Positions 1-64,000 are shown, counted from the first letter of the stretch. The stretch is 64,000 nucleotides of DNA from a virus (IMGVR_UViG_3300047539_000055), one strand, 5' to 3'. A program made the numbers and translations. Notes: generated from the letters alone by a model not told the origin.

Positions 1-1
1 C

Positions 2-268
2 GAAAACGGGAAAGTTCACGACAAAGTTTATTATATCCAAATTGTTGATGGCCCTACGACTGGTAAGTATACTGTCTCTTTCCAATATGGAGCGCGAGGC
101 GGAAAATTGACTTGGGGAAACCGCGATGGTTCGTGGAAAAAAGAAGATGTAAGTCTGTGGGAAGCAGAAACATATTTTTCTAAAAAGAAAAAAGAGCAAA
201 TAGCAAAGGGTTATCATGTTATTCCTGATCCCGAAGATTTGCTTTGCTTGATTGGGTTTACATTCTAA
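2..268 (+). CDS. WGR-domain-like protein, 5'-truncated by the window edge
   Basis: Manual translation DKVYYIQIV...QYGARG...EAETYFSKKKKEQIAKGY resembles the WGR pattern (K.Y.I.....WGR.G.....A...F....EK..KGY). Confidence 0.55.
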   Translation, partial: ENGKVHDKVYYIQIVDGPTTGKYTVSFQYGARGGKLTWGNRDGSWKKEDVSLWEAETYFSKKKKEQIAKGYHVIPDPEDLLCLIGFTF

Positions 269-279
269 TAGAAAGGTTT

Positions 280-465
280 GGGGAGTTGGTGGAACGGCAG
301 ACACGGCCAGCCAAAAGCTGGTGACTGAGATAGGGCGGGAGGCGCGAAGTGACGACTTCATATGCGCTACTTCCTGTTTGGGTTAGAAGCTACATGACGA
401 TGTATTAAAGACCCTTAACTGATAATCAAAGTCAATTGTAGGTTCGAATCCTGCACTCCCCACCA
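280..465 (+). ncRNA. Oversized tRNA-like RNA (Leu-type scaffold, ~115-nt variable-arm insertion)
   Basis: Acceptor GGGGAGT/ACTCCCC+ACCA, Leu/Ser-type D arm GTGGAACGGCAGACAC, T arm GTAGG-TTCGAAT-CCTGC; 186 nt. Confidence 0.8.
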
Positions 466-482
466 TATTTTGAAAGGAATAA

Positions 483-695
483 ATGAAAATTCTGACTGAT
501 GAGCAACTTCAAAATTTGAACACTCAGCGACTTACTGCCCTAAGACAGCGAATCAGAAACACCGTGTCTTTTCTAAAATCAGATTTTGGTGGTTGCAATT
601 TTGATTTGAATGGAAAGAAATTGATTGCTTATAAACCATATCTAAAAGCAATCAACAAACTTTTGAGGACACGAGAACAAAATGACGAAAAGTGA
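483..695 (+). CDS. Hypothetical protein, paralog of 894..1088
   Basis: RBS GAAAGGA; shares QLQNLNTQRLTALR and YLKAINKLLRTREQN with 894..1088. Confidence 0.75.
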   Translation: MKILTDEQLQNLNTQRLTALRQRIRNTVSFLKSDFGGCNFDLNGKKLIAYKPYLKAINKLLRTREQNDEK

Positions 696-897
696 CGAAT
701 ACGAATTTTTAGCTAAGCTACTTTCGCCTGAGCCACTTTTGTTATATAGAAATATTGAGTATTATGTATTAACAAAGTCTGATGAGGCGATATTACAAAG
801 TGAAATTTACACAACTGTACCTTCATATGTATCAAGGGCGTACACTAAAAAGGGTGTTTGGAAACGGGCGTGTGAAAATCTCGAAAGGAATAAATGA
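682..897 (+). CDS. Hypothetical protein, paralog of 13759..14019
   Basis: YEFLAKLLSPEPL...TKKGVWKRAC vs YEVLARLLSVDPL...TVRGVWKKAC. Confidence 0.7.
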   Translation: MTKSDEYEFLAKLLSPEPLLLYRNIEYYVLTKSDEAILQSEIYTTVPSYVSRAYTKKGVWKRACENLERNK

Positions 898-1088
898 AAA
901 TTCCGATTGATTATCAACTTCAAAATTTGAACACTCAGCGACTTACTGCTTTGAGGGAATCCGTAAAAAATGGTATTGGATTTAGAAATTTCTACACAAA
1001 ACAACCTCCAGAAGCATTATTTCTGAAAAATTATCTGAAAGCAATCAACAAACTTTTGAGGACACGAGAACAAAATGAAAAGGTCTGA
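894..1088 (+). CDS. Hypothetical protein, paralog of 483..695
   Basis: Same RBS/start context and shared terminal blocks. Confidence 0.75.
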   Translation: MKIPIDYQLQNLNTQRLTALRESVKNGIGFRNFYTKQPPEALFLKNYLKAINKLLRTREQNEKV

Positions 1089-1389
1089 ACGCAGAAAATT
1101 CGTTAATGATCTATTGAGTTATTTGGCGTGGATGAAGTCCAAAGAAAATGCTGATAGACTTGAAGACAAAGGTATGATGAAAAGTGGTATTGTCCACGAT
1201 GCTCTTGTTATGACTTTTGACTTTGCTGAAAAAGAAGGAATATCGCTAATTCAAATATTAGATTGGCTCGTGCTTAGTATTTCAAATCAAAGAACTGGGA
1301 AGGTTAAAGAAGATTTTTACAAAATTTGGCAGATAGTTGAAATTCTTGCAGAAAAAGATTTTGAAAAACGGAAAGGTGTGTCAGTATAA
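1075..1389 (+). CDS. Hypothetical protein
   Basis: Overlapping ORF in a tightly packed + strand run. Confidence 0.65.
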   Translation: MKRSERRKFVNDLLSYLAWMKSKENADRLEDKGMMKSGIVHDALVMTFDFAEKEGISLIQILDWLVLSISNQRTGKVKEDFYKIWQIVEILAEKDFEKRKGVSV

Positions 1390-1824
1390 ATGAGCATTCT
1401 CACATTTGACAAACCGAAAAAGCTTCTCTCTCCTTCCGACCCAAGGGCTGGACAACCATATGCTCTAAATATGTCCACCAAGGATATGAACAAGTGGAAG
1501 GCTAAGAAAATTGGCGGTAACGATCCGCGAATTGAGATTCGTAAAAGCATTCACGGTCACGATCCTGCCATTGAAAAGATTCGCAAAACTCGTGGATACA
1601 GTGATGGCAAGAGCAAAGAACCAAATGCATCAGCACAAATTTTGCTTATTGTCCGACCAAACGGGGATACAGTAATGTCTGCAAATGGCCGTATGACATT
1701 TGATGGAAAAACCTGGCACGAGTTGGAAGTCGCACGAAAAGAAGCGTTTATGGAATTGATGCAAGATGAATATCTCGCGACACATCCTAGTGTAAAATGG
1801 AATCCATATTGCACTAATATGTAA
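1390..1824 (+). CDS. Hypothetical protein
   Basis: 144-aa ORF abutting the upstream stop. Confidence 0.7.
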   Translation: MSILTFDKPKKLLSPSDPRAGQPYALNMSTKDMNKWKAKKIGGNDPRIEIRKSIHGHDPAIEKIRKTRGYSDGKSKEPNASAQILLIVRPNGDTVMSANGRMTFDGKTWHELEVARKEAFMELMQDEYLATHPSVKWNPYCTNM

Positions 1825-1844
1825 GCTAAAAGGATGAACACTAA

Positions 1845-2045
1845 ATGAAACAGTTAAAACCAATTTTACGAAAAGGGCCACGATTCTTAATACTTTTTGA
1901 ATTTGATTTGGATAATGCTTCATTTCATCTTGATATCAACCGTGGACGTTGGAGAATTTGTCTTTGGTATGTAGCCCTTAATCTTTTTTGGGGCAAATAC
2001 AGAGATGACATAATTGATATATTTAAAGCTGGCTTGAAGGTATAA
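1845..2045 (+). CDS. Hypothetical protein
   Basis: AAGGA upstream; operon context. Confidence 0.55.
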   Translation: MKQLKPILRKGPRFLILFEFDLDNASFHLDINRGRWRICLWYVALNLFWGKYRDDIIDIFKAGLKV

Positions 2046-2047
2046 CT

Positions 2048-2224
2048 ATGATTGCTCTCGCGTTACACATTACGTTTGATTTTTTGATAATTGCAGTTGG
2101 ATTTTATATCTTTGCGGCAACTCGTGGATCACGCAATTTCTATCCACTAGTAGCAGGAATGATTGTTGCTTTTGGAATTATGCGCCTCTATGTTTTGCTG
2201 CAGATTTTTTTCTGGTTTCTATGA
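2048..2224 (+). CDS. Small membrane protein (two hydrophobic segments)
   Basis: Manual translation MIALALHITFDFLIIAVGFYIFAA...VAGMIVAFGIMRLYVLLQIFFWFL; fills the gap between neighbours. Confidence 0.6.
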   Translation: MIALALHITFDFLIIAVGFYIFAATRGSRNFYPLVAGMIVAFGIMRLYVLLQIFFWFL

Positions 2225-2451
2225 CAATCGCTGATGCTGTTGATAAGAACGAAACAAGCATTCAAATTGGAGATTATGTAAAATTTGAATTGTTATATCA
2301 TCAAATTGTTGCTGGCGTAATCATTGATATTACTGTCAAAAGGATTCTTACAGTTGTTATTCTTCGCCTAGATAAACAGTATTTCCGAAGAAATTATTTG
2401 GTTGAAAAAATAACTGACGCCGAGTATATGTTGTTCATGCTGGAGCAATAA
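2221..2451 (+). CDS. Small SH3/KOW-like paralog-family protein
   Basis: DKN..I.IGD.V N-terminus; C-terminal ITDAEYMLFMLE motif. Confidence 0.65.
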   Translation: MTIADAVDKNETSIQIGDYVKFELLYHQIVAGVIIDITVKRILTVVILRLDKQYFRRNYLVEKITDAEYMLFMLEQ

Positions 2452-2711
2452 TGAAGCAAAAATATTACGACAAGAATAGCAGGGAACTGAAAATTGGTCA
2501 ACTTGTTGCGACTAGATATAATAATGCTATCGGAAAACTCATTAGAATTTCTCCAGATGATGGAGAAATTTATTGTTATCTTAAATATTACGCGGTCGCT
2601 CAGCGGCCCCACTGGAAGTCCAAGTATAAAGATAATATTGATGGTTGGTATCCAGATGGCTTGACCATTATAACAGATGAAGAGGCAATGTTATGGATGT
2701 TGGAGAACTAA
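2451..2711 (+). CDS. Small SH3/KOW-like paralog-family protein
   Basis: DKNSRELKIGQLV...ITDEEAMLWMLEN. Confidence 0.65.
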   Translation: MKQKYYDKNSRELKIGQLVATRYNNAIGKLIRISPDDGEIYCYLKYYAVAQRPHWKSKYKDNIDGWYPDGLTIITDEEAMLWMLEN

Positions 2712-3118
2712 TGATAAAAGAAATGAAAGGATTTTGCTTCTTGTTTAGCGAAACCGGAACCGAAGGTGGTTGGTGGGCAATGCAAGAAGATGGCTTCATG
2801 GATAAAGATGGAATCCACTGTAGTTATGATGGATTGCGTGAACTTCAAGAGAACGATGATTTTACCGTGTATACTGAAGACGGAAGTATATTATGGCAAG
2901 GTATCATTCATCAAGATAAGAAAACTAATCTAATTCCACGACAAGTGCTTAACAAAAAAGGTAAGATAGTAAATAGTCGAAAGTGGAAACAACAAATGGT
3001 GTCCTATATGTGGGTACATTGGTTACAAGCCAAGGTTGACCCTGAAGTTTGGAATGAATTATTTGCTGGTAATAAACGATGCTTACTCAAAAGGGAAAAC
3101 GATGAAACAGTATCCTGA
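2711..3118 (+). CDS. Hypothetical protein
   Basis: GGAG RBS before MIKEMKG; FSETGTEGGWWAMQ motif. Confidence 0.7.
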   Translation: MIKEMKGFCFLFSETGTEGGWWAMQEDGFMDKDGIHCSYDGLRELQENDDFTVYTEDGSILWQGIIHQDKKTNLIPRQVLNKKGKIVNSRKWKQQMVSYMWVHWLQAKVDPEVWNELFAGNKRCLLKRENDETVS

Positions 3119-3701
3119 AATCGACGGCAGTAACAAAGCACCAATTGGTGCCTCTTGCTTGGCATTTGTCAAGTATGATGGTAGCAATTTGCGATGGGAA
3201 TGGTCGTCTAAAAAGGGATGGTATAAATTTGGGACTAGAACTCGACTTTTTGATCATACTGATGAAATTTTTGCAGAAGCGATCCCGCTATTTCAGGACA
3301 CACTTGGGCCAGAACTTGAAAGACGAATCAAGGAGATTGAACGTGGTATACAGAATGCAATTGTTTTTACTGAATTTTTTGGTCAAAATAGTTTTACAGG
3401 CATCCACAATCCAACCGATACAAAAGAGTTGAGATTGTTTGACGTAAATCTCTACAAGCGTGGTATAATGAAGCCACGACAGTTTTTGAAGAATTTTGAT
3501 GATTTACCATTTTCCGCACAAGTAGTTTACGATGGAACACTCAACCAGGATTTCATTAGCGATGTTCGTAATGGTGTTTATTCTGTGGTTGAGGGAGTCG
3601 TTGCCAAGGGCGATGATTTTATGTGCAAAATCAAAACAAATACATACTTGACCAAATTGAAGGAGACTTATCATGACGGATGGAAAAATTACTGGGAATA
3701 A
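3102..3701 (+). CDS. RNA ligase 2-like adenylyltransferase (compact)
   Basis: Motif I KYDGSN, then FGTR, FTEFFG, LFDV, EGVV and KIK in canonical ligase order. Confidence 0.7.
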   Translation: MKQYPEIDGSNKAPIGASCLAFVKYDGSNLRWEWSSKKGWYKFGTRTRLFDHTDEIFAEAIPLFQDTLGPELERRIKEIERGIQNAIVFTEFFGQNSFTGIHNPTDTKELRLFDVNLYKRGIMKPRQFLKNFDDLPFSAQVVYDGTLNQDFISDVRNGVYSVVEGVVAKGDDFMCKIKTNTYLTKLKETYHDGWKNYWE

Positions 3702-3939
3702 AGTTAACCCAAAAATTTTGAATCAAATGAATGATTTGATCGTAGAAGTATTGACACTCAAGCAATTGTATTTAGATGGCGATCTAACCTCTGCGTATGA
3801 GCAACTTACAAAAATTGCGGATACTGGCGGTGATATTTGTGATAAACTTGGAGATGAGCAAGACGATGATTTTGATTATGAAGCGTTTAAAAATTTGCCT
3901 CCAAAGAATCCTGATCTACAATTGAAAAGGAAATCATGA
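3673..3939 (+). CDS. Hypothetical protein
   Basis: GGAG RBS; overlapping operon ORF. Confidence 0.55.
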   Translation: MTDGKITGNKVNPKILNQMNDLIVEVLTLKQLYLDGDLTSAYEQLTKIADTGGDICDKLGDEQDDDFDYEAFKNLPPKNPDLQLKRKS

Positions 3940-4169
3940 TTATTAATTTTGAAAGAATTAAAAAAGCCTCAAACGCAATACATCCAAGACAAAAACATCA
4001 TTACGAAATATCGTTTGAATATTGGACGCTTGCACGAACCGAAAGCCGTACATTAGCATTTATTGTTTGGTGGTTGCTTAAAATATGGAGATTCGGCAAC
4101 GGATGTTGCTTGGCAATATTTCTTGACAAACATTATGTTGAAACGATAAGACCAAAAAGAGAATTTTGA
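3936..4169 (+). CDS. Hypothetical protein
   Basis: AAGGA RBS; ATGA overlap. Confidence 0.55.
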   Translation: MIINFERIKKASNAIHPRQKHHYEISFEYWTLARTESRTLAFIVWWLLKIWRFGNGCCLAIFLDKHYVETIRPKREF

Positions 4170-4179
4170 AAGGATAATT

Positions 4180-4452
4180 ATGAAATTGTTAAGTACCCTA
4201 TTACTCATTTTTATATGTGCTTGCGGGAGTTCAAAATCATGGAATCCCGAAGTTAAAAAGGCTGTATATATCCGTCAATATTGTGTTGCGGTTAAAACTG
4301 TAAAAGCAGGAAAAAATTGGAGTGAGTATTCTAACGGCGAGGTTTTTCACGAAGCAGGAAAGTTCTATCAATGTCCAAATATAGATAATCAGATATTTTT
4401 AGGTGATGATGAAATTCAACCAACTGATCCACAAGTAATTTACAATCAATAA
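4180..4452 (+). CDS. Putative lipoprotein
   Basis: MKLLSTLLLIFICAC signal with lipobox-like Cys. Confidence 0.6.
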   Translation: MKLLSTLLLIFICACGSSKSWNPEVKKAVYIRQYCVAVKTVKAGKNWSEYSNGEVFHEAGKFYQCPNIDNQIFLGDDEIQPTDPQVIYNQ

Positions 4453-4462
4453 GGATCAAAAT

Positions 4463-4828
4463 ATGACCACGGAACAAAAAGAGAAATCAACGCAATGTCG
4501 CAGTATGAAATGTGTAAATTGTGGAGATTTGCGAAGTGTCCACATCCTCTACTTCAAGATGATACTGGCGATTATTTTGCACACAAGTTATTTCAAGACT
4601 ATGGCGGATTTACACCTGAAATCAGTAAAAGTATTGGATGGAATCGTGAAAAATAAACTAATCAAATTTTGGCAAGCATGTTGCACTTTTATAAAGGCAT
4701 TTCAAGGTCCAGTTATGTGTGATATTGAACGAGATATGGCTGAAGATCGTAGGAAATGTCTAAAAGACGAAAATTTTAACAACTTTTTGCCATTATTGAC
4801 AAAAAACCCCTTGACAAATGATAAATAA
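4463..4828 (+). CDS. Hypothetical protein (frame uncertain)
   Basis: AAGGA RBS; ORF runs into the downstream promoter. Confidence 0.4.
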   Translation: MTTEQKEKSTQCRSMKCVNCGDLRSVHILYFKMILAIILHTSYFKTMADLHLKSVKVLDGIVKNKLIKFWQACCTFIKAFQGPVMCDIERDMAEDRRKCLKDENFNNFLPLLTKNPLTNDK

Positions 4829-4839
4829 CTGTGTATACT
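4811..4839 (+). promoter_or_regulatory. Sigma70-type promoter for the leader and tRNA array
   Basis: TTGACA (4811-16), 17-nt spacer, TATACT (4834-39). Confidence 0.85.
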
Positions 4840-4860
4840 AATAATTGAAGGTTAGGAAAA

Positions 4861-4947
4861 ATGACGCTATTTAGTACATCTCGCCCCACACTTGCAAACT
4901 ACCGCTCATGCGCTAGTCAATTTGCACCATTTGGTGGAGGCATGTAA
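4861..4947 (+). CDS. 28-aa leader peptide MTLFSTSRPTLANYRSCASQFAPFGGGM of a putative attenuator
   Basis: AGGTTAGGA RBS ~20 nt after the -10 box; stop codon abuts the antiterminator arm. Confidence 0.75.
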   Translation: MTLFSTSRPTLANYRSCASQFAPFGGGM

Positions 4948-4979
4948 GAGGTTTGGATAGTAGTATTTTTCCAGCCTCT
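4947..4979 (+). promoter_or_regulatory. Putative antiterminator hairpin
   Basis: AGAGGTTTGGA (4947-57) pairs with TCCAGCCTCT (4970-79) and sequesters the 5' arm of the terminator. Confidence 0.65.
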
Positions 4980-5008
4980 AGCCAAAAGTTAGAGGCTTTT
5001 GAGTTTTT
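4973..5008 (+). terminator. Intrinsic terminator (attenuator) just before the first tRNA
   Basis: AGCCTCTAGC-CAAAA-GTTAGAGGCT followed by TTTGAGTTTTT. Confidence 0.75.
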
Positions 5009-5022
5009 GGAGTAAAAATTTT

Positions 5023-5100
5023 GGGTCATGGGACTGCTTGGCGTGGTCGTCTCACTTGCAATGAGAAATTCGAAGGGTTCAAATCCCTTATGATCCACCA
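5023..5100 (+). tRNA. tRNA-Ala(TGC)
   Basis: Cloverleaf, G3:U70, loop CTTGCAA, encoded CCA. Confidence 0.92.
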
Positions 5101-5115
5101 AAATTTTGTTGTAAT

Positions 5116-5203
5116 GCAAGTATGGGTGAGTGGCTAAAACCGTTTGTCTGTAAAACAAATGCCCCCTGGGGCTACGAAAGTTCGAATCTTTCTGCTTGCA
5201 CCA
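5116..5203 (+). tRNA. tRNA-Tyr(GTA)
   Basis: Type II cloverleaf, loop CTGTAAA, CCA. Confidence 0.93.
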
Positions 5204-5210
5204 AGTTTTG

Positions 5211-5310
5211 TAGCATGTTCGTCTAAGGCGCTGAATTTCTCGTAAGCCTTGAGAATTCGAGGACATTTATCTCAGGATAAATAATGCAACTTCGCCAACT
5301 GCACATGCTG
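5211..5310 (+). ncRNA. Unassigned structured spacer RNA
   Basis: Closing stem TAGCATGT/ACATGCTG with internal hairpins GAATTTCTC/GAGAATTC and ATTTATC/GATAAAT. Confidence 0.5.
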
Positions 5311-5324
5311 TGAAGAGAATTTAT

Positions 5325-5399
5325 GGGTCGGTAGCTTAATTGGGAAAGCAGTTCTTTCGCAAAGAACAAGATGGAGTTCAACTCTCCCCGTATCCACCA
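5325..5399 (+). tRNA. tRNA-Ala(CGC), irregular acceptor/T stem
   Basis: Loop TTCGCAA, G3:U70, CCA; bulge in the acceptor stem. Confidence 0.8.
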
Positions 5400-5474
5400 A
5401 TTTGCTGGGCGTAAGCAAGTAGGCCACAAATTTATTTGAGTCGATTCGGTGTTCAGCAAAATATTAGAGGTACA

Positions 5475-5654
5475 ATGCGAAGAGAAACAGAAGATGGTTA
5501 TCGCAGAACGAATAGAGAAATGGTGCAAGAACCAAAAGGGTCTGGAATTTGTCCCTGTGACCGATTTTGGGTAAGAAGTGGTTCTAAATGTCCTTTCTGT
5601 GGTTGTAGAATGGATTTGAAGAAGACTATGAAAAAGATTGTTGTAAAAGATTAA
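5475..5654 (+). CDS. Small Cys-rich (zinc-ribbon-like) protein
   Basis: AGAGG RBS; CPC...CPFCGC. Confidence 0.55.
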   Translation: MRRETEDGYRRTNREMVQEPKGSGICPCDRFWVRSGSKCPFCGCRMDLKKTMKKIVVKD

Positions 5655-5658
5655 ATAT

Positions 5659-5733
5659 GGTCCCATAGCTCAATGGACAGAGTACCGGTTTACGAAACCG
5701 ATGATACAGATTCGACTTCTGTTGGGATCACCA
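5659..5733 (+). tRNA. tRNA-Arg(ACG)
   Basis: Loop TTACGAA, CCA. Confidence 0.9.
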
Positions 5734-5760
5734 AGTTTAGAATGAGGATACACTATTACA

Positions 5761-6327
5761 ATGATAAAAATAAGACAATGTAAACATTGTAATGTTCAAA
5801 TAGAAAGTGGAGTTTCAGATTTTGCCAATCATACTAGATGGTGTGCTAAAAATCCAAAGGTTGCAGATTATAAAAAAGATAATGCAACACGAGGACAAAA
5901 AATAATTGCATCAAGATTTGGTACATTTCAAAATTATGATGTAAAATGCAACGTATGTTCTAAATGTTTTCAAGTCAATGAACGAGAAAAAATTTTTCCA
6001 AGTAAGAAAAAATATTTCTGTTCTAAAATATGTGCTTGCTCTGTTGGTGGAAAGGCAAGAGCAATCAAACATTACTTGGCAGACTCAGATGTAAGTTATT
6101 TAGTGGTGGCTTGGAGATATCATGAAAGAAAATGTGTTGTTTGTAAAGAAGTAAATGTTGTTGCTGTTCATCATTTAAATGGAAATCATGATGATAATGA
6201 TCCAAAAAATTTAGTTCCGTTATGTCCTACGCATCATACATATATGCATAGCAGACATAAAACAAAGATTATCAATATAGTCAATGACTATGTTGTAAAG
6301 AAATGGAGTTTGAAATATGGGTCGTAG
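5761..6327 (+). CDS. HNH homing endonuclease
   Basis: CVVC...VHHLNGNHDDNDPKNLVPLCPTHH; N-terminal zinc fingers. Confidence 0.85.
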   Translation: MIKIRQCKHCNVQIESGVSDFANHTRWCAKNPKVADYKKDNATRGQKIIASRFGTFQNYDVKCNVCSKCFQVNEREKIFPSKKKYFCSKICACSVGGKARAIKHYLADSDVSYLVVAWRYHERKCVVCKEVNVVAVHHLNGNHDDNDPKNLVPLCPTHHTYMHSRHKTKIINIVNDYVVKKWSLKYGS

Positions 6328-6398
6328 GACTACTTGGGGTGGTCGCTTTCATGGCATGAAAGATACTCAGGTGGGTTCAATTCCCACACGATCCACCA
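6319..6398 (+). tRNA. tRNA-Ala(GGC)
   Basis: Loop ATGGCAT, G3:U70, CCA. Confidence 0.88.
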
Positions 6399-6400
6399 AG

Positions 6401-6498
6401 TTTGTACGATGATGTGGAAACACATTGACGGTGGTAATCAATTCGGAATGTGAGGGAGGACACCACCCGATAGCACATAAAACGAATCGTCGTACAAA
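6401..6498 (+). ncRNA. Unassigned structured spacer RNA
   Basis: 13-bp closing stem TTTGTACGATGAT/ATCGTCGTACAAA, GAAA-tetraloop hairpin, GTGGT/ACCAC stem. Confidence 0.55.
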
Positions 6499-6502
6499 AA
6501 TT

Positions 6503-6585
6503 TTAGCTCCGAATACTACCTTACGCTTCTGGCCTCTCACACAGTCATGCCATTGAAAGTTGAAGTATTGGAAAATCGGAACTAA
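6503..6585 (+). ncRNA. Unassigned structured spacer RNA
   Basis: TTAGCTCCGA/TCGGAACTAA and AATACT/AGTATT stems. Confidence 0.4.
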
Positions 6586-6590
6586 GTTTT

Positions 6591-6668
6591 AAGCAATTGT
6601 TATGACAAGCAAACCTAGACTTTGAATCTATGGTAATACCAAAAAGTTTTACAGTCATAAAATTGTTT
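6591..6668 (+). ncRNA. Stem element presenting a Gln(TTG)-like anticodon hairpin
   Basis: AAGCAATT/AATTGTTT and TTATGAC/GTCATAA enclose TAGA-CTTTGAA-TCTA. Confidence 0.45.
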
Positions 6669-6675
6669 GTAATAC

Positions 6676-6748
6676 GTCCCAGATTGTTGGGTCATGAGTT
6701 GGATTTGAAGCCAAACATGGACAGGTTCAATTCCTGTTAGGGACGCCA
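6676..6748 (+). tRNA. Degenerate tRNA-like gene (Gln TTG-like, 8-nt loop)
   Basis: Intact T arm ACAGG-TTCAATT-CCTGT, GTCCC/GGGAC acceptor, G73-CCA; TTGG/CCAA stem with loop ATTTGAAG; poor D arm. Confidence 0.55.
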
Positions 6749-6762
6749 AATTTAGTAGTTTT

Positions 6763-6846
6763 GCCCGAATGGTGGAATGGCAGACATAATGCGCTTAGAA
6801 CGCATCGCCGCAAGGCATGGGGGTTCAAATCCCTCTTCGGGTACCA
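6763..6846 (+). tRNA. tRNA-Leu(TAG)
   Basis: Type II, loop CTTAGAA, CCA. Confidence 0.93.
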
Positions 6847-6862
6847 AATTTGAAGGAGTGTT

Positions 6863-7078
6863 ATGAAACTAATTCAGGCACTAATCAAGCAAGGAAATAG
6901 CCATATGATTACTTGGCTACCAGCAGATCGAAGATTGAAACTCGGCTGTGAAATTGAACTTGATAAAGATGTAAACGATAGATGGAAGATTAGTGAATTG
7001 TATATGACCACGGATTCAGAAAATATTCAACGTGGTTGGGGTTTGAATCTTCCAAAGAGTGTAAGAACTGAGTTATAA
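6863..7078 (+). CDS. Hypothetical protein
   Basis: AAGGAG RBS. Confidence 0.7.
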   Translation: MKLIQALIKQGNSHMITWLPADRRLKLGCEIELDKDVNDRWKISELYMTTDSENIQRGWGLNLPKSVRTEL

Positions 7079-7222
7079 AATCTCAGTAGGGGTCGGGCAC
7101 GTAAATCCTCTAGCATTTGGCAGTGATCCGTTCCGTTGTATAATTGGCTGGCCACCTTTGATATGATGCAGGGATTTGAGTAAGTCCTATAAATGTTCCG
7201 TCTAGCGACGGCTTAGTTTTAT

Positions 7223-7296
7223 CAGGGGGTAGTGTAGAGGCAGCATCCAAGTTCTGGAAACTTGTGGCGGAATATCGTAATTTCCTTCCCTGACCA
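7223..7296 (+). tRNA. tRNA-Pro(TGG), atypical
   Basis: C1:G72, A73, loop TCTGGAA (C33, A37), T loop ATCGTAA. Confidence 0.72.
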
Positions 7297-7388
7297 ATTT
7301 TACTGTTGTATGCCGTATCTTTATACTGACTTGGGTAATACGCCTTGTGATCGGTTCAAGACTAACATATGACGGTGGCGCTATAAAC

Positions 7389-7463
7389 GGACTTGTAGCT
7401 CCAAGGTAGAGCGCTTCCCTGAAGAGGAAGGCGGTGCTGGTTCAAGTCCAGTCAAGTCCACCA
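7389..7463 (+). tRNA. tRNA-Phe(GAA)
   Basis: Loop CTGAAGA, CCA. Confidence 0.93.
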
Positions 7464-7482
7464 ATTTTAAGAGGAAAGGAAA

Positions 7483-7629
7483 ATGAAATTGTTCAATCAT
7501 GACGAAGATATACAGTATTTCAGAGAGGTAGCGAATACTGTGCCGAAAAAGAAAGAATATTGTGAAAAAACAATTAAGTTGCTTGAAGAAGCACACGCAA
7601 TTGTAACAGCAAAGAAAAAGTATTGCTAA
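7483..7629 (+). CDS. Small hypothetical protein (48 aa)
   Basis: GAGGAAAGGA RBS; MKLFNHDEDIQYFREV... Confidence 0.55.
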   Translation: MKLFNHDEDIQYFREVANTVPKKKEYCEKTIKLLEEAHAIVTAKKKYC

Positions 7630-7650
7630 ATATCTGTAAATAAATTTTAT

Positions 7651-7727
7651 CCGGGTGTAGCGCAGCCTGGTAGCGCGTTCCGTTTGGGGCGGAAAAGTCG
7701 CAAGTTCGAATCTTGCCACCTGGACCA
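7651..7727 (+). tRNA. tRNA-Pro(TGG)
   Basis: Canonical cloverleaf, loop TTTGGGG. Confidence 0.95.
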
Positions 7728-7776
7728 TTTTGAATCAGTACATTCGAGTTTTTCATCTCCGAGCATAAATACTTGC

Positions 7777-8388
7777 ATGAAAAACAATATGAAAGAAACA
7801 GAATACTATAAAAGTGGGAGACAATTAATAAGTGTTGTAAACGCTGGAAAAATCGGTAATTCTGTTAGTTCGCAAGGAGCAAAAAAATTTAGGGAAGAAT
7901 ATGATACAAACCCAAATATTTGCGCTAACTGTTCAACCGCTTTGAATTTTTACAAACGAACATATAAATTTTGTTCGTCATCATGTGCGGCAACATTTAA
8001 TAACACGCATAAAACAACAGGAACGCGCAGATCAAAACTTGAAACTTTTCTGGAGGAACAAATTCGTAATACCTATCCAAATTTGGAACTACTTTGTAAC
8101 GATAAAACAGCAATCAATTCAGAATTGGATTTTTATTTTCCTGAATTGAATCTTGCCATAGAACTTAATGGTATATTACATTTTGAACCAATTTATGGAT
8201 CAAAAAAATTAGAACAGATTCAAAGTAATGATACTAAAAAATACTTTCTCTGTTCACAAAAGCAAATTAATTTGGCAATTATTGATTCTTCGACCTGTAA
8301 GTATTTGAACCAAAGTTCTAAAGACAAATATTGGAAGTTGATTGAAAATATTATTCAAAAAGCAAAGTTATATCGGGGTATAGTGTAG
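7777..8388 (+). CDS. PD-(D/E)xK/Vsr-like putative homing endonuclease
   Basis: [20 protein letters not shown]; CxxC...FCSSSC; start reassigned downstream of the tRNA. Confidence 0.75.
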
Positions 8389-8447
8389 TGGTCGCACCCA
8401 AATTTCGGGAATTTGTAGAGAGGTTTCGATTACCTCTACCCCGACCA
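8374..8447 (+). tRNA. tRNA-Pro(CGG)
   Basis: Loop TTCGGGA, C1:G72, CCA. Confidence 0.88.
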
Positions 8448-8459
8448 AAATTTAGAAAT

Positions 8460-8535
8460 GCCGTGATAGCTCAGTTGGTAGAGCATTGGTTTTGTAAACC
8501 AAATGTCGCAGGTTCGATCCCTGTTCGCGGCTCCA
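8460..8535 (+). tRNA. tRNA-Thr(TGT)
   Basis: Canonical cloverleaf, loop TTTGTAA. Confidence 0.95.
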
Positions 8536-8539
8536 AAGT

Positions 8540-8701
8540 TTCCGTCGCATTGTGGATGTGACACAAGTGGCTTGGCAGGTGTTCGGGTCATAAGCTCATC
8601 GAAGATTGTTGTGGACACGATAACAATTGGGCGCTCAGGAAGCCAATGAGATAATGATTTCACTGTAATCTTAGCGGATCACAGAATAATCATCGACGGA
8701 A
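8540..8701 (+). ncRNA. Unassigned ~160-nt multibranch spacer RNA
   Basis: Closing stem TTCCGTCG/CGACGGAA; TGGCTT/AAGCCA; ATTGTT/AACAAT. Confidence 0.55.
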
Positions 8702-8709
8702 TTGATTTA

Positions 8710-8783
8710 GCGGGTATATATCAATGGTAGATTAGAACTTTGCCTAAGTTCAGATATGGATTCGAGTTCCGTTACCCGCTCCA
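8710..8783 (+). tRNA. tRNA-Gly(GCC)
   Basis: GCGGGTA/TACCCGC, U73, loop TTGCCTA. Confidence 0.88.
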
Positions 8784-8797
8784 AAGTTTAGATTCAC

Positions 8798-8872
8798 GGC
8801 GCTGTAGCAAAATGGTAATGCAAGGGCCTGCAAAGCCTTTACTCGGTGGTTCGATTCCACTCAGCGCCTCCA
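8798..8872 (+). tRNA. tRNA-Cys(GCA)
   Basis: Loop CTGCAAA, U73. Confidence 0.93.
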
Positions 8873-9092
8873 ATTTGGGCAGAGGAATGATAACGACTGC
8901 CATAGACGACAGCTAAAAAGTGAAGTTTGGAACATCTGAGTAGGCCCACCGAAAAGCCAAATGATGTACTAAGTAAGTTGCGCGGATAATCAAAGCGTTA
9001 TCTTACTGCCATGCATTTTTATTGCAATTATGCATGGCAGGACATAAAATTTAAGGGAATTACGCAGTTAACTCCCTTGGAGAAATGAACCC

Positions 9093-9635
9093 ATGAAACT
9101 CCGGTTTTCCATAGACGAAGCCGAGGCCGCACGTGATGAGTGGGGTTTTAACTGCGGACCCGCAGCGGTTGCCTCTATCTGCGGACTTTCGCTGGCTGAG
9201 TTGCGTCCACATCTGGGTGATTTTGAACTGAAGGGGTATACAAATCCTACCCTCATGGCTCAGATTCTCAAGAGCGTCGGCGCTAAGGTGATCGAGTTTG
9301 GCAGGCTTAACTGGCGGTTTGAGATGGAGCGCACAGGGAGAGCGCCGTGGCCCAGATATGGCCTTGCGCGGGTTCAATGGGAAGGACCGTGGACGAAAGA
9401 CGGTGTGCCGATGGCCGCCCGTTACCGAGCAACGCATTGGGTCGGAGCGAGCTATGTAAACCTAGACAACATTGGCATCTGGGATGTGAACTGTTTGAAC
9501 AACGGGACCGGATGGGTTGGGCTTGGTGAGTGGACTAACACGCTGGTTCCGTGGCTATTGAAGGAACTTTATCCACGCGCAAGTGGCAAGTGGCACTTGA
9601 CGCACATCGTCGAAATCGAACAGCCAAGGGACTGA
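9093..9635 (+). CDS. Papain-fold (C39-like) peptidase, GC-rich insert
   Basis: NCGPAAVA...THWV...WD Cys/His/Asp arrangement; GC visibly higher than flanks. Confidence 0.6.
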   Translation: MKLRFSIDEAEAARDEWGFNCGPAAVASICGLSLAELRPHLGDFELKGYTNPTLMAQILKSVGAKVIEFGRLNWRFEMERTGRAPWPRYGLARVQWEGPWTKDGVPMAARYRATHWVGASYVNLDNIGIWDVNCLNNGTGWVGLGEWTNTLVPWLLKELYPRASGKWHLTHIVEIEQPRD

Positions 9636-9660
9636 AGTATATAAGTCCCAAATTTAATAC

Positions 9661-9734
9661 GCGGTTATGGTGTAGTGGTAACATTTTTGGCTTCCACCCA
9701 AACGTCGTCGGTTCAAATCCGACTAGCCGCTCCA
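9661..9734 (+). tRNA. tRNA-Gly(TCC)
   Basis: Loop CTTCCAC, U73. Confidence 0.93.
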
Positions 9735-9748
9735 AAGTTTAGATTTAT

Positions 9749-9841
9749 GTTGGGGAACTCTAAGTAGATTGAGCGCGGTCTGCAAAACCGTTGAGAACCG
9801 TAAAATCGGTCTAGTGGGCGCAAGTCCCATCCCCAACTCCA
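9749..9841 (+). tRNA. tRNA-Cys(GCA) with long variable arm
   Basis: GTTGGGG/CCCCAAC, U73-CCA, loop CTGCAAA, V arm ACCG/CGGT, T loop CGCAAGT. Confidence 0.78.
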
Positions 9842-9851
9842 TTTTAGAAAT

Positions 9852-9937
9852 GCGTTTGTGGTGGAACGGCATACACGATGGTCTAAGAAGCCATTTCCAG
9901 TAATGGATTGAAGGTTCAAATCCTTTCAGACGCACCA
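9852..9937 (+). tRNA. tRNA-Leu(AAG)
   Basis: Type II, loop CTAAGAA. Confidence 0.9.
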
Positions 9938-9956
9938 AGATTTAGAAAGAAATACA

Positions 9957-10181
9957 ATGGGATATTATGAAGACAATTCGGGTATTGATGATGATGCCAA
10001 ATATCAATGCATGAAACGTGATTGTCTACAAGAAATGTTTGGGTATCAACTATTACCCATTGTTCACGAAGTGCTAAAAGACGATCCAACACACCCATAT
10101 GGTGTAAGTGGAACTGGGAAATTTAAATGTAACATACGAAGATGTTGCTATTGTAGAGGAACGGTGAAGAAAATTGAATAA
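9957..10181 (+). CDS. Small Cys-rich hypothetical protein
   Basis: ORF between tRNAs. Confidence 0.55.
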   Translation: MGYYEDNSGIDDDAKYQCMKRDCLQEMFGYQLLPIVHEVLKDDPTHPYGVSGTGKFKCNIRRCCYCRGTVKKIE

Positions 10182-10356
10182 AGAAAATCTAGTTGCATTT
10201 TTGTATATGTTGATGCGTGATTCACTACCGACAGGAGAAGTTGCAAGATTGGTAGTGGAAGTTGAAAAAACAAAGGGTCAAGAAATAGCATTTACTAGCA
10301 AAGGTTTAGAAGCATACGCAAGAGAATTATCGGATAGATTGCTTTCTGATAAATAG
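10174..10356 (+). CDS. Hypothetical protein
   Basis: LVAFLYMLMRD.LP.G.V pattern typical of small phage proteins. Confidence 0.65.
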   Translation: MNKENLVAFLYMLMRDSLPTGEVARLVVEVEKTKGQEIAFTSKGLEAYARELSDRLLSDK

Positions 10357-10362
10357 TTTTAT

Positions 10363-10452
10363 GGAGAGTTGGGTGAGTGGTTTATACCAAGACTTTGCTA
10401 AAGTCTCGAACCTGAAAGGGTTCCACAGGTTCAAATCCTGTACTCTCCTCCA
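10363..10452 (+). tRNA. tRNA-Ser(GCT)
   Basis: Type II, loop TTGCTAA. Confidence 0.93.
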
Positions 10453-10472
10453 TTTTGAAAAGGAGAAATTTA

Positions 10473-10673
10473 ATGGACAACAGAGAATATTTGAATTATG
10501 AAAATATTGATATTCCAGAATTAACTGATTATCGAGGCACTTTAAAAGAATTCGCTACAATTGTATTAGCGTTAATGAAGGAATATGGTCCTAATGCCAA
10601 CATAAGCATTCACCCAACAATTGACGAAACAGCGGAAGTGTCAATTAGAATTGACAAAAGGCTGAAGAGGTAA
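10473..10673 (+). CDS. Hypothetical protein
   Basis: AGGAG RBS before MDNREY. Confidence 0.65.
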   Translation: MDNREYLNYENIDIPELTDYRGTLKEFATIVLALMKEYGPNANISIHPTIDETAEVSIRIDKRLKR

Positions 10674-10853
10674 ATGAAAGAAGTATGGCAAGTTGATGTT
10701 GGTTATTTTTGTGCAGGAATTATAACTGAAAATGAAAAAGTAACAGTTGCCGCACCGATACTAAATTGGGCTATAGGTAAATCAGTTACTTCTGTTGAAA
10801 CTTGGATAAGAAACAAAAAAGGTAAGATTGTAAAAAGCAAGATGGAAGAGTGA
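10674..10853 (+). CDS. Hypothetical protein (59 aa)
   Basis: GAGG RBS; YFCAGI...AAPILNWAIGK; stop lies inside tRNA-Ser(GGA). Confidence 0.65.
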   Translation: MKEVWQVDVGYFCAGIITENEKVTVAAPILNWAIGKSVTSVETWIRNKKGKIVKSKMEE

Positions 10854-10939
10854 GCGGAATGGCATCGCACCTGCTTGGAAAGCAGACTCACGTTGGATAA
10901 AACCATCGTGTGCAGGTTCAAGTCCTGTCTCTTCCGCCA
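10844..10939 (+). tRNA. tRNA-Ser(GGA)
   Basis: Type II, loop TTGGAAA, G73. Confidence 0.9.
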
Positions 10940-10945
10940 AATATT

Positions 10946-11251
10946 ATGAACATAACACCCAATGCGTGGAAGCATATTGAAGAAATTGTAAATGATAAAT
11001 GCCTCAGAGTTGGTATTAGAGGCGGCGGGTGTTCAGGCTTATCTTATGTATTTCAGCTTGATACTCCAAGAACAAGGGATTTAATTTTTGAACTGAATAA
11101 TATTAAGGTTTTGGTTGATCCAAAATCGAATGTGTATTTGAAAGATGTGACACTTGATTATGAAGAGACGTTGATGCGTCAAGGTTTCAATATTATCAAT
11201 CCACGAGCAACAAAAAGTTGTGGATGCGGATCAAGTTTTTCAATTGGGTAG
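10946..11251 (+). CDS. iscA: Iron-sulfur cluster A-type carrier (IscA/HesB family)
   Basis: GGGCSGLSY and C-terminal SCGCGSSF signatures. Confidence 0.92.
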   Translation: MNITPNAWKHIEEIVNDKCLRVGIRGGGCSGLSYVFQLDTPRTRDLIFELNNIKVLVDPKSNVYLKDVTLDYEETLMRQGFNIINPRATKSCGCGSSFSIG

Positions 11252-11333
11252 TTAATTGTAGCGGTTCTACAACCTTGTTTCGAAAACAAGCGGTACCGAA
11301 AGGTATGGAAGTCGGCATTTCAGCTACCCGCCA
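11246..11333 (+). tRNA. tRNA-Ser(CGA) with 8/4 cloverleaf
   Basis: 8-bp acceptor GGGTAGTT/AGCTACCC, 4-bp T stem, 6-bp D stem, loop TTCGAAA, G73. Confidence 0.82.
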
Positions 11334-11396
11334 TTTTAGGACTTATCAAATTCGATTCCTCGTCTTGCATAAATACATATAGGAGAATAATTTTAT

Positions 11397-12098
11397 ATGT
11401 ATTATTTGATTTACGAAACAACAAATTTGATAAATGGAAATTTTTATGTTGGTGCTCATCAAACTAAAAATTTGAATGATGGTTACTTAGGGTCAGGTAA
11501 ATATTTTCGTCATGCATTAAAGAAATATGGAGACTCAAACTTTTCTCGTAAAATATTATTTGAATTTGATAATCAACACGATATGTTCGTCAAAGAGAAT
11601 GAAATTGTTGATGAAGAGTTTGTATCTCGTAAAGATACTTACAATATTAAACTGGGCGGAAGTGGAGGATTTGATCATCTAAATTATGGGACGGCGAAAT
11701 CAAAAAATCTAAGATTTGATCCAGAATATCAAAAAAATATTTCTTGGCTTTCACATCCAGAGAAATATGGAGTTGCTGATGTTCAAGAATGGAGAAGAAG
11801 AGGACAAAAGAAAATACAAGAATTAATTGATATAGGTAAATTTAATCCTACAAAATGGTTTGATGAACATCCTAAAATACGGCAAAAAGGATTAGACAAA
11901 ATGAACTCGCCAGAGGCGATGACAAAAAGAATTAAAACCTTTCACGCAATGGGGCATCAACAAGGAAGCAAAAATTCACAATATGGAACTTGTTGGATAA
12001 CTAATGAAATAGAAAATAAAAAGATCAAAAAAGAAAATATTTCAGAATGGTTTAATAAAGGTTGGAAATTTGGTCGAATAAAAACGGAGAAGTGCTAG
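11397..12098 (+). CDS. GIY-YIG (Seg-like) homing endonuclease
   Basis: YLIYETTNLINGNFYVGAH...YLGSG...YNIKLGG. Confidence 0.88.
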   Translation: MYYLIYETTNLINGNFYVGAHQTKNLNDGYLGSGKYFRHALKKYGDSNFSRKILFEFDNQHDMFVKENEIVDEEFVSRKDTYNIKLGGSGGFDHLNYGTAKSKNLRFDPEYQKNISWLSHPEKYGVADVQEWRRRGQKKIQELIDIGKFNPTKWFDEHPKIRQKGLDKMNSPEAMTKRIKTFHAMGHQQGSKNSQYGTCWITNEIENKKIKKENISEWFNKGWKFGRIKTEKC

Positions 12099-12180
12099 AG
12101 TGGCTGAATAGACTGGTCCTGAAAACCAGCGAACCTGTGAATAACAGGTTCCGTGGGTTCAAATCCCACCTTCTCCTCCA
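12086..12180 (+). tRNA. tRNA-Ser(TGA)
   Basis: Type II, loop CCTGAAA (C33). Confidence 0.88.
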
Positions 12181-12192
12181 ATACCAAAATGT

Positions 12193-12459
12193 ATGAAAAA
12201 GAAATTAGCTGACACTTTCGATAAAAACGGAACACCAATCAACAAGGGCGATCTTGTGTTTTTTAATCTTTGGTCTGTGCGTTCTTCTACATGCGAAAAA
12301 ATAGTTTTAGGCAAAATTAAAAGGATTGATGGCGCGTACATATTTGTTCAAAATGTAAAAAATAAAAAAGATATTTCAGAGTTGTACTCAACTGAAATTG
12401 AAAAAGCCAGTGATGAAAAGGCAATGTTATGGATGTTTGAGAATGTTATGGATGTTTGA
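12193..12459 (+). CDS. Small SH3/KOW-like paralog-family protein
   Basis: DKNGTPINKGDLV...SDEKAMLWMFEN. Confidence 0.7.
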   Translation: MKKKLADTFDKNGTPINKGDLVFFNLWSVRSSTCEKIVLGKIKRIDGAYIFVQNVKNKKDISELYSTEIEKASDEKAMLWMFENVMDV

Positions 12460-12505
12460 GAATAAATAAGTCCTTTAGAATGAGAAAATAAATTTTGGTT
12501 TTTAC

Positions 12506-12534
12506 TTGCTTTTTAGACCGATCTGCTGTATACT
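12506..12534 (+). promoter_or_regulatory. Sigma70-type promoter before the two CAT tRNAs
   Basis: TTGCTT, 17-nt spacer, TATACT. Confidence 0.65.
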
Positions 12535-12574
12535 ATATATAGTTCTATTGAATGCAAGGAAGCATAAATATTAT

Positions 12575-12650
12575 AGCGGGGTGGTAGCGTAGGTCATACA
12601 CTAGGCTCATAACCTCAGAGACAAGGGTGCAAATCCCTTCCCCGCAACCA
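12575..12650 (+). tRNA. tRNA-Met(CAT), initiator-like
   Basis: AGCGGGG/CCCCGCA with unpaired 1:72, loop CTCATAA. Confidence 0.8.
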
Positions 12651-12656
12651 ACTTTT

Positions 12657-12732
12657 GCCAGTGAGGACGAAGTGGATAGTCGCAGCCCTCATAAAGCTGT
12701 CGTAGTTGATTCGAGTTCAACCACTGGCACCA
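12657..12732 (+). tRNA. tRNA-Met/Ile2(CAT)
   Basis: GCCAGTG/CACTGGC, loop CTCATAA. Confidence 0.82.
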
Positions 12733-12747
12733 ATTTAGAAAGGCAAT

Positions 12748-12963
12748 ATGTATAACGTACAACAAGCAATAGACGAATCCAATAAAATGCGATCATCTGG
12801 TTGTATATGTGATCCTCTTAGTTGTTCTAGTGCGATACCTCCAAAATGTCCAGTGCATTGTTCTTGCATGAAAAATGGACGAGCAATTCCAAATAGCAAA
12901 AAGATAGATGGTCAATGCAAAATTTGTGGTAATTGGCCTCTCTATAACGAAAGCGACTTATGA
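12748..12963 (+). CDS. Small Cys-rich hypothetical protein
   Basis: CIC...CPVHC...CKICG. Confidence 0.6.
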   Translation: MYNVQQAIDESNKMRSSGCICDPLSCSSAIPPKCPVHCSCMKNGRAIPNSKKIDGQCKICGNWPLYNESDL

Positions 12964-13208
12964 TCCTCTTCAAAGGTTCTCCCAAACCAAAAGATGGCGA
13001 AGTAAAAATCACAGAAAAATTTGCGTTTTTGCCAAAGCAACTCAAAATTGCCTACAGCGTATATGATCATGACGGCTGGCACTATCAAGCTATTATATGG
13101 CTGGAACGCTATGTTGAAACTAAACTATACCATCGTGATGGACAATATTGGCATTTGATGAAACGTGAAAGATACAATGACGCTGTTCTAAATAAGTTTG
13201 CGAGTTGA
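12960..13208 (+). CDS. Hypothetical protein
   Basis: KFAFLP...IIWLERY pattern; ATGA overlap. Confidence 0.65.
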   Translation: MILFKGSPKPKDGEVKITEKFAFLPKQLKIAYSVYDHDGWHYQAIIWLERYVETKLYHRDGQYWHLMKRERYNDAVLNKFAS

Positions 13209-13372
13209 AAGGGCTGTATGATACTTATCAAAAAGAGGAAGAAATCTCAGTCGGGCGAAATCATCTCATAGACCAACGGCTTCCGCCTATGTAGATACCC
13301 CTCGGTATTTTGCGGGTAAAGTGTGTGCACACCATGCGGCCAATGGGCTGATCGTGCAGCAGAGCGCCGTTT

Positions 13373-13771
13373 GTGAATATAACACTTGATATGCACGATC
13401 ACATGTGCTATGTTATCGTGCATATTCATTGTGACGGAGCCGCAGATTGCGAGGCAGCGGAAGTTGCTTATGAATTAGGATTTACTATCATCGCACATCC
13501 TGGTTATCTTCCAAAAAATCCATCATGGAAAGGTTCTCGCGGAAGTTTTGACAAGAATAATATTACTCACCCCGAAAAACCATTTCTAATTCGTGATCAC
13601 GATATTGTTGATGCCTCTGAAGTGTTGATTGCTACTCCTGCCCAAAAGAATGAAATTCTAAGGTCTGGAACGTGGGCTACTATCCGTTATGGTGAAAAAA
13701 GTAAACCTGTTATTATCATTTTTCCTGATGGAGAATGTGAAGTTAGAGGTAAAAGTCTATGCAAAAAGTAA
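13373..13771 (+). CDS. SLOG/DprA-Smf-like protein, N-terminus apparently missing
   Basis: RDHDIVDASEVLIA.P....RSGTWATIRY...KPVIIIFPDG; lacks the usual N-terminal GFTG strand. Confidence 0.6.
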   Translation: MNITLDMHDHMCYVIVHIHCDGAADCEAAEVAYELGFTIIAHPGYLPKNPSWKGSRGSFDKNNITHPEKPFLIRDHDIVDASEVLIATPAQKNEILRSGTWATIRYGEKSKPVIIIFPDGECEVRGKSLCKK

Positions 13772-14019
13772 CGACACAAGGTTACGAAGTTCTGGCGCGA
13801 TTGCTAAGTGTTGATCCATTATATCAAATAAAAATTGCTGAAACATATTACATTACTACTACACTAATTGAACCTCATAGTTTTATATGGGATATGCTAA
13901 AAATTCGTGGAAAGAATAACCATTTAAAATCATTCGCTATTATTGCATCATCCCACACAGTAAGAGGCGTATGGAAGAAAGCCTGTAAAGTTTTGAATGG
14001 CAAGGTTAACAATGTTTGA
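13759..14019 (+). CDS. Hypothetical protein, paralog of 682..897
   Basis: Shared motifs with 682..897. Confidence 0.65.
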   Translation: MQKVTTQGYEVLARLLSVDPLYQIKIAETYYITTTLIEPHSFIWDMLKIRGKNNHLKSFAIIASSHTVRGVWKKACKVLNGKVNNV

Positions 14020-14758
14020 ACCTAAAGCACTAACAGAAAATCAAATCAACTTGTGTGAACAGACAATGAGTTCCAACACCTTTTATATGTTGGTTGGTAA
14101 TGCATTAGTCAATTCAAAACCACTCTCTGTTGTTCGTATGGGAGATGGAGAGCGACAATTATTGCACGCCGCAATGCAAAGTCCTATACATAATCAAGCA
14201 ACTATTGAAGAACAGGCTGATCCTATTGGCTGGCTAAAAAGAATGGGTTGCTATGGCATTTCAAATTCAGAACTTATTAATCGGTTGGGATGGGCCGCTG
14301 ACGAATGTTCTTATTTCGCCCCATCAATTTCTGGTATTCAATTAGATAATTTCAATCTGTACGATTTATTTCAACCTCGCACCAAATATGTAGACAATTT
14401 CTTTTGTAATGCTTGGACTGAAGAAATGAAGATTCAACTATTTAACACAGCTAAGCATGTTTTGTTTATTCATAGAAATACATCAGCGGCAGATGCTATG
14501 CAAATTCGTGCAAAATATGCATTGGATGTAAAGGTTACATATATCAAGCTGGAATCGTGGACACAATCAGAAGAAGTAATTGAAAAAGGTTCAAAAATTG
14601 AAGCCCCATTGGTTCTATTCAGTGCAGGGCCAGCATCCAAATACATTGGTCACAGAATAGCAACTTCTGGAATATCAAAGGTATCTCTTGATATTGGGAA
14701 CGCGGCTGATTATTGGTTGTTGAATGGTTTAAAGGATATTCCAAATGGTCGCAGATAA
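14012..14758 (+). CDS. GT-D-fold (DUF1792-like) glycosyltransferase
   Basis: SVVRMGDGE, SAGPASK and LDIG motifs. Confidence 0.7.
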   Translation: MFEPKALTENQINLCEQTMSSNTFYMLVGNALVNSKPLSVVRMGDGERQLLHAAMQSPIHNQATIEEQADPIGWLKRMGCYGISNSELINRLGWAADECSYFAPSISGIQLDNFNLYDLFQPRTKYVDNFFCNAWTEEMKIQLFNTAKHVLFIHRNTSAADAMQIRAKYALDVKVTYIKLESWTQSEEVIEKGSKIEAPLVLFSAGPASKYIGHRIATSGISKVSLDIGNAADYWLLNGLKDIPNGRR

Positions 14759-14766
14759 ATATTGAT

Positions 14767-15210
14767 ATGAAGCTTAATGAAATTCAATCAAAAATATTCT
14801 ATCATGGAAGTGAAATAGAACTTCCGGTTGGCACAATTTTAAAAGCCAGTAATGACTATGAAAATAGATGGCAAGATAACAATTTCTATCAAATCCTTGA
14901 AAAATTCAGACCATCAAATCAACTTTCTCACAAGCAATGTGTATTTATGTGTGATAATCCTGATGATCTTGACGCGGCTGGAGGTGGAACAGAATGGGTA
15001 TTTACTTTAAAACCACTTGGAATAGTACAAAAACATGATATGAATTGGGGTAGCGAAATTGATTGTTTAGTAAGTGATGGTTTTTCCGTGGACTCTCCAG
15101 CAGTGCAAAAAGCCGCCGAAAATTATTGGAATAGTATTCCTCATACCAATGAAAGTCTGTGGGAATATCTTACACTAAAGGCGCAAATTTTGAAGGTGGA
15201 ACCGTTTTAA
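14767..15210 (+). CDS. Putative ADP-ribosyltransferase (Arr-like) with head-cargo-type N-terminus
   Basis: MKLNEI...FYHGS..LPVG..L, VFMC, C-terminal WEYL; ATAAATA upstream. Confidence 0.5.
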   Translation: MKLNEIQSKIFYHGSEIELPVGTILKASNDYENRWQDNNFYQILEKFRPSNQLSHKQCVFMCDNPDDLDAAGGGTEWVFTLKPLGIVQKHDMNWGSEIDCLVSDGFSVDSPAVQKAAENYWNSIPHTNESLWEYLTLKAQILKVEPF

Positions 15211-15211
15211 T

Positions 15212-16504
15212 TTATTTCCTACCTTTCTTCCATCCCTGTTGCAAATAGTCTTCTAATTGTATTGGATAGATTCTTATTGCCTTGTGTTTTTTGACAATCC
15301 AAATCATTCCAAAACTTGGGCTTTTCTCTCCAGCAGGACGACGAAACCCTTTATGTGATTTACTTAAATTCAATATATGCTCCGCTGAAAAAATTCTTCC
15401 TAAATTTGCTTCACTCATCTTTTTTCGTTGTGATAATGGCTTTGGTTTTCCTTTGTGGAATTCGCTAATTTTCCTTCTGCCCGCTTCGGTAGGAATAATA
15501 TAACCGCAAGCATTTTGATTGAACCATCTATCGTCTCCAACTACTTTACAACGCTTCAGCACATTTTGTTCCCAATAATATGCTTGTGTAAGGGTATCAA
15601 AAGTCCGTCGAATTTCCCATTCAAATGCTGAAATTCCATGATCTTCTAATAATGCCAAAATTTGTTCACTACTTGTTTTATAGTGGATCATAAAATCCTG
15701 CATCGGTGTCAACCCTAGCGGAACATTTCCTGCACGAACCCCATAATAAACTTGCCCTGTTGGTTTAAATCTTATCAAATAAGTGTACGGTCTAATCTCA
15801 TTGATCAGTCGTTGATAACTTGAACTCAATTGTCGTCTTGTTTGAATTCTATTGGCAATTACTTCTTTTTCATATTCTTCTTTCTTTTGCTTCAAAATAA
15901 TTGCGGAGGCATCGCGAGCCTCTTGCATATTTGGAGCATATCCATGTGAACCAATATATGATTGAATTGCCTTATCACGAAGTTTTTTGGATTGGAATGG
16001 TCGTTCAACTCCATATTTTTCCTGCATAGTTTTTTTACATTTGTCTTGTACTATTGGATTATCTAATGGAGAAGCGTATCCAGTTTTTTCAAGCATTTTA
16101 CAACGAATTTCTTCAAGTTTTTCTGGGTTTTGCATTGCGTTTGGAGCGCCATATTTTTCCAAACAAGTATTACGTTGGTTAATCAACATAGTTTTTTTGA
16201 TTTCTGGATTATTTTGCCAAAATTGAGATAATTTGGTTGCCTGACTTTTAGCCTTGCAATCCTTATTACCACAAGTCGGCCAATATCCTTTTACATAGGT
16301 TTTGAATAATCGTTTCTTCCCACAAATACAAGTAGGTGGCTCAATATTGTAATGAATACAGAAAAACTGTTCTCCAATAGTGGGACAATTTCGTGTTTCA
16401 TTCCATTGTTGCAGAAAAATTTTCAAATTTGGTCTACAAGTGGCGAGGCGACCAAAACTTTTTGGACCATATTGTGTAATTAGTTTGTTTATTTCGTTTA
16501 TCAT
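15212..16504 (-). CDS. GIY-YIG homing endonuclease with EKYG repeats and NUMOD3-like tail
   Basis: YTYLIRFKPTGQVYYGVR; repeated LEKYG; RKKMSEANLGR. Confidence 0.75.
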   Translation of the reverse strand: MINEINKLITQYGPKSFGRLATCRPNLKIFLQQWNETRNCPTIGEQFFCIHYNIEPPTCICGKKRLFKTYVKGYWPTCGNKDCKAKSQATKLSQFWQNNPEIKKTMLINQRNTCLEKYGAPNAMQNPEKLEEIRCKMLEKTGYASPLDNPIVQDKCKKTMQEKYGVERPFQSKKLRDKAIQSYIGSHGYAPNMQEARDASAIILKQKKEEYEKEVIANRIQTRRQLSSSYQRLINEIRPYTYLIRFKPTGQVYYGVRAGNVPLGLTPMQDFMIHYKTSSEQILALLEDHGISAFEWEIRRTFDTLTQAYYWEQNVLKRCKVVGDDRWFNQNACGYIIPTEAGRRKISEFHKGKPKPLSQRKKMSEANLGRIFSAEHILNLSKSHKGFRRPAGEKSPSFGMIWIVKKHKAIRIYPIQLEDYLQQGWKKGRK

Positions 16505-16521
16505 AATAACATCCTAACATC

Positions 16522-16529
16522 TATTTATA
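16522..16529 (-). promoter_or_regulatory. T4-type late promoter TATAAATA
   Basis: Exact octamer 18 nt upstream of the ATG. Confidence 0.65.
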
Positions 16530-16596
16530 TAGAAGTCAAGAAATACTTTTGATAAGGACGACAGTTGATATATTGTTGAGGATAGGTAGACCAAAC

Positions 16597-16624
16597 AAAA
16601 AGCCCTTGATTTTCATCAAGGGCT
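16597..16624 (-). terminator. Intrinsic terminator after the major capsid gene
   Basis: AGCCCTTGAT-GAAA-ATCAAGGGCT-TTTT. Confidence 0.85.
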
Positions 16625-16651
16625 GATTGGTTATAACTTGTTTGTTTTGTA

Positions 16652-17836
16652 TTAGCTGAAGCTCAAGTTCGCGACGGCAATCGAGCTGAGATAATCGCCA
16701 GCATTACCAAGTGAGGAACTGGAGTTTGTAAGTTCTACATATCCATAACGGGTCAAGAAACTCGTTACTGGTTCGAAGGTAACTGGGTCAAGTACGACAC
16801 CAGAACTCATCAAAGGAATGTATGGGCAGTAGAAGGCGGCTGCATCAGATTCCGAAGAACCCTTATAACCAACCAACACTGGAACTGCATCGTTTGCATA
16901 ACCATTGACGTAAACCTTCAATGAGCCATTCAAAGTTCCGACAAACTTGGTGTTTGTTGGTGCTTCAAAGGTACCTTCAGTTGTACGAGCAAATGCAGAA
17001 GTTGTTGCGCTCTGCAAAACGGTAAGAGCAATTGGACTAACAACAGCCCAGTTACCTGCACCACGACGAGTGCGCTGTGCGATCAAGTTGCTTGCGCGAT
17101 TGATCATGATTGCCAAAGCTGCGTGTTCGTCACCAACATATGTTGCGGTACCGCTAACCAAAGACTGATCAAATGTCTGATCTGTACCGGAAAGCGAGTA
17201 GAGCGAACCAAGAATTTCCTGGTCGATTTCTGCTGTGATTTCCTGTGCCAAAGCAGCCATGATTTCGGCTTCGATGTCGATTCCGTGCATTGCTTGTGCG
17301 TCTTGCGCGGCTTCAAATGTCCAACGGGCAGAAAGCTTACGGCTCTTGGCTTCAACTGTCTGACGAAGAATCTGAACATTGATCTTGTTACCTGCTACGC
17401 CTTCCAAGTTTGCTGTCCAATCTGCCTGACCAGTAGTTGCACTACCAGAATAAGCTGTTGCAATCTTGAATGGTGACAAAGCTTCATCACCGGCATTTAC
17501 GCTTGTGTTCCATGGATATGGAGCAGAAACGTTGTCAGTCTGACCATAACGGACACGAAGTGTCTGAATCTGGCCTACTGGACCTGTCATTGGCTGAACA
17601 CCAACCAACTCGTTAGCAATAACGGTTGGCATTACACGTCGAATGACTGGTAGAATAACGCGGTTAAGGGTTGCAATGTTACCAGCAGATGTAGAACCTG
17701 TGGTAGCACTTTCACGCAATTGCTTGCGCGTGTTCTCTAGGACTACACTCATAACCGTTTTGCGATTTCCTGTTAGTCCTTCGAGCAGGGCGTTCTTGGT
17801 ATCGGCCCAACGATTTTCCAATAATGGTGTTGACAT
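16652..17836 (-). CDS. gp23: Major capsid protein (T4 gp23-like)
   Basis: VIRRVMPT.IANELVGVQPMTGPVGQI, AKSRKLSARWT.EAAQD, FYCPYIPL, TRYG; AAGGAG RBS. Confidence 0.97.
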   Translation of the reverse strand: MSTPLLENRWADTKNALLEGLTGNRKTVMSVVLENTRKQLRESATTGSTSAGNIATLNRVILPVIRRVMPTVIANELVGVQPMTGPVGQIQTLRVRYGQTDNVSAPYPWNTSVNAGDEALSPFKIATAYSGSATTGQADWTANLEGVAGNKINVQILRQTVEAKSRKLSARWTFEAAQDAQAMHGIDIEAEIMAALAQEITAEIDQEILGSLYSLSGTDQTFDQSLVSGTATYVGDEHAALAIMINRASNLIAQRTRRGAGNWAVVSPIALTVLQSATTSAFARTTEGTFEAPTNTKFVGTLNGSLKVYVNGYANDAVPVLVGYKGSSESDAAAFYCPYIPLMSSGVVLDPVTFEPVTSFLTRYGYVELTNSSSSLGNAGDYLSSIAVANLSFS

Positions 17837-17869
17837 TGTTTTCTCCTTTAATTTGTTACAGCAAATCAA

Positions 17870-18964
17870 TTAATTTGCTGTTAGCCCTGCCAAACGTTTG
17901 ATTTCGCTTAGTTCGGTTTCGTCCATTACGACAACTTTGTTAGTTTTATCCCCAGTTGATTCGTGCAACATATCCTTACCAATTTTTACAACTGGCTTCT
18001 CTCTGTTGTTGAGAACTGCTGGAAGATATTTGTTATAGGCGGTGCGCAATCTATCTGTCTGCGTACTTTCTAATAGTTGACTCATTACATCACGCTTTTC
18101 TTTCCCAAGAGGACTTAGTAATTCGGAAAGAAGTTGCTCTCTCTTGGTACGATCCTCAAGCTTTTTCAAATCCTGATTCTTTGATTCAACTAATTTGTTC
18201 TTGGCTACAATCTCTTTACGAGATTCAGCAAGATTCTTTTCGGCTACTACCTTTGCTGCCTTTAGCTTCTTGACTTCAACATTTTCGTTGAGGTAAGTGC
18301 CAGTAAATTCTGTTGCAAAGGCTTCAAAAATCTTTCGGCCAAAATTATTTTCACGAGCCACTTTAATATCATCATGAAGCTGAGTAATTTCGTGATTGAG
18401 AGTCTCAGAAACGATCTTAGTAACTGCTTCACCGCTACGTGCTACAAACTTCTTCTTCAATTCTGAAAGTTGAATCTTTGCTTCTGCAATCAACTTGACA
18501 CGAGTTTCACGAAGTGCTTGCTTATCTTCTGAGAATTCATTAATCTCTTCTGCAAGAGCGCTCATAACAAAACGCTCCAACTTATCTTGATGTGCTGAAC
18601 CCTTCTTACGATCTGTAGCAAACTCTGCTAATTCTTCTGCCAAAGCGCGAGTTGCAAAAGCGTTGAACTTCTTGGCTGCGTTTCGTGTTTCCTTGACTGT
18701 GCCAATCTTCAACTTTGCTAATTCGTTTCGTTCTGTTTTGACTTTTGTGATTTCGGTATTGAGCGTTTCATTAACCATCTTGTCAAGAGTCTTGATCATA
18801 ACCTCTTTATCGTGTTCGTAACGGCCGGCAAATTCTTCGCGAATTTCAGTTCTTACAGAAGTCTGAAGTTCCTTGAGTTTTGCTTCCCACGCTTCTTCGA
18901 TGGCACCACGAGTGGATTCATTTATTAATCCGCTTTCTAGCAATGGCTGTAGGGCATCCAACAT
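17870..18964 (-). CDS. gp22: Prohead core scaffold protein (gp22-like)
   Basis: Coiled-coil, many LxES sites, directly upstream of gp23. Confidence 0.85.
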   Translation of the reverse strand: MLDALQPLLESGLINESTRGAIEEAWEAKLKELQTSVRTEIREEFAGRYEHDKEVMIKTLDKMVNETLNTEITKVKTERNELAKLKIGTVKETRNAAKKFNAFATRALAEELAEFATDRKKGSAHQDKLERFVMSALAEEINEFSEDKQALRETRVKLIAEAKIQLSELKKKFVARSGEAVTKIVSETLNHEITQLHDDIKVARENNFGRKIFEAFATEFTGTYLNENVEVKKLKAAKVVAEKNLAESRKEIVAKNKLVESKNQDLKKLEDRTKREQLLSELLSPLGKEKRDVMSQLLESTQTDRLRTAYNKYLPAVLNNREKPVVKIGKDMLHESTGDKTNKVVVMDETELSEIKRLAGLTAN

Positions 18965-19096
18965 AATGTGTCTCCTAATTGAATATATTTACTGTGTTTA
19001 CTAATTATTAGAGCTATAATGCACATTTTTGATGGTTTTTGTATAATATAGCTCACTTTTACCAAATTATTATATATGCATCCTATAAATTAATGA

Positions 19097-19846
19097 TTAT
19101 TTCTTATCCTTTCTCCCGAAACAATCCTTACAAAAAATTTTCTTTCCTTTAGCAGTGGAAGTTTTATAAGGAATTGGTCCACCACAGCCAGAACAATTTT
19201 CACCATGTACTATTTTTGTCTTTTTGTCTTTCTTATCCTTACCTTCGGCTAATTTCTTAGCGAATGAACCATGCTTTGAAAATGGACCCGGAGTTGATTC
19301 TTTTACATTCTTTTTCTTTGAATCTTTGCCTCCATGAATACTACAATTTGGGTTAACTTTTTTACTGGTTGGACATTTACATCCTTTCAATCTTTCATTT
19401 TTCCAATCAGAAGATTTACCTTCAAGGAAGGGGCCAGGAATAGTAGCGTTATCACTCTCAATACTACCTATACGATCATCTGTTGATGCCACTTCATCTT
19501 GAGGAAGTAAACCTTCTTTTCCCAAATAATCCATAAGATGTTCTTCTATCCACTGATCAGGATCGCCAGTTCTTGCTTTTGCTGTTCCATAAGGCATATC
19601 AGGTGAATAATATTCATATAGAGCATATTGAAATTCTTTACTAAGGTTAAATAATTGCTCACCTTCAATAAATTGATCAACATCCGGTGAATACTGCTGA
19701 AGGATAGCTTCCAACTTGTGATGAACGCTTTCTTTAAGAGTTGACTCTTTTACGTTCTTTTTATCTTTTGCTTTCTCATCTTTTTTCTTGCCTTCATTAA
19801 GCAAGGTGTTACGATATTTTGCCATTGTTTCTGTTAAAGTTGTCAT
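19097..19846 (-). CDS. Basic putative internal head protein with repeated VKES/LxEG sites
   Basis: LNE|GK, VKE|ST x2, LKE|SV, FLE|GK, LAE|GK; YYSPDMPYGTAKARTGDPDQW block. Confidence 0.65.
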   Translation of the reverse strand: MTTLTETMAKYRNTLLNEGKKKDEKAKDKKNVKESTLKESVHHKLEAILQQYSPDVDQFIEGEQLFNLSKEFQYALYEYYSPDMPYGTAKARTGDPDQWIEEHLMDYLGKEGLLPQDEVASTDDRIGSIESDNATIPGPFLEGKSSDWKNERLKGCKCPTSKKVNPNCSIHGGKDSKKKNVKESTPGPFSKHGSFAKKLAEGKDKKDKKTKIVHGENCSGCGGPIPYKTSTAKGKKIFCKDCFGRKDKK

Positions 19847-19872
19847 TTTGATCCCTCGATACTCCTTACTAT

Positions 19873-20136
19873 TTACCAATTATTTCTGAATTGATCCGGA
19901 TCCATTTGTCTATTGTATTCCGCTTGCCAACCAGCATCAGAATTTTGCTGTTTCAAATCAAAAATTTGTTTTTCAAGATATGCGATATATTTGTCCATTT
20001 GATAAGCATCATAAAATTTATCATCTGTTTCAAAAGCGCCATTTTGTGCTACGGGTTTTTTTGGTGGGAATCCTAATGGAGTTACGGCTTCTTTAAAAAT
20101 GGCGAGATATTTTTCTAATTCTTCTCTAAGTTCCAT
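19873..20136 (-). CDS. Putative internal head protein
   Basis: MELREELEKY N-terminus shared with the neighbour. Confidence 0.6.
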   Translation of the reverse strand: MELREELEKYLAIFKEAVTPLGFPPKKPVAQNGAFETDDKFYDAYQMDKYIAYLEKQIFDLKQQNSDAGWQAEYNRQMDPDQFRNNW

Positions 20137-20150
20137 TATTATCTCCTTTA

Positions 20151-20570
20151 TTATCTCCTTGGATATTTCTGTTCGTCACCTAATTCTATATTGTGAAGCG
20201 ATCCCTTTATGGCTGGTTTTCTTGCGACATCGTTTCCAACAGACTTGAACACTACATTCTTTCCAAACACGGCGGCGAGTGCCTTATCAGAGATTGGAAA
20301 TCTACCTTGCATTTGACCGCACGCTAAACAAAGGTCGCCCTGAACATAATCTCCGTAACCATCATTCTGATCAATGCCGATTCCAGCAGGAACATAGCCA
20401 TCTAATTCTATACCCTTGAATGATGTGTAGCATAAATCACTACATTTGCCACTGAAAGTAAGGATTTTATCTGAACCACATTTTTGACATTTACCTTGAC
20501 CTTCCAACAAAGGCTTTTTATCTTCACTAAAAATGTCGCGGTACTTCTCAAGTTCTTCTCGGAGTTCCAT
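20151..20570 (-). CDS. Putative internal head protein, Cys-rich
   Basis: MELREELEKY...LLE|G then CQKCG..KCSD..GYVP...GDY...CLACGQ. Confidence 0.65.
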   Translation of the reverse strand: MELREELEKYRDIFSEDKKPLLEGQGKCQKCGSDKILTFSGKCSDLCYTSFKGIELDGYVPAGIGIDQNDGYGDYVQGDLCLACGQMQGRFPISDKALAAVFGKNVVFKSVGNDVARKPAIKGSLHNIELGDEQKYPRR

Positions 20571-21235
20571 TACTGCTCCTTAACGAATACACCAATTACA
20601 TCACGTTTTCTATTTTTTAATTTTTCTCTACGACTAATTGCGCGTTCTAAACCATATATTTCTTCCCAAGTTTGTTTTTGCTTTGTCAGGTTATTTGCCT
20701 TCTTAGTTACACTAATTTTCTCACATACTTCTTTTGGTCGAGTTTTACCTCGCAATAACGCTGCCCGTTTTTCTACCACCGCTGGCGACTGTGGGCCAAA
20801 TTTTCTTCCTTTATTTAAACTAATACATCCCGTTTTAGCAATACTTTCTAACTTCGCTGAACGTGCCACAATCAAACTCGTTTCTTTTGTTAATCCTTTA
20901 TTCCAAGGTTCTTTTCCTTTTCTATTACCCACTTTTCCAACAAATGACCATTTACCATTACCGTTATGTAGATTATAACACATTGGATCGTGCTTAGCAT
21001 CCAAACCAATCAGTACTTGGGTTTCATATGGTAATGCATCTATTGGATCAACCATTAATAAAATAGTTCTATTCCAGTTCGCGGGATTCTCTCGTATCAA
21101 AGTTTTAACTAACTTACTGGAGCAAATATATCTATCATTAGGATGACATCCTTTACTTGCATGAGAACCAATATACCATTTTCCAGTTGAAAGCTCTGTC
21201 CATTTATATACAAATGCTTGTGTTTTCTTTTCCAT
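20570..21235 (-). CDS. GIY-YIG homing endonuclease
   Basis: FVYKWTELSTGKWYIGSH; PWNKGLTKET. Confidence 0.8.
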   Translation of the reverse strand: MEKKTQAFVYKWTELSTGKWYIGSHASKGCHPNDRYICSSKLVKTLIRENPANWNRTILLMVDPIDALPYETQVLIGLDAKHDPMCYNLHNGNGKWSFVGKVGNRKGKEPWNKGLTKETSLIVARSAKLESIAKTGCISLNKGRKFGPQSPAVVEKRAALLRGKTRPKEVCEKISVTKKANNLTKQKQTWEEIYGLERAISRREKLKNRKRDVIGVFVKEQ

Positions 21236-21879
21236 TACCTCTTTAGTTCCTTGATAAACCTTGTAAGCTGTTCAGTTAAATATTTTTGAACGCGGGGATT
21301 ATGATTAATTTCTTCTGCTATTTCAAAAGCTTTATATCCGCCGCGAGAATTAAGCAACGATTCATATACGGGTTTTGGCCATGCATTCATCGCACTTGGC
21401 TGGGCAACTACATCTACTGTAATAATTTCAAACTCGCTTACCTGACCAGTACTTTCATTGACATTACCACTACCACGACTACTAACGCCAAGTTTTGCGC
21501 CACTTTCAATGATTGAACGAATAATATTTCCCATTGGAGTAGAAAGAACTTTCAACTTACCAAGTCCATTGGCCCCTTCCATCCACATTCCAGTAATTAT
21601 ATGACTTACACGATCCAAACTAATTTTTAGATCATCCGGATGATCTAATTGTCCATACACAGGTATATCAGTTTCAATCAATGTATTCAATGATGTAACA
21701 GCATTTTGAATTTCTGAAACTGGATAAACTCGCTGATTATGATTGCGAATATCTCCCTGAATAAATATTCCCTTCATGTATAAATCTTTCTTTTTTTGTC
21801 CCAAAGCGTCAACTGATTCTAAAATTTCCGTGGACATTGACGAAGGATTTTGATATTCCATTAACATCTGTTTGTTCAT
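21235..21879 (-). CDS. gp21: Prohead protease (gp21-like)
   Basis: GIFIQ..RNHNQRVYP, LDHP, VSH, GVSSRGSG, DVVAQPSA. Confidence 0.95.
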   Translation of the reverse strand: MNKQMLMEYQNPSSMSTEILESVDALGQKKKDLYMKGIFIQGDIRNHNQRVYPVSEIQNAVTSLNTLIETDIPVYGQLDHPDDLKISLDRVSHIITGMWMEGANGLGKLKVLSTPMGNIIRSIIESGAKLGVSSRGSGNVNESTGQVSEFEIITVDVVAQPSAMNAWPKPVYESLLNSRGGYKAFEIAEEINHNPRVQKYLTEQLTRFIKELKR

Positions 21880-21903
21880 AGGTTAACCTCATAGTATCTG
21901 TTG

Positions 21904-21911
21904 TATTTATA
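21904..21911 (-). promoter_or_regulatory. T4-type late promoter TATAAATA
   Basis: Exact octamer upstream of gp21. Confidence 0.65.
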
Positions 21912-21917
21912 TACAAA

Positions 21918-21946
21918 CTAAAATTCGGCTGAATACTCAGCCGAAT
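21918..21946 (-). terminator. Intrinsic terminator
   Basis: ATTCGGCTGA-GTAT-TCAGCCGAAT followed by TTTAG. Confidence 0.7.
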
Positions 21947-21975
21947 CTTGGTCATAAATGAACTAAGTTATGAAT

Positions 21976-22875
21976 TTATGCTTCAACACTCTTCTTGTTG
22001 ACGGTTGGTTCTTCCTTAGTAACTGGCTTTGGTGCTGCTGTGAGTGACTTGACACCTGCCTTTCCACCTGGACGATTCTGAATCTTATCAGTTGTCAATT
22101 CTTTTGATGTTGGATTTGGACGACCCTGTGAAGTTCCGCCTTTGTTCAAATTCTTGGCAGAAACACCGGATGCAAGACTTGGCTGAGCCTTGATTGGGCT
22201 AGTCTTTTGAACAAAGCCTTCTTCTGTCTCATTAGAAAGACCAGCAGTTACACGATCAACATATTCACGAATTACAGATTCGTCAACTGGCTCTTCTTTT
22301 TCTTCTTCGTCTTCTTCCTTCTCTTCCTTTTCTTCGCCTTCGTCGTCGCCACCGAATTCACCTTCGGTTTCGTCTTCGCCTTCTACATCTTCTTCGCCAC
22401 CTTCATCATCAACTGCGGAATCAAGTCCTTCCAGACCTTCTTCCTCTTCAAAACCACCTTCTTCTTCACCTTCTGCTCCACCTTCTTCAGCGTGTAGAAG
22501 TTCTTCGAATTCGGCCTTGAGTGTATCAAATTCAGATTCAAGATCGGCAACACGATCATCAAGCTCTGGGTTTAGTTCGGCTTCATCGCCTTCTTCGCCA
22601 AGACCTTCATCACCAAAACCTGCGCCTTCATCATCGGCAAAAACATCCGTTTCAAGATCATCGGATTCGTCTCCACCAAGTTCATCTTCACTTTCCCCGG
22701 CGGCTGTGTGATCGGCTTCAACATCGTCAAATGCGCGTTCGGTATCATCAATATCCAACGCTTCATAGATTTTACGGCTCTTGTCAACGACAATTTGGTG
22801 AAATAGGCTGCGAGCCTTTTCTGTATCGTCAGCAATAACGTATTCAATAAGTTTATCAAACTTTGTTTTCGACAT
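21976..22875 (-). CDS. Acidic prohead core protein
   Basis: Extremely D/E-rich; lies between portal and protease. Confidence 0.65.
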   Translation of the reverse strand: MSKTKFDKLIEYVIADDTEKARSLFHQIVVDKSRKIYEALDIDDTERAFDDVEADHTAAGESEDELGGDESDDLETDVFADDEGAGFGDEGLGEEGDEAELNPELDDRVADLESEFDTLKAEFEELLHAEEGGAEGEEEGGFEEEEGLEGLDSAVDDEGGEEDVEGEDETEGEFGGDDEGEEKEEKEEDEEEKEEPVDESVIREYVDRVTAGLSNETEEGFVQKTSPIKAQPSLASGVSAKNLNKGGTSQGRPNPTSKELTTDKIQNRPGGKAGVKSLTAAPKPVTKEEPTVNKKSVEA

Positions 22876-22922
22876 ATTATAATCTCCTCGATTTCTAAAT
22901 TTCTGTAGTATTTACTTTCTTT

Positions 22923-23642
22923 TCAAAAATTATGACTATTAGCCACGAATTCCTTCAAAAACTCATTAACTTTGGCTACCTCTTCATAAGAAACTACCAA
23001 TAAAGGAATGTTATGTATCTTGCAATACTCCTTTTTAATTTGATCCCGATGATGCATTTTTTGCTGTTTTGCTTTTGAAGAATTATCATTTATTTCATGT
23101 TCGCCATCGTACTCAATCAATCCAACTAATTTAGTTTGATCAAAGATAGCAAAATCAAAAAGCAACGATCTTTCATTTTTACATCCAAAAATTGTAAATT
23201 GGCTATCAAACTCAATTTTATTTTTTACTAACCAACTTCTGATCAATCTTTCTCCCTTTGATCCTTTACATTTTGGACAACCTTGCCCGGCCAAATGATT
23301 ATTTGGTCGTTGAGGGAATTTTCCATGAACAGGGCAAATAATTTCTATCTTGGTTGCACTATTCACATAATCTACTAACGAATAATTATATTTTGATTGA
23401 TGAATACAGTTTGCTTTGATTATGAATGTCTGTTTATCCAATTTTTGATTATTCGAACACTTGGCGCATCCTTGCCCATTTAGATGATTTTTCGGTCGTT
23501 GCAAAAATTCTCCATGCACAGGACAAACGATGATTCCTTTGGTTTGATTATCGAAATAAATGAATCTGCTATAATCGTATACCTGATTAAAAATCTGATT
23601 GGCTTTTTCAGCAAATTCATCTCGTGTATTTTTTCGTCTCAT
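22923..23642 (-). CDS. Putative homing endonuclease (CPxHGxF repeats plus Vsr-like domain)
   Basis: CPVHGEF.QRP.NHL.GQGC x2; FDFAIF...LIEYDGEH. Confidence 0.8.
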   Translation of the reverse strand: MRRKNTRDEFAEKANQIFNQVYDYSRFIYFDNQTKGIIVCPVHGEFLQRPKNHLNGQGCAKCSNNQKLDKQTFIIKANCIHQSKYNYSLVDYVNSATKIEIICPVHGKFPQRPNNHLAGQGCPKCKGSKGERLIRSWLVKNKIEFDSQFTIFGCKNERSLLFDFAIFDQTKLVGLIEYDGEHEINDNSSKAKQQKMHHRDQIKKEYCKIHNIPLLVVSYEEVAKVNEFLKEFVANSHNF

Positions 23643-23645
23643 AAA

Positions 23646-24749
23646 TTAGCGACTTTTCTTAAAGTAATCACACCATACATCTTTTGAATCTTTACAATAA
23701 TCAATTAATTTTCTGTAATTTATCTCAGTGAAAATGTGTTTAGTTATTGGATTCAACACTCTATGAATCACAGTATCAATTGAATTGATATCAGTTGGAT
23801 CAGCATGACTAAACGGTGAACACCAATTAATTTCTTTGGATGCAACTAATGGAACTCGCTCATTGACGGAATCAGCCGCCACGATACAAAAGGTTTCTGA
23901 AAAAGAAACACACATTGAAAGGTCCATCTGACGAACTAATTTTAGAAAATCATAATGTGGCATCCAAGGATGAGCAACAAGAACATTTTTTGTTCCAACA
24001 AACAAGGCTGCAATATTTTTGAAATTATTATTACCACCTTGCTCAAGACGTGAACCATTCATATGAAAGTGCAATACACGATTATGCTTTGTGGCATAAT
24101 TGATTGCTGCCATCGCTTGAATAAGTTGATTTTTTAGTGGGCGAACCGCACCAAAACAGCCAAAATGTAATGGGCTGTTGCGTTTTTCTCTTTCCTTTTC
24201 TTCTGGCTCATCAGTTGTTGGATAATAATTTGGCAAGAACCAAACTTTTTCTTCCAATGTAAAATCACTCCAATTTTCATGATTCGCTTTTACTAATTGT
24301 CGCAAATTTCCAACTGCATGTGATGAATTACAAGCCACTAATACATTGTGATGAAGAACATATCTCAATATCCATTCAATAGCAATTCCTTCCATAGCCA
24401 AAAATGGAATTTCTGAATGTAAACGAACAATCCATTTCACGTATGGATGCAATTTTGTGAGAATTTCAAATTTCTCAGGAACAACCCAAAGACCTTCGAT
24501 GATTACATGAGTTGGTTTAAAATGATAAACCTCTCTGTCAATATCATTATTGTCAGTTACTTCAACCAATTTACAATGTATTCCCGAATTCAACAACATT
24601 TTTTCAACAAACAAGGCACTGTTATACAAACCACTTGTGAGTCGTGGAATGTCTGGATTTTCTGAATCGCATGGTGCATCTGGATAATCATAATCACCAT
24701 AATGACGGCGCTTTAGAATGAATAGAATTTTAGCGTTGTTGATTATCAT
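23646..24749 (-). CDS. GT-B (GT4-like) glycosyltransferase
   Basis: FGAVRPLKNQ...SFSETFCIVAAD. Confidence 0.7.
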   Translation of the reverse strand: MIINNAKILFILKRRHYGDYDYPDAPCDSENPDIPRLTSGLYNSALFVEKMLLNSGIHCKLVEVTDNNDIDREVYHFKPTHVIIEGLWVVPEKFEILTKLHPYVKWIVRLHSEIPFLAMEGIAIEWILRYVLHHNVLVACNSSHAVGNLRQLVKANHENWSDFTLEEKVWFLPNYYPTTDEPEEKEREKRNSPLHFGCFGAVRPLKNQLIQAMAAINYATKHNRVLHFHMNGSRLEQGGNNNFKNIAALFVGTKNVLVAHPWMPHYDFLKLVRQMDLSMCVSFSETFCIVAADSVNERVPLVASKEINWCSPFSHADPTDINSIDTVIHRVLNPITKHIFTEINYRKLIDYCKDSKDVWCDYFKKSR

Positions 24750-24760
24750 GTTACCTCTGG

Positions 24761-25000
24761 TTACATCGGTTGTTCTGTTTCGGCGGGACGACCATACTGC
24801 TTTCTAATATTTTCAAGATTACTTTTCAATTCAAAATTTCTAACATCACGAATAAGGCGCATACGATTGATCTGACCCAAGGTTAGTTTGGTCTTACGAA
24901 GATCATTGAGTTTTGGAACCTCATTGTCTTCTCCTGGGTCCATATACTCATTTTCTCTTTCTTGTTCATCATCGGATTGAAACATTTCTGTAATGTTCAT
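24761..25000 (-). CDS. Small head-module protein
   Basis: RKTKLTLGQINRMR; follows the portal; ATAAATA upstream. Confidence 0.65.
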   Translation of the reverse strand: MNITEMFQSDDEQERENEYMDPGEDNEVPKLNDLRKTKLTLGQINRMRLIRDVRNFELKSNLENIRKQYGRPAETEQPM

Positions 25001-25050
25001 TGATAGTATCACCAACTATATTTATCTAAACTGTACTAAATTGCTCTAAA

Positions 25051-26814
25051 TTAGAATTCAGGTTGTGGACCACCAGCAGGAGCCTTTCCGCCACCACCTT
25101 GACCGCCAGCGGCCTCACCTTCGGTTCCGCCTTGGGCTTCTGCTCCTCCTGGACCTTCAACCTCGCCTTCTGGCAATTCATTTGCATTGAAAGTATCAAG
25201 ATCGGATTGAATACCGCCTGGTGTAATTCCAAGATTACGAGAAGAAATTGGCTCACCATCAATAGCCGTAGCCTCTTCATTTTCTTCACGCCACAACTTC
25301 TGATTTTCCTGCATTTCATCTTGCGTAACGCCAAGATAACGCTGCATCAACCAACGCTTACTGAAATATGGGAAACTTTCAAGTTGTGTAAAGCTTCCAA
25401 TCTTAGCTGAATCAAGTTCTGCTTGACGATAATGAGCAAAATTTTGTGGTGGTTTGAATGTAAGTAGGAACATGCTGGAATCAATATTGACTCCGCACCA
25501 TTTCAAATATGCCTTAAATTCCAAATCAAGCGGGGCGCAAATAAGTCTCTGCAATCTTTGACAATACTGATTGAAACGATATTCCTGAATCAATGCTGTT
25601 CCAACATGACCATCATTCATTGTTGCTGGAGATGCTTCTGGTCCAGATGACGTAATCGACGGTAGATAACTACTTGGAATACGAAGCGCTCGTGTCATTT
25701 TATTATTGAAATAAAGCAAGTCAGCAATTTGATCTAAGTTCTGACCACCCGGCAATTGTTCAACCTTTGAACCACGGCCGGTTGCAGTTGTTGGAAAAAA
25801 GAAGTCGGCATTAGGAGCCAACGAAAAATAAGTTGAATCCATAAAATGTTGATTTTCACCAAACGATGGAATACGGCGTTGGTGAATTTCATTCTTGACT
25901 TTTTCAATGAACGCCATAGCAAGATGGCTTGGCATTTCACCAACATCAATAGTGAATACGCGACGTTCAGGTGCGCGTTGCACACGATAGATTACAATAC
26001 TGTCTTCAAGCAATTCCTTTTGTTTGAAAACTTTGAAAACCATTTCCAAAATGCTTGTTCCAAAAGGCCAGTTAGGGTCTAACCCTTCGGTAAGAGACAA
26101 ATGTAATACATGCTGGGCTTCAATGGCATGTTCGTTCTGACCATGAGTGAATCGGCTGTTGCTACTATTTGGAGAGTTTGCCGTATTGTATCCACCAGCG
26201 GGAGCAACACCGGGTCCACTAGGAACAACATTATACATATTTTGAGATGAAACTTGGGTGACTGTCAGGTTTTGAAAATTTGGGTTTATGTTTCTAATGA
26301 TGTATTGCTCTGGCTTCTTACCCTTGCTTTCGTTTACAATAACCTTGATTACATTGTCCATTTCAACATAGAACAATTGAAAGGTTTCTGGATCACGCAA
26401 AAATACTTGATCGCCATATTTCAATACATTACGAAACATCTTGAAGGCACGTTTGCTGAACTCATTGAGATAATACCAATTTGAAAGACGCTCTTTGATA
26501 ATTTTAGATTCTGTTTCTGTTGGAGGTTCCTTATATTGAACATCAAAACAAACTTGATCATCTTCGCCACTTTGCGTGCTAAACTCTGCAAGGATATCCA
26601 ATGCTGAATTGATTTCACTATCTTGATCCATGCTTTCAAAATTTTGGTATCGCTCAATTCTATTTGGGCAACCCATATAACTCTCTTGAAGCAGATTTGG
26701 GTAGTTCATTACACCTTGACCAGCATCCGTGCTAGAGGAATGACCCCCTCGACGAGATAATGGACTCATGTTACCTTGATTTTTTGCAGACCGGAAATAC
26801 TTTTTCCACGCCAA
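25051..26814 (-). CDS. gp20: Portal vertex protein (gp20-like)
   Basis: LEDSIVIYRVQRAPERRVFTIDVG.MP, LPGGQNL, LRIPSSYL. Confidence 0.95.
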   Translation of the reverse strand: MAWKKYFRSAKNQGNMSPLSRRGGHSSSTDAGQGVMNYPNLLQESYMGCPNRIERYQNFESMDQDSEINSALDILAEFSTQSGEDDQVCFDVQYKEPPTETESKIIKERLSNWYYLNEFSKRAFKMFRNVLKYGDQVFLRDPETFQLFYVEMDNVIKVIVNESKGKKPEQYIIRNINPNFQNLTVTQVSSQNMYNVVPSGPGVAPAGGYNTANSPNSSNSRFTHGQNEHAIEAQHVLHLSLTEGLDPNWPFGTSILEMVFKVFKQKELLEDSIVIYRVQRAPERRVFTIDVGEMPSHLAMAFIEKVKNEIHQRRIPSFGENQHFMDSTYFSLAPNADFFFPTTATGRGSKVEQLPGGQNLDQIADLLYFNNKMTRALRIPSSYLPSITSSGPEASPATMNDGHVGTALIQEYRFNQYCQRLQRLICAPLDLEFKAYLKWCGVNIDSSMFLLTFKPPQNFAHYRQAELDSAKIGSFTQLESFPYFSKRWLMQRYLGVTQDEMQENQKLWREENEEATAIDGEPISSRNLGITPGGIQSDLDTFNANELPEGEVEGPGGAEAQGGTEGEAAGGQGGGGKAPAGGPQPEF

Positions 26815-26856
26815 AATACACCCCTTTTCAACTACTACTCTATTTACTTCTTCTTA

Positions 26857-29205
26857 TTATACATTGTTCGCTATCAATCTTAATGGTTTTACACTTGCAC
26901 CAGTATTTTCCTTTACTGAGGACAAAATATCAGTGTTATTCTTAAAAGTCTCCAACATACTTTTTAATGTATCATGAACATCGCCCAAAGAAGCAGTATT
27001 TTCTGTGGGGGCCGCAGCATTCTTACTATTAAGTTCCGCAGCAAGTTTATCTTCTTTTTTGTTTTTGAAATGATTAGTCAAATCATTGGATGGAGTTGCG
27101 GTAGTTGTTGGTGAATTTCCGAGCATTTCTCCAGTACTTCCTGAAAGAGACACGTCCGGCATTGTAATATGAAACCAACTAGCAATTCTTCGAATACCTT
27201 GATAGATATCATAAAATGCCATAACTATAATACCAAACACAACACCAAGTGCTATAGCTGCACCAGTCAAAGCAAAAGAAATTGCAGCAAAAATCACACC
27301 AATTGCTATAAAACCTGGTAACAATAGAGCAGCAATAACTACTGCTATATCTTTTACTGTTTGCCAATTTTTCATGGTCCATGCAACAATTTCTCCGAGA
27401 ACTTGGACAATCTTGATAGAGAATTTTACAGTATCAACAATGGTTTGTATAAATGCCATAATGTCTTTTTTGAAATCAACGCCTTTTACCCACGATGTAA
27501 ATTCTCCAACTATTCCCATTAACATAGTAACAATCTCATTTAATGGTGTCGCACTACCTCTCAAACTTCTAGTAATCTGATCAATAACTGGAGAAACCGC
27601 TTCTATCAAAGGTCCGATAACTTTTTCGGTCAATGCGTCAACCAATTTAGTCATTATGTTACTAAAATCCAGCATACTCTTAGAAGTTTTTTCTGTTGAC
27701 TGCGCGTGTTCTCTGGATGCTGCCATCGCTTTCTTCAACATATTTTCATCAAATTGTCCATTTGTAAAAAAGGCTTGAGTATTTTTCAACAACTCTTTTT
27801 GTGCTGCGGCGATATCTGCACCGACTGGCAAACCGGCTGAAGTAGCTGAAATCAAAGTTTCAAATGATTGACCAGCGGCTAATCCAGTTTTTACCATATC
27901 CGCTGTAATAGCATCCAATTTTGATCCGAGTGCTGGTCCTCCTGCTTTAACAGCAGCAGTCATTCTTTCAAATTCACTTGATAATCCAGGGGTTGTGGCT
28001 ATAATAGTTTGTAACTCTTTGGTCAATGGCGGGATTCCCAACACACTCAATTTATATAACTGAGCATATACCCCACCAGCAGCACTGTTTACTTCGCCTA
28101 ATGCCATCGCATAATTCTTGGATTCTTCCCCACTCATATGGGTCATCTTTTGTTGCCAAGCGGCATCTTCAGTAAGTTTAGCTAAATCTGCTTCTTGCGA
28201 ATCACGAGATTTTCCAGTCAAATCAGCCATAGCTTGAAATTGTGTAATAAGTTCAATTGTACTTTTTGTTAAATCTCTTTCAGATGCTCCATGAGCCTTT
28301 GCGGAAGCTCCAAATAAAGGGAAAATTTTCAAACTTTCTTCGCTAAATTGAGCAAAAGAAATACCCAAATCAGATAATTGTCCAGAAAGTGCATCTGATT
28401 CCATAACCATTTTAGTAATATGCTTATGTACGTCCACTCCTGCCATTACTGAACCAAAAGTTGCTAACCCACTAACATTTTCTTTAATTACTCGCGAATA
28501 TTCGGATACTGATAATCCAGCATCAGCCGCACTTTCAACCAAATTCATTATACTACCATTAAAATATGCACCACTCTTTGATAAATCAATCAATGATTTA
28601 TTCCACGAATCAAGAATAGTTATTCCTTCTGCTAACAATTTTGTAAAAAATCCAAGGATTGGAATAGATTCAGTTCCTCTCGCAAGAGCATTCACATAAT
28701 CGGTCATGGCAGTTTTACCAGAAAAAAGCGCTCCTGTAAAATTGCCAGCTACACTAAAAAGTGAAGTAATTGTTCTGGAAATCAAATTCAAACCAGCTTG
28801 AAATACTGCCAAAACTGCCGTGATTGCTTTAAACGCTGCATATACCAAAATAAGTTCTGGTGTTAATTCCACAAGGTCTATCAGCATATCGCCAAATGGA
28901 AGAAGGGCTTTCAATGTCGGACCCACAATACCGGCCGCCACACTAGCTGCCTTTCCACCAGCTACCACTTCGCCACCAGCGACACCACCAACGGCACCCC
29001 CAAACAAATTTTGCATCCATTTTTCAAGTTTGGTTTGATGTTTTTCGGTTTTCTTGTCAAGATTATCAGCAGAAACTCTTGTTCCAGTAGAAAAAGTTTT
29101 AATCAAGTCAAGAATAGCAAGCAACGTTGTTTCGGTGGAGAAATTCTCAGCCGTAATATCTCCAACGGTACTATTCTGTATTTTGATACGAACTGTTTCC
29201 GCCAT
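26857..29205 (-). CDS. Tape-measure-like tail protein
   Basis: Long Ala-rich helical protein with hydrophobic segments, divergent from baseplate hub genes. Confidence 0.65.
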   Translation of the reverse strand: MAETVRIKIQNSTVGDITAENFSTETTLLAILDLIKTFSTGTRVSADNLDKKTEKHQTKLEKWMQNLFGGAVGGVAGGEVVAGGKAASVAAGIVGPTLKALLPFGDMLIDLVELTPELILVYAAFKAITAVLAVFQAGLNLISRTITSLFSVAGNFTGALFSGKTAMTDYVNALARGTESIPILGFFTKLLAEGITILDSWNKSLIDLSKSGAYFNGSIMNLVESAADAGLSVSEYSRVIKENVSGLATFGSVMAGVDVHKHITKMVMESDALSGQLSDLGISFAQFSEESLKIFPLFGASAKAHGASERDLTKSTIELITQFQAMADLTGKSRDSQEADLAKLTEDAAWQQKMTHMSGEESKNYAMALGEVNSAAGGVYAQLYKLSVLGIPPLTKELQTIIATTPGLSSEFERMTAAVKAGGPALGSKLDAITADMVKTGLAAGQSFETLISATSAGLPVGADIAAAQKELLKNTQAFFTNGQFDENMLKKAMAASREHAQSTEKTSKSMLDFSNIMTKLVDALTEKVIGPLIEAVSPVIDQITRSLRGSATPLNEIVTMLMGIVGEFTSWVKGVDFKKDIMAFIQTIVDTVKFSIKIVQVLGEIVAWTMKNWQTVKDIAVVIAALLLPGFIAIGVIFAAISFALTGAAIALGVVFGIIVMAFYDIYQGIRRIASWFHITMPDVSLSGSTGEMLGNSPTTTATPSNDLTNHFKNKKEDKLAAELNSKNAAAPTENTASLGDVHDTLKSMLETFKNNTDILSSVKENTGASVKPLRLIANNV

Positions 29206-29275
29206 TATTTCACCGTAGACATCTTTTCTGTATTTAGCATAGTTTTATACAGATAAATATTAGTAGGAGTAACAT

Positions 29276-30292
29276 ATGACAACTCGTTCCAAGCAGTTTC
29301 CAGCACCACAATCGGCATCTACAATTCCAACTGGGCCACTTAAGCAATATCATCAAAAAGAAGAACCTCAAACACAAGCTAATCCCCTAAGTGCTTTCTT
29401 TAGAAAGAGTAAACTATCATTGACCTTACCAAGCCATGGAAATTGGTATCCAAAAAATAGTGTAAACTATGATACAGTGGGTAAATTGTCTGTTTTTGCC
29501 ATGACCGCCTCAGACGATATCAAGTTTCGTACTGGTGATGCCACAATGACTGGCAAAAATATTTATGAAGTTGTTCAAAGTTGTGTTCCAGGAATTACAA
29601 TTCCAAATCAAATTCCACACATCGACATTGATGCCATCTTGTTAGCCATTCGTGTTGCAAGCTATGGATCAAATTTCAATTTTACCGTAAGCGTTCCACA
29701 AACAACTCTCACTCGGTCTATGGAAATAGACGCCAACGCACTTCTTGATGAACTTACACATCGCACAGATCATTGGGAAGAAGATTTGAATGTTGTAGAT
29801 GAAACTGGTCAAACTTTATCACTAGTAATCACACCAATTCCAATGGCAAACTTATTTGCAACATCGAAAAATATCTTTCAACTACGCAAGGCATTGACCA
29901 AAAATTTTGATGCTGATGAAAATATCAAAAACGAAAGCGAATTCAACATTAGCATGTCTACATTGACTCTTAGTGCCATTGATTTGTTGAGTACCAGCAT
30001 CAGACGATTAAGTATCACCGATCCTGCAAACAAAGTATTACTAACACTAGATGCAGAACTTCCACAAGACTCGGCACAAATCAAGCAAACCATTCATCAA
30101 TTGGATATTGCTTATTTCAATGCGATTCGCGATCATATTGATGCTCAACGAAAGAAATATGTTTTCTATTCTCCAGAACAAATCAGCACCGAGAAAGAAA
30201 TCAACGCGGGTGCCCCAGCTACATGGACAACAGAATTGACCTTCATGGGAAGCGACTTCTTGCCGGAGAATACCACAAAAGAGCTAATCTAA
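29276..30292 (+). CDS. Baseplate hub subunit (gp26-like)
   Basis: NPL..FFR...LTLPS.G.WY, AMT..DDI, SCVP, DIDAILLAIR.ASYG. Confidence 0.7.
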   Translation: MTTRSKQFPAPQSASTIPTGPLKQYHQKEEPQTQANPLSAFFRKSKLSLTLPSHGNWYPKNSVNYDTVGKLSVFAMTASDDIKFRTGDATMTGKNIYEVVQSCVPGITIPNQIPHIDIDAILLAIRVASYGSNFNFTVSVPQTTLTRSMEIDANALLDELTHRTDHWEEDLNVVDETGQTLSLVITPIPMANLFATSKNIFQLRKALTKNFDADENIKNESEFNISMSTLTLSAIDLLSTSIRRLSITDPANKVLLTLDAELPQDSAQIKQTIHQLDIAYFNAIRDHIDAQRKKYVFYSPEQISTEKEINAGAPATWTTELTFMGSDFLPENTTKELI

Positions 30293-30293
30293 T

Positions 30294-31310
30294 ATGAACA
30301 AGCCAGTTTTCAATCGGCCAGTCTTATACACATCATTGCTCAGCGAACAAATAATGGATGTAAATGGAAATCATGCCATCTATTCATCTGTTGTAGCCGA
30401 CGAGTTTACAATTCGAACGCCAGATGCCTTACTGAATGGCTTGGCAACTCAGTTGTATATTCAAAATTGTGTTCCGGATCTTATCAACCCAGGAAAGATA
30501 CAATTATGTGATATTCAACAATTGCTTGCCAGCATAAAAATAGCCTCACAAGGGGCCAATTTAGAGGTGCTTTTGAGGTGTCCACACTGCAAAGCAAATG
30601 ATCCTTATGAAATCAACTTACAACAAAGCACTCCGTTTTTGAGCGCTAAAAAATGGTTCTCTCCACTAACCATTGACAATTTTGTGATAACCTTTCGCTC
30701 TCCAACATACGAAGAGTTCACTCACTTCTCCATTGAAGAGTTCAAAATATCCAAACAACTATACCAAATATCCATAATGGAAACTCCAGATGATTACAAT
30801 GATGCAATTGCGTCATTGCTGTCCCAAAAGATAAAATTAAATTTGGATTTTGAAACTCTTTGTATTAGTAGCGTTGCCATAGATGAAAATACAACTGTAA
30901 TCAACCATAACCATATCGTAGAATGGTTTAGTCAATGCGAAATATTCATTCAAAAACAAATACTTGAGTATCTTGATGCAGCCAAGAAAGAAGGATGGTT
31001 GACTGATTTTTCAATTGATTGCTCTGAATGTAAGAAAAATTTTAAAGTACCGATTGACCTTGATCCTTGTGTTCAATTCAGAAATCAACTTATTTCTGCA
31101 AGCGAAAGTGAAGTGATTGACATTATCAAGCGCTATGGAGAGGAAACCAAAGCATTATCCAACGACCTCTTGAAAATGTGTCGCTATATGCATGGCAGCA
31201 TTTCTTATTCAGAAGCATATGCCCTAACCACGCACGAGCGCGAATGCATAGCCAAAATTATCGAAGACAATATTGAACTAACTAAGGAATCTGGAATGTC
31301 GTTCATGTAA
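30294..31310 (+). CDS. Baseplate hub protein (gp26-like fused to gp51-like tail)
   Basis: TPDALLNG, CPHC, C-terminal YMHGSISYSEAY.LT..ER. Confidence 0.65.
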   Translation: MNKPVFNRPVLYTSLLSEQIMDVNGNHAIYSSVVADEFTIRTPDALLNGLATQLYIQNCVPDLINPGKIQLCDIQQLLASIKIASQGANLEVLLRCPHCKANDPYEINLQQSTPFLSAKKWFSPLTIDNFVITFRSPTYEEFTHFSIEEFKISKQLYQISIMETPDDYNDAIASLLSQKIKLNLDFETLCISSVAIDENTTVINHNHIVEWFSQCEIFIQKQILEYLDAAKKEGWLTDFSIDCSECKKNFKVPIDLDPCVQFRNQLISASESEVIDIIKRYGEETKALSNDLLKMCRYMHGSISYSEAYALTTHERECIAKIIEDNIELTKESGMSFM

Positions 31311-31317
31311 AACACTA

Positions 31318-31342
31318 AACCCGACCTTTGCAGGCCGGGTTC
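31318..31342. terminator. Hairpin between convergent genes
   Basis: AACCCGACC-TTTGCA-GGCCGGGTT. Confidence 0.5.
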
Positions 31343-31347
31343 ATTGA

Positions 31348-32091
31348 TTACTTGGTTTGTAACTTTTTCAAACCAGTTCCCTTTGGACGACCTGGACCAC
31401 GTTGTAGCAAACTTGGATAAAGCTGATCTGCTTTCTTAGCCAAAAGTTTTGCTTGTTCCAATAACTGAGAAGCGACTGCACGAAGATTTTCACCTTGTGC
31501 GCGTAAGTCAGCACTTGCAATCTGTGGTTCAACTGCAAATTTATGTGTTTCTTTTCTAAGGTCTTCCACATTATCAAAATGAGGAATTGGTTGTTTGACT
31601 GGGTATGAAGGACTGCCACGCTGTTCAACGGCTTCTGCAACTGGAGGGGTTGTTGCTCTGGCTGTTGCAGACTTGGTTTTGCGATTCAATCCCTTGTTTT
31701 CCTCAAAGTCTTCGAGTTTTTTCAAAGCATCGCCGCCATTCTCAATTTTTGTGAGATACTCGTTGAGTTCATTGAGTCTGATTTTATTGCTGGATTCGTA
31801 ACCAAATGGAGTTGCGAACACTTGGTTCGCAGGAACTTTCTTCAAATGTCCCTCAGAATGAAGAACAAAACCCAAATTTCTATGATCTTCCAAAAATACA
31901 TTTTCAAGAACAGTTGCAAATTCCTTTGCTTCCTGACCTTCGGGAGTATCAAGAGCCGCCTTTAGTGCCTGATAATAGCGGGGTGGAAGTTTATCATCGT
32001 AAACCACAAGTGCCATATGATCTTCATTTGGCATTTTGTTCAAAATAATTGTAATTTTTTGGGCATTAAATAGCCCTACGTGTTTCTTCAT
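31348..32091 (-). CDS. Hypothetical protein
   Basis: AGGAG RBS before MKKHVG; LH.EG.LKKVP...TP...IRLNELN; AT-hook-like GRPK tail. Confidence 0.7.
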   Translation of the reverse strand: MKKHVGLFNAQKITIILNKMPNEDHMALVVYDDKLPPRYYQALKAALDTPEGQEAKEFATVLENVFLEDHRNLGFVLHSEGHLKKVPANQVFATPFGYESSNKIRLNELNEYLTKIENGGDALKKLEDFEENKGLNRKTKSATARATTPPVAEAVEQRGSPSYPVKQPIPHFDNVEDLRKETHKFAVEPQIASADLRAQGENLRAVASQLLEQAKLLAKKADQLYPSLLQRGPGRPKGTGLKKLQTK

Positions 32092-32186
32092 TGTAAATCT
32101 CCTGGCGTATTTTCCTACGCGCAAGTATTTAGCATCGGAAACAAAAATTAGGCAATTATAATTCATAATTATTTGGTTTTTGACAC

Positions 32187-32219
32187 AAAAAAGTTGACCC
32201 ACTCGTAAAAGTGGGTCAA
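32187..32219 (-). terminator. Intrinsic terminator after the vWA gene
   Basis: TTGACCCACT/AGTGGGTCAA followed by CTTTTTT. Confidence 0.75.
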
Positions 32220-32253
32220 AAGTCGGACAAGTAAAACAAATTAATGGAGAAAC

Positions 32254-33615
32254 TTATTCATCGGCAGTGGTGTTATCGTCAAAGTAAGCGTGCATTCCAA
32301 ACGGAGGAACCACATTTGAACCCTTGAGAATCCAAACTGTTGGGCAATAATTTTCATCGCCAAAGTCGCCAACATAACCATCTGTGAAGATTACAAGCCT
32401 TTCAGGAACAAAACCTTCATCCTTCATATAGCGGAAGATTGCTCCACCATCTGTACCGCCGCCACCTAGTGGAATGTAAGAGCAAATATTTTCGCCATTT
32501 TCACTGGTAAAAGTTTGATCTGCATAACACTTGGTATCAAAACAGAAAACGCGAATCTCATACATTGGATATTGTTGCATGATTCCAGCAACTTCTGAAA
32601 GAAATTCCTGAACCATTTTCGGTGTAATACTTCCAGACATATCCAAAGCACATGCAATCTTCAGCATTGGCATTTCAGTCATACCAGGAAGTATGCAATC
32701 CAAATCCCATCCCTTACGATTGACGCGAAGAAAACTGTAATCGGCAGGAACGATGCTGTTAAGCTGGCACTGAAGTAATTCTTTCCAGTTCATCTTTGGT
32801 GCAAGCAAATCATTGACGAGTCGCTGAACACCCGCTGGAAGATTACCAATTCCAGTAAGATTTGCTGAATTGATGATATTCTGCTTGAGTTCGGCCTTGA
32901 GTTGCTTACGCTCCTCTTCAGTCATCTTTGCAGGGCCACTAGGACTAGGGCCGTTGCCTTCCTTACCATCTTTACTTTTGCTGGAATTATTACCGTTGAG
33001 ATGCTCATCCAAAAGTTTGTCAAGCATATCGTCAAGAGATTTTCCAGCGTTCGGATCATTCTTCTGCTTTTTCAGAAGATCGTCATAAACCTTTTCACTA
33101 CTCCAGCCACGATATTTAAGATCGTGCAATCCTGGAACTGTCGTGGGGAATGTGCCAACCTTGGCAAGAATCAATTCATCATTGACAATGTAATCTTGCG
33201 CACAATTTGCAAGCTGATGATCCATGCCATAATCAGTTGTACGGCAAATGTGATCGTAAACCATATGCAAAACTTCATGCGCAAGAACGAAAACCAATTC
33301 ATCCATTTCAAGCGCATTCACAAAAGCGTGATTGTAATACATATATTTGCCGTCAACGGCCATTGTAGAAAGCCAAGAATCGGCAGGAAAAATTTGGAGA
33401 CGAGAAATAAGCGTACCAAAAAACGGCTGTTGGAAAAGCATCTTCACACGAGCCCTGATAATCTTGGTTTCTACTATCTTATGAAAATCTTTGGGAATTG
33501 GTTCATCGGTAAGACGGCAAGCCTTCTGAGCCTTCAAGTCTTCTGCACTAGCAGTCGCCATTGTCAACATATTGATTTGGTCTGCTGTGATTACGGGAGT
33601 GATGCTATTTCTCAT
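32254..33615 (-). CDS. Metallopeptidase (HExxH) plus vWA protein (DUF2201-like)
   Basis: AHEVLH; MIDAS DMSGS, GGGGTD, FTDG. Confidence 0.9.
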   Translation of the reverse strand: MRNSITPVITADQINMLTMATASAEDLKAQKACRLTDEPIPKDFHKIVETKIIRARVKMLFQQPFFGTLISRLQIFPADSWLSTMAVDGKYMYYNHAFVNALEMDELVFVLAHEVLHMVYDHICRTTDYGMDHQLANCAQDYIVNDELILAKVGTFPTTVPGLHDLKYRGWSSEKVYDDLLKKQKNDPNAGKSLDDMLDKLLDEHLNGNNSSKSKDGKEGNGPSPSGPAKMTEEERKQLKAELKQNIINSANLTGIGNLPAGVQRLVNDLLAPKMNWKELLQCQLNSIVPADYSFLRVNRKGWDLDCILPGMTEMPMLKIACALDMSGSITPKMVQEFLSEVAGIMQQYPMYEIRVFCFDTKCYADQTFTSENGENICSYIPLGGGGTDGGAIFRYMKDEGFVPERLVIFTDGYVGDFGDENYCPTVWILKGSNVVPPFGMHAYFDDNTTADE

Positions 33616-33621
33616 ATTCTT

Positions 33622-33649
33622 ATTATACCACTTTCATAGGAAAAAGCAA
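33622..33649 (-). promoter_or_regulatory. Sigma70-type promoter, probably giving a leaderless mRNA
   Basis: TTGCTT, 16-nt spacer, TATAAT; ATG begins 7 nt after the -10 box. Confidence 0.5.
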
Positions 33650-33873
33650 CTGTTTTTACAACTGATCTAAATGCCGTTTTAAGGGGTTTCTAACTCAAAA
33701 CCATGCTAGGACACGTCCAAACCCCTTAGAGCCTCAAATACGTCGAATTCCACTTTTTTGACCCTTTAGAATCAGTAAGTTGGAAATGCTAATTTACAGG
33801 TCAGATAGCTAAAATATAAGAGTGGCACCGTAACCAAGAATTCAGTCAAAACCATTGTTACGGCGGTCTAGGC

Positions 33874-33969
33874 CACCCCTAAACTGTTGAAAAGGGTTGG
33901 GTTAGGGGTAGTCCATAGCGGCCAATTATGAACATCGCTAAGTCATTACGACTACCCCTAAACTGTTGA
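33874..33969. repeat. Direct repeat ACCCCTAAACTGTTGA x2 with an intervening complementary TTAGGGG
   Basis: Copies at ~33875-33890 and ~33954-33969. Confidence 0.6.
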
Positions 33970-33974
33970 TTCTA

Positions 33975-35192
33975 TTATGCTTCCTTCATATACGGGAAGT
34001 AGCACTCGGCCATTTTCGGCCACGTCTTCAACTTCGTCATATCAGTACTAGACGAAAAGTTGTAGTTTGAAACTGCCATTCTCATTGCCATAATTCCGAT
34101 TTCCAAAGAAATCTGACCAATGATGAAGGTGTTGAAAGTATCAAACATACGCACCCACTCAGTCTCCAACTTTGGAGAGTTCCACTTTCTCTGCGGAACC
34201 TTCTTGTTGTTGCCGACGACAGTAAACGAATCAAGCAAAGTCGTATTGCTATGCCAGTAATCGCGCATCTCATACAGCATGTTGATGATCAGTTGATAGT
34301 GAGCGGAAATCTCCTTTGTCTTGATTTCCTTCACCTTGCCGCTCAGAATATCGCAAGCCTTCGGCAAATTCTTGCCAACCTTGAGAAAATTCATATACTT
34401 TACTGCGGAACCATCGCCAACGGCAGAACCAACCAAACTACGAATTTCACTGTCTGACATTGGATCTTCGGGTGTATCCGTGGAAAGCAACTTGCTTACA
34501 AACTCCCAAGAACGGGGAGTTGGAAAACTCTTGCTTGCGCTGTTCGGATCAAAATCGTACAATTCACCCTTATTAGTTGTGATATATGCGATAACATCAG
34601 AATGGATGTTGGACGCAAGCGCCCAGTCAAGCCAGCTAAAAAAATCAACCTTTAGATCAAAGTGAAGCAGACGGTTTGCAAGCGGAGCGGCGAGGCGGTA
34701 AGTAACGCCACGGTCACTATCACGGTTTCCAGCCGCAAAAACTACGCAATTGTCAGGGAGAACATAATCGCCGCAACGACGATCAAGGACGAGTTCATAC
34801 GCAGCCGCCTGAACTGCTGGCGGTGCAGAATTCATTTCGTCAAGAAAGAGAACAACAGTCTTATACTTCTTTGCAGTTGCTTCAGAAGGAAGACGAGACG
34901 GAGGCGCAAACTTCATGGTACGGCTTGTCTCAAAGCCAGTAACAGGATCAAAAGTCTTGTCAAGATAAGGAATGCCGATAATGTCAGTAGGAGACATTTG
35001 GCTGAGACGCATATCAAAACAGATACCGCCCTCTTCCTTGGCTAAAGCCTGAATAATAGACGACTTACCAACACCTGGTCCAGCCCATAGAAAGGCAGGA
35101 AGTTTAACTCTCATACAACGCTTCAAACGCGGGATGAGTTCGTTGATAGTTAATTCTTCTCTCGTGTTTACGGCTTCTGAACGGGTTGCCAT
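33975..35192 (-). CDS. MoxR-like AAA+ ATPase
   Basis: Walker A GPGVGKS, Walker B LFLDEMN, AAGN, LANR, TPRSW. Confidence 0.92.
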   Translation of the reverse strand: MATRSEAVNTREELTINELIPRLKRCMRVKLPAFLWAGPGVGKSSIIQALAKEEGGICFDMRLSQMSPTDIIGIPYLDKTFDPVTGFETSRTMKFAPPSRLPSEATAKKYKTVVLFLDEMNSAPPAVQAAAYELVLDRRCGDYVLPDNCVVFAAGNRDSDRGVTYRLAAPLANRLLHFDLKVDFFSWLDWALASNIHSDVIAYITTNKGELYDFDPNSASKSFPTPRSWEFVSKLLSTDTPEDPMSDSEIRSLVGSAVGDGSAVKYMNFLKVGKNLPKACDILSGKVKEIKTKEISAHYQLIINMLYEMRDYWHSNTTLLDSFTVVGNNKKVPQRKWNSPKLETEWVRMFDTFNTFIIGQISLEIGIMAMRMAVSNYNFSSSTDMTKLKTWPKMAECYFPYMKEA

Positions 35193-35229
35193 TATGTTTA
35201 ATTTCCTTTCGGTTTCTTGCTACTGTTTT

Positions 35230-35258
35230 ATAATAGCAAGGTTTGGTATATTTGTCAA
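35230..35258 (-). promoter_or_regulatory. Sigma70-type promoter
   Basis: TTGACA, 17-nt spacer, TATTAT with TG extension. Confidence 0.75.
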
Positions 35259-35278
35259 TAGCAAATCTGTGGAAAACT

Positions 35279-35386
35279 TTACTTTCTTGTAGAAATCTTT
35301 GCCAGTACAAGACGATACTTGTATTGCAAAAGCAAAATCGGAGTCATTACAACAGTTGCAATGCTCAATCCAAGCAGAACGGTCAT
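35279..35386 (-). CDS. Small hydrophobic peptide (35 aa)
   Basis: GAGG RBS; MTVLLGLSIATVVMTPILLLQYKYRLVLAKISTRK. Confidence 0.45.
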   Translation of the reverse strand: MTVLLGLSIATVVMTPILLLQYKYRLVLAKISTRK

Positions 35387-35530
35387 GTTTTCCTCTCATT
35401 TACAAATCAAAACAAATTGCCCCGTTACAATCTCATAATCTACCTGAACCCCATACACCAAACGATTCAGTTAAGTGCTATCCATCATGAAGCGGGTTTA
35501 CTTGTGTTGATTCTTCTCAACTACAAATAT

Positions 35531-35559
35531 AGTATAGCAAATCCCAAACCAAAAGTCAA
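35531..35559 (-). promoter_or_regulatory. Sigma70-type promoter
   Basis: TTGACT, 17-nt spacer, TATACT with TG extension. Confidence 0.75.
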
Positions 35560-35591
35560 GATAAAAATAAACCCTTTGTTTTCATATACAT

Positions 35592-35615
35592 AAAGAGGTC
35601 CAAACGGACCTCTTT
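35592..35615. terminator. Hairpin terminator
   Basis: AAAGAGGTCC-AAAC-GGACCTCTTT. Confidence 0.65.
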
Positions 35616-35645
35616 CTATGCGAATCGTCAAATTTTATTACATTC

Positions 35646-36134
35646 TTATTTATCGTCGCTATATGAAAAATCCTCGTCAATCGTGCCAACCTTGAATTTG
35701 ACAAATTCAATTTCAAAATCAGGAACTTCTTTGGGCACTTCGCCTCTATACCTGAGAGCCAATGTAATATGTGGAACATACTCTGGATAATCAGATACCG
35801 CACCAAGTTTGATGGTTTTATCAAATAATTTTTGCGCTCTCGGTGCAGTCAAGACAAGCACAAGCATTTTATCATCACCAAAAACTTTCCACTCTTTACA
35901 AGTTGCCTTGATCGGCAACGCAACAGGAATATCTGCCACTGCTGGAACAGATTTTGTTGAATATACTATTGTACAATGATAATCCTCAACATCAACCAGA
36001 CGAGCAATACTCTGTTCTTCCATCCATTTATATAATTTTTCTCTACATTCTTTTGTTGGCAATAAAGCCGCATAAGTTCCATGGTCTTTTGTTTTAGCCA
36101 CTTCTTCTACTAAAAATTCACTGAATAATTTCAT
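35646..36134 (-). CDS. acb1: 2H phosphoesterase, T4 gp57B/Acb1 (anti-CBASS nuclease)-like
   Basis: GTYAAL, YHCTIVYS and YVPHITL (two HxT motifs). Confidence 0.8.
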   Translation of the reverse strand: MKLFSEFLVEEVAKTKDHGTYAALLPTKECREKLYKWMEEQSIARLVDVEDYHCTIVYSTKSVPAVADIPVALPIKATCKEWKVFGDDKMLVLVLTAPRAQKLFDKTIKLGAVSDYPEYVPHITLALRYRGEVPKEVPDFEIEFVKFKVGTIDEDFSYSDDK

Positions 36135-36541
36135 CTCAAAAATCCTTTTGCAAACTGAATAAGATCATTGTTCAAAAACATCAACATCATTGCATACTCT
36201 TCATCTGGAATGCAAAAAGTAAAATGTTCATCAAAATTGCCAAGTTTACTACTACTTTCAATAAAATATGGACACGGCATACGACTCAATCCCAAAAGTA
36301 ACGCCCCGTTCCAAGCTGGAACACTACATTCATATTTATGAAACACTATTCCGGCTTTGGTAAACCAATTATATCCCATCTCAGTGAGTCTCATACCACT
36401 TACAGTATTGACAGGAGATACCCACCACATCACTTTCATATCCTTATCTGTAAATTCCTTCACATCCGTATTTTCAAAGAAATCAATAATCTTTTCCTTG
36501 ATCTTTTGCTCCCACTCGGATTTAGACAGTCTTTCGGCCAT
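36131..36541 (-). CDS. Hypothetical protein
   Basis: WW..P....GMRLT..G, CPYFI. Confidence 0.7.
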   Translation of the reverse strand: MAERLSKSEWEQKIKEKIIDFFENTDVKEFTDKDMKVMWWVSPVNTVSGMRLTEMGYNWFTKAGIVFHKYECSVPAWNGALLLGLSRMPCPYFIESSSKLGNFDEHFTFCIPDEEYAMMLMFLNNDLIQFAKGFLR

Positions 36542-37526
36542 GATTTGGATACGCAGCGCTCAGTAATTGCGAAAATGTGTTGGCTTGATCACTAAGCCTT
36601 GTTAGCTCGTATTTACCACAGAATTTCAAAAAATATAACCCAATCTGTGGTCTATTCAATGGCACACAAGATTTATCAATGGTTTCAAAAATTGCTGTTT
36701 TGATTCTATCAGGTTGGGCTGTCAAATCCACAAGTATTTTGTTTCTTTGATAATCATCAAATACCTTATGCTCTGTACCTTGTGGGTCAGTCCAATGATG
36801 ATGCATCACTGAACTCCAATCAAATCCTTGTTTATGGCGATCTTCAAATGCGTCTTCCAATCCAAGTTTCTTTTTAGTTCCCTTTTCACGAATACCAGGA
36901 TATGCACTGAAAATATTATCTGAAGAACAACCACGCATACATTTTTCAAACACACTCCATTCTGGATTTGGAGCAGCCTTCATCAACCCTGTACGCTTTT
37001 CAATTACTGGTTTTCCCTTGTAATCAAAAACGCCAGCCATAGTAGTTGTAGTATCTGCAATTCCATTGTAAATGACAACATTAGGTGCCATCAATTGTTC
37101 AAAATCTCCATCACGGCTAACAATCACATGCTCATCAAATGGATGCGATTGTATGAAACCAGCAATCAAATCATCAGCCTCAAGAATGCTGTCTTCAAGA
37201 ACAGTACAATTGGTTCTGGTTTTGATAAAATCTTGAAAGATATCAAACGCTTCAAAAAATAGTTTTCCTTCGGCAACTTGGGCAGGTGTTTCTTTGGCTC
37301 GTTTTGCAGAGCGATTGGCCTTATATGGTTTGTATTCATCTTTTCTCCAAGAATGGCCATCAAAAGCAAACACAATATGATTTGTTTTTTGAGTTCTCCA
37401 AGATTTGCTCAGACTGGTAAACAAAATATGCAACGCCATACCAATCTTTTCATCGGCAGTTCCGCGAACCGCATATCTGGCCCTGTAGAAAAGATGTGAC
37501 GCATCAACTATTAAAAATTTGTTCAT
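36522..37526 (-). CDS. rnh: RNase H / 5'-3' flap exonuclease
   Basis: LIVD, SWRK...YKANR, EADDLIA, S.DGDF.QL, SDNI. Confidence 0.9.
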   Translation of the reverse strand: MNKFLIVDASHLFYRARYAVRGTADEKIGMALHILFTSLSKSWRTQKTNHIVFAFDGHSWRKDEYKPYKANRSAKRAKETPAQVAEGKLFFEAFDIFQDFIKTRTNCTVLEDSILEADDLIAGFIQSHPFDEHVIVSRDGDFEQLMAPNVVIYNGIADTTTTMAGVFDYKGKPVIEKRTGLMKAAPNPEWSVFEKCMRGCSSDNIFSAYPGIREKGTKKKLGLEDAFEDRHKQGFDWSSVMHHHWTDPQGTEHKVFDDYQRNKILVDLTAQPDRIKTAIFETIDKSCVPLNRPQIGLYFLKFCGKYELTRLSDQANTFSQLLSAAYPNHGRKTV

Positions 37527-37537
37527 ACCTAATTATA

Positions 37538-37945
37538 TCATGATAGAACGGGAGAGTCAAGTTTCAAATATCTTGATATAGAAACCAAATATTCATTTAT
37601 TTGGTGAGTGATTCTGGATAGATGAACAATTTCTTTTGTTTGCATTATAATAAAATCTTCTCGTAATCGAGAATCAATATAAACCGAATCTCCCAATTGT
37701 TCAGTGACAGCAATTTGATAACTTTCCAGCAAAACTAAATCCAATTTGGTTTGACGAACTTCTTCAATTCTGTTTTCAGTAAATTCTCTGGCGGCTGCAA
37801 GACACTTCTCTTTATTGCCTTCCACAGTGAATTGTTCCAGCCCAAAATTTACCGCCCATTTTTCTGGGCCGCGATAACTTGATCCATACAATTGATAGCA
37901 AGTGACAAGTTGCCACTTATTGCGAAGATATTCTTCATCGTTCAT
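37538..37945 (-). CDS. Hypothetical protein
   Basis: Packed operon ORF. Confidence 0.6.
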   Translation of the reverse strand: MNDEEYLRNKWQLVTCYQLYGSSYRGPEKWAVNFGLEQFTVEGNKEKCLAAAREFTENRIEEVRQTKLDLVLLESYQIAVTEQLGDSVYIDSRLREDFIIMQTKEIVHLSRITHQINEYLVSISRYLKLDSPVLS

Positions 37946-38247
37946 TATGGTTTCTTGATGCCCCTACTCTTTATTCCACTTTTGCTGGTTCTCAATATTT
38001 TCAGTTCATCATTCGCAGCAATAATAGTTTTCAAATCATTCAAAACACTATTCTCTATTTTATATGCCGCACTAGCCCAAAGCAATGGTTCATCCAAATC
38101 ACTAAGAAGTGAATCCTGAACTGCTGTAAGTCTTCCTATAACTCGTGTCTTCAATCTATCCAAACTTACTGTTCCTGCACCACCCAAAATCAATACATCT
38201 GGATTATTTGGGTCTTCTGTATTCAAATTAAATAATACACCCATCAC
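37945..38247 (-). CDS. Hypothetical protein
   Basis: GGAG RBS; DPNNPDVLI.G. Confidence 0.65.
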   Translation of the reverse strand: MMGVLFNLNTEDPNNPDVLILGGAGTVSLDRLKTRVIGRLTAVQDSLLSDLDEPLLWASAAYKIENSVLNDLKTIIAANDELKILRTSKSGIKSRGIKKP

Positions 38248-38252
38248 ATCTC

Positions 38253-38654
38253 CTATGACATCTCCGAAAAATCATCAGTAATTTGCTTACGTTGAATTCG
38301 TTTTCTTTTTTCTGGATCAGCAATTTCCTGCTCATAAGTTCCAGCAACAACATTTTCACAAATTCTATTGAACCATTGATCAACGATTGCTTGATCATCG
38401 CGACCAGAATATCCAGCCTTCACTAAACGGGCAACAAAAATAGGATTCCAATCAAGTTCAAATGCACCATTGGCAAGATCGGATGGATCAACATCCATAC
38501 GCAAAATACCAACCCACGGTTCGCCTCTAGCAGTAAATTCTTCCTTTTCTGCTTGTAGTTCATTTGGAATTTTCTTTTTATTGAACTGCGCCTTCCACTT
38601 TTCTTCTTCTTTTGCTGTCTTCCAAGCATTGATAAAATTTTTCCAAAATCCCAT
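38253..38654 (-). CDS. Hypothetical protein
   Basis: EPWV......G.FELDWN..FV..L..AGY.G..D..IVDQWF. Confidence 0.75.
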   Translation of the reverse strand: MGFWKNFINAWKTAKEEEKWKAQFNKKKIPNELQAEKEEFTARGEPWVGILRMDVDPSDLANGAFELDWNPIFVARLVKAGYSGRDDQAIVDQWFNRICENVVAGTYEQEIADPEKRKRIQRKQITDDFSEMS

Positions 38655-38725
38655 GATTACCTCTCTAACATTGCTAACACATTCTTATTTACATAGTCAC
38701 CGATTTTTGGTTCTGAGGTCATTTA

Positions 38726-39460
38726 TTACACAGATGCCAGAATAGTGTATTGATGAACTGCCTGACCAGTAGTAACTGTAATCTGCATAGCACCAGCGTC
38801 AGTAATTTCCAATACCTTATCACCCGTCAATCCAAGAATTCCTTGAATGTGAACCAACGGCCATTCACGAGGATTTTTCAACGCACCAGCTACATCGCTA
38901 TGAAAAACAAATTCTCCACTATGTGTGCTGTAATCACCAAGAGAAAAAATAAGATTTCGATTTTCTACTTTTGCAGAAAATGTACTTGTTGCTGATCCTG
39001 CGGCTTGCGCTTGATACTTCAATCGTTGGATTGCAGCGGTAGTTGGTTGAATTGAAATATTCCACTTAATATCTTTTCTTGGTCTATCAGGAAGTTGCAT
39101 TTCAACAACATCACGACTCATAAAACGATATTCGTTTTTGAAATCCTTCTTGGCGTTTGAAAAAGCAATACCTGTTGGCATACTTGTTCCATTTACATCC
39201 AAGGTAGTTACCGTGATGGAAGCACCTTCCTTATATTCAGGAATATTCAAAATAGTATTCAATTTACCAAGGTCATGCAAACCAAAAACACCTTCCAATT
39301 CCTTCACCGGTTGAACAAAAGTTGAATTTAGTACAACAGTCTTATCAGCGGCCATTGCATTCAATTCAGTTGTTTCATCTGTACCTGTTACCTTGACAAG
39401 TTCCAAAAATCCCAAGGCGTGAGTGTATCCAATTATTTCTTTTAATGCATCTAAAATCAT
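38726..39460 (-). CDS. gp45: Sliding clamp (gp45-like)
   Basis: Size, beta-rich pattern, FG..DL.KL..IL, YRFM; next to the polymerase. Confidence 0.7.
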   Translation of the reverse strand: MILDALKEIIGYTHALGFLELVKVTGTDETTELNAMAADKTVVLNSTFVQPVKELEGVFGLHDLGKLNTILNIPEYKEGASITVTTLDVNGTSMPTGIAFSNAKKDFKNEYRFMSRDVVEMQLPDRPRKDIKWNISIQPTTAAIQRLKYQAQAAGSATSTFSAKVENRNLIFSLGDYSTHSGEFVFHSDVAGALKNPREWPLVHIQGILGLTGDKVLEITDAGAMQITVTTGQAVHQYTILASV

Positions 39461-39590
39461 AATAATATCCTTTTACTACAAATATATTATCACAAACATC
39501 TACAAAAAGCAAGAAAAATATACTAAATACAAATGCGATTCGCGGTGCAGAAAACACCCAATCGCTCTATCGCCATCCGAGGCAACAGCT

Positions 39591-40337
39591 ATGCGTATTT
39601 ACACCAACAAAACATTCATTCAAAAAGCCAATACCATTCATAATTACATATGGTCATACGAAAACATAGAGTATAAAGGCATTCATATTAAACTTTGTAT
39701 TACTTGTAAAATACACGGTTACTTTTGGCAACAACCAAATGCCCATCTACGAGGCCAAGGTTGTCCAATTTGTGGTCACCAAAAGAAAAGTATTAGTAAA
39801 ACAAATAATACAATGTCATTTATAGCTGCCGCGAAGCTAGTACATAAAGAACAATATCAATATAAAAACACTATATACATTCATAACAAAAAGAAAATTA
39901 AAATCACTTGTAATATACACGGCGATTTTAATCAAACTCCTAATTCACATTTAAGTGGTCAAGGTTGCCCAAAATGTTCATTATCAAAAAATGAGATAAG
40001 AATTCGCGAAATTTTGGAAAGCTTACCTTGTAAATATCAAACACAATATAAAATTTCAACTTGTTGTGATAAACGACCACTTCCATTTGATTTTGCTATA
40101 TTTAATAATTTAACTCTAATTGGATTGATTGAATTTCAAGGAAAACAACATTATGTTCCGTGTTCTTTTGGCAGTAAACACAAATCAGCAATTGAACTTT
40201 TTAATGAATGTAAACTGCGAGATATTATCAAAAAAGAATATTGCATCAAGACCAATATACCATTATTAGAAATTCCCTATTGGGAAAAATCAAATATACC
40301 CAAGTTAATCAAAAAATTTATTCAGTATACAAAATAA
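39591..40337 (+). CDS. Putative homing endonuclease (CxxHGxF repeats plus Vsr-like domain)
   Basis: CKIHGYF.QQP..HL.GQGCP; LPFDFAI...LIEFQGKQH. Confidence 0.8.
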   Translation: MRIYTNKTFIQKANTIHNYIWSYENIEYKGIHIKLCITCKIHGYFWQQPNAHLRGQGCPICGHQKKSISKTNNTMSFIAAAKLVHKEQYQYKNTIYIHNKKKIKITCNIHGDFNQTPNSHLSGQGCPKCSLSKNEIRIREILESLPCKYQTQYKISTCCDKRPLPFDFAIFNNLTLIGLIEFQGKQHYVPCSFGSKHKSAIELFNECKLRDIIKKEYCIKTNIPLLEIPYWEKSNIPKLIKKFIQYTK

Positions 40338-40345
40338 TATATCAA

Positions 40346-40564
40346 TCATGTTTTGTATCCTTTGCTTAAAAAATATAGAGTCAAATCTTCTTCAGAAATT
40401 CTTACATATTGACGGGGAGCTACTGAGTATTCTACGGTACGACCTAATTCAACCACTTGCATTTTTGCCAATTCATCAACTGCTGTCACCTTATAAAGAC
40501 AGTATCCCGATCCACCAAAAACATAATCTCCGACATTTATTTGATTTCCTAAATAATCCTGCAT
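40346..40564 (-). CDS. Small SH3/KOW-like paralog-family protein
   Basis: DYLGNQINVGDYV...ISEEDLTLYFL. Confidence 0.6.
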   Translation of the reverse strand: MQDYLGNQINVGDYVFGGSGYCLYKVTAVDELAKMQVVELGRTVEYSVAPRQYVRISEEDLTLYFLSKGYKT

Positions 40565-40611
40565 ATTTCTATACTATCACAGTAATATGATAATGTAAAT
40601 AAATTTTATGG

Positions 40612-41112
40612 TTACTTGCCCCAACCATAAGCTACTCCAATAATTGGTTGATATCCAGACCCACCTGACACTGATGATTTTACAAATCGTACTGTTGGAA
40701 CGAGATATGAACCAGCCTTCAAATGAACTGTTACTGCTACTCCACCAGTCCATTGCCATCCAGTATTTGCTCCAGACCAACTTATACCAGCAGCAGTTGG
40801 CATAAATATATTCACTTTTCCAACTGAAAACATTTTTTGTGCAAGACCCATCCCGATATTACTAGTCACCGAAAATGGTTTTATTGTATTTGGCAAAACA
40901 TCAATTACAGCAAAAGTATATGTTCCTGGACTAACAATATAATGAGCATACATAGCTGTACCTGCAATACTTGGCTGTCCATTTATATTATATGAAACTC
41001 CCGCTGCATATAAATTGATTATTGGAGGCGTAGGTGGAGTTGGAGTTTGTGCCATAACAGTGTTACAGAACATGACACATAAAATGAGTGCAAAAACAAT
41101 TTTTAATTTCAT
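40612..41112 (-). CDS. Secreted or outer-membrane beta-rich protein
   Basis: Signal peptide ...VMA|Q, amphipathic strands, C-terminal GVAYGW. Confidence 0.6.
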   Translation of the reverse strand: MKLKIVFALILCVMFCNTVMAQTPTPPTPPIINLYAAGVSYNINGQPSIAGTAMYAHYIVSPGTYTFAVIDVLPNTIKPFSVTSNIGMGLAQKMFSVGKVNIFMPTAAGISWSGANTGWQWTGGVAVTVHLKAGSYLVPTVRFVKSSVSGGSGYQPIIGVAYGWGK

Positions 41113-41124
41113 AAAATATCCTTT

Positions 41125-43785
41125 TTAGACCTCTGCGAAGAAGTCATCAAATGTGTTTACCTTTCGTGTTGAACTTGAAATGGATTTCCAATTTTTTAGC
41201 TTACCAAATAGATTTTCAATCTTCTTGTCTACAACAGCCGCCATCATACTTTCGTTGTCAAATGGCAAACTCTTAAACCAGTTTGGAAGATAAATTTCAT
41301 CAATTGGATATGCTATAGAAGTCATATTCATTGTGTTGGCTTTGAGTGGACAGATAACGCACTTCATACCGTCCACTATACGAGTATGAACTTTATCGTG
41401 ATTGATTTCACGAAGAACATTCCAATTAATTGCCGCCCGAACATGACCTGGTACACGATTGCCTTTACCCTTGGCAATCATCTCTGTATAATTTGTAATC
41501 TTGTTTACTCGCTTAGGAGTGCCTTGCTCTGGCAACGGCAACTCACTAAATGTTTTCTTGAAATCATTGATCATAGTGACAATGGTTTTTTCTGTGCCAT
41601 TCGTCAGTAATTCCATCAAAATTGATTTGAGAAATTTCTGACATACAACTGGAGTGTCGGCTCGTCTTAAATCCAAACCCATTGCCTTGAGTTTTGGTTC
41701 CTTGAGATACTTTACATCATCTTTCCAATAATTTAGAATTGCATATCTTTTCTTAGTAATGTATAACGCTTTCGTTCCAACACTTTCACATGAACCACGA
41801 ATCAGACTGCCAAAATTTTCTGGGCAGTTGAAATTCTTTTTCATAAATTCTGGAAATGATTCATTGACTTTATCACCAATTGCAGTATACAATGCCACAG
41901 CCGTTTCCTTATTCCATTCGGTTTCTTTGGCTTCAACAAGTGGTTTCATCATCGGCCAAGCAGAAAATTGACTTGAATCTGTATCAATGGCAATAATAGC
42001 ATCACCTTCAATTTCATACTTTCCTGTAATACACTCATTGACAGATGAATTCATATGCTTACAAATAAGTTTCCCAGTCAACGTAATGGATTGTCCAACT
42101 CTTTTATCGTTGAATCTTGAGGCTGGGTTCGTCAGCGCTCCGTATCCAGAATTTTGCAAAATCTTTTGAACTTGCTGTCTCTGATCGTAAAACTTTCTCA
42201 GTTCTACATCAGTTGTTTCACCAAGTTTTTTCTGATATTCTTTTCTAACTCTATACCATTCTGCAAATACACTTGGAACCAACGCATCACGACCATAAGT
42301 AAAAATTGTGCCATTACCACTTATCATCCATGGTTGACCACTTTCAAAAATCAATTCATAGCATTGACTTGCTGTAAGTGTGTCGCTCTTACCAGAAGTT
42401 TCCCAATCAATAACTAAATCAATACCTTCGCGACGATCCATTACTGCCTGATATTCAATGGAACCAAACACACCTTCCCAAGCTTGAGCAAAAGTATTTC
42501 CACTGGCTATCTTTTCAGAAATAAATTGATCTGTCAATTCTGGACGTAATTGACCAACGATTGTTTCCACTCCCATATTCAAAGCACGAAGAGAACTTGG
42601 ATACAGGCCGTTGATATCAATTACTCCAACCCAATCATGAATACCAGCTTTTGGTTGAGCAACGTGGGCACCAGCGATTCCATCTTCAGAATCCGCACCA
42701 TAATTCTTGCTTTTATTTGGAACGATCAAACCTAAATCATGCGCTCTATTGATTACTGCTTGATCAAATACCGCAACTGTGCCGAGACAATTGGGCAACA
42801 GAGTGGTTGTATTATGAGCGATTTCATTCATCAAAGAGAGAAGTTTGAGTTTGTCTTCCAACAAATGTAAAAGCGTTACATCTTGTCTGCTATACTCCAA
42901 AAACTTTTCAAAATCTTCATTGTATAATTTGTCTAAACTTCCGGCGTAAGGTGTTTTACTTTGCTTCAATTCATATTCCGCAATTGAATTCAAAGCATAA
43001 CTATGTCGTTCTTCATATGTAAATTTTCTATAAGCATCCATCAAATCAATATGAGTGCGCCCAATTAGTTCATAAGTTTTGAAAACTTTTCCATACTTTT
43101 CAACTTCTTTTTCTTTTGGCTTCTCACCCCATAAGCAAAGTTTACGAGTGTCATCTTTACTCATAATACGAGCGATACGATTTACCAAATATGGAATATC
43201 AAATCCTTCGCTGTTCCATCCAGAAACAACATCAACATCTTCAAGTAAATCCAAGGTTGTGCTAATCAATTCCACTTCGTTATCAAATACCATCGTATTT
43301 TCAAACTTTGCGGCTATTGTATTTGCTTTCTCCATAGTAAGCGTGTGGGGGCGCAGAGACAGAGTGATCAATTCTTGTGTCCATTGATGATAAATTGTAA
43401 TTGCAGTAATTGATGAAAATGGATCGTCAATGGGAGCGTAGCCTTTATCAGTATTGAAATCAACTTCAATATCAAAAAATGCTATATGTAATTCAGGCGG
43501 TTCTTGGTGACGATAATACTGTGCCAAACATTTGAAAACAGGATTCAAATCTGATTCCCATATTCGTTTGTTGTTGACACTGTTTAGCTCTTTATGAAAC
43601 TCGGCTGTTGATCTTGGTTCAATTTTAGAGACAGGAGTATTATAGATTGAATAGTATTTTCCATTCGCATCATCAATGTAAAATGAGTGATCAATGGGAA
43701 AACTGTTATATACCCTTTTACCATTTACTCTTTCAACTACATCAATTTTTTCGGTTTTTTTATTACTCCGCGCAGAAGTGTACAT
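41125..43785 (-). CDS. gp43: Family B DNA polymerase (gp43-like)
   Basis: Exo FDIE and GWNSEGFDIPY; pol DINGLYPS, KILQNSGYG, DTDS, KKRY. Confidence 0.96.
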   Translation of the reverse strand: MYTSARSNKKTEKIDVVERVNGKRVYNSFPIDHSFYIDDANGKYYSIYNTPVSKIEPRSTAEFHKELNSVNNKRIWESDLNPVFKCLAQYYRHQEPPELHIAFFDIEVDFNTDKGYAPIDDPFSSITAITIYHQWTQELITLSLRPHTLTMEKANTIAAKFENTMVFDNEVELISTTLDLLEDVDVVSGWNSEGFDIPYLVNRIARIMSKDDTRKLCLWGEKPKEKEVEKYGKVFKTYELIGRTHIDLMDAYRKFTYEERHSYALNSIAEYELKQSKTPYAGSLDKLYNEDFEKFLEYSRQDVTLLHLLEDKLKLLSLMNEIAHNTTTLLPNCLGTVAVFDQAVINRAHDLGLIVPNKSKNYGADSEDGIAGAHVAQPKAGIHDWVGVIDINGLYPSSLRALNMGVETIVGQLRPELTDQFISEKIASGNTFAQAWEGVFGSIEYQAVMDRREGIDLVIDWETSGKSDTLTASQCYELIFESGQPWMISGNGTIFTYGRDALVPSVFAEWYRVRKEYQKKLGETTDVELRKFYDQRQQVQKILQNSGYGALTNPASRFNDKRVGQSITLTGKLICKHMNSSVNECITGKYEIEGDAIIAIDTDSSQFSAWPMMKPLVEAKETEWNKETAVALYTAIGDKVNESFPEFMKKNFNCPENFGSLIRGSCESVGTKALYITKKRYAILNYWKDDVKYLKEPKLKAMGLDLRRADTPVVCQKFLKSILMELLTNGTEKTIVTMINDFKKTFSELPLPEQGTPKRVNKITNYTEMIAKGKGNRVPGHVRAAINWNVLREINHDKVHTRIVDGMKCVICPLKANTMNMTSIAYPIDEIYLPNWFKSLPFDNESMMAAVVDKKIENLFGKLKNWKSISSSTRKVNTFDDFFAEV

Positions 43786-43947
43786 CTATATCCTATGATA
43801 TCCTAATCAAACCAATCCAATTCACAATGCTACTTGCATTGTAAATGATTCCCAGTGCTATTTTACAAAATAAATATCCACACAAAGCACCGATGGGTGC
43901 AGCAATACCAAGATAACCAATTAGATTATCTTTGATTGGTGGGAAAA

Positions 43948-44208
43948 TCACTTACGTCCAACAGCTTTTAGAATCTGTTCCAAATCACCCAATTCTGATT
44001 CGAGTTCAGAAAAATTTCCTTTGGCTGCGGTATTGATTGCTTTTTTGAGTAGACCTGCGGGGATTTGAAGTTCCTCTGAAATAGCTTTCACCGTATCGTT
44101 CATTCCTTCGGTCAGTGAAGTAATTTCTTCTTTGGTTTTTACACCATCATAAATCAAATCTTTTAGTCTGGTAATTTCGGCTGGTCCTAATTTAGTTTGT
44201 AGTGCCAT
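43948..44208 (-). CDS. dsDNA-binding protein (T4 DsbA-like)
   Basis: LK.LI..G......I..L.E...D.VK.I.EEL.I....L.KAI pattern. Confidence 0.65.
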   Translation of the reverse strand: MALQTKLGPAEITRLKDLIYDGVKTKEEITSLTEGMNDTVKAISEELQIPAGLLKKAINTAAKGNFSELESELGDLEQILKAVGRK

Positions 44209-44230
44209 AATATATTTCTCCTCAATTCTT

Positions 44231-44259
44231 AGTTTACTATTTTATTTTTCAATTGTCAA
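44231..44259 (-). promoter_or_regulatory. Sigma70-type promoter
   Basis: TTGACA, 17-nt spacer, TAAACT. Confidence 0.6.
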
Positions 44260-44277
44260 TCATTAAAATTTCTCTAA

Positions 44278-44838
44278 TCAAATTATTTCTTTTATTGGTT
44301 GCTTATACGGTCTTCGTTTCATATATTCTATTGCATTAATACTTGCTTCTTCGGGAAATTTATCAAGTGATGCGAGCAATATATTGTGATCGTAACATAT
44401 CTCTCCCCGATAATTATTTGGATTAATTTTCTGTCCATCATGATAGTGATCTGAGTTAAGGCTATTTGATTGAATCAAGCAATTAGGAAATTGACAAATC
44501 TTTATTGATCCTATTTCTTTGAGTTGATTTATTGTAAAACTTCCTTTTAGAAAATGTCTAGTTGAAAACCCACATTCCTTACACTTAGATTTTATTCTTC
44601 TATGTTCACACATCTGAGAACCACCGCATTCTTTACAATAACTTTTTATTCTTTTATGTTCACATATAGATTTACCGCCGCATTCCTTACAATAATTTTT
44701 TTGTCTTCCGTGTTCACATATCTGAGAACCACCACACTCTTTACAACTGGATTTTCGTCTTCCATGTTCACATATCTGAGAACCACCGCATTCTTTACAT
44801 TGGGATTTTAGTCTTTCATGTTTACATTTTTTATTCAT
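44278..44838 (-). CDS. Endonuclease VII-like nuclease with tandem CEH-R-K-CKECGG repeats
   Basis: Five 17-aa repeats; DHYHDG...RG.IC..HN. Confidence 0.7.
   Translation of the reverse strand: MNKKCKHERLKSQCKECGGSQICEHGRRKSSCKECGGSQICEHGRQKNYCKECGGKSICEHKRIKSYCKECGGSQMCEHRRIKSKCKECGFSTRHFLKGSFTINQLKEIGSIKICQFPNCLIQSNSLNSDHYHDGQKINPNNYRGEICYDHNILLASLDKFPEEASINAIEYMKRRPYKQPIKEII
44570..44826. repeat. 51-bp tandem repeat (~5 copies)
   Basis: Recurring TGTTCACATATCTGAGAACCACC...CTTTACA. Confidence 0.85.
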
Positions 44839-44924
44839 ATAATACCTCATAAAATAATTTGGGCTACCCGCTCCGTTAGGAAGTAAGGTAGCCCTTTTCT
44901 AATTTACGGCAATTACAATTAATT

Positions 44925-45272
44925 TCAATAGTAACGAAGCCAATTTGATGCCTTATACTCTGCACCAAGACCAACCAAAATCCGATTATAAATTTCCTTC
45001 TTTTCCATCTGATGGTCATAATCACGATCACCGAGATGAAAATTGTTCCACTGATTCATCTGAGCATTTGTAATAATATCGTCACGCAAACTCTCAGTAG
45101 AGTAATAATTAATGAATCCGTAGCGATTATAGTGTGCAATAAAACCACACGACAAATAAAGGAAATGGTAGCCAATGTTATTCAGCTTGTTAATGTCTGT
45201 TACAGCGGCGAGAACATTGTTGACGATTAGAGTCTTTTGTCTCTCAGTCAATAGCGTATACGGCTTATTCAT
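44925..45272 (-). CDS. Hypothetical early protein
   Basis: Y.FLYL..GFIAHYN..GF motif. Confidence 0.7.
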   Translation of the reverse strand: MNKPYTLLTERQKTLIVNNVLAAVTDINKLNNIGYHFLYLSCGFIAHYNRYGFINYYSTESLRDDIITNAQMNQWNNFHLGDRDYDHQMEKKEIYNRILVGLGAEYKASNWLRYY

Positions 45273-45301
45273 TCGTTTACCCTTTCTCTGACTACAAGAT
45301 A

Positions 45302-45330
45302 AGTATATCACTTTGGTTGGCAAAAGTCAA
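45302..45330 (-). promoter_or_regulatory. Sigma70-type promoter
   Basis: TTGACT, 17-nt spacer, TATACT with TG extension. Confidence 0.75.
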
Positions 45331-45352
45331 GAACTTTCTAAGTCCTTTATTT

Positions 45353-46204
45353 TCAATCGTCTGCATCTCGCTCTTGTTTCATATCGGCGGCGGTCCATAA
45401 TGGCACTTTTCCTAGCAATGTCAAATGGTCAGATTTGAACCACGCAGTGCTTTCGCAATCATAACCATAGGTAAAATCTGAAAATCCATCGTATGAAGAA
45501 CGACCAAAATTATAATGATGAACGCAATCAAAATGACGAGCGATATGTTGCCACGGAAAATCTTTCTGTAACAAATAACCAGAATCAAATCCTATCTCCC
45601 TTATCCTTTTCCATTCTTCGGGATCAGCATACGCCGTATTTTCCCTTCCAAGAGTAGCAAACATTTCATACATACATTTGGCATCATTTGTGGAATCAAT
45701 TTCACATACTGTAGTGCCTGGCTTTACATCATAAAGATAGCCAAGTTGTCCTTGACCTTTCATTTTATCTGGTAATCCTCCCTCTTGAACAAAATCATTC
45801 CAAGAACTTGTCCATTTTCCATTTGATTTTTCTTTTGCTGTGCTTGTCCATAAGGCAGAATTAGTAGGTTTTTGTCCACCGACATTTGGAGTAGTGTTAA
45901 CCAAAATTGGAGCGCCTTCAAACATAATACTTTCGTTGGCTAAATCAATCATTCGTTGATATTCTGGTTTAAGATTTCCTTCATCGTCATACGCATATTG
46001 AGCGCGGTTTTGAAAAATATAATCAGAAAATTCTTTTTTAGTGTGATAACTTTCTACTTTTCTTGGAACAAAAAGTTGCTTCGTTCCATTTGGCATTTTT
46101 GTCATCCCTTGCTCTTTATAATATTCAAGCATCTCTCGTTCGCGTTCCACAGGATCATATGGAGCCACAACTTTCTTTCGTCTTGTCAATTCTGTAAGTC
46201 TCAT
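45353..46204 (-). CDS. Putative head-cargo protein
   Basis: MRLTEL N-terminus; ANE|SIMFE|G linker; KP...LWTS and YGYDCES..WF block. Confidence 0.6.
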   Translation of the reverse strand: MRLTELTRRKKVVAPYDPVEREREMLEYYKEQGMTKMPNGTKQLFVPRKVESYHTKKEFSDYIFQNRAQYAYDDEGNLKPEYQRMIDLANESIMFEGAPILVNTTPNVGGQKPTNSALWTSTAKEKSNGKWTSSWNDFVQEGGLPDKMKGQGQLGYLYDVKPGTTVCEIDSTNDAKCMYEMFATLGRENTAYADPEEWKRIREIGFDSGYLLQKDFPWQHIARHFDCVHHYNFGRSSYDGFSDFTYGYDCESTAWFKSDHLTLLGKVPLWTAADMKQERDADD

Positions 46205-47547
46205 AATTCTACGCTATTAACTCTATGTACTTTCTTGTGACAGGGTTCACAAAGAGTAAGTCCATTATCAATATCAAATCTAAGTTCTGGATATTTAGCA
46301 AATTCTTTAATATGATGAGCATGGAGGAATCCAGTTGCTTTACAATCCATACATTTATATTCATCCCGCTTAAAAACAGATTTTCTCCAATTTTGATATT
46401 CTTCACTTTTTCTTATAAGAGCATTGGCACTTGCTTTAAAGCCATCCCATTCACTTTCTGTAATTCCTTGTAAAGTACAACTTATCTTTTTACGAGTTGC
46501 TTCTCGTTTTGTTTGTTCTCCTGGCAAATAACAACTTTCCAATCCTAATTTAATTGCCTTCAGTCTAATGGCATCATGTGTTTTCCCCAATATTTCTGAT
46601 ATCTCTTTAAAAGTTTTGGTTTCTGATAATTCGATAAGATTTTCTATTTCACTATTTGTCCAAATACGATCTCTTCTTTTAATATTTCTATATCGCATTG
46701 ATCTTATAATATTTGCGCCTGTGCAACCAAGTTCTTTTCCAATCTGTTCTGATCCTTTCTTTTTCCCCCAATATTCACAATATAACCATGATCTATTACT
46801 AATTGGTTTTTCATCTTCTTTTAAACTTTGACCAGCCATAAGAACTTGTTCTAAAATATTCTTTCCAACAGACTGACCAATTGATTCGTGTAAAATCATC
46901 GCATTATTTTGTATACAGTGACCGCCGATTCCACCAGGATAATCTTTCAACACCGGCCGTTGAACATTTTTCATACCAAGAGATGCATATCCAGAATTAT
47001 AGCTTTTATTTGCTTGCGTGTAAACCAAATCAAAATCTAAACCAAGTTGATCACAATACGCTTTGACCGCTTTTTCAAAAACTATATTCCAACCATAATA
47101 AGTGGTATCCCACAACTTCATCGCTTCTGTGGTTTCTGATTTTGGAGTGGTTACACAATCAATACCAAGCTTTCTAAAAACAACAGCCGCTTCTTCTGCT
47201 CTTGCTCCACCAAAATATTTGGTGAAGGTATAAATTCCACTAACCAAATGTGGATGAACTCCACGAATCGGAGAATGCACAGCATTGAAATAAGATGAAG
47301 TGCTAACATCCACAGTGGAATGGATAATTACCAATCCATCCTTGGTAAGATATTTATCAAGATATTTTTGAACTGCGTCTACAAATTCATCATTGAAAGG
47401 AATACAGATATGAATAATGCTGAATTTAGCTGATATTGGTAATACCCCAATATCCAGCCCTTCAACTTTTAGAAATTGTCCTTCGGATAGCACAGTTATT
47501 AATGCCTTACCAACTTGACCTTTACTACCAATTACGAGATGGCTCAT
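46201..47547 (-). CDS. Nucleotide-sugar dehydrogenase-like domain fused to HTH and HNH endonuclease
   Basis: GSKGQVG, IHSTV, GIGGHC; then W...VFKRD.YKC..C.....AHH...NGLTLC..CH. Confidence 0.8.
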   Translation of the reverse strand: MSHLVIGSKGQVGKALITVLSEGQFLKVEGLDIGVLPISAKFSIIHICIPFNDEFVDAVQKYLDKYLTKDGLVIIHSTVDVSTSSYFNAVHSPIRGVHPHLVSGIYTFTKYFGGARAEEAAVVFRKLGIDCVTTPKSETTEAMKLWDTTYYGWNIVFEKAVKAYCDQLGLDFDLVYTQANKSYNSGYASLGMKNVQRPVLKDYPGGIGGHCIQNNAMILHESIGQSVGKNILEQVLMAGQSLKEDEKPISNRSWLYCEYWGKKKGSEQIGKELGCTGANIIRSMRYRNIKRRDRIWTNSEIENLIELSETKTFKEISEILGKTHDAIRLKAIKLGLESCYLPGEQTKREATRKKISCTLQGITESEWDGFKASANALIRKSEEYQNWRKSVFKRDEYKCMDCKATGFLHAHHIKEFAKYPELRFDIDNGLTLCEPCHKKVHRVNSVEL

Positions 47548-47556
47548 ATAATATCC

Positions 47557-48351
47557 TTATACAAATTTGCTAAATGCTTCTTGTAATGCAGAAGTTAGTC
47601 CACCATCCTTTTCACATGGTAATGAACAAAATTGTTGATCTACACTATGTACATTTTTGAAAGTATTCTGACAAGATGGACACACTTTTTTAGTGGCGTG
47701 ACTTGCATTTTGAAATTCCTTATATGATAGCACCTTTCTTGTCTTTTCATTTTTTGACTCACGCCAAAACGCCATAGCTGGACTATAGGAACGAACGGGT
47801 TCTGGTTCTGCCATTGTTGCCCAATTTTGTATTTCTTCTTTTACTTCATCTTTTTTTCCCTCCCAACTTGGATATAATGGTGGAACTGAATATTCCACAG
47901 TAAACCAATCACCGGGGGTTCTAATTTCCAATGCGGCAAAAACTCTTTGTAAAGTTGCTTCATCCTTATTAGCAAATTCAATTACTGTATGAGCATATCC
48001 AACTGTTCCTGCAAAACGAACTCTAACAGTTCCACTTAAAAGACTAGGATCATCATGCATTCGTGCAACTACATCACGCAACTCATAATGCATTCTACCA
48101 ACATAAACATGATTTTTGGGAGTAATCAAAGCGGCAGGGTGATCTATGTTAACTTTTTTAAGTTTTGCAAATTGGTTACGTGTGGCTTCATCCAAAACTT
48201 CTCTATCGCCAATTTCTGGCGTAATGCCACAGCCAAAAAATTTCTTACTCAGAGTTCCTTTCTTTGGATTCCCACCAAGCACAGGGCCGACAGATGCAAC
48301 TTTATCAGTTGCTCTTAGTGTTCCAGGTTTAGATGACTTTTTCTTTTTCAT
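47557..48351 (-). CDS. Hypothetical putative head-cargo protein
   Basis: VLDE|A and LQE|A sites; C-terminal CPSC...FCSLPC. Confidence 0.55.
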   Translation of the reverse strand: MKKKKSSKPGTLRATDKVASVGPVLGGNPKKGTLSKKFFGCGITPEIGDREVLDEATRNQFAKLKKVNIDHPAALITPKNHVYVGRMHYELRDVVARMHDDPSLLSGTVRVRFAGTVGYAHTVIEFANKDEATLQRVFAALEIRTPGDWFTVEYSVPPLYPSWEGKKDEVKEEIQNWATMAEPEPVRSYSPAMAFWRESKNEKTRKVLSYKEFQNASHATKKVCPSCQNTFKNVHSVDQQFCSLPCEKDGGLTSALQEAFSKFV

Positions 48352-49742
48352 TAGTTTGACACCACGCTTATTTTGAAATCTTTAACTGTAAGTCTTGGTC
48401 TGAGTGAAAGTGGTAATTCTATTTTATATCTCTCAAAACTTCCCACCGCATAAACTACATCATCTCTAGTTTCCACATCTGCAACAATATATCTACGCTC
48501 CAACGTATAATTTATTTTTCTAACCAAGACATATAATGCGGCTCCTCTTTCTTCACTTTTACGATTAAAATAATTATATCCGATTGTTTTTGCCGCTAAA
48601 CGAATCCCTTCCTTTACTGCATCAAGAAGTTTCGTACCTGGTTTGAAATCGTATCGTTGCTTATCAAAAGTTTCAATATGCCAATTTGGAAATTCTTTTT
48701 CAAATGCTTCTTTCACATCATAAGTAAAATGTTCTCGTACATCTGTTGGCATAACATACATTGATTTGGTCTTCGGATCAAGTTTCAAATACCCGCGATC
48801 ATAACTATCAAAATGGGGTGCAAATCCACCTGTCATTCGTCTCTTATTTATAATGTCATGAAATCGAGTGGTATGCATTGCATAATGTCCTTTACGAATT
48901 GTCAATCCATATGTTGGATAATAAATCCATAGATATGTTCCAAACCTTGTTGTATCTTCTACACCCTCGACTACTCGCTTCGCTGGACTCCTCTTTGCAG
49001 TCCAAGGAACCACCACAAAGTTATTGCTTCTAATTCCTGGTCGCAAATTTTCTGGCGGCGTAACCACATACTTTTCGTATGTTCCTTTTACCAAAAGAGA
49101 GTTACCAAGTCGTGTTATCTTTGCCACAATATATCTACCAGCCAATCTTTGCGCAATTTCCTTCTTCAATAGTTCCAAACGCTCAAGAGAATCACTTTTT
49201 TCGAAAGTACCACCTGGCGGATCAAATCTTATAGACATACGAGCCAAATCAATGTATTCATCAATTCCATCTATAATTGCCTCTTTTACCGCCCCCATTG
49301 GTTTCCAATTATCTCCTTTATAGGAATCAAACTTGACAATCTCCCAATTTGGAAATGTTTTTTTGAATATCTTCTCCATTGGATGTGCAAAAAATTCGTG
49401 AACATCTGTTGGATAGAAATACAATACATGATTATCTACATCGGTTTGAGCATATCCTCTATCAAAATCATCATAATCAGTATCAGACTGATTCATTATG
49501 TTACCAAAAACTCTGCCGTGGGCCGCGTAATTTCCTTCACCAATGAGCAATCCTACAGTTGGATCATAAATCCATACATACTTTCCAGTAAATCTTGGAT
49601 TACTAATATCTGCATTACGCCATTTAGCAAGCGCTTCGTTCTTGGCAGGTTCATATAAACCTCGTGTATGGACAGGTTCATTAGTCTCTATCCATTCATC
49701 ATCACCAGACGAGTTAGATTGCCAAAATTCTTGTAACAGCAT
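48351..49742 (-). CDS. Putative head-cargo polyprotein with A-B-A-B domain duplication
   Basis: Two copies of Y.WIY.PT.GL...H...DRGY...PTDV.E and two of RYIVA......G..E.Y....P..LRP. Confidence 0.7.
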   Translation of the reverse strand: MLLQEFWQSNSSGDDEWIETNEPVHTRGLYEPAKNEALAKWRNADISNPRFTGKYVWIYDPTVGLLIGEGNYAAHGRVFGNIMNQSDTDYDDFDRGYAQTDVDNHVLYFYPTDVHEFFAHPMEKIFKKTFPNWEIVKFDSYKGDNWKPMGAVKEAIIDGIDEYIDLARMSIRFDPPGGTFEKSDSLERLELLKKEIAQRLAGRYIVAKITRLGNSLLVKGTYEKYVVTPPENLRPGIRSNNFVVVPWTAKRSPAKRVVEGVEDTTRFGTYLWIYYPTYGLTIRKGHYAMHTTRFHDIINKRRMTGGFAPHFDSYDRGYLKLDPKTKSMYVMPTDVREHFTYDVKEAFEKEFPNWHIETFDKQRYDFKPGTKLLDAVKEGIRLAAKTIGYNYFNRKSEERGAALYVLVRKINYTLERRYIVADVETRDDVVYAVGSFERYKIELPLSLRPRLTVKDFKISVVSN

Positions 49743-49754
49743 TTCAATTCCTCT

Positions 49755-49955
49755 TTATGTTCTTTTGATCAACGTAGGACTAACGGTTTTACGATCTTTT
49801 CTATTCTTTTTGATTGTGCTATATATTGAAGAGGCTGGATCACCGCCAAAAAATTGACCTTTTGGTGGGGTTCCGCCAGCAATCGTGGTTCCCATATTTC
49901 CGGCCGAAGTTGACCCTCCAGATGATGTTTCTTGAATGATTTCAGAAATTCTCAT
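49755..49955 (-). CDS. Small putative head protein
   Basis: MRISEIIQE|TSSGGSTSAG; TAAATA upstream. Confidence 0.6.
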   Translation of the reverse strand: MRISEIIQETSSGGSTSAGNMGTTIAGGTPPKGQFFGGDPASSIYSTIKKNRKDRKTVSPTLIKRT

Positions 49956-49997
49956 AGTTCACCTTCAGTATTTACCAATCTTTTGAGATTTCCAAGA

Positions 49998-51758
49998 TTA
50001 TTTTCCTTGTAAATCAATTCTGAAATAACTATCACCGTCAGAATCTTTCAATTTTTTCACTGAATATCTTTTAGCCAATTTTTCCCACGCCGATTTAGCA
50101 TACAGTGATCTTGTAAAATCACTAACAATATAAGAATATCCAGCTTTTTTGGCTTCATGAATCATTCTATCGTATAGCATTTGACCAAGACCAGTATTAT
50201 GCCAGTTACCTCTTTCTGTTAATTTACTTGTAGTTATTTGAATGCCATTGAGTTCTATACACGAAATGTCTCCACAACTATCAGATTTCATTGGGCGAGC
50301 TATTATTACCCCTTCACTAAAACCAGAAATATTATTTTTATCAATTGCTCTAATTTCTATACCATTTTCGTCACTTTTTACTTTCCACGTCAACTTTGAA
50401 ATCTCGGCATCACGATCATTGTAATGACGATAACCGAAATCTGGAGACTCAGCCACTTTTATTCTGCTCAAGACAATATAAAAATATGAATGAGGAATGT
50501 ATGTATGTGAATCTCTATATCGGACTGGATATCTCTTTCTCAACTTTTCCCATGCCTGATCAGCGTCATAACTTCGTGTAGTATCCGAACGAAATTCTCT
50601 ACAACCTTTTGACTTTGCCAAATCAATAGCCTTGTCATATAACATTTGTCCAAGACCAGTTCCTTTCCATTCCTTTACAATTTCGCTTCTCAAAACATTC
50701 ATACTTGATGATGAGAATATAAAACTAAGAACCATTTTTCCAATTTCATTATTTTCATTTATTGCTTCTATTATAAATGATTGATGATCTACATTCTTGG
50801 GGCCACTTCTTATATTAAACTTTACTGATGACAATTCTTTATCACGATCATTGAATCGTGAATACCCAAAATCTGGAGACTCCTTCAATGGAATTTTTGT
50901 CAGGTCAATTCGATAAACTGTTTTCAATGCGTTTGCTGGGCCTTTCTTATTTGGAACTTTTTCAACTGAATATCGTTGTCTCAATCTATCCCATGCACTT
51001 TCGGCATCACTTGTTCTGAAAAATCCAGACTCAAAATAATGATAACCCATTTTCTTTGAGAGTTGAATTGCTTTATCATACAATATTTGACCAACGCCAG
51101 TTCCTTGCCATTCGCGAGTTATTTGAATTCGTGTAACTTCTATAACATCATTATTTCCAAATGAAAAACAACGAATTTTTGTCCATGGATCATTTTGAAT
51201 GTTAATCTCAAATCCAGGAGCATTTGGTGGTTCTCTTTCCACAACGAATTTGATTTTCTTTATGTCCTTATCTCTGTTGTTGAATTGAGAGTAGCCAAAA
51301 TCTGGAGACTCTCTCATAAAAAATTTCTTGACATTCATTGGATTATATCGTTTTCTCGCTTCCCACGGAGCCTTCAAAAACATTTTGGATGACTTATAGA
51401 TAAAAATATCTCGCGGAGTAAAAATTACATTTGAAACTTTGAAAAATTGTTCACGCTTTTCACTCCATCGTTCATATTTTCCAAACGGAATATCAATATC
51501 GTAACATTCTTTACCCATCCACGCTCTAACCCAATAATGATCGTTATCCTTATCAATAATAGATGTTTTTACGCCGAAAATATCATATTTAATACAGTTT
51601 GCCATGACTTTCGCAACATCATTACATAATCCATAAGAACCTCCCCAATTATCATATTCCCATTGAACTTTTTGAACCACATAAGGCTTCAAGGCCATCA
51701 GCGCAGCCTTCAATGGTCGTTCAATAACGGATTCAGAAATCAAATCATCAACAAACAT
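49998..51758 (-). CDS. Polyprotein with three tandem GNAT acetyltransferase domains
   Basis: GTGVGQILY, GTGLGQMLY, NTGLGQMLY, each preceded by ESPDFGY. Confidence 0.8.
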   Translation of the reverse strand: MFVDDLISESVIERPLKAALMALKPYVVQKVQWEYDNWGGSYGLCNDVAKVMANCIKYDIFGVKTSIIDKDNDHYWVRAWMGKECYDIDIPFGKYERWSEKREQFFKVSNVIFTPRDIFIYKSSKMFLKAPWEARKRYNPMNVKKFFMRESPDFGYSQFNNRDKDIKKIKFVVEREPPNAPGFEINIQNDPWTKIRCFSFGNNDVIEVTRIQITREWQGTGVGQILYDKAIQLSKKMGYHYFESGFFRTSDAESAWDRLRQRYSVEKVPNKKGPANALKTVYRIDLTKIPLKESPDFGYSRFNDRDKELSSVKFNIRSGPKNVDHQSFIIEAINENNEIGKMVLSFIFSSSSMNVLRSEIVKEWKGTGLGQMLYDKAIDLAKSKGCREFRSDTTRSYDADQAWEKLRKRYPVRYRDSHTYIPHSYFYIVLSRIKVAESPDFGYRHYNDRDAEISKLTWKVKSDENGIEIRAIDKNNISGFSEGVIIARPMKSDSCGDISCIELNGIQITTSKLTERGNWHNTGLGQMLYDRMIHEAKKAGYSYIVSDFTRSLYAKSAWEKLAKRYSVKKLKDSDGDSYFRIDLQGK

Positions 51759-51759
51759 T

Positions 51760-52641
51760 TTACCACATACCCCTTCTTAGTTTTAGTTGTTTTCCATCCC
51801 ATTGAAATGCTTGATAGTATTCGGTTCCAGAACCAGTCTTCAATTCAAAATCTACTAAGTCTGATATTCTCTTCATCTCCCTAATAGTAAAACTTTCCAG
51901 TTTTGGAGACATTTTTTGTATAGTTTCAAAATAAGAAAACCCCTCATGAACAACTACACGAAGCAACCCTGCTTTATACGCATCCTCATAATCATGAAAG
52001 AAACCCATCATCTTAGCAGTTCCTAAATGTGTTCTTTCATATCCATTTGGAACAAATCTACCACTTGGAAATAACCAACCATGACCATTGATCGGCGCAG
52101 TTTTACTACCAACCCTTTTTATAAACTCGGAAGATCGCCATTTTTCAATGGCCCATTTGTCAACTGCTTTCTTTGCGGGTGAATTGAAATCTTCATAAAC
52201 GTTACGTTGTCGTCTTTGTGGAACTAACTGTCTTCCATCCCAATCAAATCTTTTTTGAAAGCCAGTTCCAGAGCCACTCACAAATTCTAATCCATAACCT
52301 TTAGGAAACCTTTTTATGGCCTTCAAAACAATCTTTTCCAATTCTGGAGACATACGTTTGTCGGTTTCTAAATAAGCTTCGCCGTCGCCGCCTCTACCAA
52401 ATCCCATAAATGCTACACGAAGTAATCCAGCAGTAAAGGCTTCATCATACCCACGACCATATCCCATTTTGTCGGCCATCGCTACATGACTTCTTCCTCC
52501 ATTTGAAATAAATGTTCCATCTGGAAATAACCATCCTTGATCAGTAATCGGCACAGTTTTACTTCCATACTTCTTCTTATACTCAAGAGGAGTAGGAGGT
52601 TTCTGCCGATAAACTTCGGGAATGAAATCTTCAATCAGCAT
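51760..52641 (-). CDS. Two-domain repeat protein (GWLFPxGxF...H...G..R domain x2)
   Basis: Internal duplication joined by VYE|DFNSPAKKA. Confidence 0.7.
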   Translation of the reverse strand: MLIEDFIPEVYRQKPPTPLEYKKKYGSKTVPITDQGWLFPDGTFISNGGRSHVAMADKMGYGRGYDEAFTAGLLRVAFMGFGRGGDGEAYLETDKRMSPELEKIVLKAIKRFPKGYGLEFVSGSGTGFQKRFDWDGRQLVPQRRQRNVYEDFNSPAKKAVDKWAIEKWRSSEFIKRVGSKTAPINGHGWLFPSGRFVPNGYERTHLGTAKMMGFFHDYEDAYKAGLLRVVVHEGFSYFETIQKMSPKLESFTIREMKRISDLVDFELKTGSGTEYYQAFQWDGKQLKLRRGMW

Positions 52642-52642
52642 T

Positions 52643-55600
52643 TTACCACGCCCTTCGGTTCTGTGAAACTAATTGTTTACCATCCCAATTAAATCTTTTA
52701 TAAAATGGAGAACCTGAACCGCTAATAAGAGTTGCATCTTGGGAACTGCGCATTCTTTTGATTGCTTTTATGACAAGATTTTCCAATCTTGGTGACATTT
52801 GTTGTGACGTTTCAAATTGATGAATATATATTGACAAACGAATCAAACCTGCTTCATACGCCGCATCATATCCATATTTGAATCCCATTTTAAGGGCTGT
52901 CGTTACATGACCTCTTGTTATTCCATTTGGAACAAAAGTTCCATTTGGCAATAACCAACCATCATCATCAATCGGGGATGTTTTACTACCATTTCTTTTT
53001 ATAAAGGCTACGCCACTTGCTTTCGTAGCGGGTGTATCGTAGGATTCAAATATATGATTTGCGGCGAATCTTCCACCACGCGGCGGAATCAAAGAATCTT
53101 CAACCGGAACGTAAGCCATGATATCTTTGTCACCACGTAGATAGGCAGCATAGGCGCGATGATGCCCATCTACAATTGGGCTATCATCATCCCAATAATC
53201 GCGAGGCTGAAGAATAACCGGAGGAAGTGGTGTTAATCGACTCCCATACTCTTTGGCTTGCTCTTCACTGAAACAACCCTCTTCAGCCCGAATCAAATCA
53301 AGAGGTACCTTCTTAAGCTCGTACCAATCAGCTTGGAGAAGATGATTAACTTGCTCAGGTGTGACTGAGTGATGCCACAGAGACGCCAGATGCTTTGCTA
53401 CGTCATCACGGCTAATTAGGGATGATGCCGTATGAACGAAAAAACTGTGTCTTGCTTTCGTAGCGGGTGAACCGTAGGATTCATACATATTACGTCGTTT
53501 TGCGTTCCGAACAAATTCTTTACCAGTCCATTCATATTCATCATTTCCAAAACTTTCACCACATAAAAGAAAAATATTTGGAAACGAAGACTGAATATCT
53601 GTGGCTATCTTTTCTGATCTTTTGCAAACCCGTTCATATGGTAAAATAGTTTGAATAACACATTCTCCTCTCCCTTGACAAGAAACATGAAGCCATCCTT
53701 TGCGCCAAGCAGATGTATAAGTTTTAATACCAGCCTTTTTCAAAGTATTCCAATGTCCTTCCCCTGGCGCATTTGGAATAAACTTTCCTGTTGGCAATAA
53801 CCAACCATCCTGACCAACTTGTTGTACGGAGATGCCTTCATTTATGGACTCATCCCTTCGTCTATAAGTATCAAAATATCTACCATTCCATTCAAGTGTC
53901 TTCTTTTTGAAACCTGACTCTCCCCATATTGACAATATAATGCTTGGATACTTTTGTGCCAAGCGTGTACGAACTACATTCATTAATTTTTTACTATTTT
54001 CTGTTCCAACTGTTGTAGTATCTAACTCAACAGTAGTTCTATTCAGGATATATAAATGAATCCATCCCTCCTTATATGCTTCTTTATAAGAATCCATACC
54101 ATGATCACGAAGTATCATAAGATGATTAGATAATCTAAAATTGAGTGGTATAAACTTTCCACTGGGTAGTATCCAACCATCATCGTTGATTTGATTATCA
54201 ACGGCTTCCGTCACTGGTTCTTTTGGAATATATAATTTTCCTGTTTTTATATTTCCTACTAGAGAATATTTGAATCTATCGCCAGTATATATTGTAATAA
54301 AGTTGTTTCCATAAATCCCATTAATACGATTAGCAATTTGTAGCCACTTTGGGCCGTGACCGTCTATATCTACTTCTTCTGTACCTGATCCATCATCGTC
54401 ATCATCATTTTTAGACCAATTCGGTTCAGACTCCTCATCTTCTATATCTGGTTTCTCATTGTCAAGCCAACGCGGGAATATATTATTTAAAAAATCTTCA
54501 ACATGGCACAATTCATGAGCCAAAACAGATTTATAAATAAACGCATCTCTTGCCGCATCTGGATTGATTCCTACATACAAGGTATGATTAATTGCCCAAT
54601 AAGTAACACCCAAACAATACTTTTTCATTTTTACTGAATGTATCCCTATTGGTGGAACTTTACTAATTTTGAAATGTGATAACAATTCATGAAGAATGTC
54701 ATCTCTTTCTGCTTGAGAAAGAATAGCCTTACGAAACATTCCAGCGTTGGCTCTATATCCATCTTCCGTTATTGAGTGTCCTTCAAAAATTTGGTTCAAA
54801 TTTTCTTTAACTTCTACAAGTTCAGAAAAATTATATATATCATTTGCCTCTTGAATCGGAACCCCAAGTCTTTTAGCAGCCTTCTTCATAAGAATCATAA
54901 CATCCTTATCGCTAATAGAAGAATTCATCGCTGATCGCCATATTTGAATTTTTTGCTGGACGGTTGCTTGTGGATCACGAAGAATATCTCTCATTGGTGT
55001 AGCTCGTGGTCCTGCCTCGGTACTACTTGGGTCACCAGTTTCTTGGCGGCTAATGACATCAATCTTGTCAAATGAAAAGGGAATTTCCCCTTTGTTATTT
55101 GATACTCCGTTATATTTTTTTACGTAACTCAATGCGTTAACTTGATCTTCACCAACTACTACCGTTAATTGGGTATATCCCATTTCTTGTAATTTACGAA
55201 GAACGCGAGTTAAATCTGGCATTTCGTCTGTTGCTGCAAAAAATATTTTCTTTTGGGACGGAAAAACCTTACGATAGATGGCAAGTTTTTCTCTGGGAGT
55301 AATTGGATCATCCTTCCCCATGGTACGACTTACTACGAAGTACGGATCGCCTCCCATTTTCTTCGCTTGAGTAAGAACACTGCTGGCAAGAAACATATGT
55401 CCTTTATGTCCCATACCTCTTCCCCATCCAAGCACAGCAATTTTGCTATTACCAGTTCGTTGCAAATCCTCTTGAAGACGATCAGCCTTCATTTTTGGAT
55501 TCCAATTTTTTTGATCAATAGCTTTAATGAATTGACCGGGAAGATCATACTTAAATTTTTTATCAGAATGAGCTTGAACATATCCCTCTGGATTTGTTTG

Positions 55601-57337
55601 ACGAATACCGCCATGAGTTCCTTGTGCCAAAACACTAAGCAACTTATATTTTTCTGCCGTAAGCATTTCCATAGCAGCAAAAATTGCTTTCAATCCTGGA
55701 TGATCCAACATTTTTTTAGTTTTTTCAGCACTAAGATTTTTAGCAGCCCAAGCTATAAATTGTTTAGTAACTTGTTCTACACGAAAATTTTGATTGAAAA
55801 ATTTGTATAATATATCGCCGGGACGAGACAACCCCGGCTGACCAGCAACAAAAGAATCAATGATTTTAGCGTTCTTACTGATAAAAGCTGCAACTTTATC
55901 CAATCCCTTTATATCAATTTTAGGAATTGATTCTACATATGTTGTTCCCACGACGAGAACATCATCTGATGATAATTTTGAAACATTTGGATATCTTTCT
56001 TCATCTGCTCCAATATATTTGTAATAGCCAGTAGCGGCGATCATTACTTTTGCTTTTGAAATCCGTTGACCAAGTTCAGAGTCAGCAGGAACATGAAATT
56101 CTGTAACATTTGGCTTAAAATCCCACTCATTCGTTTTAGGATTTAATGTTGCAGGATCACCGGGCCAAAATAACAATCCACCTTCAATAAATCCTTTCTT
56201 TGGACTTATCTTTTCAAAATAGCTCCATAATTTAGATAAATTTTGAGCGTATTTTTGACGAAGTAATTCTTGACCTTGTTCAACATTTCCAGTAGTAGCA
56301 ATAAATTTTTCTACATCTTTTGAACTACCCAGCAAAGTTTGAACTCCACCCTTAGTAGTTTGAACTCCTCTTTTGAGATATTCCACCGCATTCTTAGGTA
56401 ACATATGAAACTTGCCAGTATCATCACGGCCCCAATATAAAACTGGGCTTCCATCCATTTTTAATTCTATACCCTTTCCTTCACTACTCATCTCCTTCAA
56501 TCGTTCAACAGCATGAAGTCCACCAATGCTACCATTGGTAAAAACTAAATCTTCAATATGTTGATATTTGCGACCCACCTGGGGGGCAGCCGCCTCTGTA
56601 ATCGGACGAACAGCATCCCATCGTTCATAACTGTAAGCCAAATCAACCATCGCTCGTTTTTGTGCTGGATCGGGTATAGCAGCAATAATACTTTCAACAC
56701 TACCAAGATCAGATGCTTTAGCGTTTGAACCGATTAAATAGTGAGCAATTTCGTTTAAGTCGTCGGTAATGAAACTTGATTTCTTTCCATCGGAATCTCG
56801 CATAAAAAGACCTTCATCAGAACTCCAAACGAAACCTTGGCTTGTTGCCAATGCATTAATAAGTAATTGCTTATGTAAACCTTTAAACGGACTATTTTTA
56901 GGAAGGATATGTGTATGAAACAATCTGATGCGTTCTGCATTTTTTACAGGCTTAATATCAACTTGATAAAATTTACCTTTAAATGGAAGCAAAATATGAA
57001 CTGTAATTCCAGTTTTTCTGGTCTTTAATCCCTTTTGTTGAAGATATTGCTCAAATTTTTGACGAATTATTTTTGAATCAGAAATTTTGAAAGTATTTTC
57101 CAAGTGAGTTAGATCAACTAAAACATCTAAATCTCCGCTCATTTTTCCGCTGGTGGGTGTGGCTGCACTACCAATTACGTAAGCTTGTAAACCAATATCA
57201 TGAAGATACCTATCAGTTTCAGCTACCAATTGAGAAGCAATGACTTGATCAAAATGACTACTTTCTGGCCAAATATTACCGCCTTCAAATAGTGTTGTAC
57301 TTCTCCAAGCATGATTATACAAGTCATTTAATAGCAT
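52643..57337 (-). CDS. Polyvalent protein: Pol-beta NTase, KxDG ligase-like, HxGH nucleotidyltransferase, SprT-like protease, ParB-like and 3x GWxLPxG domain
   Basis: GSAA...SGDLDV; ELKMDGSP; GRGMGHKGH; AHELCH...GHG..W; VDGHHR. Confidence 0.8.
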   Translation of the reverse strand: MLLNDLYNHAWRSTTLFEGGNIWPESSHFDQVIASQLVAETDRYLHDIGLQAYVIGSAATPTSGKMSGDLDVLVDLTHLENTFKISDSKIIRQKFEQYLQQKGLKTRKTGITVHILLPFKGKFYQVDIKPVKNAERIRLFHTHILPKNSPFKGLHKQLLINALATSQGFVWSSDEGLFMRDSDGKKSSFITDDLNEIAHYLIGSNAKASDLGSVESIIAAIPDPAQKRAMVDLAYSYERWDAVRPITEAAAPQVGRKYQHIEDLVFTNGSIGGLHAVERLKEMSSEGKGIELKMDGSPVLYWGRDDTGKFHMLPKNAVEYLKRGVQTTKGGVQTLLGSSKDVEKFIATTGNVEQGQELLRQKYAQNLSKLWSYFEKISPKKGFIEGGLLFWPGDPATLNPKTNEWDFKPNVTEFHVPADSELGQRISKAKVMIAATGYYKYIGADEERYPNVSKLSSDDVLVVGTTYVESIPKIDIKGLDKVAAFISKNAKIIDSFVAGQPGLSRPGDILYKFFNQNFRVEQVTKQFIAWAAKNLSAEKTKKMLDHPGLKAIFAAMEMLTAEKYKLLSVLAQGTHGGIRQTNPEGYVQAHSDKKFKYDLPGQFIKAIDQKNWNPKMKADRLQEDLQRTGNSKIAVLGWGRGMGHKGHMFLASSVLTQAKKMGGDPYFVVSRTMGKDDPITPREKLAIYRKVFPSQKKIFFAATDEMPDLTRVLRKLQEMGYTQLTVVVGEDQVNALSYVKKYNGVSNNKGEIPFSFDKIDVISRQETGDPSSTEAGPRATPMRDILRDPQATVQQKIQIWRSAMNSSISDKDVMILMKKAAKRLGVPIQEANDIYNFSELVEVKENLNQIFEGHSITEDGYRANAGMFRKAILSQAERDDILHELLSHFKISKVPPIGIHSVKMKKYCLGVTYWAINHTLYVGINPDAARDAFIYKSVLAHELCHVEDFLNNIFPRWLDNEKPDIEDEESEPNWSKNDDDDDGSGTEEVDIDGHGPKWLQIANRINGIYGNNFITIYTGDRFKYSLVGNIKTGKLYIPKEPVTEAVDNQINDDGWILPSGKFIPLNFRLSNHLMILRDHGMDSYKEAYKEGWIHLYILNRTTVELDTTTVGTENSKKLMNVVRTRLAQKYPSIILSIWGESGFKKKTLEWNGRYFDTYRRRDESINEGISVQQVGQDGWLLPTGKFIPNAPGEGHWNTLKKAGIKTYTSAWRKGWLHVSCQGRGECVIQTILPYERVCKRSEKIATDIQSSFPNIFLLCGESFGNDEYEWTGKEFVRNAKRRNMYESYGSPATKARHSFFVHTASSLISRDDVAKHLASLWHHSVTPEQVNHLLQADWYELKKVPLDLIRAEEGCFSEEQAKEYGSRLTPLPPVILQPRDYWDDDSPIVDGHHRAYAAYLRGDKDIMAYVPVEDSLIPPRGGRFAANHIFESYDTPATKASGVAFIKRNGSKTSPIDDDGWLLPNGTFVPNGITRGHVTTALKMGFKYGYDAAYEAGLIRLSIYIHQFETSQQMSPRLENLVIKAIKRMRSSQDATLISGSGSPFYKRFNWDGKQLVSQNRRAW
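53016..53483. repeat. 33-nt direct repeat (31/33 identical) flanking the ParB-like module
   Basis: 53016-53048 and 53451-53483, encoding ESYxxPATKA. Confidence 0.9.
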
Positions 57338-57357
57338 AGTATGAGTATTTATTCAAA

Positions 57358-57933
57358 CTACTCTATATGTTGTTCCCTTTGATCTAACGACACATCGGAA
57401 GCCTTGACAGCTTCAATTTTTTTGATTATTGCAGGGTTAAAAATCACAACGATGGTTTCAGCCCTTCCAGCAAAACCACGAGATATTTCATAATCGGCAC
57501 CGTGATTTACAATAAACTTTCTCAATTCAACCGTATTTTTTGGTGACAAACATTGATAATTTACACAAAGGTTAACCAACACTTCAAGAAATAGCTTTCC
57601 AAGTCTGTTGATATTGTTCGTCAAATCTTCAATCATTGGCTTGCGATACTGACCAATTACATATCGTTTAACAAAATCAATTGCTTCTTGTAACTCAATA
57701 GTGACTTTAGAAATATCTGTTCCCTTTTCAATTGTGAGTTTAAAAGTTGTTCCGCCGCCTTTGGCGTACTTTCTGGCAGTTTCATAATGAGTAGTGAGAT
57801 ATAAACCTGGGCCGTATTCCCATCGGCCTTTCTTAGCGGGAATCATATTCATCTGATTGAATTGAAGATTTCTTCCACCATGCCAAAGGGTCATGGTTTG
57901 CGACACATCTTCAATTACTTCGTTTATCTTCAT
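57358..57933 (-). CDS. ADP-ribosyltransferase (polyvalent-protein H-Y-E type)
   Basis: LWHG...YGPGLYLT....A..YA...E.IVVIF; MKINEVIE N-terminus. Confidence 0.7.
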   Translation of the reverse strand: MKINEVIEDVSQTMTLWHGGRNLQFNQMNMIPAKKGRWEYGPGLYLTTHYETARKYAKGGGTTFKLTIEKGTDISKVTIELQEAIDFVKRYVIGQYRKPMIEDLTNNINRLGKLFLEVLVNLCVNYQCLSPKNTVELRKFIVNHGADYEISRGFAGRAETIVVIFNPAIIKKIEAVKASDVSLDQREQHIE

Positions 57934-58463
57934 GTGATTCCATATATCTTGTTAAGTTTGGAAATAACCTCTGGAAACCAAGCATTTTTGTAGAGTATTC
58001 CAATTCCGCCAGCCGCGTTCCATTTATTAATATTGTCAGGATGATCATCAATCAAAATATTTGGTCTGCCTTTTGTAGTGGCGTATTTTTCTTTATCAAA
58101 TTCATAAATTACTGGAATAACAGATACTCCATGCCGATGTAACCAAATATTTTTTCCAGCAATACAATCTTTTGTACCCGGTTCTCGTACAGGTCGGCTC
58201 AAAAAAGTAACTGGAATATACTGAGATAATATCCATCCCAACATACTCTTGCCATTACTTTCCCATTCCGCATTAGCAAAAAAGTCCTTAAGATTAGCTG
58301 TATTTAACACATTTGTCCAATACTTATTGTTGAATCCCAACAAATCATATTCTGCCAAGGATACATTATTGTATTCAGCGATAGCTTTATCAAGCCATAC
58401 AACAACACCATCTAAATCCAAATATATTTTAGCGGGGTGATGTTCGATTTCTTCTATTCTCAT
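57930..58463 (-). CDS. HAD-family 5'(3')-nucleotidase
   Basis: IYLDLDGV, GK..W, ILIDD...N...W...GG.GI. Confidence 0.85.
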   Translation of the reverse strand: MRIEEIEHHPAKIYLDLDGVVVWLDKAIAEYNNVSLAEYDLLGFNNKYWTNVLNTANLKDFFANAEWESNGKSMLGWILSQYIPVTFLSRPVREPGTKDCIAGKNIWLHRHGVSVIPVIYEFDKEKYATTKGRPNILIDDHPDNINKWNAAGGIGILYKNAWFPEVISKLNKIYGIT

Positions 58464-58552
58464 ATTCATATTTATTCCTTTGTGTTATAATAGAATTATA
58501 TACTAATTACGCAGAATCTTCTGAAAAAAGATAAATAAAGAGGAGACAACTT

Positions 58553-59494
58553 ATGAGCCAACAATCAACAACTCAAATTTTTATTAATAAAGCCAAAATT
58601 AAACATCACCATTTTTACGATTATACCTTGGTGGAATACAGCAACAATTTCACCAAAGTCAGAATTATTTGCCCTATACATGGAGAATTTCAACAGCGAC
58701 CAAACCAGCATTTAAATGGTAATGGTTGTTACGAATGTGGCAGAATCAAAACAATTCAAAAGCAAACCGGTTTGCTATCAGACTTTATCAATAGAGCAAA
58801 TATCATTCATAGCAAATTTTATAGTTATGAAAATGCTAAGTATCAAACCGCAAGGATCAAATTACTTGTTACCTGTCCAATACATGGAGATTTTTCAATT
58901 ACACCAGATAATCATTTACGTGACAAAGGATGTCATAAATGTGCCAAAATGATTATAAATCGCCATCGAACCGCCAAATCTAAGAATTTTAAAGAGAAAG
59001 CAAGATTGTATCATAATAATTTTTACACTTATGAAAATTCTATCTTTAATGGAGTACGAGAAAAATTACTGGTTACTTGTCCAATACACAGAGATTTTTC
59101 TGTTACTCCAGATAATCATTTGCGTGGTAGAGGCTGTCCCTCGTGTAACAACAGCCGAGGAGAAACTAAAATTGAAAACATACTTATAAAATTAGGTGTG
59201 CCATTTTCAAAGCAAATCAGATTCAATGATTGTAAATTTAAAAGAGCACTTCCATTTGATTTTGGTGTGTACAACAATAATCAAAAACTCAATGGGTTAA
59301 TCGAATTTCAAGGAAAACAACATTTCAAACCAGTTTTCATTTGGAATGGAAATGATGGTCTTAAAACTATTCAAGAGCGAGACAAAATTAAAATGGAATA
59401 CTGTATGTCGCACAGAATTCCCTTGTTAGAGTTAAATTACAATGAATCAAAAACGATGGAAAAGAAAATTTTATCCTTTATTTTTCTTCTTTGA
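58553..59494 (+). CDS. Putative homing endonuclease (3x CPIHGxF plus Vsr-like domain)
   Basis: Repeats plus LPFDFGV...LIEFQGKQH. Confidence 0.8.
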   Translation: MSQQSTTQIFINKAKIKHHHFYDYTLVEYSNNFTKVRIICPIHGEFQQRPNQHLNGNGCYECGRIKTIQKQTGLLSDFINRANIIHSKFYSYENAKYQTARIKLLVTCPIHGDFSITPDNHLRDKGCHKCAKMIINRHRTAKSKNFKEKARLYHNNFYTYENSIFNGVREKLLVTCPIHRDFSVTPDNHLRGRGCPSCNNSRGETKIENILIKLGVPFSKQIRFNDCKFKRALPFDFGVYNNNQKLNGLIEFQGKQHFKPVFIWNGNDGLKTIQERDKIKMEYCMSHRIPLLELNYNESKTMEKKILSFIFLL

Positions 59495-60466
59495 CAAAAC
59501 TACTCTGGAAGTTTGTGGTATTGAAACATTAGGTATTGAAACATCTGTTGAAGAAATTGAAATATTCCCTGTTGTCATAGCCAATAATTCAGCTTCTTGC
59601 TTTTTCTTTTCAATATATTTGTTTAATGCTTCCATATCGGGTTGTACGCAGAGTTTGGCAGATTCATCTGCTATCTCGTCCTTCCTCATAGCAATTCTTG
59701 GAGTAAGGTGAGGAACATCTTCCAACTTCAATCCCATGCTGGTATACAATGCGGTAGGATCGCCAGGAAATACAAAAGTTCCACTATGATTGAGACGAAC
59801 TGTTGGGTCTGCATATGCTTGAATACCAATTACTCGACTCTTGACAATAAATCCCCAATCTTCTGACAAATATTCACGATTTGCGTCTTGACTAATCCAA
59901 CAATCAAAGAAAGTGTAGCAAAATGGATTGAACTTTGGATCAAGTCCAATGTTATTTGTAAATTTGGTATTTGGATATGCGGCCATATGCTTTTCAAAAA
60001 CATTGCGTTTGATAAGCATAAACCCAGTTCCCAAACGGCTTACAGGAATTAAAGTGTCCAGATTTTTTATTTGACCCTCTTCACTAACTGCATCTGGACT
60101 GACATTGACTACATAATCAGGAGGGAGAGCCTTTTTGGGATATAAACCACCAACAATATCCTTGTCATGCAACAACAATTTGAAAATATGTTCTGGTTCA
60201 AAACCGATATCACTATCAATAAACATTAGATGGGTTGCAACACCATTTTCTAAAAACTTCGCTGCCAAATGGTTTCTTGCTCGTTGAATCAAACTTTCAT
60301 TGATCATTGTGTCGAGGGAAAATGGCATTCCCATTCGTTGAGCATAAATTACAAATTTGATAAGAGAAGTCATGACACACTCATGAACCATTCCTGCGTA
60401 GCAAGGTAGTCCAAATTGCACATGCTGTTTTCTAAGATATTCTACTTGTTCTGCGGTTATATTCAT
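59471..60466 (-). CDS. GT-A-fold glycosyltransferase-like protein
   Basis: ESLIQRARN, THLMFIDSDI, GTGFMLI, YLSEDW. Confidence 0.75.
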   Translation of the reverse strand: MNITAEQVEYLRKQHVQFGLPCYAGMVHECVMTSLIKFVIYAQRMGMPFSLDTMINESLIQRARNHLAAKFLENGVATHLMFIDSDIGFEPEHIFKLLLHDKDIVGGLYPKKALPPDYVVNVSPDAVSEEGQIKNLDTLIPVSRLGTGFMLIKRNVFEKHMAAYPNTKFTNNIGLDPKFNPFCYTFFDCWISQDANREYLSEDWGFIVKSRVIGIQAYADPTVRLNHSGTFVFPGDPTALYTSMGLKLEDVPHLTPRIAMRKDEIADESAKLCVQPDMEALNKYIEKKKQEAELLAMTTGNISISSTDVSIPNVSIPQTSRVVLSKKKNKG

Positions 60467-60619
60467 TGGATTCCTTATGGTATATATTACAACTATAGAG
60501 GATTGTTTTGTAAATGTCAAGAAAAATCTAAAGTCACATACCGTACATTCAAAACATTTTATCCCATTTTGATAAATATTATTGAACTTTGTTTTATTGT
60601 AATATTTTTGGAGAAAACT

Positions 60620-61132
60620 ATGATTGACTTAGAACACTTAGCAAAAGAGTTTGAAAAACTTCATGATGCATTACCCACACTTCGCGAACGAGTATCGAAA
60701 ATGGAAGAATGGCAACGCGCTCATCCAGATATTCACCGACTTGAAAAAGAAGGTGTTGCTACTGCATTTACAGCGGCAAATATCGCACTTTCCACTGCAA
60801 AAGAAGAGATTGAACGGCGTTTACTGGCTGGAAATAAATTAAGAGAACAGATTGAGAGTGAACGCGGCAGTTTTGTCGCAAGAGAATTGTATGATAGAGA
60901 ACACGACGCTTTAGGTCAAGAAATCGTTGATGTCCGAAATCAATTCGTTGAAGAACGAAATCTTTATGTCACGCGAGAAATGCATGACAAAGAACATGAA
61001 CAACTACGCATGGATATCAGTGACCTACGCAAAAGTCGTGATACAGGGTCGGGTGAAAGAACTATTTTAGAAAAACTATGGCCGTTTATAATGGCTGGAC
61101 TAACAGGAATAATTGGACATTTTTGGCGCTAA
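60620..61132 (+). CDS. Coiled-coil protein with C-terminal membrane anchor
   Basis: GGAG RBS; internal duplication ER..[FY]V.RE..D.EH; hydrophobic tail. Confidence 0.6.
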   Translation: MIDLEHLAKEFEKLHDALPTLRERVSKMEEWQRAHPDIHRLEKEGVATAFTAANIALSTAKEEIERRLLAGNKLREQIESERGSFVARELYDREHDALGQEIVDVRNQFVEERNLYVTREMHDKEHEQLRMDISDLRKSRDTGSGERTILEKLWPFIMAGLTGIIGHFWR

Positions 61133-61569
61133 AAAGACAGCTTGATTGAATCCACAATACCATTTGAAATATTACTGATATTTGCTCTCAACCAAGCGTA
61201 TTGACCAGTCGCAATGAAAAATTGATTAAGTTCAATTGTTTTTCCAGAGTATGGCACACCAGGAACTGGAATGGTATAAGTATATCCCAAATCGGTGGCA
61301 ACATTACCCGTCATTGTATTTGTCAATTGAACAGGGAGCCACGCCCCGGTATTTGAATATCGGTCAAGAGTGCCTTCAATTGAAATATTTCCGTTGAAAT
61401 TAATTGTGTGGACTTGAATCGTGTGTTGACCGCTGGCGCGATGAACAAGTCCATCACCTTTGCATGATGGACTAACAAAACTGGTCTGCTTAGTGTGCTG
61501 ATTTTCTACGCTTCCGTAGTAATTTAACCCCGACACCATCACTTCGCCAAAATCAGTTTTTCCTTTCAT
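61129..61569 (-). CDS. Hypothetical beta-rich protein
   Basis: KGDG......HT, FNG.I.IEGTL, G.YAWLRA. Confidence 0.65.
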   Translation of the reverse strand: MKGKTDFGEVMVSGLNYYGSVENQHTKQTSFVSPSCKGDGLVHRASGQHTIQVHTINFNGNISIEGTLDRYSNTGAWLPVQLTNTMTGNVATDLGYTYTIPVPGVPYSGKTIELNQFFIATGQYAWLRANISNISNGIVDSIKLSF

Positions 61570-61582
61570 ACTACTCCATTAC

Positions 61583-61744
61583 TTAAATGATTTCAACAAC
61601 AATGGTTTCATCATCAACTAATTGTTCTACTGCTGATTGAATTGTTTCCAATTCTTCATCAGTTAATGCAATTTCATCTTGATTATCGTTTTTAACCAAC
61701 TTACTTAACTGAATTACCCACTTCCCTTCAATAATTTTTGCCAT
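61583..61744 (-). CDS. Small hypothetical protein (53 aa)
   Basis: AAGGA RBS; MAKII...IQLSKLVK...VEQLV....VVE. Confidence 0.6.
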   Translation of the reverse strand: MAKIIEGKWVIQLSKLVKNDNQDEIALTDEELETIQSAVEQLVDDETIVVEII

Positions 61745-61758
61745 ATCATTTCCTTTCT

Positions 61759-64000
61759 TTAAATTTCCTTTTTAATTTTGATTGATTCCTTGACTGCAAC
61801 CTTAATCTTTTTTGCTTCAATCACCAATACATCAGTGACCCAATCAAGATGAATTGTGCTGTTATTCTTAATCTTTCCCTTCAACAATTGAATGCTGAGA
61901 GGATAGTTGATAATATCATCCACAGTTCCAGCTATCTTTCTTGCGCCATACTCACTGTTCTTATTTAGTTTCAGAATATGAGTAATGAGCGCTTCACTCG
62001 CCACGATACGAAGATTACGAGAAGTAAGCATCTTACCAATTTCAGTAATTCTTTCAGCCACAATCCTGCGATAGCTGAGTTCGTCCAAATCAACAAACTC
62101 AACAATACTAGTCATACGGCCACGCATTTCAGTCAGGAAGAAATCATTGACTGCCTTAGCAGATGCAGATTTTCCTGTTTTATTTGTGTCAAAACCCAAC
62201 TGAGCCTTTGCGCCCTCACGAGTTCCAAGATTGCTTGTCATGATGATAATGCAATTCTTGGCACTGGCAACCTTACCAGTAGTGCCAGTAATTTCACCAT
62301 CATCAAGCAAACTCAAAAATACATTGAATGTATCAGGATGTGCCTTTTCAACTTCATCAAAAAGAATAACACTGTTTGGATGCTTCAACAAATCATTGAC
62401 AAGCTGACCTTCACCAGTTTTACCGTCACCAAAACCAACATATCCAGGAGGCGCACCAATCAATCTAGCAACGGCATGTTTCTCCTGAAATTCACTCATA
62501 TCATACTTGGTAAAATGCATATTCAAGTTTTCTGCTAACTGACGAGCCAAATATGTCTTACCAACACCACTCGGCCCAACAAATAGAAAACTACCAATTG
62601 GTTTCTTTGGATTCTTGAGTCCTGCTTGACTAATAATCAAGCATTGTGACACACGATCAACTGCCTTATTTTGATGGAAAACGCTGTTATTGAGTCTATC
62701 ACCCAGAGTTAGAATAAACTTGGCAGCATCCCCGCTTGTGGCTTCACTCTTTACAGTAATTCCAGTCATATCAGTAATTTCACGAATGATGCTTGCTCTA
62801 TCAACCTTGTTCCCTTCAGTTTCAAGAACCTTCTTACGAGCGCAAGCACTGTCCAAAATATCAACTGCCTTATCTGGCAACTTTTTGTCTGGTTGATACT
62901 TGACGGTCAATTCAATGGCGGCATCAAGAGCCGTATCATTGATTTTTACCTTATGAAATTCTTCAATTGTAGAACGAGTTCCCTTCAAAATTTCAAGAGT
63001 TTCTGCAAGAGATGGTTCATCAACTGCCGTTACACGAAAACGGCGCATAAGAGCAGTATTTTTTTCAAAAGTTTGGCGGAATCCTTCCCAAGTTGTTGAC
63101 GCAATTACCTTGATTGTTCCACGACTCAATTCGGGCATGAGCATTGAAGCCAAGCCAAGGCCCATTTGTCCTTTGCCATCGCCCGTATCAATCTGGTGGG
63201 CTTCGTCAATAAACAAAATGGCATTTGGTTTGGTGGCAAGTTCTTTCAAAATATCTGTGACCTTCTCTTCAAAGTCACCACGGAATTTGCTTCCAGAAAT
63301 TAGCGTGCCAACATCAAGGCTGAAAATTTCTTTGCCCTTGAGTGAGGATGGAACCTTACCATCATTGATACGCTGTGCCAAGCCTTCAACAATCATAGAC
63401 TTGCCAACACCAGGATCACCAATAAGCAACACATTGCATTTCTTGCGCTTGCTAAGAGTATGGGCAATTGTAAAAATTTCCTTATCCCTACCAATTAGCG
63501 GATCGGCAACCTTATCTTTTGCTTTTTCGTTTAGATTCTGGCAATACTGCGTAAGTGCGCTTTCAGAGGAACCTCCCATATTATGTACGATATCCACGGT
63601 AGCAGTTATATCCTTTCTGAGTTGAATAATCATTTCCTCGGTTATGCCGTACTTACTGAGAAAGTAAGAGGCGTGAGTTTCACGAGCATTGAGCAAAGTA
63701 AGCAACATATCGGAAATATCAACTTCCCGTTTTTCTGCTTTTGCCAAATCTTGGATAGTGCGGATTATGCTTGCAACTTCGGATGTTAGTTGACCTTCCA
63801 TAACATTAGGGTCAGGGTTTTTCATTTGATTCTTTAGCAGATGGGAATTTTCCTGAATATGCTCAAGTATTTCAACGCTCAACATATTCATTTCAATACC
63901 TTTGGCAGTGAAATATCGTCTAATCAAATTGCTTTGAATTAACGCACATAGCATATGCTCGGTAGTAATTGTAGTTTGCTCCATACTCATTGCTATAGCA
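61759..64000 (-). CDS. clpA: ClpA/ClpB-family Hsp100 ATPase (5' end beyond the window)
   Basis: Two AAA modules GDPGVGKS and GPSGVGKT; LPDKAVD, DMSEF.EKH, LIGAPPGYVG. Confidence 0.92.
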   Translation of the reverse strand, partial: AIAMSMEQTTITTEHMLCALIQSNLIRRYFTAKGIEMNMLSVEILEHIQENSHLLKNQMKNPDPNVMEGQLTSEVASIIRTIQDLAKAEKREVDISDMLLTLLNARETHASYFLSKYGITEEMIIQLRKDITATVDIVHNMGGSSESALTQYCQNLNEKAKDKVADPLIGRDKEIFTIAHTLSKRKKCNVLLIGDPGVGKSMIVEGLAQRINDGKVPSSLKGKEIFSLDVGTLISGSKFRGDFEEKVTDILKELATKPNAILFIDEAHQIDTGDGKGQMGLGLASMLMPELSRGTIKVIASTTWEGFRQTFEKNTALMRRFRVTAVDEPSLAETLEILKGTRSTIEEFHKVKINDTALDAAIELTVKYQPDKKLPDKAVDILDSACARKKVLETEGNKVDRASIIREITDMTGITVKSEATSGDAAKFILTLGDRLNNSVFHQNKAVDRVSQCLIISQAGLKNPKKPIGSFLFVGPSGVGKTYLARQLAENLNMHFTKYDMSEFQEKHAVARLIGAPPGYVGFGDGKTGEGQLVNDLLKHPNSVILFDEVEKAHPDTFNVFLSLLDDGEITGTTGKVASAKNCIIIMTSNLGTREGAKAQLGFDTNKTGKSASAKAVNDFFLTEMRGRMTSIVEFVDLDELSYRRIVAERITEIGKMLTSRNLRIVASEALITHILKLNKNSEYGARKIAGTVDDIINYPLSIQLLKGKIKNNSTIHLDWVTDVLVIEAKKIKVAVKESIKIKKEI

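Follow-up and report, generated by a model that had tools for sequence, protein, structure and literature searches.

A hypervariable jumbo-phage gene cluster with a common leader and prohead-protease-like junction motifs as a candidate locus of virion cargo

The internal head proteins of phage T4 and the polyvalent proteins are the known kinds to which the gene cluster described here belongs as a variant. For the former, loading and trimming are known, whereas here both are predicted from sequence. The T4 capsid targeting sequence (CTS; MKTYQEFIAE) has targeting residues at positions 4 and 7 and processing residues at positions 8 and 10 (PMC8442874, PMC9026906), and Alt is cut at ITE-6 and LTE-619 (PMC8442874, PMC9026906, PMC5694885). 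The cluster resembles IPI, IPII, IPIII and Alt in its short N-terminal tag, with hydrophobics around an acidic residue and a final h-x-E↓ (h, hydrophobic; ↓, cut or proposed cut), in the S77 protease encoded by the same genome, in the hypervariability of the locus among relatives that keep the tag, and in cargo that is unrelated save for that tag and includes one ADP-ribosyltransferase, as Alt is. It differs in having, as a rule, a register one residue short of MKTYQEFIAE, and in cargo of 66-1564 aa made up mostly of multi-module enzymes, the T4 IPs being small and basic. Cuts are predicted at every module junction, compared with a single cut in the IPs and two in Alt, and the ADP-ribosyltransferase is of the H-Y-E ART-PolyVal type rather than of the Alt family.

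The polyvalent proteins of Iyer, Burroughs, Anand, de Souza and Aravind (2017) likewise string many disparate modules on one chain, are predicted to be delivered with the DNA, and share with our cluster zincin/SprT, ART-PolyVal, GNAT, ParB-like and NTase domains and also NUDIX, seen here in homologues of the cargo. Those authors drew a polyprotein analogy with processing by embedded zincin peptidases, not by the prohead protease (PMC5512222). No loading tag or cleavage code was described there; here, the first module comes after a CTS-like tag, and the sites match the prohead protease. At least two disparate effector domains occur in one protein, g1564, a portal gene is found in the phage, and the typical domain set (zincin-like, ART-PolyVal, GNAT, ParB) is present, with SprT at threshold and ParB-like weak.

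Two further comparisons are more distant. In the phiKZ-like giants (201phi2-1, phiKZ, SPN3US), a gp21-related protease cleaves many proteins of the head and the ejection apparatus after Glu, some of them repeatedly, and paralogous ejection proteins have common N-termini, reminiscent of the tag here; the P3 residue of the motif there, however, is small (S/A/G-x-E or A-x-E), where ours is hydrophobic, as in T4, and the substrates are mostly structural proteins or RNAP subunits rather than chains of effector enzymes in which every domain border has a site. [quoted passage not shown]

The N-terminal leader and the genes that carry it

The window (the whole stretch of 64,000 nucleotides analysed) is part of a novel Rak2/GAP32-like jumbo phage with a genome of about 353 kb, known from metagenomes only, and the cluster consists of ten adjacent minus-strand genes at 45353-58469. 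Most of them had been predicted to start with M-x-(L/I/V)-x-(E/D)-(F/L/I/V), and all eight leaders named at the time are in place: MRLTEL (g283), MLLQEF (g463), MRISEI (g66), MFVDDL (g586), MLIEDF (g293), MLLNDL (g1564), MKINEV (g191) and MRIEEI (g179, from the third codon). A start of the form M-x-h-x-E/D-h is thus found in 8/10 cluster genes, against 1/85 of the other window ORFs of at least 40 aa (Fisher p = 3e-9). Because the codons differ among leaders and the upstream DNA is unconserved, the leader is not a DNA repeat; its conservation is at the level of residue class. Half of the leaders (4/8) run on to h-x-E at residues 6-9, and the register of T4 is approached by MRISEIIQE↓T, MFVDDLISE↓S, MLIEDFIPE↓V and, outside the cluster, MKLFSEFLVEE↓V. 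The last, in exact T4 CTS register, precedes the anti-CBASS phosphodiesterase Acb1 (35646..36134, minus strand; PF23474 E 1.3e-21, matching from residue 19), and RB49 57B lacks this N-terminal extension. The four leaders without a second Glu count against the tag and cleavage reading.

At the upstream end of the cluster, g179 (57930..58469, minus strand; phrog_2643 E 1.4e-20) encodes a HAD-type, NT5C-like 5'-nucleotidase that probably starts at 58463, with 12 aa of leader and spacer before the DxDGV motif; its homologues in two relatives, L001 and L005, start with MKISDI and MKIEEL, respectively. Next to it, g191 (57358..57933, minus strand; leader MKINEVIE↓D) is a stand-alone ADP-ribosyltransferase of the ART-PolyVal family. 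Its only own Pfam match is DUF3990 at 18.9 bits; many of its 333 homologues are annotated PF18760, and the L001 homologue scores 25 bits against ART-PolyVal, under the cut-off of 31.2. The AF2 model (pLDDT 92) matches best a chain of the cyanophage A4 pre-ejectosome (E 2.9e-5), which would offer a capsid-internal precedent, and more weakly (E 0.008-0.03) the catalytic domains of cholix and diphtheria toxins and Tpt1; homologues and fold together place the protein in the ART-PolyVal family, a group with an ART fold and an H-Y-E-type core. Most members of this family start directly at LWHGG, without the 12-17 aa extension, and a subset is tagged, suggesting that the leader is detachable. The 66-aa protein g66 (49755..49955, minus strand) consists of the leader MRISEIIQE↓T and a Gly/Ser-rich segment, its L001 homologue having 321 aa and starting with MRLSEIQE↓S. 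Finally, g283 (45353..46204, minus strand; MRLTE↓L) is conserved in relatives as the gene that closes the cluster, with homologues in the same position in L001 (MRLYEL) and L005 (MKINEV) and no match among cultured phages.

The two leaderless genes are g264 and g448. The former (47557..48351, minus strand) has a basic N-terminus and two motif sites, LDE↓A at residue 55 and, six residues before the C-terminus, LQE↓A, and gave no match in Pfam and PHROG family searches. The latter (46201..47547, minus strand; PF01844, phrog_8446, PF00984) fuses a dehydrogenase-like N-domain to an HNH endonuclease and is probably a mobile insertion, not cargo.

The leader might serve another purpose, such as recognition by the ClpB-like and DnaJ chaperones encoded nearby, degradation, localisation or translation efficiency, in what would then be ordinary intracellular early enzymes. 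The cluster sits among replication genes, outside the head module, and one tagged protein is an enzyme of nucleotide metabolism; the location counts against packaging, as does the 5'-nucleotidase, an unusual head cargo. A ClpB-like gene also lies a few kb away and is found with DnaJ in all syntenic relatives. Yet in Atu_ph07 and Phosso the Clp-to-polymerase flanks are retained but enclose no tagged cluster, the spacing of the tag is that of the T4 CTS, and the tag ends in a protease motif. ART-PolyVal, GNAT, SprT and ParB are, moreover, characteristic as a set of the polyvalent proteins delivered from virions (PMC5512222), and an ART-PolyVal-like fold is present inside a capsid. We consider such a function highly unlikely; promoter scans gave no information on timing.

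Modules, junctions and motif statistics

The longest cargo protein, g1564 (52643..57337, minus strand), was delimited by Pfam and PHROG matches, its list of sites and its module layout, and holds at least eight modules: after the leader (MLLNDL to LFE↓G) come an NTase-like module (residues 19-248), DUF6267 (249-623; KxDG, ligase-like), an HxGH nucleotidyltransferase (624-830), a linker with two sites, an SprT-like zincin (859-1044), two copies of a new 120-aa domain that we call DGW (1045-1167 and 1168-1286), a ParB-like module (1287-1431) and a third DGW copy (1432-1564). All ten sites that the original prediction listed for this protein are present, at the positions given there: LFE↓G, ITE↓A, LQE↓D, IQE↓A and IFE↓G, with P1 codons at 57284-6, 56594-6, 55469-71, 54848-50 and 54782-4, and ITE↓D, VTE↓A, INE↓G, MYE↓S and IFE↓S, with P1 codons at 54764-6, 54206-8, 53837-9, 53480-2 and 53045-7; the last four of these lie at module junctions. 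The domain assignments fared unevenly: GNAT, DUF6267, the PHROG 'cytidyltransferase' and NT5C held, as did ART-PolyVal by way of homologues and fold, while others came out weaker than had been implied, SprT reaching the threshold (25.9 bits on the excised segment with a cut-off of 25.6; 18.7 bits on the whole protein), and the NTase and ParB calls relying on motifs together with a single weak BLASTP match.

The other multi-module proteins repeat the layout. In g586 (49998..51758, minus strand; Pfam GNAT, repeat layout, 31 homologues), the leader MFVDDLISE↓S and a conserved 141-aa N-domain are followed by three GNAT modules, each beginning with E↓SPDFGY (P1 codons 51309-11, 50880-2 and 50448-50). 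In g293 (51760..52641, minus strand; leader MLIE↓DFIPE↓V), two DGW domains (HMM envelopes 5-150 and 151-293), which bring the copies in the cluster cargo to five, are joined at VYE↓D (P1 codon 52192-52194), and the sole segment of the AF2 model with pLDDT below 50, residues 144-163, contains this site. The C-terminal copies of both DGW and GNAT stop where the internal copies have the site. The orphan g463 (48351..49742, minus strand; leader MLLQEF) has an A-B-A'-B' arrangement whose proposed borders are marked by VKE↓A, VVE↓G and VKE↓G; of these borders, only AB-A'B' is defined independently of the motif, and its sole database match was a fragment of the same protein.

Across the cluster, [LIVMF]-x-E-[SAGD] occurs 38 times against 18.8 expected (z = 4.7), a twofold enrichment, and in g1564 alone the enrichment is modest (12 against 6.6, p = 0.03); in the 8246 aa of the window outside the cluster and the head module, the motif is not enriched (31 against 34.6, z = -0.6). 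With a motif this short, chance would account for about half of the cluster matches. The excess of about 19 sites is close to the number found at leaders and module junctions, and the interior count is therefore close to chance; there is no depletion of sites within domains. Enrichment at linkers was a test named in advance and, when run, gave an excess at the leaders and module junctions.

The same motif marks the head module (38 against 20.2 expected, z = 4.25), where the excess is carried by two proteins: a presumed scaffold protein of 364 aa adjoining the capsid gene (17870..18964, minus strand; assigned by position and sequence, phrog_10922), with 10 sites against 2.9 expected (p < 0.001), and a presumed prohead core protein of 260 aa (19097..19879, minus strand), with 7 against 1.0 (p < 0.001). 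The N-terminal propeptide of the T4-type major capsid protein (16652..17869, minus strand; phrog_138 E 8.6e-98; 71% identity to that of Vibrio phage 2.275.O) contains both LLE↓G and LRE↓S, the latter as predicted for gp23. This propeptide and the scaffold and core proteins are the presumed substrates of the prohead protease. The proposed processing enzyme is the T4 gp21-type prohead core serine protease, Peptidase_S77 (21235..21879, minus strand; PF03420 E 4.6e-25, phrog_207 E 1.4e-53), which itself has ILE↓S at residue 21 and whose gene has TATAAATA 25 nt on its 5' side.

The linkers could also be uncut, as linker and N-cap sequences kept by recombinational shuffling in intact multidomain enzymes, packaged or not. 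Two 40-nt direct repeats, 90% identical (53016-53055 and 53451-53490, together 53016..53490), encode the cleavage linker and flank the ParB-like module, which is GC-rich (0.473 against 0.34-0.38 in the adjoining modules); GAGTCTCCAGATTT is the same at all three g586 junctions, the conservation of which is thus partly due to duplication; and module order varies widely across homologues. Against this, only P3 and P1 are fixed over 35 junctions, P2 and the codons being free to vary, and shuffling leaves unexplained the enrichment in the scaffold proteins, the leader that ends in the same motif and the parallel shift of both leader and junction seen in a second lineage. We think uncut linkers unlikely, and recombination at linkers can coexist with cleavage.

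Junction codes in relatives and the proposed processing

In syntenic metagenomic relatives, the cluster lies between a ClpB-like gene and a DNA polymerase. Tags are found on 6/6 cluster genes in L001 and 6/9 in L005, against 0/18 and 0/15 outside; the window and both relatives have the flanks and the tag in common, and the cargo differs in part, placing the leader on non-homologous proteins. The GNAT modules of this lineage show the junction most clearly: all 35 junctions have h-x-E↓, with E at P1, I/L/V/M/F at P3 and nine different residues at P2, and the same module occurs both directly behind a leader (MLLAELFE↓SPDFGY) and behind internal h-x-E↓ sites. A cultured phage, Methylophilales phage Melnitz, carries this code as well. 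The small P3 of the phiKZ-type S/A/G-x-E motif is absent from these 35/35 junctions; P3 is hydrophobic also at 17/17 scaffold and core sites, which were, however, chosen by that motif.

The code changes between lineages. Homologues of this lineage have h-x-E-[SAGD] 114 times against 56.8 expected (z 7.8) and no enrichment of [KR]-x-A-[SAGD] (29 against 30.3), whereas a second lineage has 48 against 40.9 of the former and 52 against 23.1 (z 6.2) of the latter; its GNAT-module junctions are K-x-A↓ and its leaders likewise end in K-x-A. D, Q or K at P1 gave no enrichment. The covariation between two lineages represents few independent evolutionary events.

These comparisons bear on which protease would do the cutting. 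Packaged polyvalent proteins might instead be split, before or after injection, by the embedded SprT-like zincin or by a host protease with no part for the prohead protease, the zincin route being the one that Iyer et al. proposed; the SprT-like module of g1564 has the HExxH motif, and L005 carries a tagged stand-alone SprT-like protein. However, most tagged multi-module proteins (g586, g463 and g293) have no peptidase domain, the motif is enriched in scaffold and core proteins and present in the capsid propeptide, with the S77 protease encoded alongside, and SprT-like domains are found in both lineages despite their different junction codes. Release by an embedded or host peptidase appears decidedly improbable, and the scaffold and core motif and the lineage covariation indirectly favour release by the prohead protease.

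We thus suggest, with a probability of roughly two in three, that the cluster is a hypervariable locus of virion cargo in a T4-type jumbo phage, where a tag would load the proteins, the S77 protease would cut them and the enzymes would be injected with the DNA. Each cargo gene would start with a tag of 8-10 residues (M-x-h-x-E/D-h, often followed by h-x-E) that, like the T4 CTS, docks the protein to the scaffolding core during prohead assembly. The gp21-type protease would then cut after Glu in h-x-E↓(S/A/G/D), both stripping the tag and severing the multi-module chains at each junction, and single-domain enzymes of about 13-27 kDa would be kept in the capsid and passed into the cell together with the DNA. 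Among these, likely to act in host takeover or counter-defence, would be an ADP-ribosyltransferase, a 5'-nucleotidase, the three GNAT acetyltransferases, the SprT-like zincin, the ParB-like, ligase-like and nucleotidyltransferase modules, and the five DGW copies. Computation directly yielded the tag, the counts of the motif and the positions of the junctions, together with the gene for the protease and the conservation and covariation in relatives. From them we infer docking, cleavage by the S77 protease, retention in the virion, injection and targets. The original prediction, of a targeting peptide and gp21-processed polyproteins, had its observation confirmed, and its interpretation survived every computational test able to refute it; the protease gene, the motif-bearing scaffold and capsid proteins, the relatives and the covariation of leader and junction all speak for it.

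A wider and more tentative proposal, to which we give slightly less than even odds, is that large tailed phages share a general plug-and-play cargo code, consisting of a lineage-specific tag and the motif of the head protease at junctions. The N-terminal tag would suffice to turn any enzyme module into virion cargo, and the motif at the junctions would allow modules to be joined in series. There would be at least three codes, each following the maturation protease of its lineage. In T4-type phages the code would be h-x-E↓ with tags of the form M-x-h-x-E-h; in the second jumbo lineage, to which Tunturiibacter phage Tunturi_5 belongs, it would be K-x-A↓ with tags of the form LL-x-K-x-A; and the third would be the tag MR[DN]-x-I-x-LVE of the ART-PolyVal family. 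Were this so, sequence alone would suffice to tell which proteins an uncultured phage injects.

The phage and its leader-bearing gene cluster

By its gene content, the source of the window is a tailed phage with T4-type head assembly. Among its profile-identified genes are those for the major capsid protein (phrog_138, E 8.6e-98) and portal, for a DNA polymerase of family B and for an AAA+ protein resembling ClpB; a prohead core protease of the T4 gp21 family (Peptidase_S77; PF03420, E 4.6e-25) is encoded at 21235-21879 on the minus strand. The capsid protein shares 71% identity with its counterpart in Vibrio phage 2.275.O and ~67% with those of the 350-kb phages of the Rak2/GAP32/CBB group; the DNA polymerase is just ~40% identical to that of any cultured phage. 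The phage itself is uncultured and, since a 353,395-bp metagenomic contig encodes a protein identical to g191 of the cluster discussed here, its genome is probably ~353 kb long. Megablast gave no nucleotide match to the cluster among 50,697 phage records, and tblastn with g283 and g191 found no match in cultured phages. The multi-module protein g1564 matches solely distant "cytidyltransferases" from cyanophages, methylophages and pelagiphages among cultured phages, and has no sequence match in the PDB; a literature search on whether the cytidyltransferase has been seen in cyanophage virions found nothing. IMG/VR pattern scans with g293 and g586 returned no relatives.

The window also carries, on the plus strand at 5023-12180, an array of 17 tRNA genes amid small ORFs (Ala x3, Ser x3, Leu x2, Pro x2, Gly x2, Tyr, Arg, Phe, Thr and Cys). 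Five genes of homing-endonuclease type (GIY-YIG, HNH and others) lie at 15212-16504, 20570-21235, 22923-23642, 32254-33615 and 46201-47547; three are within the head module, and the one in the cargo cluster (46201-47547) is fused to a UDP-glucose/GDP-mannose-dehydrogenase-like domain. An expression-timing scan found TATAAATA four times in the window against 4.6 expected, without enrichment, and scans for sigma-70-like promoters and terminators stayed at chance level.

Ten tightly packed minus-strand genes occupy 45353-58469. As the original prediction had claimed for 45353-58463, they share a type of start: M-x-(L/I/V/M)-x-(E/D)-(F/L/I/V/M) opens eight of the ten, g179 being counted from its third codon, where its homologues start, versus one of the 85 other ORFs of the window (Fisher p = 3e-9). 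Downstream of this leader the proteins are mutually unrelated in Pfam and PHROG searches. The eight leaders use differing codons, with a nucleotide identity of 52% over codons 2-6 and 35% over the 20 upstream bases, so that the leader is conserved as a class of residues; a DNA repeat or a common translation-initiation region is ruled out on the same grounds. In four leaders, a second acidic position creates the motif h-x-E (h, hydrophobic; ↓, predicted cut): MRISEIIQE↓T, MFVDDLISE↓S, MLIEDFIPE↓V and MKINEVIE↓D. The capsid targeting sequence (CTS) of T4 is MKTYQEFIAE (PMC8442874), in which targeting depends on residues 4 and 7 and processing on residues 8 and 10 (PMC9026906), and T4 Alt is cleaved at ITE-6 (PMC5694885). 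The leaders of the window follow the same pattern, mostly one residue nearer the protein start.

A ClpB/ClpA-like double-AAA+ gene lies a few kilobases from the cargo locus (61759-63990, minus strand; the window ends within it) and is conserved in the clade, being found at 1025-4000 in L001 and 2784-5730 in L005, two metagenomic relatives, with a DnaJ-like gene adjoining; Atu_ph07 likewise has both the Clp and the DnaJ-like gene, and Phosso has the Clp gene. Its product is possibly linked to cargo handling. That the tag is addressed to other machinery, for example this ClpB-like/DnaJ pair, remains an alternative to capsid targeting and accounts for some of the data.

Protease-type motifs at module borders

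Counts of [LIVMF]-x-E-[SAGD] were compared with expectations from residue shuffles. The cluster (4337 aa) holds 38 matches against 18.8 expected (z 4.7) and the head module 38 against 20.2 (z 4.25), while the 29 other window proteins (8246 aa) hold 31 against 34.6 (z -0.6). Two proteins account for the excess in the head module: one of 364 aa, encoded next to the capsid gene, with 10 sites against 2.9 expected, and a core protein of 260 aa with 7 against 1.0. As gp21 chops the scaffold and core proteins of T4 into small pieces (PMC5694885), this enrichment serves as a positive control within the window. The capsid protein (gp23), noted at the outset to carry LRE↓S, indeed has this site, along with LLE↓G, in its N-terminal arm directly upstream of the conserved shell sequence.

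Two small minus-strand proteins of the head module (19873-20136 and 20151-20570) begin alike, with MELREELEKY..IF(K/S)E↓, and may be propeptide-bearing core proteins akin to gp67/gp68; a cargo leader of L001, MELRELFE↓A, resembles their start. After its leader, g66 (49755-49955, minus strand) reads TSSGGSTSAGNMGTT, similar to SATTGSTSAGNIAT, the N-terminus predicted for the mature capsid protein (16652-17869, minus strand), and the homologues of g66 in L001 and L005 retain a similar Ser/Gly/Ala stretch. This likeness may be a low-complexity coincidence.

In the cluster, the motif falls between modules. In g586 the leader is followed by a domain of 141 aa and then by three GNAT modules, all opening with SPDFGY directly after h-x-E; in g293, VYE↓D joins two copies of a domain that we call DGW. 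The ten boundary sites originally proposed for g1564 are all present: LFE↓G, ITE↓A, LQE↓D and then IQE↓A, IFE↓G and ITE↓D separate its N-terminal modules, and VTE↓A, INE↓G, MYE↓S and IFE↓S stand exactly between the SprT-like, DGW, DGW, ParB-like and DGW modules of its C-terminal part. Independently of the motif, borders are marked by the terminal DGW and GNAT copies, which stop (..RRAW and ..IDLSKV) a few residues from the site of the internal copies. In the AlphaFold model of g293 (26 homologous segments as input, mean pLDDT 83), the sole segment below pLDDT 50 is residues 144-163, containing the site at 148-150. About 19 to 20 of the 38 cluster matches are leader or junction sites and the rest equal the chance expectation; the expected concentration of the motif at linkers is thus borne out. 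A database search with g463 found no homologues, and its A↓B borders are therefore definable through the motif alone.

The domain assignments in the original prediction stand for the GNAT and ART-PolyVal modules, are borderline for SprT and are weak for NTase and ParB. That the embedded zincin does the processing remains a further alternative, again accounting for part of the data. The DGW domain, of ~120 aa with a near-invariant G-W, H, Y, G and W-[DN]-G, has five copies in the window (51760-54205, minus strand) and further ones in homologues P0033, P0036, P0039 and P0041. It was found in 20 of 1.84 billion representative proteins, every one a multi-module chain; it has no match in Pfam, and fold searches stayed within noise (VIA-align best Z 5.5) or reached E 8e-3 at best (Foldseek). 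By these searches, DGW is a new and rare domain, confined to such cargo chains.

The ParB-like module of g1564 is flanked by 40-nt direct repeats, 90% identical (53016-53055 and 53451-53490), that encode the linker E↓SY(D/G)(T/S)PATKA, and its GC content is 0.473 versus 0.34-0.38 in the neighboring modules. It looks like a recently inserted cassette and, given the GC contrast and the linker-coding repeats, modules probably move as cassettes. Some of the data are also accounted for if there is no processing and the linkers merely serve recombination, an alternative that remains; linker recombination and proteolysis can, however, coexist.

Related loci, detachable tags and a second code

Homologues of g586 (31) and g293 (20) are confined to metagenomes. 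Three long contigs have in common the synteny of the window, with the ClpB-like gene, the cluster and the DNA polymerase; the cultured phages Atu_ph07 and Phosso share the Clp-to-polymerase flanks and the tagged cluster is absent from them. Tagged starts are found in six of six cluster genes in L001 (MKISDI, MRLSEI, MELRELFE↓A, MLLAELFE↓S, MRLSEIQE↓S, MRLYEL) versus 0 of 18 others, and in six of nine in L005 versus 0 of 15, and the cargo is unlike among the window, L001 and L005. One GNAT module may sit behind a leader (MLLAELFE↓SPDFGY, MKLKDLFE↓TPDYAY, MKVTDFINE↓EPDFGY) or behind an internal junction. All 35 GNAT-module starts of this lineage have Glu at P1, the residue before the predicted cut, and I, L, V, M or F at P3, with P2 varying over nine residues. 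In several proteins, an HxGH nucleotidyltransferase module starts nine residues past the leader Glu.

The tag, judged by sequence comparison, is a detachable add-on. Among 333 stand-alone ART-PolyVal proteins of the g191 family, most begin 2 to 7 residues from the conserved LWHGG strand and a subset has an N-terminal extension of 12-17 residues, in some members of the E type (MKINEVIED.., MKISDLFE↓T.., MRFHEIIAE↓D, MRYHEIIAE↓N). In yet others, encoded on different metagenomic contigs (proteins P0068, P0074, P0078, P0087, P0095, P0105, P0114 and P0124), the extension is of a third type, MR[DN]-x-I-x-LVE, which may be the loading tag of another lineage. In the AlphaFold model of g191 (pLDDT 92.4), the start is disordered and the first strand begins at residue 13; the top structural match is a pre-ejectosome chain of cyanophage A4 (E 2.9e-5), part of a capsid-internal complex, followed by AcrIF11-like proteins, the catalytic domains of cholix and diphtheria toxins and Tpt1. 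Outside the cluster, the anti-CBASS phosphodiesterase Acb1 (35646-36134, minus strand; PF23474, E 1.3e-21, match from residue 19) is extended at its N-terminus by 18 aa that start MKLFSEFLVEE↓V, match the T4 CTS register exactly and are lacking in RB49 57B, which suggests a pre-loaded anti-CBASS enzyme. Melnitz (MZ577097), a cultured T4-like marine methylophage, has adjacent genes at 1284-8356 with the CTS-like starts MKKFSEIIE↓A, MKKFSELTSELIE↓R, MQGFKTFLSE↓A and MLTLINFSKYITE↓D, the first of them encoding a 650-aa chain with a cluster-type nucleotidyltransferase and seven motif sites.

In eleven homologues, the SPDFGY header follows K-x-A instead; all 13 of their junctions have Ala at P1 and 12 have Lys at P3. 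None of the eleven has an E-type leader, versus 16 of 16 proteins with E-junctions, and several of the eleven open with tags ending in K-x-A, such as MRNILLQKTA↓G and MRLQNTLFKKA↓Y. The homologous modules of this second lineage lie in jumbo phages, at 10001-12478 in L002, a metagenomic record, and at 9364-15243 in the cultured Tunturiibacter phage Tunturi_5 (PP885688), whose gp273 starts MAKSRLLKKA↓T and whose "minor head protein" gene starts MKSGLLGRKVA↓G. The h-x-E-[SAGD] motif is observed 114 times against 56.8 expected (z 7.8) in the window lineage and 48 against 40.9 (z 1.1) in the second; for [KR]-x-A-[SAGD], a motif defined from these data, the counts are 29 against 30.3 and 52 against 23.1 (z 6.2). 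D, Q or K at P1 is enriched in neither lineage. At the same aligned position, the end of DGW reads MYE↓S in the window lineage versus MYA↓G in the second, and the P1 Ala before Ser of the latter is reminiscent of herpesvirus assemblin sites. A lineage-specific maturation protease would predict such a joint change of leader end and junctions, seen here in two lineages and hence in few independent events. Searches of Tunturi_5 for S77, S78, the protease of the window and an HK97-type capsid gave zero matches, the S77 search having been made without a positive control.

A proposed maturation scheme and its consequences

No single alternative, be it the zincin, recombination without processing or other machinery, accounts jointly for the enrichment in scaffold proteins, for leaders that end in the junction motif and for the covariation in two lineages. 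The most likely mechanism, which we infer from sequence statistics, comparative genomics and two structure predictions, is one of tag docking, S77 cleavage and injection: during prohead assembly, the scaffolding core would dock each cargo protein via its tag; the active S77 protease would then strip the tag and cut all exposed h-x-E↓ junctions; and the freed single-domain enzymes would stay among the DNA and exit via the tail on infection. The cargo domains (GNAT, ART-PolyVal, SprT-like zincin, ParB-like and nucleotidyltransferases, with NUDIX and others in homologues) are those of the polyvalent proteins, multi-domain effectors that Iyer et al. predicted to travel in with the DNA (PMC5512222), and a role in counter-defense or host takeover is therefore likely. 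CTS-loaded proteins, phiKZ-like multi-site head proteolysis and the polyprotein analogy for polyvalent proteins are already known (PMC9026906, PMC5694885, PMC5512222). In the literature searched, we came across no account of polyvalent proteins being processed by a prohead protease or bearing its motifs at their domain borders, nor of polyvalent effector chains with a CTS-type tag, nor of tag and junction codes specific to a lineage.

Proteins coinjected with phage DNA act ahead of phage gene expression and thus determine how the first minutes of the fight against host defenses turn out. To our knowledge, very few injected phage proteins have been described, as their discovery requires cultured phages and proteomics of their virions. 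Should the tag and junction code hold, the injected enzyme sets of uncultured T4-type and jumbo phages could be listed from sequence, and some phages would prove to be pre-loaded with anti-defense enzymes, Acb1 among them. A further use of the tag could be to bring foreign proteins into non-T4 capsids. The long-standing proposal of polyprotein-like processing of polyvalent proteins would gain an enzyme, sites and checkable neo-N-termini.
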